NCBI GenBank assembly: GCA_009103225.1
Contig: RHPI01000810.1
Location: forward strand, 1,496,190-1,560,189
DNA from: Chlorokybus atmophyticus
Taxonomy: Eukaryota; Plantae; Mesostigma and Chlorokybus algae
DNA: 64,000 nucleotides
Direction: 5' to 3'
Shown: piece after piece, positions 1 to 64,000 of the stretch
Position numbering within the stretch: position 1 is the stretch's first letter
Layout of the letters: each line of letters opens with the position of its first letter
Notes under the pieces: generated by a model
What the model was told of the DNA's origin: nothing
Databases searched by the model: none
The model's input: the letters and a program-made list of their open reading frames with translations, nothing else
Program-made: the position numbers and the translations under genes

Positions 1-599
1 GGGGGGGGGGGGGGGGGGGAGGTTGTGCCAGTCAGTATCGCGCTGAGCTGTAGGAAACCCTAGAAAAACAGCCAGCCGCCGCCCACCTGCACGCTTTTCC
101 ATGGCCGAATTGTTGCAGCACAGCGGCACAACCTTGTCCTACGCTCAGCGACAGTGTGGGACGATGGGGCTGACTGGCAGCAAAGTGCTTGGCTTAATTG
201 TGAACCACTCTCAACCTCCCTTCCCCCTCCTCTCCCCCGCCGTCAGCAGCACGCAGGCGGTACCTACTTCGCCGCCTCCTCCAGCTTGTGGGCGGCATCA
301 TCAGCAGTAGTGGCGGCAAGGCAGTGCATCATGCACTGTGCATGGCATGGCCGGCTGGAACTTATCTTGTGCGTAAACCTGTACATGCTGACGTGTGCAA
401 GTCGCAAACCGCGGCTTGCACACGTCAGCAAGTAAGCACAAGCGACTTGCGGCTCGTCTCCCTGGTCCGTACACTACACTGAGTGCAGTGTGGTACCGTG
501 CGTCTGCGCAAGTTGGTACATTGTGCCGCACCACACGTACCAGGTGTGGCGCATTGCAATTTTGTACTCATGTACCGTGTTTGCCCCGGTTCGAAAGCC

Positions 600-820
600 G
601 CGGGTGGGACGACCAGCCTTGGTCCTAGTGGTTGGACCGCGTGCTGAACCAGTGCTGCCCTGGCTCATAGACCGCGGGGCACGCGACCAGCCCTGGTTCG
701 GTGAATCGGACCATATCGGCGGGCTCCGGGGCCGGACCAGTCGCGGCACCGGTACGCTGCAGCGTACCGGACGTGGTCTGCGCGCCGCCTCCGCCTGGTC
801 CGCGCGTAAAAACCCCTGTG
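600..820. repeat. Terminal segment of a non-autonomous DNA-transposon-like element ending AAAAACCCCTGTG; second copy at 6290-6563
   Basis: Alignable by eye to 6290-6563 (e.g. ccagtgctgccctggct, gaccagtcgcggcac, cgtacc(a/g)gacgtggtct, taaaaa(c/g)ccctgtg). Similarity stops at the same base in both copies, where retroelement coding sequence resumes. Confidence 0.6.
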
Positions 821-1705
821 CATTAACGGCCTGGCACCCAAGCGAGTGATGTTGGACACCGGAGCACAGCCTGTCATCATCGGGCGCTTCCTAGCGCGGT
901 CCCTCGGCATAACCAGCTCCGACTTGGTGCCTTGCCCGTACGTGTTGGACACTGCCATAGGTAGCCGAGATAAGGTGATGGGAGTCACCCGGGAGGCCTT
1001 TTGCATTCGGTTAACAGGGCTGGACCCAACCCACACAACCGAGATCGTTCAGCAATGTGTGGTCACCAATGCCGGCTCCTTCGACTTTCTGCTTGGGCAG
1101 GACTTCAACTTCCCTGTGGGCATGGGCCTCGACTGCTGGACAGAGCGGGCGTGGTTTCAGCCACATTGGGATGAGGATGACGGAGAGGTGCAGGGTTTCC
1201 TGCCTCTCGAGTTGGTCTCGCGCACGCGCGCGCAACGCAAAGTGGCTGCCGTGGCCACACGCAGCCACGCCCGCACACGGGAGGCTGCAACGGCCACATA
1301 CGACGGCGCTCGGACGCAAGTCGCTGCTGGTGCCACGGCCCCGTGTCGAACCGTCGACTCCTCTCCCACCCCGTACAACGAGGAGCATGAGGATGCCACC
1401 GTGGAAGTAGCATTACAAGACCCAACTGAACGGCGCTGGCGCGCACAGGTGGACGCACATGTCTTGCTCAGCCATCCACTGATCACCACGCGCTTCCCCA
1501 ACTACCGAAGCCACAACAAGGTGCAGGAGCAGCATATGGTGGCCACCGGAGTGGTGGAGTTCCACACCTTTCGCAGGCAACAGGGCATCACAGTGTTGGA
1601 GCTGTTTGGAGGCATTGGCAGTGGTCTTGCCGCGGTCCTCAACACGGATGTGAAGGTTGTTAAATTCTATTACGGAGACCCAGACCACGTTGCCATCAAT
1701 AAGTG
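821..1705 (+). pseudogene. Retroelement pol fragment: retropepsin-type aspartic protease followed by the start of a C5 DNA methyltransferase, truncated
   Basis: ORF 846-1724 has the protease motif MLDTGAQPVIIG...FDFLLGQDF, then VLELFGGIGSGLAAVL (C5-MTase motif I, FxGxG) at ~1593-1640. The reading is cut at 1706 by a TA-CAGTC junction. Confidence 0.8.
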
Positions 1706-2400
1706 TACAGTCGCCGGTACCTAACTATTAGGTACCGGTTAGTTACTTGTCAGTTAGGTTAAGTCCCTTTTGCTTGACTAATGGGTATCCTTACAAGTAC
1801 CTGTCAGTTGGTCCTTTCATGCAGACAATCGTCGATTGATGGTAACGGCCGTTATGCTCAGGCCCCTGTATCGAGAACAACGACAGTAAAACTGAGTCTC
1901 CTTAAACCCACGATCGTCTTATATACTTAGTCGCCGTCATTGGTAACATTTTGCGACGACATCACCTTCACGCCCAAGGGCGGTCGTCGTCCGACCTCCA
2001 AGCTATTGCAGATTTGTGCAATGGGTCGCTGAGAGTTGGGAGAAGCTCAACCCCGACATCATACGCAAAGCTTAAAACGTCGGGGATCAGCATTGCATTG
2101 GCTGGCTCTGAGATGATGACATCATTGAGTCTCCGGAAGACGATGAGAAGTTGGTCGGGACGGACGACTGACCTCTTTAACAACATGAGGAGATTGAGCT
2201 TCGTTATGCGGAGCTTGCAGCACGGATGGCCTCGACTAAGGCTGGTTGTGATGTCGGGGAGGCTGCGGTTGAGGCTAATGACGATGAGGGGAACACTCAC
2301 AGCGAGGGAGAGAATGAGGTGGTGCAGGAAGAGGGAAATGATATTGTAGTCATTGATGAGTGATGTTGATAGAATGAATTTTGGACTGAATAGAATGAAT
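1706..2400 (+). mobile_element. Decayed pogo/Tc1-mariner (DDE_1-type) DNA transposon remnant
   Basis: Starts TACAGTCG. Frameshifted translation of 1950-2150 reads FTPKGGRRPTSKLLQIC/QWVAESWEKLNPDIIRKA*..GISIALAGSE.DD, the typical pogo-family C-terminus (W..I....I..SFK.CGIS..LDGSEDD), followed by an acidic tail. Confidence 0.65.
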
Positions 2401-2563
2401 CTTATGCATGGTGCCTTGTGCGACAGTGATTGGTGTTTGTCATGTCCATGATATCATATGCGCATGCTTGTGTCATACAAGCATGCGCATAAAGTGTGCG
2501 AGTGTGCGCGTTTCTGCAAGGAGGAAGAGCGCGCGCGCGCGAGGGGGGGGGGGGGGGGGGGCN

Positions 2564-3076
<513 letters not shown>

Positions 3077-3787
3077 AAGGCAAAGAGCGTGCATGCGTGT
3101 GTGTGGTGGCGCAAGCGTTTGTCTATGCATGTCCACGTGCGCACGCTTGCGCAAGCGTGTGGGGGTTGGTCAATGCCATCCTCGCATCCAACCCGTCCAA
3201 GCTGAGCAGGCCTACCTGGAAGTAGAGTGGCGAGGGTATCGCCAGCATCCCCTCTCTGTCATTCTTAGCACCTGGTCCTTGTAGTCGCCAGCAGTGCTCA
3301 GCTGCTGGCAACAATGTGCCAGCCGCAGCAGCTCTGCAAATGCGTAGGCCGCCTGTGGCACGTTGGTGGTCGCGGCGACCTGCTTCAAGCCAGCGCCTGT
3401 GTCTGTGTATAGTCTTCTCCCATGTATACATACAATACCGCATATGGCATACTAAGAACACAATATGCGCACGCACATGCGGAACACACGGAACAGGCGT
3501 AACATGCACATGCACACTCATGCGCATGCACAGCAACATATGCGACATGTGAGAGTCACCAACCCAGCAACACACGTACACGCTCACTACAATGAGTGTG
3601 TGTGTGCGCATGCACAGTTATGTGCATGCGCACACACACACTCATGCAGTCCACGTACCTGCGTGCACGTAAGCGCATGCATGTGCGTGCATGCTTGTAT
3701 GTGCGTGCGTGTGCATATCTCTTTGAGGAGGAAGAAGGGGTAGGGGGCCACACACCTGTTCACATGCATAGTGTCACGCCGAACTGC

Positions 3788-4505
3788 CTCATAGGCTGCA
3801 CTGGTCAGTGCGGTCTATGAGCTAGCCCATAGCACCTGCCTCATAGGCCGCACTGGTCAGTGCGGTCTACAACCCAATTAGCCAGCCTTATAGGCTGCAA
3901 TGCATAGTGCGGGCTATAACCCAACAAGAGTGTGTATGTGTGTTCGTGCGTGACAAGGAGCCATGCATGCGCCTGCCTGTGTGGACAGTGCGGTGTATGA
4001 GCCCAATTGTAAATGAGTGCGTGCACACTTATACATGAGCAATGTCGCACGCACGCACGCACACTCAGCGCATCGTGAAGATTGCGGAGAGCACAGCCAG
4101 CTGGGGCGACGTAGTGCTTGCCTAGCAGAGCCGTGCCCACTACAAACTTCTCGATTTTCAGCGGCGGCCTCATTGCCAGCTTGGGGAGCAGTTCGCATAC
4201 CTGCACGTGTGCGTGCGAGTGAGAGCATGCATGTGCACCGTGCACGCGGCACGTCCATATGCGCATACGTGCGTGCTTGTATGCGTGTGCACATGAAGGA
4301 GGAAGCGCGGGGGGGGAGGGGAGGCAGCACACCCGGTTCACATGCATAGTTTACATGCAGAACTTCCTCGTAGACCAAACTGTCCAGTGCGGTCTATGAG
4401 CAAGTCTACAGCAACTGGCTCATAGGCTACACGGGACAGTGCAGCCTATGAGCCAGCCTACAGCAACTGGCTCATAGGCCGCAGTGTCCAGTGCAGTCCA
4501 TGAGC
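3788..4505. repeat. Array of palindromic ~34-bp units (CTCATAGGCCGCACTG-nn-CAGTGCGGTCTATGAG) in two clusters
   Basis: Units at ~3788, 3839, 3886, (3957), 4362, 4409, 4461, spaced ~50 bp within clusters. Cluster flanks (3720-3770 vs 4290-4350) are also duplicated. Confidence 0.75.
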
Positions 4506-6289
4506 CGATTGTAAGAAAGAGTGTGCATGTTTGTTTGTGCATGCGTGCGTATCCAAAAGCACATGCATGCTTGCATGCACATGCCCGTGTGCGCGCTTGC
4601 ACGTTCACACACACATCCTCCCCCTCCCCCTTTCCTTGCCCCTCTGCTCACCTGCTGTTCAGCATTTGCCCCTCGTTGTAGCGCCCCCCAGTCCCGCGGA
4701 GCAGCAGCGTCAGGCTTCCTCCACCAACCCCCATCACATTACTTCCAGCCATGGTGATGCATAACCTTCTGCGCGTGCACGCATGCGTGGCTGCATGGGT
4801 GCGTGTGCATGCGTGTTACCCGAGCCATTGACTTGGGTGGTGTAGAGTCGTGCTGACATGGCTAGGATGGCACCAGCTTTATTCCTTCTTGCTGCAATCA
4901 CGACTGCATCTGCTGGAGTCTGCCATCCTTCAGTGACGCTGGGGGGCCTTGTATACAAAGTCAGTAACATCCCGAGAGCACACATGAGCCACACAATCAG
5001 TCATGGAACATACACGCACGCGTGTACCTCTTGCATGGCCGCCTGTTCAGAAGGAAAGTTGTCATCAACGGGTCCAACCATCTGCACAGATTGATGTCCA
5101 GCCTGTGACCTGAAATGCACAATTAGCACCATTATGTACGCATGCACTGCTACAAATGAGAGCACGTGCAAACACAAAGCTTACTCTACAATTCGCAATT
5201 GCTTCTTATGTCTACATGTGGAAGACTTTGCTGGTTGCAATTGTAGAGTCATGCAGTTGAAAGCATTCGTTGCTTGGCATTTAAACTCTGCGGGGTTGCC
5301 TCCAACTCACCGCAAGTTGCAAGGTCAGTTGAATCTGGAGCTGCAACATGACACATAAGTATGTACATGTCGTTGGCTAATATCAGTTGTCACGTGCCTG
5401 CCAAACTGCTCAGGTAGTGGATAGGTAGCGGATCAGCAAGTGCACAACCAAAGCCATGAAGCAAGCATGTACCTACCTGAATGCAATGAACTTCGTTTGC
5501 AACTGATCCAGCAAAATTGCCCTGCACGGTTGTGGATTGACATCACCTCCGAGAATAGATGAGTCACCTGAACAACAACGAGATTGATTGTGCATGTGCG
5601 TACACGAGCAACGCTGGTTGCTCAACCCACATCATTCTGTGCAAGCATGCAAACTGCTCTGACACAGGACAAAGCGGCTGTAGCTACTGCTGCGGTTGAT
5701 GCCATTGCTGCTCAGACTGTTGTTGATTTGCACTCGTGAAGTTATCGCAGCAGCAGCAGCAGTAACATCAAGTAACATCACAACCATCTCAACTACCACC
5801 ATTGTAACAACAATGACACAAACGACAACATTGCCAAACTGTGGTCTGCAACAATGGCAGCAGCACCGGCAATGTGAGCCGCTGCACAGTAGCGGTTAGA
5901 GCTTAAGCGTAGCTGCTCTTACCAATGCCACCGACAAAAGTAGCTTACAGCAAGCCATGCAATGCAATGAAGCTTCGACACCAGCGTATGAAATAGGCCT
6001 ACCCTCAGCACCGCCGCCTCTAGCTCCAGAATTTTGCGCTTCGGAGCTTGCCGTTTGCAACGCAATGCCGCAAGCAGTGCCTCAATGCGACCCATAGCAA
6101 CTAGGGTTTCAGCATAGGATAAGTACAGTTTCGTACTTACCGCTCTGCTGCTGACGTGTGCAGGACCGCGACCAAATGCCAGATGGTCATTGCATAGCAT
6201 TGAACAGAAGGACGCGCGGTACTTGCCATGTCAGGTCCCAAGTCAACGTTGGTGTACGAACCAGACCTGGTCACAGCAACTGTCACTTG

Positions 6290-6563
6290 GTGTACCAGTG
6301 CTGCCCTGGCTTATAGGCCGCAGGGTATACGACCAGCCCTGGTCCTACTGCTCTAGCCGCGTGCTGACCAGTGCTGCACTGGGTCGCAGGCTGCGGGGCC
6401 CGTGACTAGCCCTGGTCCGGTCTATGGGACCATGCCGTTGGCTCCGCGGCAGGACCACCGGTGGTCCGATCATGCTGGACCAGTCGCGGCACTGGTACGC
6501 TACAACGTACCAGACGTGGTCTACGGGCTGCGTACGACTGGTCCGTGCATAAAAAGCCCTGTG
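6290..6563. repeat. Second copy of the CCCTGTG-ended element terminus, with internal ~65-bp subrepeats
   Basis: Homologous to 600-820; interrupts the minus-strand gag-pol reading at 6563. Confidence 0.6.
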
Positions 6564-9500
6564 ATGTCACGAGATGGGCTCGAGCGGCGCTGCCCTCTCG
6601 CATCCCCATCATCTGTCTTAATGTGTTGCCCTCAGGCCTGTGCAGCATGACTGCTTGTCGGATGAGTGCGGTACGGAGTTGTTGCTCCCCCACCATACCA
6701 GCTCCTCCTTGTTGTGTGGTGTCCCCTTGCGGGGTGAGGTACCCTCGCCCTGCATCGCGTTGATCCTCAGGCATGTCTTCGACCAAAGGAGGCAGCAGCG
6801 GGGCGATTACCCCCCGCAATTGTTGTGCCAATGCCCTCGCTTGGTCTGCAACAATTGCTTGTCTTGGCTGTGCGATGGCGACTGCCGTGAAGTGCCCTGT
6901 GGTCAGCGCCGTGGAGGCGCTGGCAACATTTGCCGGCGCTACGGCTGGTACGGCAACGGCGTGTGCTGCTTCGTACGCGTGTCGGCGCGCGTCCACTTGG
7001 GCAGCTTGGTCCACCTGATAACGATGTGCCTATTCAAGGGCAGAGAACCGCGCTTGACGGCTGCCTAGAGTGAGCCCTCGGAGAGCTGGATCAGTGCCCA
7101 GCGCGATGTCTGACATGGTGACCACGAGGTCTTGTATTTTGCGGCGCTGGAGTCCGAGTGCGTCCAATGGTGAGGGCTCGAAGCTGATCTGTTGAGCGGG
7201 CATGGGTTGCCGCGTTGGACTAAGTGCGCCCTGCAATCTTGCGTGTAATGCCAAGAACAACTAAACGGCCAGCTCTAACACTGCAAGTCGCCGGTAGGTG
7301 ACCCGGAAGAGACGATCCCTCATCTCCGGTGCAGTGCCAGCGAGGATTTCATCCTCCAGCTGCTGTTGTGTGGGTTCCGGCAGTGTGCGGTATTCTGGAG
7401 GTGGTAGGGGCAAGATGCGATCATCGCGTGCCACACGCATGGTGCGTTGCCCCCCTGGTCCGTACGCAATAGTGGTGGGCTCCACGTTGCGTAGAACGGA
7501 CGCCCAGGCGCGTTCTGCTTGTGGTCCGCGTGGCACTTGCTATGTGACATCAAGTGCTGGTGGTGGTGCTGTGCGAATCTCAGGTAGTGGTGCAGTGGGT
7601 GTGGCAGCACTACTGGAGGCGATGGTGGTGGCACCTGCAGCAGTCGTCATTAATAAGGTGGCGGCTGTGAGGGTGGCAGCAGTTGTGGCCGATGTGGTCG
7701 CTTCAATGGAGGCAGGAGTGGTGGATTCACCACCCACGAACCCAACGACCATGGTTGTTGCGGCGTTGGTGCGTACCATCACCGGGGACAGCGTGGTGCC
7801 AAGAGTGCTGGCACCTGCTGTCGCGGTCGGTGTGGATGCCAACGGTGTCGTCGACGGCGTCATCCCAGCGGTTGTTGTGGCTGCCGAGGCAGCACCACTT
7901 GTGGCGTCCGATGATGCCGCTGTTGACGACGCGCCAGCTTCCCTGCGCGCACGTCTTGATGGTTGTACGCGTGACGGCGTGGGAGTGTCCCTATCCTGTT
8001 TTGGTGCCATCAGCGCCCACCTAGCAGCATAGCAGGCTTGATAGTCCTGCTCCTTGTTCTCCTCCAGCTGTGCCACGCGCGCCATCAGGGCTGCCACTTA
8101 GTCAATAGCTGGTGGATTGGCTGGTGCCTTTACAGCAGCAGCCCCAGCGCGAGGACGTCCCTCAGGTCCTTCGTGCTGTGGAGGGCGGTTTTTCCCTCTG
8201 TAGCCAGCTTCTTCCTTGCGGGCCCCGGCGTTGTTGTTGTTGTTGGGGTTGTGGCCACCAGCGTTGTTGCCATTGTTGCGACCACCAGCGTTGTTGCTGT
8301 TGTTGTAGCCGCCAGCGTGGTTGCTGCTGTTGTAGCCCCCGTTGTTGTTGTTGTTGGTTGCCGCGGTAGCCAACAGCATTGTTGCCGTTGTTGTAGCCAA
8401 TAGAGGGCCGCAGCTCAGAGAACTTGAGCCAGCATACTGTCTCCAAGTGTCCCGTCTTGTGGCAGTAGTCGCACACAAGGGTGCCGTAATCTTCGGTGCT
8501 CCTTTTAATAGTGGCCATGCCGACCAGACAGGTGGCACAGCACTGGAGCCATAAGGGCAGCATAAGCTGACCGTTTATCCTTGTTGTGGATGCATTGCGG
8601 CTCTCGACTGCGGTCCCGCCGAAGGGGCTCTGCACTTGTGCCGACCATAGGCCGCGAGGCGCTGCGGTTGGTGTCCAACACTGCTTCTCATACTCCGCGC
8701 GCTTATGGATGGCTTGTGCAGTCTTGAAAGCCTCCTTGAGGTTGTAGCCGAGGGGCCTGCTGTAGTTCAGCGTCAGGCGCATCGACTCGCTCAGGGTGGG
8801 ATCCAACTCGGCCACATACACCACTGCTGCCGCCTCCTCATTGACGATCTTGTAGTCAGTGTCTTAAAGCAACCCTTCCAAACCGCGAATACAGTCGGAG
8901 AGGGTCCTTGTTGGGCTTCCGTCGAAAACGCCTCAACTCCTCCACCTTGCTTTTGGTCTGAGGTGGGAAGGTGCGCCGGAGTGCGGCGTGGAGGTCCTTC
9001 AACGGGGAGTCCGACATGGCAGCGCCCACCATAAGCGCGGGTGCACGCAACGCCACTAAGCCGAGGGTGAAAACACTGCCTCCCGCTGGAGCACGCGAGT
9101 TCGATGTTGGTAGCAGAGGCGTACCTATCTCCAATGCTGCAGCTTGCTGCTCCTCTTGTTGCTCCCTGATGATGGCAGCGGTGCGGTTGAGTATCCTGAT
9201 CCGGCGCTCGGCCTTCTTGCTTTCGATCTCTGCAGGAGTCAATGGGGCCACTACCACCTCAACTTCTTTATTCTCTGCCTTTACCATGGCTGCAGCTAGA
9301 GTGAGACCCGTGACTGAGGCTGGCGGGGCCGCTGCTACAGGGACAGTAACCGATGGGCTATGCAGTGACGTGGAGGCTATGGTGCTGGCCAACTCGCCAT
9401 AGCCATCAATCTTGTGCAACTCAGCAACGGACTTCCACACATCATGTGCTTCGTGATCAAGGTATTGAGCGGACACATGAAACAATACCTCATCTGTCCA

Positions 9501-10643
9501 GTCCTTGCTCTTGAGGGCTTGCTGCCGCATCTTAGAGTGGAACTTGATGATGAACTCGTCAAGTGAGGTGATGCCAGGGCGTCCGGAGCGTAGGGAGTTG
9601 GTTGAGCTGGAAGGCTTCATCTCCTCGTCGTCACCGTCCGACGGTGGTGGAGATGCTCGCTGTCGAGGAGTGGAGTGAGAGGAGGTGAAGCCGGAGACGG
9701 GGCGTGAGCCTCTGCTGCTACGGTAATCGCTCCCTTCACTTGCGCGCTCGTAGGTAAGGTTGGAGGTTGGGCTCCAGCTGCTGAGGTTCCCTTCTTCTAT
9801 TGGCGAGAAAGGGGTGGGCCTGCTCATACAGCTGATGGGATGGTGAAAGTGGATGAAGGGTAGAGTGTTTGTGCTCTACAATGGGATCTCCAATGCTGCT
9901 ATCACCCAACACACTAGCGCTTGTGCGCGCTATGCGATGACAGTGACAACAATGCACAGCGATGTGTACAACTACAGATTGCGATGCTGATGTGTAGCCT
10001 GCAACTACACTCACTTGAGCAAAGAGGGTGACACTGTGAGTCAACAAGCCACTACTATAGGTAGCGCTACTTACACAGTTCTTTGCATGAGTGGCAGAGA
10101 GATTACACTGTTAAGTGAGGTGAATGAGCAAGCAACACGTAGATGCTATGCCCTGACTGATGCCAACAAGCACACCGCAACCAAGTACACCAAGCTCACA
10201 ACAAGGACAAGCACAGTGCACACGAGCATGCACAGGCTCTCACATGGTGAGGGGATTCTTGGGACTTGGGACGGCGTGTTTCGTAGTTCAAGTCGCTTTA
10301 CAAGCTCTTAGCTTTCTCACTCACAGTGTCACCAGCTAATCCGGTGAACACTGTGCCTACTTATACAAGTCAACTCATGACTGTTCAGAACATAAGCTAA
10401 CGGTCATATCGAGGCTATTTCCACAAGAAAACCCCACTCGATATAGAACCCAACTTATAACTGAACTCACAACTGAACAACTACGCGCGTTGCCTATGTA
10501 GGCTATGGTCATGAGCTACTCTAGAGACATGACCTAGCTACTGGTCAGTGACGCGCGCGGGTCGCCATGCTGGTAAGCCGGGCGAGGGTCTCGCTGTAGG
10601 CATGCCCGATGAAGACTGACATGCCCGGGTGATAGGCATGACA
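6564..10643 (-). mobile_element. Retroelement copy A: upstream region plus gag-like ORF with CCHC zinc knuckle and Asn/Gly-rich tail (Ty3/Gypsy- or DIRS-like), frameshifted and truncated before the protease
   Basis: ORFs 9827-8856, 8824-8162 (VCDYCHKTGHLETVC knuckle), 8097-7540 and 7536-6564. The upstream 9860-10640 region is the reverse complement of 57050-57860 and 54370-54680. Confidence 0.75.
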
Positions 10644-13474
<2,831 letters not shown>

Positions 13475-14080
13475 AGGGTCCTGTCGCCCAGCATCGTTGC
13501 CTTCTTTTGCTGCATCATCATCATCAACATTTGCAATGCCATGCAAGTGTGACCATTCTGTTATGTTGTGGCACACTGGCTATGCACAAGTGTTGCAAGC
13601 ATACAAAATACTTACCATGCTCAACTTGCTTGTTTAAAGTCTCGCGCATCGACTTCTCAAACTTCTTCGCCAACTTGTTGATAGTGGTGTCTATGCTTGA
13701 ATAGGTGGTTGCCTGTACCTTGTTACGCCACACGGCCTCCCAGGCATCTTTTTTCGGCTCATCCGTCCACTAGAAGTTCGGGTTGTTTGCGAGGTCCACG
13801 ATGAACTGCATGAGAAGAAAGCCTTTATTGGAGTCACAACACAGAACAACAGCATGTCAGAACAGCAGCAACAGCAACCACATAAGAGGACATGAAACGT
13901 AAGATATTGCCTGAGTGCTAGCTGCAAGCAAACAAATGCAACATAGCAGAGAAATATGACATTGCTTAAGTGCTAGCTGCAAGCAAACAAGTGGCTACCC
14001 ACTCAAGGGGCACGGTGCCCATGGTTGCTGCCTTTTGCTCCCTCACCGCCCGGTCAACGTAACCTCCTCTGTCCGCTCTT
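13475..14080 (-). pseudogene. Spliced fragment of a possible second (accessory) ORF of the CACTA element, cut by the Plavaka end
   Basis: Exon-like NPNF*WTDEPKKDAWEAVWRNKVQATTYSSIDTTINKLAKKFEK followed by a GTAAGT donor; same strand as, and downstream of, the transposase. Confidence 0.35.
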
Positions 14081-14399
14081 CCTTTCCACCGCCTCCCCCT
14101 GCCGCTTCCCCCGCCCCTCCCACCACCCACGCCGCCGCCACATGCGGGAATTAGGGTTTCATACTTGTGGCATAGGAAAAGTGACACATGTGTTTGTAAA
14201 TCGTCACTGCTGCCGGAACTAGGGTTGAGAGGCCTAGTATGTCCCTGCTTATGCATAATGCAAACAATCAGGCTCATTATAGATATTACTATATATATTG
14301 TAAACATACATCTTTTACCCTCAGTCAAAGGCAGCGACAGCAGCATTGTTAGACGCATGTTTTACCTTGCAACTTGTAAGCATTTGCAACCATTAGCTA

Positions 14400-16070
14400 A
14401 GTCTCACTATTTACTTGCCTTTCAATAATTACCACCATCATGGTAATCATTATCAGAAATTGCATTATCTTTGGAGAGGTTTCATCCTCCGTCGTGGATG
14501 AGTCATGAATGCGCGTTCAAGCTTGCCCATTATCACGCACGTGCATCTTGAAGAAGATGTCGTCTGTACTCATTAAAGTATGGCAGTTACGTTAAGATGG
14601 ACTATGCTTGTTCCGAGTGGGGGCTCGAGTTGATTACAAAAAGGAAGTTTCATAGCAGTCTCTTTTTCAAGCATGATGAGCTGGTCCTTGTATGTGGCAT
14701 ATGGAACAAAGAAAATTTGTCTTGTAATCTTGTCATGTTCAATAAACGGCTTAGTTTTGGTAAATGCTGTCTTCCAAACCAAAATCTACCTGTTTCCATG
14801 GTTGAGGGGTGTTTAAGAGAATCAAACCGCTTTACAAACCACTCGACTTTACATCTGTTAATCTGTAAATGACAAAATCAGCCACATCTTATATTTCTAG
14901 CTACGCTCAGCTGCTGGCAATAGCATAGAGACCCACAATATGGACACTTGCGGGTATGTTACATACATTATACGACAATGCAAGGTTGGGATGATTGCAT
15001 TGAATAACAAAGTGTGTACGATGAAACAAATGGAAAAGACCTTTTCCAATAATCCTTAACATGGTAACGTTGCTCCGTTTGCACCTTTTACCAATTGCGA
15101 TCACCCTTCCAACTTCGACAGGTTTATGTAAATGCTGCTTCAACACTAACGTCTGAGCTGATATTGTCATCGTCCACCACGAGCGTTTCGAAATGCTTGC
15201 CTTCAACTACCATATATTTGTAACTCTCCACCTTGGGCGGGCAACTTAAGATAAGCTCTCTCGATTGTCTTCAAGGTCTGGGCATTCTTTTAAGTATCGC
15301 AAGCGAGTCAATGCTTGGAAGCCTTGCGCATCTACCCAAGTGGCCCGCCATTTGTTGCGCATTCGCTTGAGTCTGCTGTTGTTCGTCTCATATTGCCTAT
15401 AAATCAAATAACAGCAACACGTCACAATACATCTATATAATTAGTTAAATAGCATATATTTTACGGCGAGCACATGCACACAACTAGAGCACAATGACAC
15501 AACCCCGTTGCTCACCTGTATAAGTTATCAACCTCCCAAAAGTTGTTGCGCAAACATAGATCTACTTGCTGTCGCTCCGTCTCGTCAACTGCACCAACCG
15601 TCTGATGCCCCTCAAGGCGTGAGTCGGTGCAGACGTTGAAGGCATACTCACTCCAACCTCCAGCATTACCAACTCATCGTCTTGAAGAAGGTGAACACCG
15701 ATTCTCTCTCGTACTAATTGATGCTGACATACTAGCCTCGAGACCTCCGCGACTGACTGCCTTTGATCGCAAAGGGCGCATCTCGCGCTTAGCGTCAAAC
15801 ATCCACGTGTCACGCACAGGACCACACTTAAGGTAGTAGTCATGCACCGTATGCAATAACAGATGCGTAGATATTGTGAAGAAGGAACGTATGGGGGAAA
15901 TCTCGCTGTAGTAAGCAATGCTTCGACAACACCAACCTTGCTGGCTTCGAGCTTGTTTTCATCCTTTAAAAACCCATGCGCTCCCGCCACAGCAAGAGCG
16001 TCTGAAAATCTGATCAAAGTCATCCTTTGCGCACCACCTAGCTTCCTAGAGACGACAGCCGGTAGCATGA
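14400..16070 (-). pseudogene. Decayed CACTA (En/Spm) transposase C-terminal half (DUF4218/DUF4216-like)
   Basis: Translations include ARFPPYVPSS...LKCGPVRDTWMFDAKREMRPLRSKAVSRGGLEAS (cf. FPPSFF...CGPV..RWMYPFER.M..LK) and ESYKYMVVEGKHFETL...TCRSWKGDRN...GLLEKVF...CKVEWF...KPFIEHDKITRQIFFVP, with several stops and frameshifts. Confidence 0.7.
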
Positions 16071-16521
16071 TATTGCCTTAGGAGGTACACTTATTACCTT
16101 GTACTTCGGATTTGCTGCCCATAAGATAGACATAGTACTTTGGTGCTAAGATACATTGTTCGTAAAGCAAACACTGCAGCGAGCAATTTGCAGTTTATAA
16201 ACATGATAATTCAAATTAACAAGCACGACGCACACGGGGCGCGCTCGAACAACTGCCAATCGCGAGTATGTTAAAGAAGGTGACATGGTGTGGGTTTGCA
16301 CCAAATCTTGAGGTGTGAAGGTTGGTGAGAAGCTCTTCCCAAACTACAAGTGGTGCCCTCATTGCCTGTTGTAGATCTCTCGTTGGCAGAGATAATGCAG
16401 TAGCGGTAGTCAGCGACTTATATGTACATAGCAGTTGTAAATCATACTGTCTGCTGTTGCAGTACCTGTGTCTGCTTCAAGTATCATGTTTCCCAGTGTC
16501 ATGTGTGCACATAACAGTTAC

Positions 16522-16522
<1 letters not shown>

Positions 16523-16617
<95 letters not shown>
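16523..16617. repeat. Poly-C run ending in N (probable gap-fill artefact)
   Basis: 95-nt homopolymer followed by a single N at 16618. Confidence 0.85.
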
Positions 16618-17011
16618 NTCATTTTCTGCCACAAACTTAGCTGTTGGGACTCTTGTGCTGAGCACCAAGGCTCATGTGTGATTATGCCTTCAATATGCAA
16701 ATCCGCAGAAACCTTCATATGATCAGCTACATTCGGGCGACATTAAGTCGCCCGAGACCGATGTCACCAACCACGAGATAGAGGTTAATGACCGCAAGGC
16801 CAACGTCACCGATGGCAGGCTGAGAGCCACCCTAGCAGCCCCAGCAATGTTAGTACTCCCGATAGCAAACTCCCTCATCTCACCACGCAATACCTTCATA
16901 TAATTCGGTCGCATTACCCCTCCGAGAGTCTCATCATGACATGCTCAACAATAACATCACTATCTGTAAACTGCACAAGCTCGTTTGGTATGCAATTTGC
17001 ACAACATGTAC

Positions 17012-17280
17012 AAGCAGCAGAGGCATTTCCTTAGATAGTCCCTTCAGCTCACAAGCTACGGATGAAGTCTATAATCATTATAAGAATCCTAATCAATCAT
17101 AATCATGATGAGAATCCTGATCTTGAAGCAGCAGAGGCATTTTTTTGGGACAGTCCCTCCAGCTCACATGCTACAAATGAAGAAAGCTATAATGGGGATC
17201 CTGACTTTGAAGCAGCACAGGCATTCCCTCCAGACAGTCCCTCAAGCTCACACGCTACAAACGAACAAAGCTATAATGAA
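17012..17280 (+). repeat. Three ~81-bp coding-like tandem repeats (DPDFEAAQAFPPDSPSSSHATNEQSYN)
   Basis: gaagcagca(g/c)aggcatt...gacagtccc..agctcaca.gctac repeated at ~17012, 17125 and 17206; in frame in ORF 17062-17352. Confidence 0.75.
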
Positions 17281-18224
17281 GGTTGGAATTTCTTCAATAA
17301 ACACTTCAGCACGTACGGCACTCACCCTCTCTCCTCCAACAATGAGATATAATGTCGAGATGGCTTGCATCCTTCTATTGGATATGGGTTGTCGAAGCGG
17401 TTGAAGTGCAGCATCTACGAGCGGATATCTGAAGTTGCTAAGTCACAAGCTACTACCAGGCTATGACATACCTACCTATTATAATAGGTATGTTTTATAT
17501 AAATATTTACAGACAAAATACACGCCAAGTTGCAGCAGGTTGGACTACAGTTTCAGAAGATACACGCTTGCCCCAATACATGCCAAATATGCAGGGCCTC
17601 ATGCGAACGATGGACACTGCGAGTGCGGTGCCAAAAGGTATGTCCGTACTTTGTTCGTGCTTATACGTTGGCTTTGTAGTGTCCAATAATTTCCAATGCC
17701 TTTTTATGCGACAATTATATACAATTGCCATTCAGATACAAGAGCATATAATCCCGGTCCGGCCAGCGACTCGCAAAGAAGAAACTCAAGCTGTGAAAGT
17801 CTTTGATACTTTCCTTAAATACCCTGCCTACAAAGAGCTGCCTTCCGGTTCAAGGCATTTGCCAGCAACGTCACGTATAATGCCACTCATTGGTCTAAAG
17901 ATGGATGGAGGAAATCAATACAGTATTTCCCTATCCGGACCCTTCCTTAAGTTGAACACCCGGTCCTCAGAGAAGGTCTCAGACATCTTTTGCTAGCTTT
18001 CGTCATGTATGGCGTAAATCCCTTCAAAAAAGGTCTTGTCGCACAGAGCACTTATTCCGATTTGCCGCTCAGTGTGTTTAGTTGGAACCTACCGCCTTGA
18101 CTTGTGTTCAACAAGCATTTCATATGGACCGTTGGCATCATTTCAGGTAATGAAAGCGTGTCAGATAGTTTGTCATATTGGCTGCAACTGTATTCTACCA
18201 TACTGAGTGACATGTTTATATGTG

Positions 18225-19615
18225 TGTCGCTGGTCAAATGCCCTTGAAAACACTGCTGTGCACTAGCTGTTTATGCACACTCAGTTCTTATGCATGCCAA
18301 CTCATGCCAGATTAGTGCAGTACTGTAACAAACATTTATAGCTTTTTAACTTTTGCAAGATGATGCATGACTCAGCAGTATACAGTTATGTGACCTAATG
18401 GCCCGCATGCTATACTTGACTAACGGTGACCCGGGATAAGGTCTGACCCTAGCAGGTGCAAGACCCAGCAACATGTGGCGGTGCCATAACCAGGCGGACA
18501 CCACACACAGTGGATGGGGGCCAAGCTGTTCTGGCGCCCTGTCAAGTCCTGTCCATTTGGTCGTTAATGCTGCTGGTGGCTGGGTCCGGGGTCTAACTGG
18601 TGCTCGTCTACACACTGCAGGTGGTACACCTGCCATGACTACATACCACGCCTTGCTACCTCTCCGTTGGTCTTGAGGGTCTCTAGCGATTACCTCGGGT
18701 ACATATGCTTTTGCGGAGTTTTGCTTTATGCAACTCTCTTGTGTTTTATGTAATCAGCCCTGGACTCTGGTTGAGCCGTTGGTTTTTCCAGGAAGCTAAT
18801 GATCCCCTTGCTGGGACCGGCCTGGGGCAGGTCACCCAATGCCACTGCATTTCCGTTTGCATGCTTGATGTATGGCTGCCAGCATGCGCATGCTATAACC
18901 GGCCAAGTAGAGTTGTAGCGGTTGGGTGTGGTTTTAGCGTAGTGTTGAGTTTACAAGTTACCATCCCGCCATCCTACCCCGGCACCAATATGCCAAACCA
19001 GGACAACAGGAGTGAGCACAAAAAGCGCATCCTTCACGTGAACTACTGGAAGCTGCCAATGCTCGACAAAATATGATCCAAGGCTTTACGGTTTGCACCA
19101 ACATCTGTAGAGGATGCATTGCATGTGGTTGATTCTGTTCGTGTGATGTTTTCAACTACTGGTAGTAAAAGGTGTTATGTTGGACTAACGCAGAAGTCAG
19201 CATTTCACAGATGGAAACAACACGGACAAGCGGCAACGAGGAGGAAACCCACAGCGGTTCAAAAAGCCATGTTGTCTGTGGGTTTGCAGTGCAGGTCTAC
19301 TATCCCCGTTAAACATGTGCCGCCGTGCAAGAATGATAGAGTTAACATATTGTGGTACTGCAGGGCAAGGGGGAGAGAATGTGAGTGGATATAAATTCTA
19401 CGCTCTCACCAACCCATGGGCTACAATACAGAACACAAGGCTTGCAAGAGGTCACGCCCACCTCATAAACGTGCACATATGGCTGTGTGAGGGGGTGTAT
19501 CAACAGTTGGTCAAGCATATTTGGCAACTGGTTGGCGCATGCATCGCAATATGTTTTCCCAGCCGGCCGACTAAATATTGGCAACGGCCGTGCACCTGAG
19601 GACGCTAATTTAGAC
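18225..19615 (+). mobile_element. 5' part of a Penelope-like element (Naiad/Chlamys type): pseudo-LTR plus N-terminal GIY-YIG endonuclease
   Basis: 18225-18770 is a diverged direct repeat of 36639-37270. Translation at 19119-19460 gives VRVMFSTTGSKRCYVGLTQKSAFHRWKQH...ECEWI/KFYALTNP/GYN (GIY-YIG core with frameshifts). Confidence 0.7.
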
Positions 19616-19727
19616 TGTCGTGGCTCAGGCCACCTGTAATCTTGATACAGGGACCTAATAGTAACTTTCGTTACTGTAAGGCCCTTTTTGTTACAATGTA
19701 GTCTTTAACAGTTGACTTTGCCTAACT

Positions 19728-19990
19728 AACAGGCGCCTGTTAGTTGCCTAGTAGGCCTTAACAGGTGACTTTATAGAATAAACAGGCACCTGTTAGTCAC
19801 ACACCAGGCCTTAACAAATGACTTTGTGTGCGCGTAATTTACAGGCAACTGTTAGTTACACATCAGGCCTTGTTAGGTGACTACAACTAATCAACGGGCA
19901 CAAGTTACACATCAGTCTTACCTAGGTGACTCCGCCTATGTGACAGGCACCTGCAGGTTACACACCAGTCCAGCGCAGGCGACTAAGCCT
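19728..19990. repeat. Five ~55-bp subterminal tandem repeats (aCAGGCACCTGTTAGTtACACAcCAGgCcTt..aGGTGACT)
   Basis: Units at ~19728, 19781, 19840, 19892 and 19942; each has a short palindromic core, CAGGCaCCTG. Confidence 0.75.
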
Positions 19991-20364
19991 AATTCACAAG
20001 CACCAACTAGATAATTATCGACAAAATAAGGCATTCTTTAACAACTGAAGGTGACCAATGCCTAACTGTCGTTATATGTATTTGCATAGCTTGACTACAC
20101 GCGACTGTCACTGACTTCCAGCATTGTTATGCGCCTGTGCTGTGTACATGTACCTGAAATGTGTACAGTGTCTCTCAGTCACTTGCCAAGGCTTGTAGTT
20201 TGATTATGTGACTCGAATGCAGTTCTGTTGTATATCATAGGGATTCAAGTATTGATGTGCATGAGCATAATGACGATTGACTGAGCTGGTTTAAGATGCA
20301 CAACACTCAGTCACAAGAGCCTTGTAGCTATGTACACTACCAGCTAAACGGACTACCAACTGCG

Positions 20365-22192
20365 CTACAGCTCCTCTCCATCATCGCTGGTCTCGTCATT
20401 ACGGAACAAAGCACCACGCGCTGGGGCCTGTGGAGGAGACGCCGAAGCTTGCTCTTCCTCCTCAAACGGTTGTGCCAGCCAATTAAATGCCGCTTCTGCC
20501 TGAGCGAGCGGGTCATGAGCTGCTGTCTCTTGCGGCCGGCGCCGATTGGGATCTTTCATGTATTTGACACAAGATGCAGTGCGGCGTTTCACAAGGGTGA
20601 ATGGCTGGAGGGCTGCGTACCGTAGCCTCATCTCCCGCTTCATTGACATGATCATGGTGTTGATTTCGCTGAGGTACTCTTCATGTGTGTCTATGCTGGC
20701 AGCTAGGAGAGGGTCTCCATCTTTGCCCTTTAGGATGCGCTCCACCTGCGTAGTTTACAGGCATGTCTTAGTGGCATCGAAAGCCACTATTCACTGCAAC
20801 GCGTCTGCAAGCCTGTAGTTTGGGGCTACAGCGTTCCTGAATTGCTAATGATGGAGTTCAGAGTGCTCACCGTAAGCAACAGGTATGCGAGGTGGTTGAC
20901 TGTCAGCTGCCGGCGACCAGGTGTAGTGACGGCGTAAGACCAGCATTGCACGATCATTTGCCAGATTATGGGATTGCCCCATTCATGGATGTATCTCCTC
21001 CGCTCCGGGTCTGCAGTGTCGGTCACCTCAAATCTCCGCCATGACTTGTCTGCGACAGTCATACCGACAAGGCATTAGTCACGAAATAGATAGTTCAAGT
21101 TGAGCCTGCACCAGGCTAGAATAGTGCCTGTGACTTACTTTGGAGCGCGTTGCGCATCTGGGCTTTTTGGGTCTCGGGGTCCATTAGGGCGTCGATGTGC
21201 CTGATTGAATCGGTTACAATAGGCGAGATGAGTACGTGTGTATGGAGGCTGAGTAAGAAGGCAGTGTTGCATAGCAGACATGGTGGTGAGGGACCCAACT
21301 CACTTGCGCTTGTTGCTGTTAAACAGTGTCCACTTGTACTCCTTCTCAAGGACATGCTTGATCTTGGTGACGTTCTCAGACCGGACCTGCGTAGCTTTCT
21401 TCAGGGCGACACTCCAGTGGAAGGGGCACTCCTTGGGAGTCCAGTACACCTCATAGAACTTGGCCGCATCGGCCTCGTCGTCATGGTCGAAGCCAACTAC
21501 CTGTCACGGGCAGGTTGGTCAGTGTCACGGTGCAGTGCGGTCATGAAGCATTCACAGCACCTGACACATGACGTTACGAATAGTGTCCTCCTTGGGATAA
21601 ACGTGGCTCTCTACCCAGTGGCCGTTTATGATTTCAACGACGGCATCTCGCAAATGCTGTCCACAGAAGAACAATCCGTTACACACATACACACAGTGTC
21701 ACAGTGTCACACAGTGCTTACCTCGTTGCCAATCTTCCACTTGCTTGGGGAAGGGTTGCTGACGGCCGAGGTTGCCACGTCACGGCCAAATGCGTTTGGG
21801 TTGGGGGTTCCAATCGACCCTCTGCAAGCACAACCACATGAGTCATGCTGCCAGCCATGAAAGATGCAACCCTCACAGTTGCAAAAGAAGAACAACGTGC
21901 ACAGTGTATCCAGAACGCATGCAGTGAGTCACTGTGCTAGTCATGATAGAAGCAAGCATCCAAGTTAGAAGTTGAGCAAGAAGCAACGTGCACAGTGCAT
22001 CAAGAACGCATGCAGTCTAGCTTGCCCTTGCGACTGCGGTGTCAGGTGGAGTTGTTGTGATGTGCTGGGCGTTAGCGCGGGGTCTTGCTGCGATTGGTTG
22101 GCGACGGTTGCCTGGTTGAACACTGGGGGCAATGTGGACAACTGGCGCCGACCTCCACGACGAGGTGCACTTACGGATGGACCACGAGGCAT
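20365..22192 (-). CDS. Multi-exon (~7-8 exons) cargo gene of unknown function
   Basis: In-frame exons bounded by GT-AG: ..KWKIGNE|HLRDAVVEIINGHWVESHVYPKEDTIRNVMCQ|VVGFDHDDEADAAKFYEVYW...VLEKEYK|HIDALMDPE...|..WRRFEVTD...LLLT|..ERILKGKDG...DDGEEL*. Confidence 0.65.
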
Positions 22193-22725
22193 CTCTCCAA
22201 CTGATAGTCGGGTGCCGCCTGTTTAGCTGTAAGTGGCGCTGCCGCCTCCAACGCTGCCGCCGCCGGTTGGCCCGCCCGAATGTATGAGGCGCGAAAACGA
22301 AAATGAGGCGGTTTTGAACGTCTAGAGTCCCGCACTAGAGTCGCACTTGTAGTGCGTCCTTGCTCCTATGGTTGATGGTACGACTTATGCATTCGTGCCA
22401 TGCATGCTTCGTACAACCATTGTTACCAATGGTTGTGTCGTAACATTTATGGTACGACAGAGGCATCTCTCGTCCAACCCCAGCGATTGCCGTACAATGG
22501 CTCTGTCGTACCATCCATGGTACGACAGAGGCATTGCTCGATCAGCCCAAATGGGAGTTAGCATGCACTCACCCAAACACGCTTCATTGATGGCCGGATG
22601 ATGGCACGCAGGGGCACCAGGTCGATGACGGGTCGAATGTCAGGCTTGATGGGCCTGGGTTCGACTAGGAGGCGGAGGACCAGGAGTCGGAGGAGGCGGC
22701 GGCGGCGGCGGCGGCGTGGCACATC

Positions 22726-25700
22726 TTGCGAGAAGTTGTGGTCGTAAGAGTTCAAGCAGCGAAGCCAGCTACTACCGGTCGCCACGTCATGGATCATGGC
22801 AGGCGTCAGCAATGGGGCTGTCCAACATGCATCACCAACATTGGACAAACCAGCAGGCAAGCCATTAAAGACCATCTTCACACAGAGAGCTGCTTGGTGG
22901 CTCGCTTTCTGCAACAGGGAGTGGATCAGGAGCTGCAGTCCTTGGAGCCCCTTGTCAGAACCATGCGGGACCAGTTGCGGCTGTGGGAACAAGCACAAAG
23001 GAATGCAGAGGTACGCTCAACAGTCACATGCATTTCCTTGCAAGAGCAATTTGTTTTTTAGCGCAGTCCATGTGATATATGTAGCGTGGCTGCAGGCCTC
23101 CACTATTCACCCATACCCACCCTACAGTCAAGCCGACATTGCGGAAGCAAGAGCAGATAGACAGAGCTGGGCGGCGGTATGTTGTTGCCAATCTCGCTGT
23201 GCATGTTGACTGCAATGTCGGCTCCAATGCATGCCTACCTTTCCATGCTAGGATGTGCGTGAGCGTGCGAAGTCGCGCGCGCGTGCCGAACGAAGTAGGC
23301 TGGGTTTGAGCACAGGAGCGCGTGGCCATTCGTCCGGCATTCAACCAATAGTGCATCAACCAGCAATGACGCAGTCCATGCAATCATTCGTGCATCAACC
23401 AGCAATGCCGCAGGTGACTGTTCGAAGCAACCAACTGATGACGGTGTGACGCAGTTGACTATTGCAATTGCAGTGTCGCAAGCATGCAGCTAACCCACAT
23501 GTGATTGGTTGACAGCACCACAGTGCACTAAGTCCTGTTGGAGCTCCTATGCAAGCCTGGATTCAATCCCATCAACTGGTCCTTCAATCCCACTTGCTGA
23601 TGGGCGCGGCGGCAATGCGGCATCAGTTTAACATGCATGTTGGCCTGTTGAATCCCGACATGTCCATTGGGGCAGTGGCGCATGATGTGCCCATGGCTCA
23701 AGAGCTCCGTGACGAGTCTGCCATTGAGGGTGGCGGGGAGAGTGCAGCCAATACCACCTTGTCAGCCCCCATGGCTTCCCCTGCTCCATGCAGCCCACGG
23801 GCCATTGAGGTAAGTCGCTGTCTTTTATGCTCGTGCCTTGGTAACAATGCGTCAGGCACTGCATAAGCTTATATTCGTCCTTTGCAACATTGTGAGCCAT
23901 CTTATCCTGGGTCCTGTATACAGCCCCCCTTGCTGCATGCACAAGTGGTCTCACCTGCAGCTCCTGCTCCCCTCCCAGCCAGAGCGCAACCACCTTCCGC
24001 GGCACCAGTCCTTCGTGCACTGCCATCTCCTCCACGAGCAGCACCGGTGATTGCGGGGCAACAATCCTTCTTGCCGCCACCGGCGAGACCACAGCACAAT
24101 GCAACAACCGATGTGGCTTCTGCACCTACCTTACCCCACCCGCTGCAAGTTGAAGCCGGCAGTCTGCCCCAAACTCAGGTACTTTATCAGTCACTGTGAC
24201 TCTTGCCGTCCATAGTTGGGCACACCATGTGAGTGCTGTATGCGCATGCAGCAGGGGTCACCACCTGCCAGCGAGTCATCAGAGGAGCTGGCCGCAACCC
24301 GCCGGCCATCAGTCATGCTAGGTGGCCAGCTCGCCTCATGGGACCACTTCAATGCGCCAACGGATGGTAACTGCTTCTACCATTGTGTATTTCGCGCCAG
24401 GCCATCCATAGCGCAAAGTGTCCTGGATGATCACAAGTGCCCCAGCTCGAGCAGATTTTGGGCCATGCTAGACACCATGGACAACGACGGCAGGGGGCAC
24501 ACTCTCCGCAAAATCACCGCCAAGGCTGTCGATGCAGGCGTGGCGAGCAGAATCCTAGACGTCTGCAGGGCCACTGGTGCCGCGGGAGAGATGGCGCAGT
24601 ATTACGACAAACTGCCTGCGACCATGTTGGCTGATATCAACTGCAACATTGACCTAGCCATGGCCAAGGTGCGACAGATCGTGCAGAGAAAAGATGTGTC
24701 CGTCGAGCACCTGCAGATGACCATGTTTGCCAACAAGCTGGGCTTGTTGATTGGCTGCGTGACCGTTCAGCGCGAGCATGGGGAGTGGGTGCCACGGCCC
24801 GGCAGCGCAGTTTGGGTTGGAAATAAAGAAGCCCCCAACTCAGTCCTGGTGGTGGGCAACACTGCTCCTGATGAGCCAGAAGCACACTTTTGGCTCCTCA
24901 AGCCTGCAAGCATCGAACAGTGGTCGTGGCCTATGCATGAAGTGCCATCGGAGGTAACACACCTGATCGGAGAGTGGCGGCATGGCGTTGCCAATTCCCC
25001 GCTACCACCGGCTGTGACCCAGAGTGCTGCGCCAACTCAGGCCTCGCCTTCGTGTGCTAGGCAAGAAGTAGCCGAGTGTTCTGCACATCCTGCCTCCCCT
25101 CAACCACAGCCACATGCTCGCAATCCCAATTCAGCACCCTCCCTTCCTGCCGCGGAGACTCACTTGCCACCGCACTCTGACCATCCGGAGGCNTCTCCAT
25201 CAAGAAGCAGCTGTAGCTCGCCTTCGTGTGCTAGGCAAGAAGTAGCCGAGTGTTCTGCACATCTTGCCTCCCCTCGACCACAGCCACATGCTCGCAATCC
25301 CAATTCAGCACCCTCCCTTCCTGCCGCGGAGACTCACTTGCCACCGCACTCTGACCATCCGGAGGCATCTCCATCAAGAAGCAGCTGTAGCTCGCCCTCT
25401 CCCTCTAAGCTTGCCACATTGATCCCAGCCTGTCTTGTTGGTAAAGAGATTGATCGAGGTGTCCTGAAAGCTGCGCTGAAAGACAAAGGCTTCATGCTCG
25501 ACCTCATGAAGCAACATGAGGTCGTGGAGGAACGGGAGGCAACCAACAAGCGCAAGGCTGTGGAGCAAGAAGATAACGCCTTACCTCCTCTGAGTGACAG
25601 TGCCACGGAGAGCGCCTGCCAGGATGTGCAGGGTGACAAAAAAAAAAAGAAGAAGGTTGTTGGAACAAAGGACGCTGACAGGACCAAAAAAGGAAAGGTG

Positions 25701-26808
25701 AGGCATCGTTACAACATTAGAAGAAGCACAGCGCCTTGAAGCCTCACTGGGGCTGACTGTGTGTCCTGAGTAGGCACAGGCGGGTTTACAGCGTCAAGTG
25801 GCTGCTCAGCATCGTCCAGAGAGACAGCCGGTGCGGCACGAGCTGCCTAAGCTCAAAGCACCGACGCGCAGACGCTTTGGGGGGCTGACTCGTAGTGCAA
25901 AGGAGTTGATCACCCTACAGTACGCCCAAGACGCGCTGCATCACCGCATGCGGCATGCCTCGAGGTGGGTGACGAAAGTTTGCAATAAGTGGGAGCAAAC
26001 GCGGAGAATGCGGTCTAAACAGACCTCTGGGGATTGGCCGTGGTTGGAACCCATACACGATATGGCCATCCGTAGTACGTTGTTGCCCCTCGCCGTCCTC
26101 GATATGATGGTGTTGTTGCTGCCGCAGCACCCCGGCAATGTGCAAGAGCTATCTGCGGAGCAGAACTTCGACCTGCTGCAGCAGATGTACCTGTCGATGT
26201 CGACTAATGCGGGTCGAGATGTGTGCCACTACCTGAGCAAACATACTGGGTGGCAAGTAAAACCATTCGAGCTGTACTTGGCATGCTTTGGCTGGCAGTG
26301 GCTGTATGTCATACGGCACGTCGAGCTGATTCTGTGGAAGCTCGAAGAAAATGACGATGCGGGGGAGTACACGAGTGACGACAGCCATGTCGAGGGCCTG
26401 GATGAACGCATGCTGGACGAGACCACCAAGACCAGCAGGTGGTGTATGGCGGCAGATGGGCGTCAGGTGATCGAGCAGGCAGTGGAGCGTTATGCTGCGC
26501 CATTCAGATGGGAGTCGCTACGCCTGCGACGCGATAACAGAGTTTGGTGGCAGAGGCAGCTTGCACACCCGCGTGCACCATGTGTGCTGATTTGTCGCAT
26601 TGAAGAGCCACCCCCCCCAGCGGATGGGGAGACGCCCTGTTGCAAGAAAGCGATGTGCCATGTCTGCATCATAGCACATCAGAAGACTGTGGCAAATAAA
26701 TCAAAGAATCTACAAGCGTGTCCATTCTGCAAGCAACCTCACCCGTTTTGGTCGCCACGCCTGATGCAAGACGCCAACGTGTCGGCGGTGTTTTGGCCCC
26801 AGCCTTGA
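22726..26808 (+). CDS. Predicted spliced cargo gene: Zn-finger-like N-terminus, Pro-rich linker, OTU-type cysteine protease, C-terminal RING-like finger (5' end uncertain)
   Basis: CPTC...HLHTESC at ~22816. OTU motifs NAPTDGNCFYHCV (~24350) and AHFWLL (~24880). A phase-0 intron at 25698-25791 (GTGAGG...CTGAC...TTTACAG) joins ORF 24216-25739 to ORF 25798-26808, which ends CVLIC...TPCCKKAMCHVC...CPFCKQ. Confidence 0.65.
25043..25390 (+). repeat. Two tandem 174-bp (58-aa) near-identical units within the OTU gene
   Basis: ctcgccttcgtgtgctaggcaagaag starts at 25043 and 25217; there is an N at 25194. Confidence 0.85.
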
Positions 26809-27200
26809 TGCCAATTGTGCATGTATTGTAGTTTTGTGTTGGCTTCCTGTGAACCATGTGGGTACATGTATAGTTGCAGCATGGTGCATGGTGCACCAGA
26901 GATCTGCTGTTGTTAGAAGCATTGGCTGTACATGTGTATGATGACTGCCCGGCGCATGAGTCAGTGCATGGCTTGCATACCTCGCTGGTTTAAAGCGTGG
27001 TTGACAACAACAAACTCGGACAGCGCTCTGGGTTCCATGGCATGACATCACAGTATTACTCTACGATCGTGATAGTATGCGAGTATCCTTGTACTGTAGT
27101 ACCATTAACAGATAGAGTACCATTCATGTTGATGTAGTACCATGCATGGTACTGCAATAGCGTATAAGGTACAGTCGTGCTTCACTTGAAGTTTGACCCA

Positions 27201-27248
27201 TTTAGGGTTCGTAAGCTGGCAACCCTAAATTGATGCCCATACCCTAAA
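27201..27248. promoter_or_regulatory. Three TTTAGGG/CCCTAAA telomere-repeat (telo-box-like) motifs, two forming a 9-bp inverted repeat, upstream of the methyltransferase
   Basis: TTTAGGGTT at 27201-27209, AACCCTAAA at 27221-27229 and ACCCTAAA at 27241-27248; ATG at 27292. Confidence 0.55.
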
Positions 27249-27291
27249 GTCTCGCTCAGTTTGTGGGCAGCCGTGCCGATTCCTATTTTGC

Positions 27292-29020
27292 ATGATGTCG
27301 GCGGCAGCAGTTGAATCACCCTCACCTAGGAGACCATGCTTGGTGTGCCCACAATGCAATGCGTACGTATGTGCCAATGGCCGTAGGCAGCAAATGCGAG
27401 CACACTTGACCGAATGCCAGCGAGTGCAGACAGTGTGCCACGGTTTTAGTGCTGCTTGCTGGCATCACACCACACACAATGTCGACGTGTTTGGCTGCCG
27501 CCTCGGCCAAGTGCTGTGCAAGGAACCCGAGTTTTTCCATTGCGTGCAGTGCGTGTGCGAATCGTGCTCGCGCTCATGCTTCGAGTGGCGAGGGGAACCC
27601 ATGCGCTTCTTCACATGGACAACACCGGGACATGTGGTTAGTGGACAGGTGGTGGATGCTGTGGAGGTAATCCACAAGAGTGGACCGCGACGTATCACTG
27701 CATGTTATGTTGGGCGTATGCTTATTTCATGCATGTTGAAGCTGTTGTCGCATTCAGAGCAGTCTTGCACGGTGTGGGCGTGGGCAGTTCCATCCCCTGG
27801 CCGCTGTAGAGGAGGCAGACCATCGACCGTTGGACAGCGCACTGCATCGGCTGCGGAACGCAGTTAAGTTGGGATGCGAGCAGCTGATCGGTGTGAGTGT
27901 CATGGTGCATTGGCCGCTGGATGGGGAATGGTATGCGGGCGTTGTGGAATCATTCAAGCAAGCGTCAGGTCAGCATCGCTTCGTGGCGTGCGAGATTGAG
28001 GACGCATCATATATGCATGGTGCAATGGAAAATGTCTTTGCAGGGCAGCACCGTATAGTATTCGATGACGGTGATCGACCACAAACCATCAACTTCAAAG
28101 GGCACAACGTATTCGCGTACACATCAGTTGACGGGGCACGCCATGTTCTGCGCGCCGGAGGGGAGAACGTCAGTCGCAAAGTAAGCCCGGACGGCATCAT
28201 TGTTAGTCCCTGGCCAGCACCACGGCCAGCCTTGACCACATACACGCCATTTGACAACAAGCTGGGACGCACACGCAGACCAAGGGCACTCGACCTATTC
28301 TGCGGCGGTGGCGGTGCCAGTGTCGGTCTATACCACGCAGGCTTTGACGTGACCGGGATGGACATAAGTCCCTCCTCTGAGTACCCGCTGCCCTTCATAC
28401 ACCGCGATGTATGCACCCTGAGTGCAGGAGAGCTGAGCGAGTACGAGCTCATCTGGGCCAGTCCACCATGCCAGGCCTATTCAGGTGCTATCCCGGCACC
28501 TCAACGGGCGGCACATGGCACATCCTGGAGACACCAGGATATGATACCGCTCGTCCGACGTCTGCTGCTTGCAAGCCAGGTCAAGTTTGTGATTGAGAAT
28601 GTGCCAGGAGCAGCTTCCTCATTCAGACCCAATCTGTCCCTTTGTGGCACGATGTTTGGCCTATCAACTTTCCGACACCGTCTGTTTGAGACACAGCCAG
28701 TGGTAGCTACCCCACCAGCACGCTGCTCGCACGCGGGCAAGGCAGTTGGACTGCTATCGCCGCACCTGTCCGCTAGCGCGAAGAAGACAATCGTGACATC
28801 AAACGCGCCACAGCAGATGTACCCGGTCTATGGCCTTCCAAGCACCAGGGGCGGCATTGCTGCGTGGCAAACAGCGCTGGGAGTGCCATGGATGACCTCG
28901 GCCGTTTTCATAGCGAATGCAGTTCCTCCCGCAATGGCGGAGTGCATAGGGCGTCTCATGCTTGAAACAATGGATATGCGCTGTGACTACCCTCCTATGT
29001 CATTGAACTATGAGGCTTGA
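27292..29020 (+). CDS. Cys-rich Zn-finger + Tudor + C5 cytosine DNA methyltransferase (3 exons)
   Basis: Predicted introns ~27667-27759 and 27969-28043. Tudor-like LIGVSVMVHWPLDGEWYAGVVESFKQASG|QHRIVFDDGD. MTase motifs: I ALDLFCGGGG, IV IWASPPCQ, VI FVIENV, VIII FRHRLF, X IANAVPPAMAECIG. No internal stops. Confidence 0.9.
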
Positions 29021-29163
29021 GTGTGGTGCACTGTATTGATGCTTAATGCCACACGGCGGACTGATTGTTGAATGTTGCATGGATCATTCGATTGTGGTGA
29101 CAGTTGTGCAGTGACAGCTGCCCGGTATTGTACACGTCCACATGCAAAAGTCTTAGCATACGA

Positions 29164-32100
29164 TTAGCAATGCCTAACTGACTGATATGCTCCAAACCGA
29201 GAGTAGTGAGACAAGTACATGTGTGACGTGGAAGTGCAGTGAACGTTCACCCAATACTTGCCCTCTTGTACACGGGCGCTGTCCTTGTCAAACATGGGGA
29301 GCAGCTGGACAATGCCTTTCACTTGCTCCAGAGTCACGACATCGAGATGTGGACCGCCTCGACGCTTTTCCCATTCCAGAGCGATGCACTTTGTGTCGCT
29401 CGTCACATCCAGCTTCGTGTACCAGCGGACAAACACGACCTCCTTCCACACGCGCTCGCCGCTACCACCCCACACCACCACGCGCAGAAAAAGGAGTGCC
29501 TGAGCCCACCACGTCACGTTCACACCGTCCTCATCACCTTCCAACTCAAGTGTAGAGAACCAAGGCCGCCCATGGAACATCCCAGTTGCGCGCGCCATGC
29601 TGACTCCTGATGTCATGTACACCGCTGCGCCTCCGTTCACCACGCGAACAGCACGCCACCCGTCGGCCAAGTCCAGTTGTTCCCTCCTCAACCAGCTGTC
29701 CAGGGTGGCAGGCAGCTTGTCGGCAAATGGAGTCTTCAAAGCGACTTGGCGGCTACGCGCAGATCCGCTCCAGTACGGGCTGCACTCCCTCCTTGTCAGC
29801 ACATCCATCCGTAGCAACTTGTCCGTCTTCTCCATGACATTACAGCACTGCTGCCGCGCCTGCGCCATGACCGAGCGCATCTCGGGATCCACGACCATGC
29901 CATCCTCTCTCACATATTCCGCACAGCTCCATGCCTTCAGGATACGTGCCTGGTAGTCCCGGTTGTTGCCACCACGCGCCCACCGTTTGATATTTTGGGC
30001 GTGCGTCTGCTCCATGCGGTTGGCGCTGAACCAATCTGGGTGTCCACTGCTGACAATTGCCGGCCCAAAATGAGTGAGCTGATGCATCTTCTCGATCTTC
30101 CAACCTGACTTCTGTGCAGAATATGACGACAGTAGCGGATGCAACACTGCAGCTTTGAAGGCAGCCAGCTCGTTGTCGGCTGTGGTCAGGGTCTCTCTTG
30201 TGTGTTCATGCGCCTTCAGCAACTTCTTGTTCCACTGGGCAAGCGATGCGGCAGCAATGGTGAAGAAATCGTTGCCCTCACTGTCGAGCAGCAAACCGTC
30301 TGCGAGGACCGGCAGCAGCTGCAGCACCGCCACTTTCTCCACCACCTGAAAGGAGTGGTCGGACAGGAAGAAATCTACTGTGCTTGTGGGTGCCTTGAAG
30401 TGCGAAACCCGCAGAGTCGCCTTGCATGCATTCAGCCTGTGCACATCTGCTCGTGAGCACGTGTTGTTGGCTTTTGTGTTCAACACAAAAGCAACACCAA
30501 AGACGTGCCTGGCCTGCAGAATCTGTCTCGTGGATGGACGCATTCGTTCCTTCGCGGCGTCGTACACAGCAGCAAGCAGGTGGTCAATGATGCCTCCCAG
30601 CACATGCATTGCGTCAGGGGCAAGACGAGAGTAGCAGTCAGCTCCCGGCACCCGCGACTGTCGCCAACCCCACAGTGCATTCTGTTGCCAAACCACATTG
30701 CCTGGTTTCACGGAAAGCCATTCATCCTCACGAATGCCGATAATTTGACCATTACCTCCTCGACATGCATGGAGTGCTGCTCTTTGAAAGCCTTGGCTGT
30801 CTGGCGTGCATTCCTAACACCGCTATGCAGGTCCGCCCGCAGCTGACGTATTGCTGGTGTGTAGAAGGCCTCGGTTCTCAATTCCCGGTCCTCATCCATC
30901 TCCAACAGATCTGATTTGGTGACGAGACAAACATCGCAAGGATGTCGTGTTTGGTTGCCCGACACAGTGCGTGCGAGTGTGGCAGTCTCCTACAACACGA
31001 CAAACTCAGATGTTCTACTGACAACATCCTCCATGCACTGTTTGCTGGCAGGCTGCATCCGGTTACAACCATTCATGCCCACTACCTGCAAATCGCTGAT
31101 GTAGTTGGCAAGCGCGGGAAACACACGACGCTCGATGCCATTCGGGTCGATGAGCTGCAGACCTTCCCAACTCGCCCGCTTCACATCCCCTAACACTACA
31201 TTCAAAGCGTCATGAAAAATCTCACGTTTCCGAATGGAGAACGATTCCTTGCCCTGCGCCCAGGTGGGATGCCCGGCCACTGCGTGAACCACCGGCAGAA
31301 GCGCTATCATAACAACCCCCATGTTGCTAGCATACATGTCCCAACTGTAGTTGGCAAGCGATGCCATCAGAGGGTAGCCAGAGCGCTTGCCCGCGCTGTC
31401 CAGCGTGGTCTTGTCACTGTACAGAATGGCAGGCGCCAAGTAGGACGCTTCCCCCACCTCTCTCCTCAAATCCACCTCCACATCCTTCCACCAATCGCCC
31501 GTGGAAGGATGGCCAAAGCTGTGCTCGTCACCAGTGTACTGGAGATTGAAGCCATTGGCGGCATGTGGATTGCCATACAACCGCGCGAGCCATACCTGCT
31601 CCGACCAAGAGCATTACTTACTATGCTGGCCTCAGAATAGATACTGCATCGATACTGCATTAGGTACTGCATTTCACAGACCTTGGCCGGCATATATGTG
31701 ACGCAGATGTCCTGATCCTCAGGGTCTCCAGGCTTGCGCAGGTCAGCCGTCACGTAGTTCTGATACGGCAGCACACTCGCATGTGCATATGTGACATGGC
31801 TCTGATGGTTGAAGCACATGCACCGCACACCGTGAACACACCTCAGACTGAGAGAAAGCAATCGTGGTCCGGAGGTAGCTGGCCGCATGCACACCGGTCT
31901 CCCACTGGAGCTCTTCCGTCAGGAAGTGTGCATTTCGGATGCACTTGATGATCCGCCCCATGTCGGAGGCCGACAGGCCTTGGCCGTTGTTGCACTGCAC
32001 GAATGCCACTGCAAGAGCATGCTCCGAGCCATACCACCTGGATTCCGACGCGTGCGAAGGGACGCCTCCACTTCCATGTTGGCGTGCCACAGGTTTCTCA

Positions 32101-32366
32101 GGCACACGCACACATCGAAAGCCCTCGTTCACTTCCTCCTCCTCCTGTTGCTGCTGTGCGTGTGTCTCCTGGAGGAATCCTTCAGCATCAAGCATGTGAG
32201 CATCCTGGATCGAACTCCCCGGTTCAACATGACCCGCATCGTACTGTAATGGACGCTGGCCGACATACAGCTTGATCTGCTTGCACACCCTGCTGCTAAT
32301 AATGTGCATGTAGACCGAGCTGCGTGTGGCGAAGCGCATGTGGCAATACGGACAAAGGACTCCCAT
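29164..32366 (-). CDS. Plavaka-family transposase with N-terminal C2H2-like zinc finger, multi-exon
   Basis: CPYC...HIISSRVC finger; AILYSDKTTLD...GYPLMASLAN; ISDLQ|ETATLA...HPCDVCLV (intron 30990-31085); APDAMHVLGG; KIEKMHQLTHFGPAIVSSG...NRMEQTHAQNIKRWARGGN. Intron 30682-30755 links ORFs 30708-30965 and 29164-30711. Confidence 0.85.
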
Positions 32367-32433
32367 ATCTCACTACTAACGTCGACACAGGTGTCGCCAA
32401 TGTAACCTGCATCATATCCAGCAACACGCACAC

Positions 32434-32465
<32 letters not shown>

Positions 32466-33169
32466 GCCACCGCTACCGCTACCCTTGCATGCCAGAGGCG
32501 GGAAACTTGGCCGCCATTCACTGGCTCCGTCGTACCATTATAATGGTACGATCGAGCCATTGCACGTCCAGGGTGAGTCTCTGGATATTTTTATATACAT
32601 ATATATTCTGATTGAACCGTTTCAATGGTACGAAGATGCCTTTGCCAAAAGGTATAGGCATTGTACAAAGGTACCATTGAAATGGTACCTTTGTACAATG
32701 GCAATGGCAGTTCGTACCATTGACAACTCTGGCAATGTCAGTCCCCCTGCGCATGAAAACACCATTGATAGCTCCGCCAAGCTATGCCCTTACAGGGGCG
32801 TGATGCCGAGGGTATGTGGCGTTTGGAAGATCGTTGGCGGCGCTGCCAGGGGCGTAGTGGGCATTGTGGTCGAGGTCCGGGATGAATTCCATGTTCGCAC
32901 AGGGCGGGCAGGGTGCCGGAGGGGTGTCCTCGGTGTCAAACCCCACCAAGACTACCAAGGGCACATCCAATGACAACAGTGACTCGGGCGATATCTTACA
33001 GGGCTCCCCCTCCGAGTGGGCAAAGGCACACCACAATACTGCCTCTAAGAAAATCCGACCCACCAGCAGCTGCGACCACGGCGACATGATTGAAGGGACC
33101 AAACAAGACTGGCATAACCAAGGTGGGTTACGATGCACTGTCAATGCCACATGCTAGGGTTCTTTTATC

Positions 33170-33737
33170 TTGCACATGCACAGCCTCAAGTATCTTGCAC
33201 TTGACATACATTGTCAATACGACATGCACACCCTCATGCACAACCTCCAGTGTCATGCACATGAACAGCATGACCAATCTCGCAAATGCACAGCCTATTT
33301 CTACTTGCGGGAGCTCACAAGTCGCAAAAGAGAAGCTGCGGAGTCAAACGAACGGGTAATCTATGACCTAGTTTAATGTTTCCAGCGGTAATTAAGCAGT
33401 ATGCTTGCAGATTGCCATGTTGGTCAGAGTGAACCAAGAGCAGCGCGGCAGGCTGACTGTCTGCCTGGCGGAGTGCAACAAAGCGGAAGACGAGGTAAGC
33501 GTGTGTATGCTGATGGGCTAGTCCTCTGGCAGCACGCCACTCTTACAGCATTACCAAATGCAGGTGGTCACTCTCAAAGCGACCATCAAGCGCATGCGCG
33601 TGCACGGCGAGGCGCTGACATTCAAGCTGAAGGACGAAGTAGCCGCTGTACTGTCAGCGAGCGAGGCAGCGGATGAAGATGACTCCGGCGTTGAAGCAGA
33701 AGACTCGTCGGAGGAGGAACAGGAGGAGGGGGTTTGA
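33170..33737 (+). CDS. Small 3-exon coiled-coil/acidic-tail cargo gene divergent from the transposase (start uncertain)
   Basis: ..YFYLRELTSRKREAAESNER|IAMLVRVNQEQRGRLTVCLAECNKAEDE|VVTLKATIKRMRVHGEAL...EEEQEEGV* with GT-AG junctions; conserved in the copy at 12365-12944. Confidence 0.55.
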
Positions 33738-34296
33738 GGAGGAGTTCTTAGGCAGGCACCACGGGTTGACAAGCTGCGCATGAGTCCGACAGCTAGACTC
33801 AATGTTATAGGATAGTTTCATGCGCAAGTCGGCTGCTCAGTTGTAAGTGGACATACTCTCACCACTGCCCGTACATTGTATATATTGTGGGCTTTTAGGT
33901 GCAAGACCAAACAATCAGTCTTAGGTTTGAACAAGCTGCATGGCATGGTAGTGTTGGCTTACGGCAAGAATTGCCAACTTTTGTCAAATGGCAAGGGTCA
34001 CATATTAACAGCAGTGTAACGGCAAAGAAACTGCCGGCTATTGCTGTCAGCTGTCCGTAACTACCGGTCAACGGCCGTCTGTGCACATCGACCAAAGGGT
34101 AAATGGTTGACAACTCTCGGCCGGTTAGTGCCACTGACAGCCACTTTCGGCCCGCGGCCGTCTGCGTCAGTCCACTTAAGCCAACGGCAAACCCAACAGT
34201 CCAAAAGTAATATTTCAGGCAGCAACAGGCAGGCTCAGGCAGGCTCAGGCACCAGTCAGTCCCTCAGTCCTTAGTCAGTCACCGTGTAAAATCCGC

Positions 34297-37270
34297 GACG
34301 TGTTTGCATATCGTGATATGCAATATGACCGCAGAATAAGACATCTAGCATGATCCATGCAACGTGGCACCTTTCACAGTATACATTTGCGTGCACACAT
34401 ACAAGCTGAGGATTTTATATCGTATGCTTAATTGTTAGACCAAATCTCCAGCAGCGCATTTGTACATTCGGCTAGCACAGGCGGAAGCACTGCGAGGAGT
34501 CTTGAAATTGGCGGTAAAAGCAAACTGCGCATGTACCACGGGCAGGTGCCAACCAACACTAAGTGATACGGAGTGAGTTTCCAAGTGCTGTTCTGTTGAA
34601 TTTGCCTCACATCATACAGTCACCTGCTGTAAAACAACATCCGCCACCTTCTGTACTAACTACTTGGAGACCGCCGTTGATTTCCTTGAAATACAGGAAT
34701 ACAATGCTAGGTAGCATGCAATTGCACGCGCATTGCCACACAAACAACCATGGCAAAATATCTGGGGGTATTGGGTGCACAATGTGTTTGTGAAAACATG
34801 CCGTATGCTAAGTATGTCCATCCACAATTAGGTCACATTCAAAGATGTCACATGTGAATATGCCTTAGTGCACGCACAGAGCAAACAAGCTTTGCTAATA
34901 GCGGGTTCTACGTATCGGCAACCAGCTGCGACCTGTGTACAATTGCATGTGGCTGCTTTTACTAAAGGGATTTGGGATTATGCTGACAACTGGGCTGAGC
35001 TGCAGGGCTGTGACAACATGGCAGCATGGGCCACTTCTGTGTTGGAGTCAGTAAAAGCAGCGGCGCTGAAGCTCAATAAAGATGCCTTGTCTGCGCACAA
35101 GCCAGCACCAACCTACACCACCTCGGACAAACATTGGGCGAGGTCGTTGCATGACGCATTTGTTTTCGTAAAAGTGGATAAGTGTAATGGGATCGTTGCA
35201 GTGTTGTGCAAACAACTGTACTTGACGTTGTTGCATGATGATCTGAACACGCCAACCTAGGAAGTTGTGGGTGAGAGCGCAGCGTAGCTTTTAGCAAGGC
35301 GCAAAATCTTCCGTAATTTCCGGATACAAGCCAACACAGCATGCAGTAGAAAGTCTGCCCCACCTCTACATTACAGTTGCACAAGATGCCACATATGGCA
35401 AGGTATATTGCGGCTGGCAATAAATTTTTGACGAATGGCAGTGCATGGCTAGCCCGTACTTACAAGTTTCTACTGCCAGTCTTTGACCAAATATGGTTGA
35501 GCGATGTGGCAGTGCCGAGACTACAGAGCAGATGGGTGCTACATGACTCGTAGGGGGTCCAAAACATGCTGCAACTGGAACACAACACAAGCTCTAGTAC
35601 AGATATGTTGTTGCTAGTAAACATGCTCTCGTATGACTTCACAAATCCGTACACCAACATACACCATGCAGACTTGCTCTCGTGCATGTCTGACTTGGTG
35701 CGAGACTCTTTAAAATGGTTACAGTTTAAGACAGGGGAGCAACTGTGTTTTAAGTGTTGTGTATAAAGGGTATTTTGAATCATCAGTGGGTGCGCCACAT
35801 GGCAGGCCAGAGACAGCAATAACACCAAGTTCTTTACAGCTGCATGCTTGACAGAGTTGTTGCAATACTTGCTGAGCAACCTCTACGTGACTATTGCACA
35901 GACAGACTACACAAGCAGGCTATTAGAATCCCAATGGGTAACTGCGCGGGGGTCTACTTAGCAAACTTCTACCTCGGGTTGAAGGAGCTCAGGTTTTTGC
36001 GGGCCCTCGAGGCCATGGGTTGCATGGAGGTTCTGCGTAGATGGTGTTGTGCACTGGTACGCTATGTGGATGACATTCCGCTCTTGGACATACCGGCATT
36101 TAAGGAAGTAATGTACACAGGAGAGTCAGTGTTGGCAGGTGGCCTATATCCGAAGAAAACACTAACACTGACACGGTTGGCTGCTGGAACTGTAATTGAT
36201 GTTTTTAATATGACTTTAATTCAAACAGCTGACATTGGCTTGTGCTCCCGAGTATACTGCAAACTAAATGACAACCAGTTTCACACCATACCAAGGAGAC
36301 GAGGACCACACCCTGCAACGGACATTGCCAAATCAGCTAAGCTTGGTGTCATTGTCTCAGAATGCATTAGATTATTGAAATTGTGCACATCGTTTACACT
36401 TTTTGGCAGAGATGGTGGCTCTACTGCATGCTATGCAACAGGAAGGCTATGCTAAGCATGCTGTGCTAAAAGAACTACGCAGGTGGATGTACCGCCAGCA
36501 AGAAATGGTTTATGACGGGACGTACATGTACTTGTGCCACCTGGTCTACACCAAGCGCAACACTACACCACAACATGTAGGTGAGGTAAGTGCGGAGAGG
36601 TAAGCAGTGTGGGAAGCAGTACATCTGCCCACATGCATGTCGCTGGTCAAATGCCCTTGGTAACTGTTGTGTACTAGCTAATCATGTACATTCAGTTCTT
36701 ATGCATGCCAACTCGTGCTACATCAGTGCAGTACTGTAACAGACATTCATGGCTTTTTGAATTTTGCAAGATGAGGCATGACTCTGCATTACACGATCAT
36801 GTGTTATAATGGCCTGCACGCCATACTTGACAAACTAACGGTGAACGGGGATAAGGTCTGATCATAACAGGTGTAAGACCCAGCAACATGTGGCGGCGCC
36901 ATAACCAAGCGGACACCACACACAGTGGATGGGGGCTAAGCTGTTCAGGCGTCATGTCAATTCCTGTCCGTTGGGTCGTAAATGCTGCTGGTGGATGGGC
37001 CTCGGGTTTAACTTGTGCTCCTCTACACACTGCAGGTGGTACACCTGCTGCCATGACTACATACCACGGCTTGCTACCTCTCCGTTGGTCTTGAGGGTCT
37101 CTAGCGTCTAGTAGTTGTGGGTTCTATTGAATGAGGTGTAGTAGGTAACTCTATCTTGGCCTTCACTTATTTGCTTGTTTGCTAGCTTGCACTTCATGTG
37201 TATGCATGGTTACCTCGGGTACATTTGCTTTTACGGAATTTTGCTATATGCAACTCTTGTGTGTTATGTA
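34297..37270 (+). mobile_element. 3' part of the Penelope-like element: CxC linker, reverse transcriptase (decayed) and 3' pseudo-LTR
   Basis: VFAYRDMQYDRR (34300); CVCENMPY CxC (34783-34791); LIAGSTYRQP; LHDAFVFVKVDK; QLHKMPHMARYIAAG; SYDFTNPYTNIHH (motif A); IPMGNCAGVYLANFYL (motif B); RYVDDI (motif C). 36639-37270 repeats 18225-18770. Confidence 0.85.
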
Positions 37271-38529
37271 TGTACAGTTGAAGAAATGAACAACACTTTA
37301 TGCGACTAATTGATGTGCAAATGCATAGGGCAAAAAGAACCACGTATAATAAGGACTTACTGTTAGCCTTTAATAAAAGAGTTCCACCAATCGTGCAGAG
37401 GCGTTGCAGTTGAAGATAGCATATAACGCTCACCACAATTGTAATCAAGCTTTTTCTTAAAGGCCATGCTGATTGGGTGTTTGCACGATTACCCAGCTTT
37501 TTGCAAATGCGCATCGCGCGTGGTGACGGGTAAGATCACCTGATTTGTACTGATGAAGTTGAAGGAGTTTACGGCATGTGGATGAAGAAGATTGTCGACA
37601 TGAGTCACCGGCGGTTCATATGTTTATTCTTACCGCACGGACACCTTGTTCGGTGCTCCCATAGTACGACCGCCCCCTTTACCAATGTTGTTCGAGAATC
37701 CCAAAAATGCAGGTTAGTGGCCTTCTTGCACTGTTTGCTATTCGGGCAATCATAGACACATTTGTAAGATGTTGGCAATTGGAGCTATCCAATTGGTAAT
37801 GACGCATGCATAGGTTCTTGTGCGGACGCTGACAATGGAATGTTTGGGAAGAAGACAATCGGTGGTTGAGAAAAGGGGTGAAAAGTTCAAGCCCCTTATA
37901 AGATATTGCTTTTGTGTTTGATGCGTAGGAGATGATTTTAAAGTGAGGTATGAACTTATGGATCGAGATGAACGCCCTCAACTCTGGCCGAAAAAGCAGA
38001 CCACTTCAAAGGGAAAAGAAGTAGTTGAGAAGTTCCCAGCACCATATGTTTTTACCTGGAAAGAGTTGTAGGACGTTAAAACCACATGGTCAATAGTGTA
38101 ATATCCCACCGGGTTCGGCGGCCTGCGCTTGGCCGGAAGCTTGAGTGACGGTGGCAGATACCATGCAAAGTCTCACGAATGGCACAACATTAATGAAAAT
38201 TTGTTAACCTGATTAATATCGTGTCTGAACCGCCACTTGCTGCTAGCACTGTCTATAACATGAATAGTGTCATAGAAACAATTTGCAAGATATACATTCT
38301 TCGACAGTTTATCGCTGAGAATGTTCGTGCCTACTACTACATGCGTACAGTAGAAAGAATGTCACAAGATGCAGCATACCCTACTAAGATATGCATGTGC
38401 AAAACTGTCCAACCCGCTGTAAGTACTACTTGTCCTAGGGAGGACTATCATCAAAGTCTTCGCCATGTGCACTTGACAATCACCCCGTAAGTTTATTTAC
38501 GTCGCATTCCATTGTCTTCGTCCTTTCCT

Positions 38530-42732
<4,203 letters not shown>

Positions 42733-43369
42733 AGCTGACCTTTTCTGCTCTAAGATAATACGTGAATAAGGGAACTTACACTGTACGCTGAAAGGCAGAG
42801 GCTAACCTTTTCTGCTTGGCTGAAGAGCTTGGACGAGACAGGTAGCAAAGCGGGCTCGCGCGCGGCAACTTGTCTCTCAGGGTTGGTGTGCCGCTTACAA
42901 TGGAAAACCATGCGGCCTTGTGGCGCGTGCAGAATCTATTTGGCGTCTAATGCTGGCTATCACCCCCTCATGCAAACTGAATGACATTCTATCCACGGCT
43001 TGCATACACAAACGCCAAGTCAACGAGCGAACTAGACCAAGTGCAAGGCATTTATAAGACTTAACCGCTCTTTGATTGTGGGTGCAATTCAAGGTGCATC
43101 CCTCTCCACTGAGGCGAAGCTCTACAACATGGGAGGGGGGGAGGGGGGGTCGTGTACACAAAGACAATGATCTTATTGCAATGCCAGCATGCGACGCACC
43201 TGCCATGCGTACTGGTACATGCACATTTGCGCCTTGTTAATTACCATTAGCAGAGGTGAATACCAGGAAGGCTCTCCTTATTGCAATCTAAAATTTGACA
43301 TTAGAATGAGATTTGCAAAAGTGTGCAACATTCAACAAGTTGAAGTTTTTGACACAGTCGTTACAATAT

Positions 43370-44365
43370 ACCAACTTAGCGTGAAGACTTCGTAGCGTGC
43401 TGATTGACAGTTCAACTACCAATCAGCCTTACACTTACAGCTCACATTTTGTGTCGGAGATGGTGGCTTTGCTGCATGCTATGTGTGCTGCTGCGCACAG
43501 TCAACGATATTTGTTGCGAGGGAAATTGTGGAGCATGCAGGTATGAGCGTATAACACAAAGTCTTGATTGTACAACATGTTGCTTGTAACATGTATGGTA
43601 TGGGAGATATATATTAGGCAATATGGCAACTTAGTCAAGAACTTCGTAGCATGCTGATTGACAGTTCAACTATCAATTAGCCTTACATCTACAGCTCACA
43701 TTTTTAGTTGGAGGTGGTGGCTTTGCTGCACGCTATGTGTGCTGATGGGCACAATCAACGACGTCTGTTGCAAAGGTTGCGAGGAAAATTGTGGAGCATG
43801 CAGGGACGAGGGTATAATACGGAGTAGCGGTCGTATAACATGTGCTTGTAACATATATGGTGTGAGACATATATAAGGAACGTGGTACCGACTATGGCAG
43901 CGATTTTTGCTGCCGTAGCGTAGAGGTTAGGGCACCGATGTCATAGTGATATCGGAGCTAAGCGGCATGGGTTCGAATGCCATGGGGGATACAACTACTC
44001 GTTGCCGTGCTATCGATTCAAAGTAAACATTACTAAATTGATAACTATGATCACCGCGCAGGATCGCACCCGTTGAAGCGGGCTTGGTTGGTAACTGGCT
44101 ATCGGCGTGCAGTAACGAGGGTCCGGTCTCATGGGGACGAGGACAATGGTCAGGCTTGCGACTTGCCATTTGCGGGTGAGTCGTGACGAGCTCGATATGT
44201 GACGTGGGTAGGTGGCCGGGTTTGGTTCATGCACGGTAATCTCCACGGGTAATGGGTTGGGAGGGATGTAGCATATATGGTATGGGACATTTATTTGGCA
44301 TGTGACTCCCCCTACGGCAGCGACCTTCGCTGCCGTAGCCTAGTGGTCACGGCGCCGATGTAACA
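43370..44365 (+). mobile_element. Tandem remnants of a Penelope-like RT 3' end plus two copies of a hairpin-containing ~55-bp motif
   Basis: 43370-43625 is duplicated at 43626-43885 and contains gagatggtggctttgctgcatgctatg (EMVALLHAM, as at 36409). The hairpin ctacggcagcga-cct-tcgctgccgtag lies at 44312-44338, with a diverged copy at 43892-43918. Confidence 0.5.
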
Positions 44366-44744
44366 GAGCTGCAGCGGATGAGGAATTAAGTTCCTCAACA
44401 ATCGATGAGTACATGTAAGTTGATGGTAAGTACGGTGTGGGGAGCAGACTCATTGCTCGCATACATGGCAGGTTCTTAGCTTGTGCTGTTGCTATGTCTA
44501 TGTTTGCTGGCTGCTATTATAGTATGATGCTATGCTGTTTTGCATCAGTAGCCAGACCTAATCTGCTGCAATAGCTGGACGTGTGGAATGCCTGCATGAC
44601 ATACTGCCCTACTGTGCCCTCGGTACTGCACTTGCAGCGTGCGCACACTAAGCGTAAGTACGCGCACACTGCAAGTGTTAGGGCCTAATAAACGCAGCCG
44701 ATGTGAGTGACAGCAGCGCCAATGGCATCATTAAATTAATCATG

Positions 44745-45070
44745 GCGGCCGCTGCTGATAGGGCCATAGCCGTTGTCAAGTCTAGTCGTGCTTGCTTTAG
44801 GTGCGTGGCGTGGACGCGGTGCTGCTGCTAGTGTTAATAGATGATCTCTGGTCCCTGCTGCTGTTCTTCCCTTTTCGCACCCGTCTTCCTTCCTGGTTAG
44901 CATCTAGCTAGCGCACGTAGCTAATGTAGAGGGCCCCCCCACCCCGTGCTCTGTTATTGCTTTGCTGTGCAATGCCGTTGCTCCGGTAAAAGCAATAAAA
45001 AAATTAATTATTTTTCAATTGCAATTTGCCCGGCACCGTAGCATGGCCCCTGTGTTGTGCCTTATGCGTG
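44745..45070 (+). repeat. Dispersed non-coding repeat; second copy at ~53120-53430
   Basis: Shared tagccgttgtcaagtc.agtcgtgcttgct, tgctgctgttcttccc and cacgtagcta..tagagggccccccaccccgt. Confidence 0.7.
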
Positions 45071-46192
45071 CTACGCATGCAGCTTATGTAATGTCATAAT
45101 GAATGACGGTGTTGATAACTTGCGTAATGCGCTCCGAATTTATGACATTTGATGCGCAACGGTTTTAATGGCACACCCGCTGATTTCGTGTGAGTTAACG
45201 TACACGTTTAAAGCATAAAGGTTGCAGCCGTCGCTTGTAGCTGCTATAGTTAATGCCATTAAATGTGTGTGCCGGAACCATCGAAAATGATGAAAGTCTT
45301 GTGCGTGCGCGTGTATTATTGCTCACAGGTATGTCAATTGCATGGATTATGGGGTGCCATAATCTGCGCTCCCTTTGCAAATACACGCCTCCCGCTATTC
45401 CCCACAGCCCTTGCCTGCCCGCGCTGCTTGCCTCGCAAGTGTGTGTATTGTACTTGTGCTTGGAAGTCGATGATTTGCATATATGCATGCGGCTGTTGAT
45501 GACTGAGCCCTCATGTAATTTTATATGCCCTTATAATTTTCCCAATATAATGTACCATATATGCGCAACCATGCTGATGCATTCAATTTGCGTGTTCAAT
45601 TTTGCATGCAAACTTTGTGTGCACACCAAAGTAATGCCAGCAAACATGCTGTAAGATATATATATATACATGCGAGGGCTAAGGGCTTAATGCAAAGTAT
45701 GTGCAAGCGCGACAGCAACTGCAGCATTGACCAACTAATGACGACAATGACACAACAGCAGCAAGCGACGCACTACCTGTGTGGCAGTCGTATTGCTCAC
45801 TAATATGATTAACAATGTTGTCTATGTGCACAAGAGAGATGATACGCTGCATTTGCGAACGTGCGTACAAGCGCTTATTTATGGCACACATGGGACATGC
45901 ACATACACACACGCTGATGGTGTGACAGGTAATAAGTCTGCCTACATGCAAAGCTAACGGGGTGTGGGCTGTAGTAAAGGTAGCTAAGTTTGTATAGACA
46001 GCCCGGTTCTAATCAAGATATTGTTGGTAAGTAGGTATGTGGTATGTGGATTGCTGATGCACATGACGTGTGCGCGGTTTTAGTCACATGCATAGCATTG
46101 TATATATGCTACACATTTCGTGTAACAACGCAGACAATGCTATGCTCGTACACACCCACGCACCGCCCCCCTTTGTCCCCCCCCCCCCCCCC

Positions 46193-46219
46193 NNNNNNNN
46201 NNNNNNNNNNNNNNNNNNN
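46193..46219. other. Assembly gap (27 N) flanked by poly-C
   Basis: Direct reading. Confidence 0.95.
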
Positions 46220-48096
46220 CCCCCCCCCCCCCCCCTCGGCTCCGCATGCACAACACGCGCATATATACAGCCAGCTTAGCACACGCAGTATCAGTGCGCG
46301 CCTGGCTACTCTATGTTGCGGCATAGGGTTGCATGATTAGTATGCCACGATTGGTGTGAAATGTGCAGCTGGCAGTGTGGATGCATGGTGGCATGTTGTA
46401 ATGCATGTATGGGGATGTGGTGTATACTAGGTGGTGGGTGCTAGACCGAGGGCACTATGTATGAGTATAGTGGTGAAGCCCGCCTTGTTGGCCATGCCGG
46501 GCATTGCTTAAGAACAGCTAATGGACACTACATGGGGAGCAATGGCGTCTGCTCGTGTGAAGCCGGTGAAGCAAACACAGCGTCAACGCATCCGCACGCA
46601 CGCAGTTGGCGACAGGTCCAACCAATGCATGCTGCGCGCCAATGCGTGTAACCCTAGTAGTTGTGGTGCCAGCGGCAGTGCAGCCGGCAGGAGAGGAGGC
46701 GGCGAGGGTGTAGGCGAGAGAGATAGGGAGGGAGGGGGAGTCCACGTCCTCTGGTTGCTGTGGGTCGCTGCTGCTGCCGGAAGGCTGTTAACCAAGGCGC
46801 CTGTGCAGGTGACTTCAATTGCCATGCTCGCAAGCATGTCTACCAGGGGGGCAGTAGTAGCAGAATTAAAGGTAGTCAGTAAATAGCATGTAGGCGCCTT
46901 GTCCTGGTGGAGTCGATGTGGTGAGTATAATACAGTATGCAAGGATTGTGGTATGCATGAGAATGACACACATGCATGCAGTCCGCACACTACACCATCG
47001 CACTCTTATATTCACCACCGGAATGTCCAAGTTCACTACTTATCTACCTTCACTACTGCCCATACCCCGTGCAACACACATGCATGCACGTGTAATTACC
47101 TGTACAACACGACCTGACCATTGAGTGTTTGTGGTGTGTAGCGTATATGCAATGCTATGCATGTGTGTTGCATTGCATGTGCATGTAGGTTTGCATGTAC
47201 GAATTCCCTCTTGCATGTTTTGTACATACATAACATGATATGCTGCCAGCTAAATGGGTAGGCGGCCTACCCATTACATGATTAGTTTTACGCACTATGT
47301 GCATGCAATGTACATACACAGTGGTGAAATAGCACTGTGACTGCTGCTGACTGTTTGCTTGCGGCGTGTACATGGCTACATGCATGTCTCATGCTTATGA
47401 CCCCTTATGACCCCTTGCATGCGGTTTTATCAGCACTCCATCTTTTGTACACCTACGCCTACCTGCGCATGGTGGCACAGCTTATCAGATAAAAGCAGCA
47501 ACAGCTGCTGCTGCTCTAAGCTGCTGGCAACAACACACGCACCCCGCCAGCGTGTCATCAGCAGCTGCTAGCAAGGACATAAACATGCGCGCGCTGCATT
47601 CTTGTACACACGCATCAACCATGCAGCAGCTGCAGGCACTGGTGACACACACGCATGCGCACCAGCCAGTTGCACGGCTGCGACATGCACAATCACACAG
47701 GAGCATGTCCGCGCACACACACTGTGAGCAGCAATAGACAATGGTCTTCTGCTGCTGCCCAGGATGCATGCAATGCTGCACTCACACACTCGCACCTTGC
47801 GCACACACCCATGCACATGCATGCATACACGCACATGTCAACACCTGCGCTTCGTGCGCGCACACACATGCCACTGCACTTCAAGTACACGCGCATACAC
47901 AGCCTTGTTTAAAGCATAAGTGCATGCATGCATGCCACGTGCTGCACTTCACACAACCGTGCGCAGATGACGCTGCTGTGCTCTCTTCTTGGCACAACAC
48001 ATCGCATGTGTTAGCGTGCAGTGCTGCTCTCATGGAAAACTGCTGGGTTGCCCTGCCAGTATGGTGCATAAAAATGAATATGTATGTTACAACTGT

Positions 48097-48829
48097 CTAT
48101 AGCGTGTACCAGGGCAGCCACTCAGCGATGGAAACAACCATGCCGTCCATATTCTTGCCTAGTTTAAGCTGACAGCTATAACGGTAACTGCGGCAACATG
48201 TCGTTAGTACACATAACATGGACCCACACACAAGCTGTTCAGCATCCATGCGTACAGCAAACCTTTTGAGACACTTACTTTGACGATGCTCCTTCAGGTT
48301 TGAGCGCCTCAAGGATGTCCTGCTCTGTGGAGTTGCGCTCGGGCAGTGCTTGCAGCGCCTCGTTTGACACAGTAACATGGCAATTTCCGCAGTTGCCAAA
48401 GCATTGCCCTTCAACCAGCCCTCGTGAATGATCTGCGCAGCAACCGCCATTAACACACGAAAGCAGGTGACCAAACAAACATTACACCAGTTCACCTGGT
48501 TGGAAGACTTACATTCTTGATGCAACTCGCTGGTTACGAGCGCATCTAGCAACGACCTTCCAACGAGTCCTTTGATCTGATGCCGGTGACCGGAGCGATC
48601 AAACACCGTGATGTCAATCCTGCAGCATTCACCTCGCATAAATAGCAAGCTGATGCATGAGCTGGAAATAGCATAATGAGGCCAACAACAATACTCACGT
48701 CTTTTCTGACACTCGTGGAGCGGGAGTTCCAGGCTCATGCGACAGCACAGCGGGAGCGCTGCTGCCCTGACGGCACGGCGCGGCGGCCTGGGATAATCTT
48801 TGCAAGAGGCGCCCGCAACGCAGGGCCAT
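48097..48829 (-). CDS. Host gene: mitochondrial adrenodoxin-fold ferredoxin resembling the plant/algal complex I bridge subunit C1-FDX (4 exons)
   Basis: Spliced product: MALRCGRLLQRLSQ...VSEKT|IDITVFDRSGHRHQIKGLVGRSLLDALVTSELHQE|YHSRGLVEGQCFGNCGNCHVTVSNEALQALPERNSTEQDIL...|YRYSCQLKLGKNMDGMVVSIAEWLPWYTL*. It has a presequence-like N-terminus and a C-terminal PW. Confidence 0.8.
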
Positions 48830-49814
48830 TGTCCTCCTCCACCTCCACCTCCTCCTCCTGGTCACCCCTCTAGCTCCGCCGTGTCTAGCAGATGGCCAGC
48901 ATTAGGGTTAGGTTTTCAAGCGCACAGCTTGTGCGCGCTAGTGCGTCAAGAAGCGAGATGTAATCTCGCTACAGCTGATTCTCCAGCAACTTTAAAGGCA
49001 AACGCGCGAAACCTCATCGAACGGCCGCGCTGCAATCTGATTGGCCCGCCGGTCACATCAATGATGCAAGAACTTCTTTGTCCGTCGCAAAAGTCGCTTG
49101 CACGACCGAGGTCACCGTCCCTGGTTAGATCCAGGAGGCAACAGACACTAGAGACATAGGGGAACGGCCACAGCGCTGAAAGTATTAGCCTCAAACTGAC
49201 TGGACAAATGATGTGGGGCATTTGATGGCACGGCTCGTAAGCCAAAAAGGCTTACTTTGCATTGACATGAAGGCTGGCTTGTGAACAACGTGTGGCGGAG
49301 GCGGTCAGCGATGGCTGCCATATTAGTTTACTCTCTGATGATCAGACGGAGCTTCATGACCGCGGCTTGGCCCACGCTGTACGAGCCAAAAACGCCTGCT
49401 AGGCTAGCTAGAAGGGGGCGCGGATATCGGGCAGCTCAGATTAGATGTCGACGCAATCGCGATGACGGTTAATGTTTTGGCAACTTTTGACTTGAGCGTC
49501 TTAACCGCGGTACAACTGTGGTACGACTACGTTAGTTTCTCGCAAAGCACGTTTCAGCGGCAAGGGCGGCAAGGTGGGCGGCGGCGTCGGCGGTGGCGGC
49601 GGTGGGGAAGTTGGCGGCGGCTGGCGCGCTGCTTGTCTTGTGTCACTTACAATTGAAGGCGCTGTGGAGAAGCTTGGTGGTTGCTGGGCTTGGCGTCCGG
49701 CTATTGCAGGTGGGGTGGTAGGCTTCGGTAGGGTTTTGTCGGCTTGGCCTGGTGTGCGATGGGGTGGTGAGGCCCAGGTACCAGGCCTGGGGAGGCGGAG
49801 GGCTGGGCTGGGGA

Positions 49815-52282
49815 ATGGAGGTGGGACACGGGTGGGATTCAGGATTCGCCGGTCTGAAGCAGCTAGACACGGGCTTGGGAGTAGCTTCTCCATCCGCAGC
49901 TGCAGCTGTTCCGCTTGGCCAGCTGCCGCAGCAAGACTTTGCTGGGGGTGGCATTGACGGGCTTGGGGGTGTCGTCCGTGACAATTGGAGCTTTGACTTG
50001 GCCTCCATGCCTGAGGCACCGCCGAGGCTGCTGACAAGAAGCCGTCGTGTGGCCAGCGAGGCCAACCTGCATGACCTCGGCAAGCAGGACTTGAAGCGCA
50101 CTAGGAAGCAGGTACGCCGGCAGTTGCAGCCATTGCCGTTGGGGACAATGTAAGCACAATTGTTGAACACAATGAGGAGCCCAGTTACTTTTGCATGCAC
50201 TTGCTTGCAAGTGCGTCTCAAGCAGTATAGCATGGGGCTCTTAGCGGGTTTGGCCGCCATGCACAGTTCTATGGGCCGCGCCATGAGGTAGCTGCGTTTG
50301 GATGTCGCTGTGGCTGTCTTTACGTGGCTGCATTTGGTACTTGCTTTTGTAGGGCAAGGTTTTGTGGTGTGTCAAATGGTATTTCAGGTGGTCAGTCTGT
50401 TCATGTAAGCACAGCCACCTGGTCAGCCATAGGGAATTGTAGCATGCACATCATGGCATATGCGTTGGCGCTTTGCGGGTCACAGTACCCCCGCGACACA
50501 GTACCTCTGCTATGCTTTTGGGTGCCATGTATGCACTTGCGCGTAGTTGCATGTCAGCCATGCAAGGGCAGCACCTATGCTTACAAGATCATCACAAGCA
50601 ACTTGAACATGATCATGGCCTTCGCACCCTTTGCTGTCGCCAATGTGCATAACTGGTTGTGGTTGCGACATATATGCAAGAAAGCGCCATGAACGGTCGA
50701 TTACTTGTGCAATGCAGCTCTCTGGACCTTTGGATGACTTGGATGGGCTGGACAGCGACCAGTTGTTCTCCATGTTCATGGACGTTGAGAAGCTGAACCA
50801 CCAAGTGCCATTTAGTAGCGAACCTAAGTTAGCTCAGGTGTCTGAGAACCATCCGCTGCGCGCCGATCTGATGCATACCACTGGCCCAATTGGAGGCTCA
50901 ACTCTCATGAGCAACACCAGCCGCGGCATGCGTACCTCAGCGTCAATGCCTCTCCTTGCAGGTGTGTAGTGTGCAGCGCTGTGCGTGATTGATAGCCATC
51001 TGACCACCAAGTGTTGCAGGTGTTAGTGGTGCGACGGGGCAGCTTGTGCGTGTCAAGTCACCTGGCAGTGAGAGTGAGAATGGAACGTTTGGTGACAGCA
51101 CTCCCCGTGGGCTTGGTTTGGGCAGTGCTCGCTCAGCTAGTGCAACCAGCCTCGCGGGCTTGGGTGACCCAGTCCGGGACTTGGCATCAGCTGCCAGGCC
51201 ACGGCAAGCCAAGGCTATGGGAGAGCTGCAGATGGCCCTGCTAGATCCGAAGAGGGCCAAGAGGTATGTTCTGTCTCCATTGTTCGACCTCTGAGTCGTA
51301 ATTTAACAGCGGCATGTGCGCAAGGTTTACGTTTCGAGTGCGCTCTACCAATGATGAAACACTTGCATGATGCATAGTCCTGCAGTATTTGACGCATAGA
51401 CATATTTTTGTGGTCGCAGGATCCTTGCCAACCGTCAGTCTGCTGCTAGGTCAAAAGAACGCAAACTGCGATACATATCAGAGTTGGAGCGCAGAGTAGC
51501 TGGTCTCCAAGCTGAAGCAACGGCGTTGACTGCACGCATGGCAGCATTGCAGGTGAGTCGGGAGGGGCCAAAGGCAATTCGTTCTGTTGGACAGCAGCTT
51601 ATGTGCCATTCATCTTGGTCGTGCAGAGGGATAGTGCGCACCTAGATAGTGAGAATGGGGAGTTGCGCTTGCGCTTGCAGGCTATTGAGCATCAGTCCAA
51701 CTTGCGAGATGGTAAGTGTAAACTGTCCAACGTGTAATAGCCTTGGCTGGCACTAAGTGGCATGGCTCTGTTGACCACTTCTGTATTGCAGCACTCCATG
51801 AAGGGTTACAGAAGGAGGTCACCCGGTTGAAACTTGTCACTGGCGAGAACACGTCAGTGGGTTCATCTTCGACCCTCAATTCCATCCAGCACCAACGCCC
51901 TAAACAGGGTGTGCATGACAGACAAAGCTCTCACGTACCAGGTCAAGCAGCTGAGGCAGCCGCCAGTCAGCACCAACAACAGGCACAACAACAGGCACAG
52001 CAGCAGCATTTGCCTACTCTGGCTCCCGCATCGGCTGCGGAACAAGCGCAGCAGCAGCAAGCAACAAAACCAGCACAGACCGAGACAACTCCAGCTGAAC
52101 AGGCCCAGCAGGCTCAAAAACAGCGGCAACAGCAACAAATGCAACAGAAACAGACATTACAGGTGCCCAAAGCGAACGGCAATATCAATGCGCAAACTGG
52201 GTCGTTGTTGATGTCGCATTCTGCTGGCGCTGCAGTCGCATCTGCGTCTGTTGGAGCCACGTATGGCGTTGGTTCGTGTTGA
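49815..52282 (+). CDS. Host gene: group-I bZIP transcription factor (VIP1/PosF21/RF2-like), 6 exons
   Basis: [12 protein letters not shown]; [13 protein letters not shown]|[44 protein letters not shown]|[28 protein letters not shown]|[14 protein letters not shown]; Gln-rich tail. Introns 51264-51419, 51553-51626 and 51712-51791 fall at the family-typical positions. Confidence 0.92.
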
Positions 52283-54099
52283 GCACCTTTAGGTGGTGAG
52301 CAGGTTAGCAAGGTTGGTTTGCGTAGCTGTACAGGATCTAGCCTAGCGTAATTTTGTTTTCTTTTCACACAACGCCCATCCTCTCGATGAGGCATTGCAT
52401 ATCAGACCCAAAGCATATGCGCGCGCTAGCAAGCAGCTGCTGCAGGGCATGTGCAATGTAATTGAGCTGTTATATACAGGAAAATGGTAGCTGTAGTGGT
52501 CAGCAAACTTGCTGCAAACCAAGCAACATGCTGCATGCCGTCACAGATCATATAGCTCTATTTGTATAATAATGCGCCTGAAGTCGCCCAAATTGTTGCA
52601 TTCACTCACATTGGTCAGCTGATCAGTGTTGTGTACAGGTTATGCGAGCAACTGATATGAACATGCCCTAGCTCTGCCTTGGCCCCCACGTTATCTATGC
52701 TTGTGTGCTTGGCGTGCTTACACAGTACAAACATTAGAGCTGCGCGAGGCACACTTGTCAAAAAAACAGGCGCGCGTGCAAGGCAAACGGTTGTGCACGC
52801 AACAACGCAAGCAAGCACGCAATCAATTGCGTTGGGGGGCCAAGCAAAGTGTACAATAAGGACTCTTGTATAGCAGGACTCACACTACGACCTAGCACTA
52901 AGACCCGCAAGTAGCATGCATGCCGGGTCCCTGGCTGATGATGATGTTGCTGCGGTGGTTGCTGTGTTGTGTTGTGACATGTGCCATGGCTGCATGTGCA
53001 ATACATTTGCCCTGTTGTGCACTCGACACTACCTATGCAATGTGCTACACTTGCCATAACAAACAACAGCGATTGTGAGTGCCAGCAGCGCGATCCACTG
53101 GACACCACCAAAGCGCAACTGGCGGCCGCAGCAGATGGGGGCTGTAGCCGTTGTCAAGTCCAGTCGTGCTTGCTGCTGCGTGGCGTGGACGAGGCTAACG
53201 TGGTGCTGCTGGTGGTGGCAGGTGATCCCTGGACCTTGCTGCTGTTCTTCCCCTCCCCCACCCCTCTTCTGCTCGCTCATGTCTAGTGCACGTAGCTAGC
53301 ATAGAGGGCCCCCCACCCCGTTGTTAGCAATTGCTGTAGTTATTGCTGTGTTGTGCTATGTTATGCCGTTGCCTTTGTTGCTGTAATGCCAGCCTTGCCT
53401 GATACCATGGCCCCGATGTACCTTATGCATTCAACCCGGGATTCTGGTTGAAGCCTGGCTCAAACCTTCGGGGAGTGGTCTGCTCCCATCGCCCGGTGCC
53501 TCAAGGGGCAAGCCCTTCATGCTGTTGTGTGGAGTATCCTTATGATTGTTTGGGTTGTGCTGCTGTTCTTGCTGCCCGTTACGTCCTGTGTAGATAAGTT
53601 GCCTGCCTGCCTGTGCTGTGTAAGTTGCCATAGGTGGGACCCAAGCAATAGAGCACGTAGTTGGCAGGGATACTGCGAGGCCAGCACACAACGTGATGGA
53701 GTCGCAGCAGTCGCAAGCTTCCACTCCACCCTAGTGTGTCCACATACGCGCACTCCACCCTACCTATCCTCCGCAAGACTTACGACAGACGTTGCGAGCA
53801 ATTTGCTTTGCAACCTGCCCATGATACACACGTCATTTATGCTATGTACCCCTTGGATGGGATATACAAGTACTATGTGAGCGTTTAAAACAGCATGCCC
53901 AAAAGGCTTGTTCAGCACAGGCAACACCTCTGGAGAAGGACATGCTTGTCCCGGCGTACACAACTGGGGTGTTTTGCCTATCTAACATATCCCACTGATT
54001 AACATGTCTGCAGATGAGTAACAATACGCAGCTCGCCATCGCGAAAAGAAACAATTACAAATGGTCAAGTCACACGCTCCCCTGGGCTTCAACCAGGAT

Positions 54100-57050
54100 C
54101 TTAGAACTGAACAGTTGTCACTTGACTATAATGGCTTGGGACTTGGTCTCTGAACGTTGATGACGACTATAGTGAGAATTGAGGTGTTGGGAATTAAGTT
54201 GTACGGACATTGCTCTTCGGAGTGCTCTCAACTGAACGCTCTCTGGAGGTTGTGGCTTGATGTGACTGCATCACCTCGTCACCCCAATTGCCAAGACACA
54301 TCCACACATGAGAGGGTGCAGTGTATACATACGTGCATTGCTTGTCACTTGATGTGATTGTGGTTGCGCGGGTGCACGTTGTGTCGTCCGTATTAGAGTG
54401 TGGTATCCACATGTTGTCGCATTCTTTCACCTCACTTAACAATGGGATCTTGACCTCATGCAGAAACTATAAGCAGCACTACTTTTGGTAGTGGCTTGTT
54501 GCCTTATTGTGTCATCCTCCTTGTACAAGTGAGTGTCGTGCATTAGTGTTGCTTGCATTCTTGCAGTGACATTGGTTGCAATCGTGTTGTGTTATCATTG
54601 TCAGCACATAGTGCATGTACACGCACTAGTGTGTTGGTTGGTAGCATTGGGGAGCAACAGTAAAGCACACACACTCTGCCTCGCTCTCTGCTGCGCTCAC
54701 CGTGCGACTTGCATGAGCGAGTCCCCAGCAGCCAAAGAGTCCTCTCATTGTTACAAGCTTTCCCCTGCTGCTTGTGCGACCCCAAGCAACTTTAATAGCT
54801 GGTCGGGCTCGAACCTGTCCGATAGAGGATACGGCAAAGAAGAGGTGACGACAACATCGACAGCCCCCGCTCTTCCCAAGCACACAGTTCGAGACATAGG
54901 GTCTCATCATCGAGTTGAAGACTTCATAGACCAGCTCGACACATGACATGGAGTCATTAGGCTCCACGAATGGTCTCACCCTTTCCGGACATCCTGGCAC
55001 AACATCATTAGACGATTGGATCATGAAGTTCGACGCCAGGATGAGCTACTATGCGATCAACACTCCCAATTGATGATGTAATGTCGTTGTGCATGGCTGC
55101 ACCTGTCTTAGACCATGAGGCGCATGAGGTGTAAATGTTAGTTGCTGCACAACATAAGATCGGAGGGTACAGGGTGCTAGCCGGCATGCACCGGAGCCCT
55201 ACCCATGGATGCATCAACCCCTGGCGCCTATACCACGCCCATTGTTCAAGCTGCCTCACTGCAAGGTCCAACCCTTGCGGAAGCTCCGGCCGCAGCGCAG
55301 TTGATAGCTGAAGCCGATGTACCGCCGATGGTCGCAGCACTGGCCGATCGTAAACTAGCGGAGGCACAACAAGCCCGTCGTGCCCAAGTACGCCTGTTGG
55401 CATGTTGACTCCGAAAAGGACAACGAACATCAGTGGATGCGGCACGCAAGCACGCCAATGAGATGCTGCTGCAGAAACTCTTGTCCATACAAGATATCAA
55501 GGGACCCAAGACACAGCTGCAGGCAATACCCTGTCTTCAGGTTCCGTCAGCATGCGAGAATCTGCCCTCACTGTTAGGGTGAACCGCTCGGTGTCACCCT
55601 TGCGGGACTTGTATCTTGCGATTCGGCGTACATTCCCACCACAGACTAGTCTCAGGTGGAGGAGTTGCGTCACTACAAGCACAAGGCAGGGGAGGATCCC
55701 CTACACACTTACACGTGCATGGTCAAGCTGCTGAAGAAAACCAACTACAAGATCCTCAATGACAAAGCTGCCACTGTGGTGTCGTTAGTCAACTGAAGCC
55801 TCCACTGAACAGAATGGTGGACAACGCTCTCAACAACACCCGACTACAAGGGTACTTGCTGCTTCAAGCTTTAAGAGCAGCCGCGGCATCCACGACTGAA
55901 AGGTGTGGATGAGAGCAGTGCTGGACGTGAACTCCGGTCCTTCATGTGCCTCTGCCTCTACATCGGACCCAAGCCGACGTAACCGCAAGTCTTACCCCAC
56001 CAACACGCCCAAACCTCTTTCGAAGTCAACTCACGCTGCACTTCCTGCTCCTGTGTTTTGTTATCGGTGTGGTCGTTACGGCCATTACCAGAAGGACTGC
56101 ACAGAGGAATATGGCAACCTGCTATGCAATTACTGCTACAAGAATGGACAATTGCAGGCAGTCTAATTTGCCAAGCACCTTGAGTTGAGACTCTTAGGCG
56201 GCGACAATGGCAGCAGCAATTACAACAACAACAATAATAACAACAATGACGGCAACAACAACGGCAACAAGGGAAAGGAGCTAGCCAACAACGGCTATCG
56301 AGGGAAGGACAACCCTCCAAAACATAAACAACACCAACAAGGTGGATTAAAGGCAGGCAACGCCGCATGCAAGGCGCCTGTTGCGAAGGGCACAGAGGTG
56401 GTTGCAGCTCTCAAAACACGGATGGATAAGCTTTAGGTGCGATGCTGCAAGGCAGGGAGGATGAGTACCGCGCGTGCTACACAGCGCGGTGGGCGGCCAT
56501 GGGAATGAATCGTAAGGAAGTGACCCCGCCTACTCGCATACAACCACCACAACATGCCCGAGGGAACCCCGGGCCATCCACGATAGGGGCATGATTGCTT
56601 ATGCTGGCCAATTGGCGACAACAGCAACGACAACGGCTTCATCACAAGCTGCCACAACGAGTGTCTCGGAGTCAACTTCCGCATCGGCTGAAGCTCTTGC
56701 CGACCCCACAACAAGTGTCGCGACACAAGCAGCCACAGCCGCCATCAGTGACAACCTTGTGGCAACCATTGCTGCGACCCCAGCTGTCCTCGCTGACGAG
56801 TCAGCTGCAGCAAACTCATCTGTAGCAACCATCGCCGCTGTTGACACTACAGCTTAGCCGTCAAGCGCTGTGGGCACCACCCAAACCAGCACCGCTGCCT
56901 TGGGAACCACTATGGCCGGACCATACACGTCCACCATGGCTGCCTAGAAGCAAGGCCTTCCACGTCCGCAGCTGCGAAAGCCGCACCAACCACTGTAGCC
57001 GACGTGTCAGCAGCACTGCTCCCGCTTGGGCATCAGCCAATGCTGTCATG
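54100..57050 (+). mobile_element. Retroelement copy B (same gag family as 6564-10643), older and more decayed, with two CCHC knuckles
   Basis: Upstream 54370-54680 is homologous to copies A and C. Translation includes RRTFPPQT, FCYRCGRYGHYQKDC..LLCNYCYKNG and an Asn-rich tract at 56220-56270. Confidence 0.65.
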
Positions 57051-60000
57051 CCAACCACCCTCGCATGCCAGTCCTCCTCAAGCATGCCTACATCCAGACC
57101 CAAGCCCGGGCTACCAGCATAAAGCCCGCGCGCGACTGCTTAGTAGCCAACTCATGATCGATAGCTAGCATGACCTAGAGCTGTATAGGTCTCGCGCGTA
57201 GCCCATCAGTTATGAATGCAATTGCCCTTGCAGTTAGTTATGACTATTCTATATCGAGCCGGGGGTTTCCTTGAGATATGGTTCGGATATGACCATTAGT
57301 CGCGTTCCGAACAGGCATGACATGATTTGTATAAGTACTTTGCCTTGTCATTATAATAGTTGGTGACAGTGTAAATGAGGACTGAGAAGTAAAGACTCTG
57401 AACCTACGAACCTGTGAAGCAACTTGAACTGTGAGCACGTCGTCCCGGTTGCCAAGAACTTCCTCACTGCGTGAGACAATGTGCTTGCTCTTGTGCGCTG
57501 TGTCTGTCGTTGTTATGAGTTTGACAATGGTGTGTTGCAGTAGTCAGAGCATACCATCCACATGTTGCTTGTTCATTCACCTCACTTAACAGTGTAGCAC
57601 TTTATCCACTTATGTAAAAAATTGTGTATACAATACTACCTACAGTAGTGGCTTGTTAATTCACAGTGTCACCCTCTTTGCACAAGTGAGTGTGTTGCAT
57701 TCGGCATTAGATAGTGCAATCTGTACCCGGAGATATGATCTTTGTGCATTCGTTATTGCTGTCATCACATAGTGAGCACTAGTGTGTTGAATGGTAGCAG
57801 CATTAAGATACACAGGAGAGCACAAACACTCTACCCATCATACACTTTCACCTCTGGACTAGCTGTATGAGCAGGCCCACCCCGTTCTCTCCGATAGACG
57901 AGGGTGACCATAGCAGTTGGAGCCCAACCACCAACCTTACTTACGAGCGTACCAACGATGGGAGCATCGATTGCAGCAGTAGAGTCTCGCGATTCATCTC
58001 CGGCTTCACTCCGTTCCACTTTACTTCTTGCCATCAAGCTTCCCCACCATCGACCGACAGTGACGAGATGGAGTTTTCCAGCTTAACCACCGTGGTTAAG
58101 CTGACATCCTTGCGCTTCTTTGGACGTGCTGGCACCACCTCACTAAACGAATTCATCATCAAGGCGTTGAGAGTATTCCTACATACGATCAGCATCGACC
58201 CTCCACACAGGAGTAGAAGTTCGTAAGGACGAGCACTAGGTCCGGACTTAGCAAGACGGCACCATCGGACCAGACTCCGGATTCCAGACTGGAGCCTTAC
58301 TAGCTGCTTCATATCTCCGCGTATGCTTACTCATATTAGGCGTGTGAGAGCTTGTTGGAAAGCTCTAATTGTAAAAGACAGCGCAGCTTAAAGCGCGTTA
58401 AAAGGCTGAGTATAGTATAGTATATGCTTACGCAGTGCTTGCAAATGTAGACGTGTATGTAATTGGCTGGTATAAGAACTAGCGGACAACTTGTAATAGA
58501 TGAGTGTACTGTGACTTGTGTATGCTCTGGTGGCGGTAGCTCTGTCTGTGTGTGTCCATGCTTGCCTCAGCTACATGGGCATGCTAGTCCTTCAACAGGT
58601 TATGGGCCCACACTACGCTTGAGGAGTGTGAGACTAGCTTGTGTGCATAGTAGTTCTACACTACGGTAGCTTGTTGGTAGCAGAGCCTTGGGTGTCAACT
58701 GCAAGAAAAGGCAGGCACAACAAAGGTGGAGGCAACCTATGACAAGGGGCAGACTGTAAAGCTGGACACTGACAACTACAACACATGGTGCGTGGAGATG
58801 AAGGCCTTGCTCATCCATAAGAAGGTGTGGAAGCATGTTGATCCGAAGGCACCAACACCAGCACCAGGAGCGAACTGTGTGGTCAGAGCATTCAGAAGAA
58901 GCACACTCTTTGCTTGTGTTGAACTGCAAAGCGCATCACTTTCCCATGCTCGCTGCATGCGAAGATGGTAGACAAGCTTAGGGAAAAGCTATCAGCCATT
59001 TTCAGAGCCAAGAATAATGCCAAAAAGTTGCATCTACGCAAGCACCTCAGCGCACTCGGGAAAGAGGCAGCAGAACCCATCACGAAGTATGTTGCACGTG
59101 CAAGAGAGCTATGGGCGGACCTTACCGACGTCGGCCACAACATGGGGGAGACGGAGGTCGAGCTGGCTAATGTTGCAGGGCTACCAACAGTACGAGGTCG
59201 TCGCAACCCTGCTGGAGACGTCATTATTGGGGTTGACATTGGACGATGTGCTACCGAAGCAACTTGCTTCGGTAGTTGAACTCACCGTGGAGCAAAGAGT
59301 TGTGAAGAAGGACGAGCAAGCGGATGCCGTTGCTTTCTACACCGGCAAGCACGCAAAGAAGAGCAACCATGAAGAGAAGTACAAGGGCAACAAGCCGGGC
59401 AACCCTTGTTACAAAGACTCCACATGCCAGTGGTGTGGTCGGAAGGGTCACATTGAGCGAGACTGTCGGAAGAAACAACAGGGGCAACCTAAAGCAAGCA
59501 CTAGCAATAGCAGCAACGAGCATCATCACAAGCAGAAACATGTCGCCTTCACTGCATCCGATTCGAGGGAGAACACAGATTTTTGGGTAGTGGACTCTGG
59601 CTCCAATCGTCATCTCACACTCAACAAGGAGGAGATGAAGAGCTACAAGAAGCTGACGTCTACAGTGAAGGTAGCGGGCTTTGGTGGCGAAGTACTGGTG
59701 GCTGAGGGAGTTGGCAACGTACGGCTCAGTGCAAGGTTGGTAACACACTACGCGAGGTGTTGCTACGCAACGTCCTGCATGTTCCTAAGGCTATTGCGAG
59801 TCTATTCTCTGTGAAGGTTGCAAAGCGCTTAGGCGCGGAGATCCTATTTTGGAAGGGCGGCTGCTCAGTCATTGTAGATGGGGTCGTGTACACTGTTGGG
59901 ATCGCTAGTCCGGGAGGGCTCTGCCACGTGGAGCAGCCTCAAGACATTGATATCCAAGCTATGGTGGTGATGGACAAGGAGTCGCCAACATTGGGGCATC

Positions 60001-63000
60001 GGAGGTCCGGGCATCTGAGCTACGTCAACCTCACTCGCCTTGTTACTGAGAAGATGGTCAACGGTATCCATCTCGACACTGAAGAACTTGGGAATGCATC
60101 AGGTGCACTATGTAAACCATGCCTGATTGCAAAGCAGCATGCTATGCCATTCCCGGTATCCTCTTCTAGCAGTCAGCATCCTTGCGAGCTTGTGCACATG
60201 GATGCCTGTGGCCCTATGCGCATTGTGGCAAAGGGGCCAGGTACTTTGCTACATTTCTCGACAACTACAGCAAGCTGTCAATCATCCTCCCATTGACACT
60301 CAAGTCCGAAGTTGCTGGAGCTGTGCGCACAGCCATGGCCTTGTTGGAGACGCAGTCTGGCAACAAAATGAAGGCAATGAGGAGTACCCGAGGAGGGGAG
60401 TACATCAACAAGGAGTTGAAGGAGTTTTTTGCTAGCAAGGGCATATGCCACGAGACAACGGCACCTTACACCCCGCAGCAGAATGGAGCAGTTGAACGTC
60501 TTAACAGGACATTGCTAGAGCGTGTTCCAGCCATGCTCAACGATGCAGGGGTTGAAGATGATATGTGGAAGGAGGCAGTACTCTTCAACTACATCCGCAA
60601 CAGGTCTCCGGTGAGCTCGAAGCAGAAGACGCCGCGGGAGCTCTTCTACGGAGCCACACCAGATGTGGTATGCGTGTATTCGGATGCACATCATATGCAC
60701 TAGTGCTTAAACAGCTCAAGCACAAATTGGAGCTGGCTCAGCAAGAAGGGCATCTTCGTTGGCTATGAGCCGGGTTCTAAGGCTTACAGGATCTTGTTGA
60801 AGGACACTCAAAAGATCATTGTGAGCAGAGAGGTGGTTTTCCACGGGGGATTGTCACAACCAAATGCAGGCTTCTTTCCTCGGGATGAAGATGAAGCACA
60901 GCCGGAGGAACTTCTTACGACAGGGGTAGTTGCAGGCAAGGCCATCATCGACAACAAGAGTGAGCAGTACTCTATTGTAGCAGACAAGCAGTCGCACCTA
61001 CAGCCGGAGCACGCAGCACGAACATACCCTGGGAGGCAGAGATCAGCACCTGACTTCTATATAGAGCATACAACGCTAGTGAGCAGAGTGAAAAACCAAG
61101 CACCTATGAGGAGGCATTGTTAGCACCAGATGCGGAGCAATGGCAGCGTGCTATGGACGAGGAGATTGCGTCACTCCATGCCAACAACACTTGGTCACTG
61201 GAGCAGATTCCGCAAGGAGTGAAGACCATTTCAATAAAGTGTGTCTTTAAGGTGAAGCGTGATGGTCAAGGCAACATTGAGCGCTACAAGGCAAGGCTGG
61301 TGGTAAGGGGCTTCTTGCAGCAGGAAGGTGTGGACTTCAACGAAGTATTTGCACCTGCAAGTTAGCATACCACCTTCCGTGCACTGCTAGCCGTGGTTGC
61401 TGCTGAAGACCTAGAGTTGCATCACCTGCATGTGAAGACTGCCTTCCTCTATGGATAGCTGGAGGAGGAGATCTTCATCAAGCAAACACCTGGACATGAA
61501 AGGGAGAGAGGCACAGCGTGCAAGCTGATGAGGCATTATACGGGCTGTGAGGCACCGCGTATTCGGCACATCAGGCTCACCAAAGAGCTTAAGGCACTTG
61601 GCTACATCGCATCCTCTGCAAACCCTGGGCTCTTTATACATGCAGACAAGGTCTGGCTGCTCGTGTATGTTGATGATATTATCATCACCGTCAGGCAAGG
61701 GCACCACTTGCAGGAGACAAAATTTGCTCTACAGCATTCTCAGTTCGTGATCTTGGGGAGGCCAAGTGGTTGCTTGGCATGGTGATTAAGCGCGACGGAG
61801 CGGCACACACAATCAAGATTGGTCAGGAGCACATGGTTAGAAGACTCGTCACCAAGTTCGGGCTCGCTGATGCAAAGACCAAGACCACACCGCTGGCACT
61901 TGGCACTGCCCTCATCAAGGCAAAAGATGAGGAGGTACTCGACAAGGCTCAGTATCCATCCATATGGTGAGCTGGTAGGCAGCATGCTATATTTAGCAGT
62001 GTGCACACGTCCCGATGTTGAACATGCTGTGGGAGTACTTGCTCGCTATATGTCTGCACCGAGCATGGAGCACTGAAGAGCAGCGAAAGGAGTACTACGC
62101 TATGTTAATAAGAGCGCAACAGTTGGCATCAAGTTTGGGAATGGGAGCACTCAATTGGAGGGGTGTTGCGACTCGGACTTTGCTGGTGACCTCGACAGCA
62201 GTAGGTCCACAACAGGCTACGTGTTCAAGATAAACGGAAGCGTCGTGAGCTGCAACAGCAGGCTACAACCCACTATTGCAGCATCTACATCAGAGGCTGA
62301 GCACATGGCAGCGGCAGCAGCTGTGAATGAGGCACTTTGGCTTTGCAAGCTTGTGGCAGACCTGGAGCACCCTATCGCGTGCGTCGTCATCAACTGTGAC
62401 AACCAAGGAGCCATCAAGTTTTTGAAGACATCCCGTTGCCTCGGCGAGGATGAAGCACATTGATGTTATGCATCACTTTATGCGAGACAGGGTTACATGG
62501 AGAGAGGTGGAGTTCCAGTACGGTAATACTGAGACATGCTGGCGGACTTCATGACAAAGCCATTGTCACCACTCAAGTTCAAGACTTGTTGTGCAGGACT
62601 TGGCATCTGTGTTTAACGATACAAGCAAGCGCTGGAGGTCAAGCTGCTCGCGTGGGAGTGTTGAGAGTATTCCTACATACGATCAGCATCGACCCTCCAC
62701 ACAGGAGTAGAAGTTCGTAAGGGCGAGCACTAGGTCCGGACTTAGCAAGACGGCACCGTCGGATCAGACTCCGGACTCCAGACTGGAGCCTTACTAGCTG
62801 CTTCGTATCTCCGCGTATACTTGCTCATATTAGGCGTGTGAGAACTTGTTGGAAAGCTTTAATTGTAAAAAACAGCGCAGCTTCAGGCGAGTCAAAAGGC
62901 TGAGTATAGCTTACGCAGTGCTTGCAAATGTAGACTCTCGTCGGACGCGTATGTAACTAGCTAATATAAGAAGCAGCGGACAACTTTTCATAGGTGAATG

Positions 63001-64000
63001 TGATGTGACTTGTGTATGCTCTGGTGGCGGTAGCTCTGTCTGTGTGTGTCCATGCTTGCCTCAGCTACATGTGCATGCTAGTTTTTCAACACAAGTTTCA
63101 TTTCAAGATGCGACAGCAAGCGATGAAGAACAAAGACTGGCTCAGATGAGATTTCCACGCTGCTGCTCAATAATTTGACCACAAAGCACACGATGTCTAA
63201 AAGTCTGTTGCTGAACCGCATCGAGTCGATGGCTATGGCGAGCTCGCCACCATATCATATGCGCCACTGCACAGTCCAGCAACCGTTGTTCTACTTGCTA
63301 CACTAGCTACAGCACCGGCTTGTCCATAGCTGCAGCCATCAAGAGGGCAGAGGAGGAGGCGCCGGAGTTAGTGATCGTCAACCTGACCCCCGCAGGGATT
63401 GAGACCAAAACGGTCGCACGGCAGGCCTAGATCCTAAACCGTTCTGCTGCTATAGTTGAAGAACAACGGGCTGCAGTCGTTGAGATGGGCACGCCTTTAC
63501 GTATGGCAACACATGGCTCTCGTGCTAGAGGCAGTGCTTTCGCCCTCGGGTAAGTTGCATTGCGCGCATCAGCCATCATCATGAATGATTGTAGGTGCTG
63601 CCATCTCTGATTCTCCACTCAAGGACCTATACGCTGCACTTCGTCGCACCTTCCCACCTCAGACCACCAGCAAAGGGAGGAGCTGAAACGGTTTCGACGC
63701 AAGCCCAACAAGGACCCTCTACGCCTGTACTCTAGACTGCAAGGTCTATGGAAGGACACTGACTACAAGATCGTTAATGAGGCTGCTGCTGCAGTGGTGG
63801 TATGTCAATAATTTGGACTCAACCTTAAGTGAGACAACACGCCTGACCCTGAACTATAGCAGGCCCCTTGGCTACACACTCAAGGACGCCTTCGAGATTG
63901 CACAAAGCCATCCACAAACGCTTAATGTATGAGAAGGCATTGCTGGACACCAACAGCAGTGCCTTACGGCCTGTAGCCAGCACAACTGCTGAGCCTCCTC
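57050..64000 (+). mobile_element. Retroelement copy C: upstream region and gag start (57867), interrupted by Copia, resuming at 63092 and running off the window
   Basis: MSRPTPFSPI...TSLNEFIIK at 57867-58164 matches ORF 9827-8856. After the Copia, FHFKMRQQAMKNKDW...RFRRKPNKDPLRLYSR continues the same protein. Confidence 0.8.
58165..63091 (+). mobile_element. Full-length but inactivated Ty1/Copia LTR retrotransposon (4.9 kb)
   Basis: 433-bp LTRs at 58165-58597 and 62659-63091 (TG/CG...CA); PBS GGTTATGGGCCC at 58598; purine tract before 62659; TSD CAAGG/CAAGT. Domain order: gag, CQWCGRKGHIERDC, WVVDSGS protease, LVHMDACGP integrase, RT (RYKARLV, LLVYVDD), RNase H (CDSDFAGD). Many frameshifts and stops. 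Confidence 0.95.

Follow-up and report, generated by a model that had tools for sequence, protein, structure and literature searches.

The Plavaka transposase gene and a truncated second copy

The window analysed here, a 64-kb stretch of the Chlorokybus atmophyticus genome, contains three neighbouring protein-coding features: a Plavaka transposase gene on the minus strand (29164..32366), a plus-strand gene for a Tudor and C5 cytosine DNA methyltransferase protein (27292..29020) that converges on it, and, further left, an orphan open reading frame of 838 amino acids, also on the plus strand (24240..26808). The transposase gene is modelled as five exons (31831-32366, 31682-31775, 31086-31598, 30756-30989 and 29164-30681) that encode a 964-aa product. 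Its introns, of 55, 83, 96 and 74 nt, are all of the GT-AG type, introns 1 and 2 being the least certain part of the model. In a Pfam search the five-exon product matches PF18759 at 100.4 bits (E 1.5e-28; curated cut-off 26.3) in a single stretch covering positions 61-322 of the 325 in the profile, and the single-exon reading frame 30990-31580 alone matches at E 5.7e-23. The junction between exons 2 and 3 is kept in an environmental relative (locus L002) that is 69% identical. The spliced, intact Plavaka transposase proposed in the initial annotation is confirmed. The N-terminus carries a CPYC...H...C finger, and motifs read from the catalytic region comprise a C-x2-C (HPCDVC) and an H-x2-H (HSMH), the histidine pair adjoining a predicted intron. 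On its match to PF18759 the protein is assigned to the Plavaka lineage of cut-and-paste DNA transposons, within the EnSpm/CACTA-related CMCT group, and the copy to which it belongs, with its right end at 34300, is apparently autonomous.

The right terminal region (34107..34300, no strand; the 5' end in transposase orientation) includes a short 10-bp tandem repeat at 34215-34251. Its limit is set by a second copy, truncated and dead, on the minus strand at 10644..13474, which matches 31445-34300 with 95-97% identity. Homology between the two stops at ...CACCGTGTAAAATCCGCGACG; divergence starts after ...GCGACG, and the flanks beyond 34300 and 13474 are unrelated. A right terminus common to two copies had been proposed, and the alignment upholds it. 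That more than one copy exists, with the same end base, different flanks and such high identity, indicates that this Plavaka family is mobile, which counts in favour of a mobile unit at the locus. Two premature stop codons interrupt the coding part of the second copy, where codon changes number 16 non-synonymous to 4 synonymous; this copy is decaying neutrally, and the reading frame of the first copy stays open. The second copy adjoins an unrelated repeat at 10643 and breaks off inside the transposase gene, and the region with the putative cargo is present in one copy only. Searches of the protein database and of metagenome and viral contigs yielded no further copies. The right end ...CACCGTGTAAAATCCGCGACG fits none of the published Plavaka terminal motifs (TGT..ACA, CATCA..TGATG, generally CA..TG), a comparison that concerns one end only.

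A Tudor domain fused to a C5 methyltransferase

The methyltransferase gene has three exons (27292-27679, 27810-27968 and 28044-29020, plus strand) and encodes 507 amino acids, in which a Cys-rich N-terminus is followed by a Tudor domain and then by the C5 cytosine DNA methyltransferase. Motifs I (DLFCGGGG), IV (PPCQ), VI (ENV), VIII (RHRLFE) and X (NAVPP) are intact, the Pfam search gives 25.6-26.4 bits against PF00145 (cut-off 22), and the protein retains all 14 columns that are invariant in a family alignment of 80 sequences. In the AlphaFold model, pLDDT exceeds 90 over residues 150-390, the catalytic domain, and Foldseek aligns the model with DNMT1, DNMT2 and DNMT3B at E values down to 1.6e-8 and probability 1.00. 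The closest of the 3284 homologues, at 35-48% identity, lie in phage and giant-virus contigs. By its sequence the enzyme is a short viral or bacterial type outside the canonical plant/algal classes.

The Tudor domain matches PDB entry 7de9, which we take to be the Tudor domain of Arabidopsis RDM15 bound to an H3K4me1 peptide; removal of a 75-nt intron improves the match from E 3.7e-4 to 1.7e-9. The 47 aligned residues include the W-P-x-D-x-x-Y-x-G-V-V-E-S and DDGD segments. The Tudor domains of 53BP1 also match (E 0.002-0.05), and the Pfam family PTM_DIR17_Tudor scores 17.9 bits, below its cut-off of 27.2. The domain is plant-type, closest to a plant protein, and is predicted to read a histone mark. 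The earlier description was of an intact zinc finger, Tudor and C5 methyltransferase protein converging on the transposase, and its Tudor and methyltransferase parts are borne out. Even if it were merely the neighbour of an ordinary Plavaka copy, the gene would have moderate interest for work on DNA methyltransferase evolution.

The orphan reading frame and the left side of the locus

The orphan reading frame has two parts, 24216/24240-25697 and 25774-26808, spliced in frame over a 76-nt intron (GTGAGG...AG, junction read from the sequence); it may have further 5' exons. Its coding potential equals that of the transposase, and it contains an in-frame 174-bp tandem repeat at 25043-25396. No Pfam family matched, no relative was found among 1.84 billion protein representatives, and a single-sequence structure model was unusable (pLDDT 38.7). 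The initial annotation had taken the product for an OTU/RING protein, part of a ubiquitin toolkit. The sequence does contain an OTU-like Cys motif (PTDGNCFYHC) as well as a candidate His (EAHFW), and by eye the C-terminus resembles a degenerate RING in which the fourth ligand is Lys for His and the C1-C2 spacing is 3 instead of 2. There is no match to Pfam OTU (PF02338) at E values up to 5, and the only OTU-side match in the PDB, to the Cys loop of a viral OTU, is not significant (E 0.65); likewise, the RING profile PF00097 reaches 9.6 bits (E 1.1; cut-off 21) and a PDB match to the TRIM30 RING has a non-significant E of 0.18. The identification as an OTU cysteine protease with a RING finger is accordingly not confirmed, the profiles not being reached and the likeness being confined to short motifs. 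A role as a cysteine protease or a zinc finger protein would be a motif-level guess.

Two further features lie to the left. A plus-strand reading frame at 22789..23058, starting MDHGRRQQWGCPTC..., has an N-terminal CPxC...H...C finger and no family match, and either stands as a gene of its own or supplies the 838-aa gene with its first exon. On the minus strand, 20365..21503 is a possible spliced gene with coding-potential peaks at 20368-20754, 20829-21074 and 21303-21503 and no Pfam match. The two additional spliced genes announced for this region are therefore not substantiated, the coding-potential signal being modest and family matches lacking.

The left boundary had been placed at 19616 on account of subterminal repeats. 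A 53-bp tandem repeat does lie at 19698..19960 (no strand), with 2.4 clear copies at 19698-19826 (75% matches) and degenerate sequence thereafter, and so that part of the proposal stands; the repeat bears no relation to the right end, and the boundary itself is not supported. Position 19616 has no second copy and is not among the best chance matches to the right end. No inverted match to the right end occurs anywhere between 13.5 and 29.3 kb, and neither a terminal inverted repeat nor a target-site duplication was found for the element.

Palindromes and a zinc finger motif shared by three genes

Perfect palindromes of the form GTACCAT-N(2-4)-ATGGTAC occur four times in the window, always within three clusters that each lie 120-365 bp upstream of a gene start. 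Cluster 1 (22375..22548, no strand), which precedes the ATG at 22789 by 244-365 bp, has two palindromes of about 44 nt built on GTCGTACCAT-NN-ATGGTACGAC and one half-site; cluster 2 (27099..27172, no strand), which precedes the methyltransferase ATG (27292) by 120-193 bp, has GTACCATGCATGGTAC and half-sites; and cluster 3 (32519..32723, no strand), which precedes the transposase ATG (32366) by 153-357 bp, comprises 32519-32562, 32610-32640, 32654-32705 and a half-site. The first palindrome of cluster 3 is also kept in the second copy (11691-11734), and this degraded counterpart is the only other member of the family in the window. Half-sites are similarly concentrated, with 14 of the 17 in the window lying in the three clusters or in the second copy. 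A 19-base pattern derived from a single site finds the remaining ones, where 0.01 would be expected by chance. The arms form stems of 10 to 19 bp, and folding z-scores are -6 to -9 for three of the four palindromes and -2.5 for the weakest, at 27137.

The strict CPxC...H...C motif appears seven times in the six-frame translation, and three of these occurrences are N-terminal, in residues 1-25 of the transposase, of the methyltransferase and of the product of the reading frame at 22789. This likeness is at motif level, BLASTP being non-significant. Together, the shared upstream palindromes and the N-terminal finger point to a single, co-regulated unit that spans about 22.4 to 34.3 kb. Alternatively, the palindromes could be an ordinary host promoter element or small inserted hairpin repeats.

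One mobile unit or accidental neighbours?

On balance we favour a single Plavaka element that has its right end at 34300 and reaches leftward to at least about 22.4 kb. An interior extending that far past the transposase gene would include the methyltransferase gene and the 838-aa reading frame as two accessory genes of the element. Neither looks, from its sequence, like a conserved host gene, and both share with the transposase gene the presence of short spliceosomal introns. There is also precedent, in giant Plavakas equipped with DNA- and chromatin-modifying accessory genes (bioRxiv 10.1101/2025.02.11.637652; PMC12730594). The earlier proposal of a mobile unit with epigenetic and ubiquitin cargo is thereby retained in part: an autonomous-looking Plavaka does adjoin a reader-writer methyltransferase, whereas the OTU/RING protein and the boundary at 19616 are not supported.

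The most serious competitor, which we regard as possible but rather unlikely, is that the genes are neighbours by chance. The Plavaka would then be only the transposase gene with its 1.9-kb upstream arm, either truncated or ending just past the stop codon, and the Tudor-methyltransferase gene and the 838-aa reading frame would be lineage-specific host genes or would belong to another mobile element. The missing left terminus and inverted repeat are in accord with this, as is the fact that the second copy is uninformative on cargo. Moreover, nested repeats and retrotransposon remains crowd the window, and in such a nest of transposons adjacency can be accidental; no Plavaka lies beside any relative of the methyltransferase, and no co-occurrence was seen elsewhere. 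However, the converging stops of the methyltransferase (29020) and the transposase (29164) stand tail to tail, 143 bp apart, and this gap, in which nothing resembles the known right terminus, leaves little room for a terminus with subterminal structure. Accidental adjacency also sits poorly with a rare palindrome and an N-terminal finger motif common to all three genes, with a methyltransferase that lies outside the canonical plant and algal classes, and with an 838-aa reading frame that has no orthologue in the representatives searched.

A viral origin of the accessory genes, by which the methyltransferase and the orphan reading frame would come from an endogenised giant virus or virus-derived island beside or into which the Plavaka inserted later, is quite improbable. 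It draws on the contigs that carry the closest methyltransferase relatives, which encode topoisomerase II, D5 primase-helicase, SNF2/RING proteins and kinases typical of giant viruses, and on the fact that cysteine-protease-like and RING-like proteins are common in giant viruses. Yet both accessory genes have spliceosomal introns of 75-130 nt, as in the transposase gene, the Tudor domain is closest to a plant protein, the identity to viral enzymes is no more than 35-48%, and GC content and CpG ratio match the surroundings. No viral hallmark (capsid, polymerase B, D5 primase or packaging ATPase) was found in the tested reading frames longer than about 50 aa between 19.6 and 34.3 kb.

A model for the putative element

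If the locus is a single element, the accessory genes would travel with the transposase, and the palindromes of about 44 nt ahead of each gene would serve all of them as regulatory or binding sites, for which the N-terminal CPxC...H...C fingers are possible ligands. At sites bearing a particular histone methyl mark, the Tudor-methyltransferase might add 5-methylcytosine. By this means the element could set the state of its chromatin, and so either dampen its activity or escape host silencing under methylation that imitates that of gene bodies. Taken further, since each gene combines the same finger type with the same palindrome, the element would recruit its own writer to its own DNA. We put this forward as a tentative and doubtful proposal: a DNA transposon that targets its own chromatin through a finger-bearing transposase, a histone-mark-guided de novo C5 methyltransferase and an orphan Cys-rich protein. 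Its epigenetic state would be set independently of the host, and a ubiquitin-editing enzyme might also be recruited.

Should the single element be real, it would be the first Plavaka with a C5-methyltransferase cargo and, according to the literature searched, the first such cargo in any green-lineage cut-and-paste transposon. Mobile elements are known to enter the cytosine-methylation system by two routes: fungal DNA transposons carry TET/JBP erasers, and retrotransposons carry C5 writers of the Dnmt3 type and others. A methyltransferase that travels with the transposase would add a third, in which a cut-and-paste element carries a reader fused to a writer, of viral ancestry. Such an element, with a single Tudor domain, a short methyltransferase and a single palindrome, would also be a compact system in which to ask whether DNA methylation serves a transposon as camouflage or as self-restraint. 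If the genes are merely neighbours, the locus is an ordinary Plavaka copy beside an unusual orphan Tudor-methyltransferase gene.

Comparison with known systems

A close parallel is provided by the giant Plavakas of the red algae Bostrychia moritziana and Chondrus crispus, which carry the accessory genes PAG1-3 (bioRxiv 10.1101/2025.02.11.637652). These elements, well above 10 kb, likewise combine a Plavaka transposase with several accessory genes acting on DNA or chromatin, and they have repeats of inverted symmetry beside an accessory gene, proposed to be bound by an element-encoded protein, which resemble the palindromes described here. The cargo differs. PAG2 is an N6/N4-type DNA methylase with a SET domain (PF01555, PF00856) and PAG3 a ParB-like/2OG-oxygenase protein, and none of these domains was found in the tested reading frames between 19.6 and 34.3 kb, where the putative cargo comprises the gene for the Tudor-C5 methyltransferase fusion and an orphan reading frame. 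In addition, full boundaries and copy number are established for the red-algal elements, whereas one end is defined here.

Fungal Plavaka and KDZ transposons carry TET/JBP dioxygenases (PMC12730594). The fungal Plavakas likewise belong to PF18759, and there too a DNA transposon brings along an enzyme that belongs to the cytosine-methylation pathway. That enzyme takes 5mC away, whereas the predicted cargo here would write it, and fungal termini (TGT..ACA or CATCA..TGATG, with 2-3 bp duplications) differ from the right end ...GCGACG. Writers are known from retrotransposons, namely SymbioLINE-Dnmt and SymbioDIRS-Dnmt3 of Symbiodinium and KnitGypsy-Dnmt3 of Klebsormidium nitens (PMC5890265), two of the three carrying a Dnmt3-type enzyme. 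They share with the present locus an intact C5 cytosine methyltransferase in or near a mobile element, membership of the element being inferred in our case. Their enzyme is part of a polyprotein (SymbioDIRS-Dnmt3, KnitGypsy-Dnmt3) or of ORF1 (SymbioLINE-Dnmt); the one described here is encoded by a separate spliced gene beside a DDE transposase, and is a short viral/bacterial type fused to a Tudor domain.

The catalytic domains closest to it are those of giant-virus-like MBD C5 methyltransferases (P0002-P0008 and P0011; loci L003, L005 and L008), with which it has the QMYPVYG and C-terminal DYPP motifs in common. These enzymes also pair a reader of chromatin or DNA marks with a writer; however, their reader is a methyl-CpG-binding domain inserted within the enzyme rather than an N-terminal Tudor domain, and their genes lack introns and lie among viral genes. 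RDM15, for its part, is a host protein without a catalytic domain, whereas the Tudor domain here, whose binding is predicted, is fused to a methyltransferase.

Outside fungi, Plavaka forms giant repeats in Amoebidium, with mainly tyrosine recombinases as cargo (PMC11244446), and there are reports of it from green algae and from streptophytes (PMC13519894; bioRxiv 10.1101/2025.02.07.637104). These studies show that Plavaka can flank long arrays of extra genes beyond the fungi, and the green-lineage reports describe no accessory methyltransferase. The suggestion that the combination was undescribed thus holds for this particular cargo and not for the general idea, which has been published for red algae, fungi and Amoebidium. 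Given these giant cargo-carrying Plavakas, the element proposed here would be a variant of a known theme.

The Plavaka transposase and the right end of the element

The initial annotation placed an apparently intact, spliced Plavaka transposase in the candidate element that ends at 34300, and the gene model bears this out. The Pfam Plavaka profile recognises a minus-strand ORF at 30990-31580 (E 5.7e-23), and the joining of five ORF segments via GT-AG introns of 55, 83, 96 and 74 nt yields an uninterrupted 964-aa protein that aligns with positions 61-322 of the 325 in the profile as a single stretch (100.4 bits, E 1.5e-28). The protein has a CPYC...H...C finger at its N-terminus, and its catalytic region contains HPCDVC and HSMH, putative counterparts of the Cys and His pairs described for the Plavaka transposase group, although the His spacing is shorter here than published. 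The first two introns are the weakest part of the model; the exon 2/3 junction falls at the same residue in an environmental contig (L002; ENA ERZ27253056, 552 bp), whose encoded Plavaka fragment shares 69-70% identity with the window transposase and has an intron at the same position. A related eukaryote with this transposon lineage is therefore present in a public metagenome. This contig supplied the only transposase relative from the protein database: the core ORF had one match, a 134-aa environmental fragment, and the C-terminal ORF had none in a search of 5.8 billion proteins. Scans for the transposase, two of metagenomes and one of viral sequences, were empty, and the collections apparently lack the source genome.

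The right terminus is common to a second copy, as had been proposed. This copy (10644-13474) is 95-97% identical to 31445-34300, and because both stop at ...GCGACG with unrelated flanks beyond, 34300 can be taken as a genuine element end. The terminal sequence matches neither published Plavaka end motif. The second copy breaks off within transposase exon 3, against another repeat, and is dead, since it has two stop codons and 16 non-synonymous versus 4 synonymous codon changes; it is uninformative on cargo. The substitutions that distinguish the copies show no strong bias towards CpG sites. In the second copy, a (TC)n array that includes an N occupies 11755-11989, where the first has a 212-bp segment (32583-32794) with two palindromes. 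The stretch from the transposase promoter palindromes to the right terminus holds short ORFs at 32785-33153 (minus strand) and 33522-33734 (plus strand) with some coding potential and no family match; one of them, also present in the second copy, has a further CPPC...H..H motif.

The converging Tudor-methyltransferase gene

On the plus strand, a methyltransferase gene (exons 27292-27679, 27810-27968 and 28044-29020; 507 aa) converges on the transposase gene, with 143 bp between the two stop codons. Its C-terminal 250 aa form a complete C5 cytosine methyltransferase that scores above the PF00145 cut-off, has 3284 homologues and keeps all invariant columns of an 80-sequence alignment. A structure model built from the unspliced ORF has pLDDT >90 over the catalytic domain, and Foldseek matches it to DNMT1, DNMT2 and DNMT3B at probability 1.00, so that the description of an intact enzyme holds. 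The Tudor domain upstream of it is likewise confirmed: its match to PDB 7de9 strengthens from E 3.7e-4 to E 1.7e-9 once a 75-nt in-frame intron (GTCAGC...TTGCAG) is removed, and the spliced alignment crosses the exon junction, which supports the intron and the domain alike. The Pfam PTM/DIR17 Tudor profile gives a sub-threshold match. The first 129 aa are Cys-rich and have no family match. Within this part, a stretch at residues ~96-125, CFEWRGEPMRFFTWTTPGHVVSGQVVDAVE (27577-27679), weakly resembles the CBX7 chromodomain (E 1.2), and may form a degenerate second histone-reader module preceding the Tudor domain.

The orphan gene and the left part

The predicted OTU/RING protein fared less well. 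Two plus-strand ORFs (24216-25697 and 25774-26808) join in frame over a 76-nt intron, whose donor site (AAG|GTGAGG) is strong, to encode 838 aa, and as codon usage is much like that in the transposase, this is probably a real gene. A single N lies at 25193, within an in-frame 174-bp tandem repeat. The protein has no Pfam match; in an exhaustive HMMER search, its sole match among 1.84 billion representative proteins was of low complexity and involved the internal 58-aa tandem repeat. In a PDB sequence search, neither the hit to the Cys loop of a viral OTU (E 0.65) nor that to a TRIM RING (E 0.18) was significant. Its single-sequence AlphaFold model is unusable (pLDDT 38.7). The motifs themselves comprise PTDGNCFYHC, EAHFW further along and, at the C-terminus, a Cys pattern that differs from RING in having no His ligand and an odd first spacing. 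In view of these results the OTU and RING identities are treated as unverified, motif-level guesses.

Further left, the two unknown spliced genes of the initial annotation are not confirmed: modest peaks of coding potential point to a spliced minus-strand gene (about 20.37-21.50 kb) and a plus-strand ORF from ATG 22789, and no ORF between 19.6 and 24.2 kb has a family match. A simple dynamic-programming gene finder over-predicted introns upstream of 24216, and its output there was disregarded.

The proposed left boundary at 19616 is not upheld. Searches for inverted repeats, blastn-short with the terminal 400 bp, a comparison of shared 8-mers and a base-by-base match of the final 25 nt against four candidate ends all gave chance-level results; 19616 is not even among the best chance matches to the right end, and no inverted copy of that end is present in the window. 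The repeats taken as left subterminal do exist, as a 53-bp tandem repeat at 19698-19826, but are unrelated to the right end.

Evidence linking the genes

Palindromes of ~44 nt with the core GTACCAT-N(2-4)-ATGGTAC occur at 22437, 22505, 27137, 32532 and 32671. The perfect cores in the 64 kb (n=4) are all among these five positions, the window has 17 half-sites of which 14 fall in three clusters or the second copy, and a 19-base pattern from one site recovers the others (0.01 expected by chance). The arms pair into 10- to 19-bp stems, and three of four folded palindromes have z-scores of -6 to -9, the weakest being 27137 (z -2.5). Each cluster precedes a start codon: 32519-32723 lies 153-357 bp upstream of the transposase ATG (32366, minus strand), 27099-27172 lies 120-193 bp upstream of the methyltransferase ATG (27292) and 22375-22548 lies 244-365 bp upstream of ATG 22789. 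The products of the same three genes have CPxC-x12-15-H-x3-6-C within their first 25 residues, a strict motif with seven occurrences in the whole six-frame translation. As pairwise BLASTP among the three finger regions is not significant, and ATG 22789 was chosen after the motif had been seen, the common finger is suggestive rather than proven as a link. Taken together, the palindromes, the finger motif and the 143-bp tail-to-tail spacing favour a single unit that spans 22.4-34.3 kb or more.

Genomic setting and alternative explanations

The window is eukaryotic (GC about 52%), with long (GA)n arrays, many nested repeats and a GC-richer block between 22 and 34 kb where the long ORFs lie. Two (GA)n arrays of 0.5-0.8 kb, similar to the (TC)n array of the second Plavaka copy, occupy 2564-3074 and 40806-41646. 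Retropepsin and gag remnants are also present. A plus-strand retropepsin ORF (810-1721; PF13650, E 6.8e-8) closes with a methyltransferase motif-I-like LELFGGIGSG, interrupted ahead of the first array, and by this motif resembles the DNMT-bearing Gypsy elements of Klebsormidium nitens (PMC5890265). A frameshifted Copia-type LTR retrotransposon with Pol beta-barrel, gag-pre-integrase and integrase domains (58166-63091; LTRs 58166-58597 and 62660-63091, 89% identical) is nested in a larger repeat, whose inverted counterpart (8623-10643) is the repeat that truncates the second Plavaka copy. A dispersed repeat flanks the candidate element on both sides in the same orientation (18225-18752 and 36638-37270, 86% identical). 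It was considered as LTRs or a tandem Penelope-like element around the region and rejected, as homology extends over only about 530-630 bp; neither type of structure was seen there, and Pfam lends no support to the 'YVDD' and 'GIY-YIG-like' ORFs in the flanks. A poly-C run of ~100 nt followed by an N (16519-16617), the N at 25193 and another poly-C run that leads into a 27-N gap (46193-46219) are probably assembly uncertainties. An Rfam search gave no match.

In such a transposon nest, genes may come to lie side by side by accident, and this is the main rival explanation; set against the palindromes and gene spacing we consider it rather doubtful. A virus-derived island is suggested by the relatives of the methyltransferase, of which the best, 35-48% identical over the catalytic domain alone, comprise short enzymes of phages or bacteria and a group with a methyl-CpG-binding domain inserted in the variable region. 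Their contigs, with phage terminase, or with topoisomerase II, D5 primase-helicase, SNF2/RING genes and kinases, are those of phages and giant viruses. The latter genes stand in compact, intron-free arrays, whereas those here contain introns and the Tudor domain resembles that of a plant protein, so that a virus-derived island appears improbable. No match covered the Tudor part in a database lacking the window's own proteins, and Plavaka was found beside none of the relatives.

We incline, with some reserve, towards the view that this is an autonomous Plavaka copy and that the Tudor-methyltransferase and 838-aa orphan genes lie in its interior, with palindromic control sites in common. Methylation by such cargo might be guided by a histone mark and serve self-restraint or camouflage; alternatively, the N-terminal fingers might tether all three proteins to the palindromes.

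Comparison with known elements

The literature searched contains no report of a Plavaka, or any green-lineage cut-and-paste element, carrying a Tudor-C5-methyltransferase, and in this respect the combination does appear undescribed; giant cargo-bearing Plavakas, however, are already published. They dominate the genome of Bostrychia, where they have three accessory genes, one an N6/N4 DNA methylase with a SET domain and another a ParB-like/2OG-oxygenase adjoining inverted-repeat arrays (bioRxiv 10.1101/2025.02.11.637652). In fungi, TET/JBP dioxygenases are cargo of Plavakas and of other DNA transposons (PMC12730594), Amoebidium has giant repeats flanked by Plavaka (PMC11244446), and there are reports of Plavaka from chlorophytes and streptophyte algae (PMC13519894; bioRxiv 10.1101/2025.02.07.637104). 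C5 methyltransferases occur inside retrotransposons of Symbiodinium and Klebsormidium (PMC5890265). The finding is plausible and not categorically new, with thinner support than was initially assumed. A parallel to the reader-writer design of the Tudor fusion is provided by C5 methyltransferases of giant-virus-like contigs (loci L003, L005 and L008; proteins P0002-P0008 and P0011), in which a methyl-CpG-binding domain is inserted between motifs VIII and IX/X.

Follow-up and report, generated by a model that had tools for sequence, protein, structure and literature searches.

A giant-virus-type cytosine methyltransferase gene with a predicted Tudor histone reader, likely borne by a Plavaka transposon, in Chlorokybus atmophyticus

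The window analyzed here is a 64,000-nucleotide stretch of the genome of the alga Chlorokybus atmophyticus (GenBank assembly GCA_009103225.1, contig RHPI01000810.1, forward-strand positions 1,496,190 to 1,560,189), and all coordinates below refer to it. At 27292-29020, on the forward strand and in transposon-rich surroundings, we modeled an apparently intact methylase gene of three exons and 520 aa, in which an N-terminal Cys/His-rich region is followed by a single Tudor domain and then by a compact C5-cytosine methyltransferase. Exon 1 (27292..27666; GC 56.8%), taken from an ORF call, comprises 125 codons from its ATG. Exon 2 (27758..27968) encodes a linker helix and the first Tudor half (LIGVSVMVHWPLDGEWYAGVVESFKQAS), with the cage residues W177 and Y184 placed by alignment to the structure PDB 7DE9. 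Exon 3 (28044..29020) supplies the second Tudor half, GQHRIVFDDGD (F202, D204, and D206), a linker and the complete methyltransferase domain (residues about 271-517), and finishes with a DYPP tail followed by a TGA stop codon. The three forward-strand exons are separated by a putative intron 1 (27667..27757; 91 nt, GTAATC...TTCAG) and by intron 2 (27969..28043; 75 nt, GTCAGC...TTGCAG), which is in frame and stop-free and interrupts the Tudor domain. Both have GT..AG ends, and their GC content (46% and 49%, respectively) contrasts with the 57-60% of the exons. A third intron candidate at 28181-28278 was dropped, since removal of its 98 nt would break the frame ahead of motif I.

The Cys/His-rich first exon described in an earlier, sequence-only reading of this locus is evident in the composition: 14 cysteines and 7 histidines per 125 residues, starting with the pattern C-x2-C-x2-C-x4-C. 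The region is presumed to bind zinc. Its Cys-rich part gave no Pfam match and no homolog in database searches, and a query combining the N-terminus with the Tudor domain returned no homolog at the thresholds used. We also compared the exon 1 finger with the finger at the transposase N-terminus (see below) and with a finger-like ORF at 22726-23061 as potential paralogs, and BLASTP was not significant. Joining exon 1 to exon 2 is a prediction of the gene model. The reading frame shifts between the two, so that excision of intron 1 is needed for exon 1 to enter the Tudor frame. The first ATG of the exon 2 frame (27902) already lies within the Tudor domain, with none ahead of the Tudor strands. 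This frame logic, the missing upstream ATG, the drop in GC within both introns and a promoter-like palindrome 5' of exon 1 together argue for the join.

The Tudor domain had been read as being completed by removal of the 75-nt intron, and comparison with the Arabidopsis RDM15/PDS5C structure (PDB 7DE9) agrees. The unspliced translation matches with 23 bits (E 3.4e-4); with intron 2 removed the match rises to 39.5 bits (E 4.6e-9) over 47 aligned residues, the alignment runs continuously across the junction, and the 18-residue Y-to-F spacing of RDM15 is restored. The RDM15 Tudor domain reads H3K4me1 through a cage formed by W616, Y623, and Y641 together with D643 and D645 (PMC8184781), and these five positions correspond, with identical spacing, to W177, Y184, F202, D204, and D206, the tyrosine-to-phenylalanine change at Y641 retaining the aromatic ring. 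Both proteins have a single Tudor domain with a Trp/Tyr/aromatic cage and two Asp residues of the kind that coordinate monomethyl-lysine. Two differences stand out: E647 of RDM15, which contacts H3R2, aligns with Pro208, so that the histone target may differ from that of RDM15 (Q654 lies beyond the alignment), and the RDM15 domain is part of a cohesin regulator, whereas here it is fused to a methyltransferase. The Pfam PTM_DIR17_Tudor profile gave E 5.5e-4, below its cut-off, and AlphaFold2 modeled the Tudor domain and the N-terminus with low confidence (pLDDT 34 from the single sequence, and also poorly in the alignment-based model). The conserved methyl-lysine cage suggests a predicted reader of the RDM15/PDS5C, H3K4me1-reader type.

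The same features bear on whether the gene could instead be a non-functional relic in decay, open by chance, whose "introns" are a frameshift and an in-frame insertion. The join of exons 1 and 2 can equally be read as a frameshift, and intron 2 is both in frame and without a stop; in Acanthamoeba, moreover, an orphan viral DNMT was reported to be unexpressed (PMC12344493). Nevertheless, a relic would have to have kept all five Tudor cage and Asp residues, with a cage spacing that becomes exact only after splicing, as well as an open frame of 396 codons with all 15-20 family-invariant catalytic residues (see below), and both introns have GT..AG ends and a flank-like GC content. We consider a relic improbable.

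That open frame (27830-29020) holds all five catalytic motifs, in accordance with the initial reading. On the forward strand these are motif I, FCGGGG, for AdoMet binding (28298-28315, within DLFCGGGGAS at residues 279-288); motif IV, SPPCQ, with the catalytic Cys338 (28460-28474); motif VI, IENV (about 28592-28603; E380, N381, and V382); motif VIII, RHRLF (28673-28687; R406 and R408); and motif X, NAVPP (28916-28930; P490), in the canonical order I-IV-VI-VIII-X. The Pfam PF00145 match, at 26.4 bits, clears its gathering threshold of 22, and the family profile aligns motif I with LFSGAGG, and the PPCQ cysteine with GPPCQ, of M.HaeIII. In alignments of 34 and 60 sequences, the 15-20 residues invariant in the family, among them motif I, P336, C338, E380, N381, V382, R406, R408, and P490, are all kept in the window protein. 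A structure prediction, suggested as a check in the sequence-only reading, returned a confident catalytic fold: pLDDT exceeds 90 over most of residues 270-517 in the alignment-based AlphaFold2 model, and Foldseek recovered C5-methyltransferases only, a bacterial enzyme ranking first. The catalytic part is thus predicted to be a compact C5-cytosine DNA methyltransferase.

To which methyltransferase family does it belong? The C-terminal segment translated from 28142-29017, used as a 292-aa query, matches the phage family phrog_363 over residues 38-271 (E 6.3e-27), while the dcm profile TIGR00675 gives 22.7 bits against a cut-off of 100. The best BFVD match is a Pithovirus methyltransferase (E 2.4e-17), and the viral relatives score between E 1e-40 and 1e-62. 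In a focused neighbor-joining tree of 55 taxa, the window protein groups with the 24-member giant-virus/DYPP-tail clade (95% bootstrap), the bootstrap for the exact sister group being low; a larger tree of 259 taxa, with very low bootstraps, was set aside in favor of the focused one. Five well-annotated members of the clade reside on giant-virus-like contigs, which carry RNA polymerase, PolB, Rpb10, a capping methyltransferase, viral rhodopsin, RNR or ATG8. The phage and bacterial compact C5 methylases of phrog_363 (about 210-300 aa) have the same motif set and a similarly short variable region, but they stand alone, without introns or chromatin readers, and the window protein is nearer to the giant-virus subclade. 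The domains to which some relatives are joined (HNH, DNA polymerase A or MBD) point to DNA as the likely substrate. The Tudor domain, the N-terminal module and the Plavaka transposase are found in none of the 263 retrieved relatives and at none of 166 related loci. These loci also lack homologs of the ORFs neighboring the methylase gene, and a scan of the viral contigs with the Plavaka ORF gave no match.

The canonical eukaryotic families compare poorly. Foldseek does list structures of DNMT3, DNMT1, MET1, and DNMT2, with E-values of about 1e-8 to 1e-6, as would be expected of a divergent member of MET1/DNMT1, CMT, DRM, DNMT3 or DNMT5, or of a DNMT2-like tRNA methylase. However, these matches are generic to the fold, at 12-20% identity (12-15% for DNMT3) and behind the bacterial enzyme, and the family profile covers DNMT1/MET1 only over 26-29 residues of motif I (21-25 bits), against the far stronger scores of the viral relatives. 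Nor do the family hallmarks appear. Domain searches found neither RFTS nor BAH, as in MET1/DNMT1, and gave no match to the chromodomain and BAH of CMT; the catalytic domain is colinear with 290-aa viral enzymes, without an insertion, in contrast to the embedded chromodomain of CMT. The motif order is not permuted as in DRM, where VI-X precede I-V, and there is no UBA match, while the PWWP, ADD, SNF2 ATPase, and RING domains of DNMT3 and DNMT5 were not detected. With the fusions of its relatives also pointing to a DNA substrate, a canonical or tRNA-methylating origin seems very improbable to us. On the compared sequences, the core is of the viral family phrog_363, in the clade with giant-virus-like contigs, and not a MET1, CMT, DRM, DNMT3 or DNMT5 enzyme. 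The compact viral or prokaryotic type claimed at the outset, unlike MET1, CMT, and DRM, is thus supported by profile and Foldseek comparisons, with one refinement: the viral likeness stands, and the nearest clade is giant-virus-like rather than directly bacterial or phage.

Downstream of the methylase gene, and convergent with it, lies a gene for a Plavaka (CMCT/EnSpm-like) transposase (29164..32366, reverse strand). The two genes are arranged tail-to-tail, their stop codons 143 nt apart. The transposase sequence is spread over three ORFs (207, 196, and 515 aa), which presumably correspond to three exons, and has a C2H2-like finger at its N-terminus. PF18759 matches the ORF at 30990-31580 with E 5.7e-23 (82 bits vs a cut-off of 26), and a homolog search with the 515-aa C-terminal ORF was empty at the thresholds used. 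A further occurrence of the transposase 5' part, at 10597-11562 and 94% identical in amino acids, belongs to a second, truncated copy of the element (10644..13474, forward strand), which comprises the transposase 5' end and 1.9 kb beyond and is 95-97% identical to 31445-34300. The element is therefore repeated in the window. The likeness of the two copies ends near 13474 and 34300, and the second copy breaks off at 10644, inside the transposase gene, without reaching the methylase gene, of which the window holds one copy. Transitions between the two copies fall at CpG in 9 of 47 cases, no clear excess, so that CpG decay is unsupported. A search of the window for an inverted partner of the right end, which would serve as a left terminal repeat, gave nothing. 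Nor was the methylase gene found to be enclosed by terminal inverted repeats, including the termini published for Plavaka (TGT..ACA or CATCA..TGATG), or by target-site duplications, which are 2-3 bp long in Plavaka.

A second link between the two genes is provided by a palindrome, GTACCAT-N1-5-ATGGTAC (16-18 nt), of which the window has four exact occurrences, against zero expected by chance. All four lie upstream of the three transcription units. One, GTACCATGCATGGTAC (27137..27152), precedes the methylase ATG by 140 nt and lies where four GTACCAT/ATGGTAC heptamers are clustered (27099-27146). Two others, GTACCATTATAATGGTAC at 32532 and GTACCATTGAAATGGTAC at 32671, belong to a cluster at 32519..32720, which precedes the transposase ATG by 170-320 nt. 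The fourth, GTACCATCCATGGTAC at 22508, is in a third cluster (22375..22536) adjoining a (GGC)n run, a mirror image of the (GCC)n run next to the promoter of the transposase gene. The left-hand transcription unit of the Plavaka element may be marked by this third cluster. When the three upstream regions were compared, the short palindrome and the GGC runs were all that they had in common, and we regard the palindrome as a candidate shared promoter or binding element. Between the left cluster and the methylase gene lie two long intronless ORFs on the forward strand (24216..26808; 507 and 336 aa, 58 nt apart), possibly further cargo. Both ORFs (24216-25739 and 25798-26808) were negative in Pfam and without a significant family match; OTU and RING readings of them were discarded, as they amounted to motif-level PDB hints (E 0.65 and 0.18). 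Of the ORFs in the window, 30 of which reach 180 aa or more, besides shorter ones, eighteen were looked up in a collection of 15 billion proteins, and none had an exact match. Among 17 window ORFs scanned with Pfam, a set short of an exhaustive six-frame scan, no NCLDV hallmark (capsid, PolB, RNA polymerase or packaging ATPase) was detected.

Is the methylase gene, then, part of the transposon? The transposase ending 143 nt away and the same rare palindrome upstream of both genes suggest that the methylase gene is Plavaka cargo. Since no element ends were found and the window holds a single methylase copy, we describe it as likely, and no more than likely, to be transposon-borne. The original proposal of an acquired methylase that gained introns and a histone reader inside a eukaryotic transposon is consequently upheld in part: the viral-type core, the intron-bearing gene and the Tudor domain stand, while enclosure within the element keeps the rank of a proposal, given the missing termini and target-site duplications, the one methylase copy and a second element copy that ends before the gene. 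In an alternative scenario, which we deem unlikely though deserving of attention, the gene is host-domesticated or the remnant of an endogenized giant virus, having picked up introns as well as a Tudor exon from the host, and an unrelated Plavaka element inserted beside it without its transposase ever mobilizing it. The nearest relatives are indeed giant-virus genes, orphan viral DNMTs are documented in eukaryotic genomes (PMC12344493, PMC11244446), the adjacent long intronless ORFs are virus-like in layout, and the solitary methylase copy without enclosing termini is also in its favor. Against this, the ORFs scanned include no giant-virus hallmark gene, no host gene lies nearby, and the palindrome common to both upstream regions, with the close convergent spacing, points to one unit. 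Overall, we lean slightly towards an intact chimera of a virus-type methylase and a Tudor domain, carried as Plavaka cargo and writing 5mC on marked chromatin.

In the modeled gene, a viral-type catalytic module stands behind eukaryotic additions, namely two short spliceosomal-type introns, the Tudor domain and the Cys/His-rich N-terminus; under the cargo interpretation, this gene would travel with a Plavaka (EnSpm-like) DNA transposon. The Tudor domain would recognize a histone lysine in a mono- or low-methylated state, H3K4me1 being the best guess, and the Cys/His region may add contacts with DNA or protein. The methylase would then flip out a cytosine and methylate its C5 through Cys338 (PPCQ), Glu380 (ENV), and Arg406/Arg408 (RHR), placing 5mC on chromatin that bears the mark. 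The element might benefit by marking its own copies or transcribed landing regions, as has been proposed for retrotransposon-borne DNMTs. The fuller version, that a cut-and-paste Plavaka transposon captured a giant-virus methyltransferase, equipped it with a histone reader of host type and with a zinc module, and writes 5mC on histone-marked chromatin, probably at H3K4me1, we put forward tentatively, as a possibility rather than an expectation.

Several known systems provide context. Viral-type orphan DNMTs of eukaryotic genomes are described as generally lacking companion domains (PMC12344493), and in Amoebidium viral-type DNMTs occur in giant endogenous viral elements, or GEVEs (PMC11244446). 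As in both, the affinity of the catalytic domain is to giant-virus methylases, not to DNMT1/3/5, and it sits in eukaryotic, repeat-rich DNA; here, in contrast, the gene has a Tudor domain, a Cys/His-rich module and introns, and its neighbor is a transposase instead of viral hallmark genes. Retrotransposons may also bear DNMTs, as in SymbioLINE-Dnmt, SymbioDIRS-Dnmt3 and the Klebsormidium Dnmt3 retrotransposons (PMC5890265). These likewise are mobile elements apparently with a cytosine methyltransferase of their own and conserved catalytic residues, but their DNMT, in many cases a host-derived Dnmt3, is located in the element coding region, whereas at our locus a cut-and-paste Plavaka transposase adjoins a methylase that has its own, convergent gene, is of giant-virus type and is fused to a predicted histone reader. 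Plavaka and other fungal DNA transposons carry TET/JBP dioxygenase genes (PMC12730594), and Amoebidium has Plavaka-flanked giant repeats of intron-poor genes (PMC11244446). The present arrangement recalls both, with a Plavaka transposase beside a cytosine-methylation gene and additional intron-poor ORFs; the TET/JBP cargo removes or oxidizes 5mC, while the cargo proposed here would write it. Judged by sequence comparison, the methylase-Tudor gene appears to be a variant of known orphan or transposable element-linked DNMTs, its fusion being new among the 263 relatives and 166 loci.

DNA methylation in eukaryotes is commonly presented as a means by which the host defends itself against transposons and viruses. 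The known exceptions to this view are DNMT-carrying retrotransposons and viral orphan DNMTs reported to have no companion domains. If the fuller version is correct, the Chlorokybus gene would be the first histone-guided DNMT on a DNA transposon, a chimera to which virus, host and transposon each contributed. It would also be a new way for a targeted de novo methyltransferase to arise, in parallel with PWWP/ADD-DNMT3 or chromo-CMT, and would provide a compact catalytic module (about 250 aa) with a natural chromatin-targeting domain. Such a gene would be relevant, finally, to the ways in which lost 5mC systems can be regained.

The C5-methyltransferase motifs of the methylase gene follow one another in canonical order within a 396-codon open frame at 27830-29020 (+): motif I (FCGGGG, 28298-28315), motif IV (SPPCQ, 28460-28474), motif VI (IENV, about 28592-28603), motif VIII (RHRLF, 28673-28687) and motif X (NAVPP, 28916-28930), all on the plus strand. 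The sequence-only reading had placed all five in one frame, as we find. Pfam PF00145 scores 26.4 bits on the protein modelled from this gene (the window protein), against a cut-off of 22 bits, the matched part being the N-terminal half only. At motif I and at the cysteine of PPCQ, the family profile aligns with M.HaeIII. The window protein keeps every column that is invariant when it is aligned with 33 and with 59 relatives, including D279, G285/286, P336, C338, E380-N381-V382, C396, R406, R408 and P490. Structure prediction, proposed earlier as a check, agrees: the AlphaFold2 model, built from a 60-row alignment, has pLDDT >90 across most of residues 270-517, and its Foldseek matches are C5-methyltransferases only. 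Membership in a canonical DNMT family was also considered. The family profile does contact DNMT1/MET1, but at motif I only; the motif order is not permuted, which rejects DRM; and domain searches of the window protein found no BAH, RFTS, chromo, PWWP, ADD, SNF2 or UBA domain. The canonical families are thus effectively excluded, with a vanishingly small probability in our estimate, and the earlier view that the core resembles prokaryotic and viral methylases more than MET1, CMT or DRM stands.

HMMER, run exhaustively against 1.84 billion representatives, gave 4225 relatives. The best database relatives share 35-48% identity, with coverage of the catalytic part only; in the best 150 of the 4225, the top-scoring matched stretch always starts at query residue 246 or later, and the Tudor and N-terminus have no match in any of 263 retrieved relatives, even at E 10. 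The core had been described as compact and bacterial or phage-like. A phage likeness is indeed retained, since phage family phrog_363 matches the catalytic core at E 6.3e-27 (dcm TIGR00675 reaches only 22.7 bits, its cut-off being 100 bits). However, in a neighbour-joining tree of 55 taxa the window protein falls inside a 25-member clade, separate from 30 phage and bacterial representatives, with a 95% bootstrap that supports the whole clade and not a particular sister within it; a larger tree of relatives has poor support. Each of the five clade members examined comes from a giant-virus-like contig that is dense and free of introns; these contigs also encode PolB and an intein-bearing RNA polymerase (L001), SNF2, RING and kinase (L003), ATG8, PhoH and RNR (L167), capping methyltransferase, rhodopsin and kinase (L168), or Rpb10, kinase and RING (L169). 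The C-terminal DYPP tail of the window protein recurs in a seven-member subgroup of the clade, four of which (P0004, P0006, P0123 and P0124) carry a methyl-CpG-binding domain (PF01429) in the variable region between motifs VIII and IX, an insert that the window protein is without. This writer-plus-reader layout, inside the target-recognition region, may merit separate study; loci L004 and L006 encode relatives with the insert. The highest-scoring relatives (P0001, P0002, P0003, P0007 and P0121) are about 450 aa long, with two tandem copies of the compact methylase. On the contigs of two relatives, L005 (3-1439) and L006 (2-541), a 2OG-Fe(II) oxygenase gene immediately precedes the relative's methylase gene; in L005 this oxygenase gene also has a PLOD-type glycosyltransferase part.

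The best gene model has three exons, at 27292-27666, 27758-27968 and 28044-29020 (all +), encoding 520 aa. Intron 2 (75 nt, GT..AG) keeps the frame and contains no stop, and so it is homology rather than the sequence alone that forces its removal: the match to PDB 7DE9 rises from 23 bits (E 3.4e-4, 40 residues) in the unspliced region to 39.5 bits (E 4.6e-9, 47 residues) in the spliced one, with the alignment continuous across the junction. That excision of this intron completes the Tudor domain is therefore confirmed. Intron 1 (91 nt, GT..AG) is needed for the shift from the exon-1 frame into the Tudor frame; the first ATG of the latter, at 27902, is already within the Tudor domain, and an upstream coding exon is thus required. 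Both introns have a flank-like GC of 46-49%, and the exons 57-60%. The join of exons 1 and 2 remains a model. Of the 125 residues of exon 1, 14 are Cys and 7 are His, Cys/His-rich as reported earlier, and the exon starts with C-x2-C-x2-C-x4-C; it has no match in Pfam, and a search of 5.8 billion proteins gave no homolog at E 0.01 or below. It is probably zinc-binding, though of no assignable family.

The 7DE9 structure is the Tudor of Arabidopsis RDM15/PDS5C in complex with H3K4me1, in which Trp616, Tyr623 and Tyr641 form the aromatic cage, coordination of the monomethylammonium falls to Asp643 and Asp645, and H3R2 is contacted by Glu647 and Gln654 (PMC8184781). RDM15 W616, Y623, Y641, D643, D645 and E647 correspond to W177, Y184, F202, D204, D206 and P208 of the window protein, and the cage spacings of 7 and 18 residues are identical once the latter is spliced. 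The methyl-lysine pocket, half of it encoded by exon 3, thus looks intact, while specificity for neighbouring residues may differ from that of RDM15. That the methylase gene is a relic seems improbable to us, and fits poorly with the conservation of all catalytic and cage residues.

The methylase gene is convergent with a minus-strand transposase gene (29164-32366), with 143 nt between the stops. The latter reads as three ORFs, the middle one matching Pfam Plavaka at E 5.7e-23; Plavaka is now grouped with EnSpm/CACTA-like elements and no longer with KDZ ones (PMC12730594). At 10644-13474 the 5' end of the transposase gene recurs together with the adjoining 1.9 kb, a truncated copy whose 95-97% identity indicates recent repetition; it stops short of the methylase gene, which is single in the window, and has (TC)n in place of part of the palindrome region. 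The palindromes form a family (CAATGGCTCTGTCGTACCAT and ATGGTACGACAGAGGCATTG, core GTACCAT-N2-4-ATGGTAC) clustered upstream of three transcription units, at 22375-22536, 27099-27152 and 32519-32720, and also at 11691-11734. Four exact palindromes occur in the window against none expected by chance: at 27137 (140 nt before the start codon of the methylase gene), at 32532 and 32671 (about 170 and 310 nt before that of the transposase gene), and at 22508, in the cluster that precedes the left-hand part of the block. Of the 17 heptamer cores in the window, fourteen sit in the palindrome clusters or at the corresponding place in the second copy. Nothing else found here speaks as strongly for the methylase and transposase genes forming one unit. 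The CGTAC core of the palindrome may resemble the GTAC core to which SBP-box factors of plants and algae bind. A C-x2-C...H-x3-6-C-like finger starts three ORFs downstream of palindrome clusters (22726-23061 (+), 27337-27420 (+) and 32280-32366 (-)); the idea that they are paralogs was dropped, pairwise BLASTP being not significant.

The surroundings are transposon-rich eukaryotic DNA of about 52% GC with retroelement fragments, and Rfam gave no hits in the window. An intronless 507-aa ORF at 24216-25739 (+) has a DGNCFYHC motif recalling OTU cysteine proteases, the sole support being a PDB match to a nairovirus OTU (E 0.65). Inside this ORF a 174-nt stretch is duplicated in tandem (25043-25396, 98% identical, one N inside). 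The intronless 336-aa ORF at 25798-26808 (+) ends in a RING-like Cys/His pattern (CCKKAMCHVC...CPFC), with TRIM30 RING (E 0.18) as sole support and no Pfam match. Two blocks recur in matching order, 10644-13474 versus 31445-34300 (95-97%) and 18225-18752 versus 36638-37270 (86-89%), spaced by 4.8 kb and 2.4 kb; either a single larger element whose middle varies or two repeats unrelated to each other could account for them. Perfect (GA)n/(TC)n arrays of 511, 238 and 841 nt (2564-3074, 11750-11987 and 40806-41646), each adjoined by single N characters, and some 100 nt of poly-C (16519-16618), likewise beside single N characters, may be real microsatellites or assembly artefacts. Retroelement debris lies at 846-1724, 8623-10643 and 57044-63999, including an aspartyl-protease ORF and a Pol beta-barrel ORF (59017-59814); a diverged copy in inverted orientation directly adjoins the truncated Plavaka copy at 10643, and an LTR-like direct repeat pair (58166-58597 and 62660-63091) is 89% identical, 4494 nt apart.

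Our main reading, which we hold with moderate confidence, is that the methylase gene is cargo of the Plavaka transposon. Its main rival, possible in our judgement but rather unlikely, is a domesticated gene or viral remnant merely beside the transposon. The sequence-only reading had proposed a horizontally acquired methylase with a histone reader inside a transposon: the giant-virus-like clade and the Tudor match after splicing agree with it, but neither terminal repeats nor target-site duplications were found around the element in the window. Among 166 loci encoding methylase relatives, no Plavaka transposase, Tudor or counterpart of the neighbouring ORFs occurs. DNMTs carried by retrotransposons are already known (PMC5890265), as are DNA transposons, Plavaka included, that carry TET/JBP (PMC12730594), and Amoebidium has both giant endogenous viral elements containing DNMTs and Plavaka-flanked clusters of intron-poor genes (PMC11244446). 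We found no literature report in which a DNMT from this giant-virus-like clade is joined to a histone-reading domain or coupled with a Plavaka transposase. Orphan viral DNMTs are described as generally without companion domains (PMC12344493), whereas the window protein has a Tudor and a Cys/His-rich exon. As cargo of the Plavaka transposon, the gene would encode a chimeric, chromatin-guided de novo cytosine methyltransferase, in which a catalytic module of giant-virus type is combined with a Tudor of host type and a zinc-rich head.
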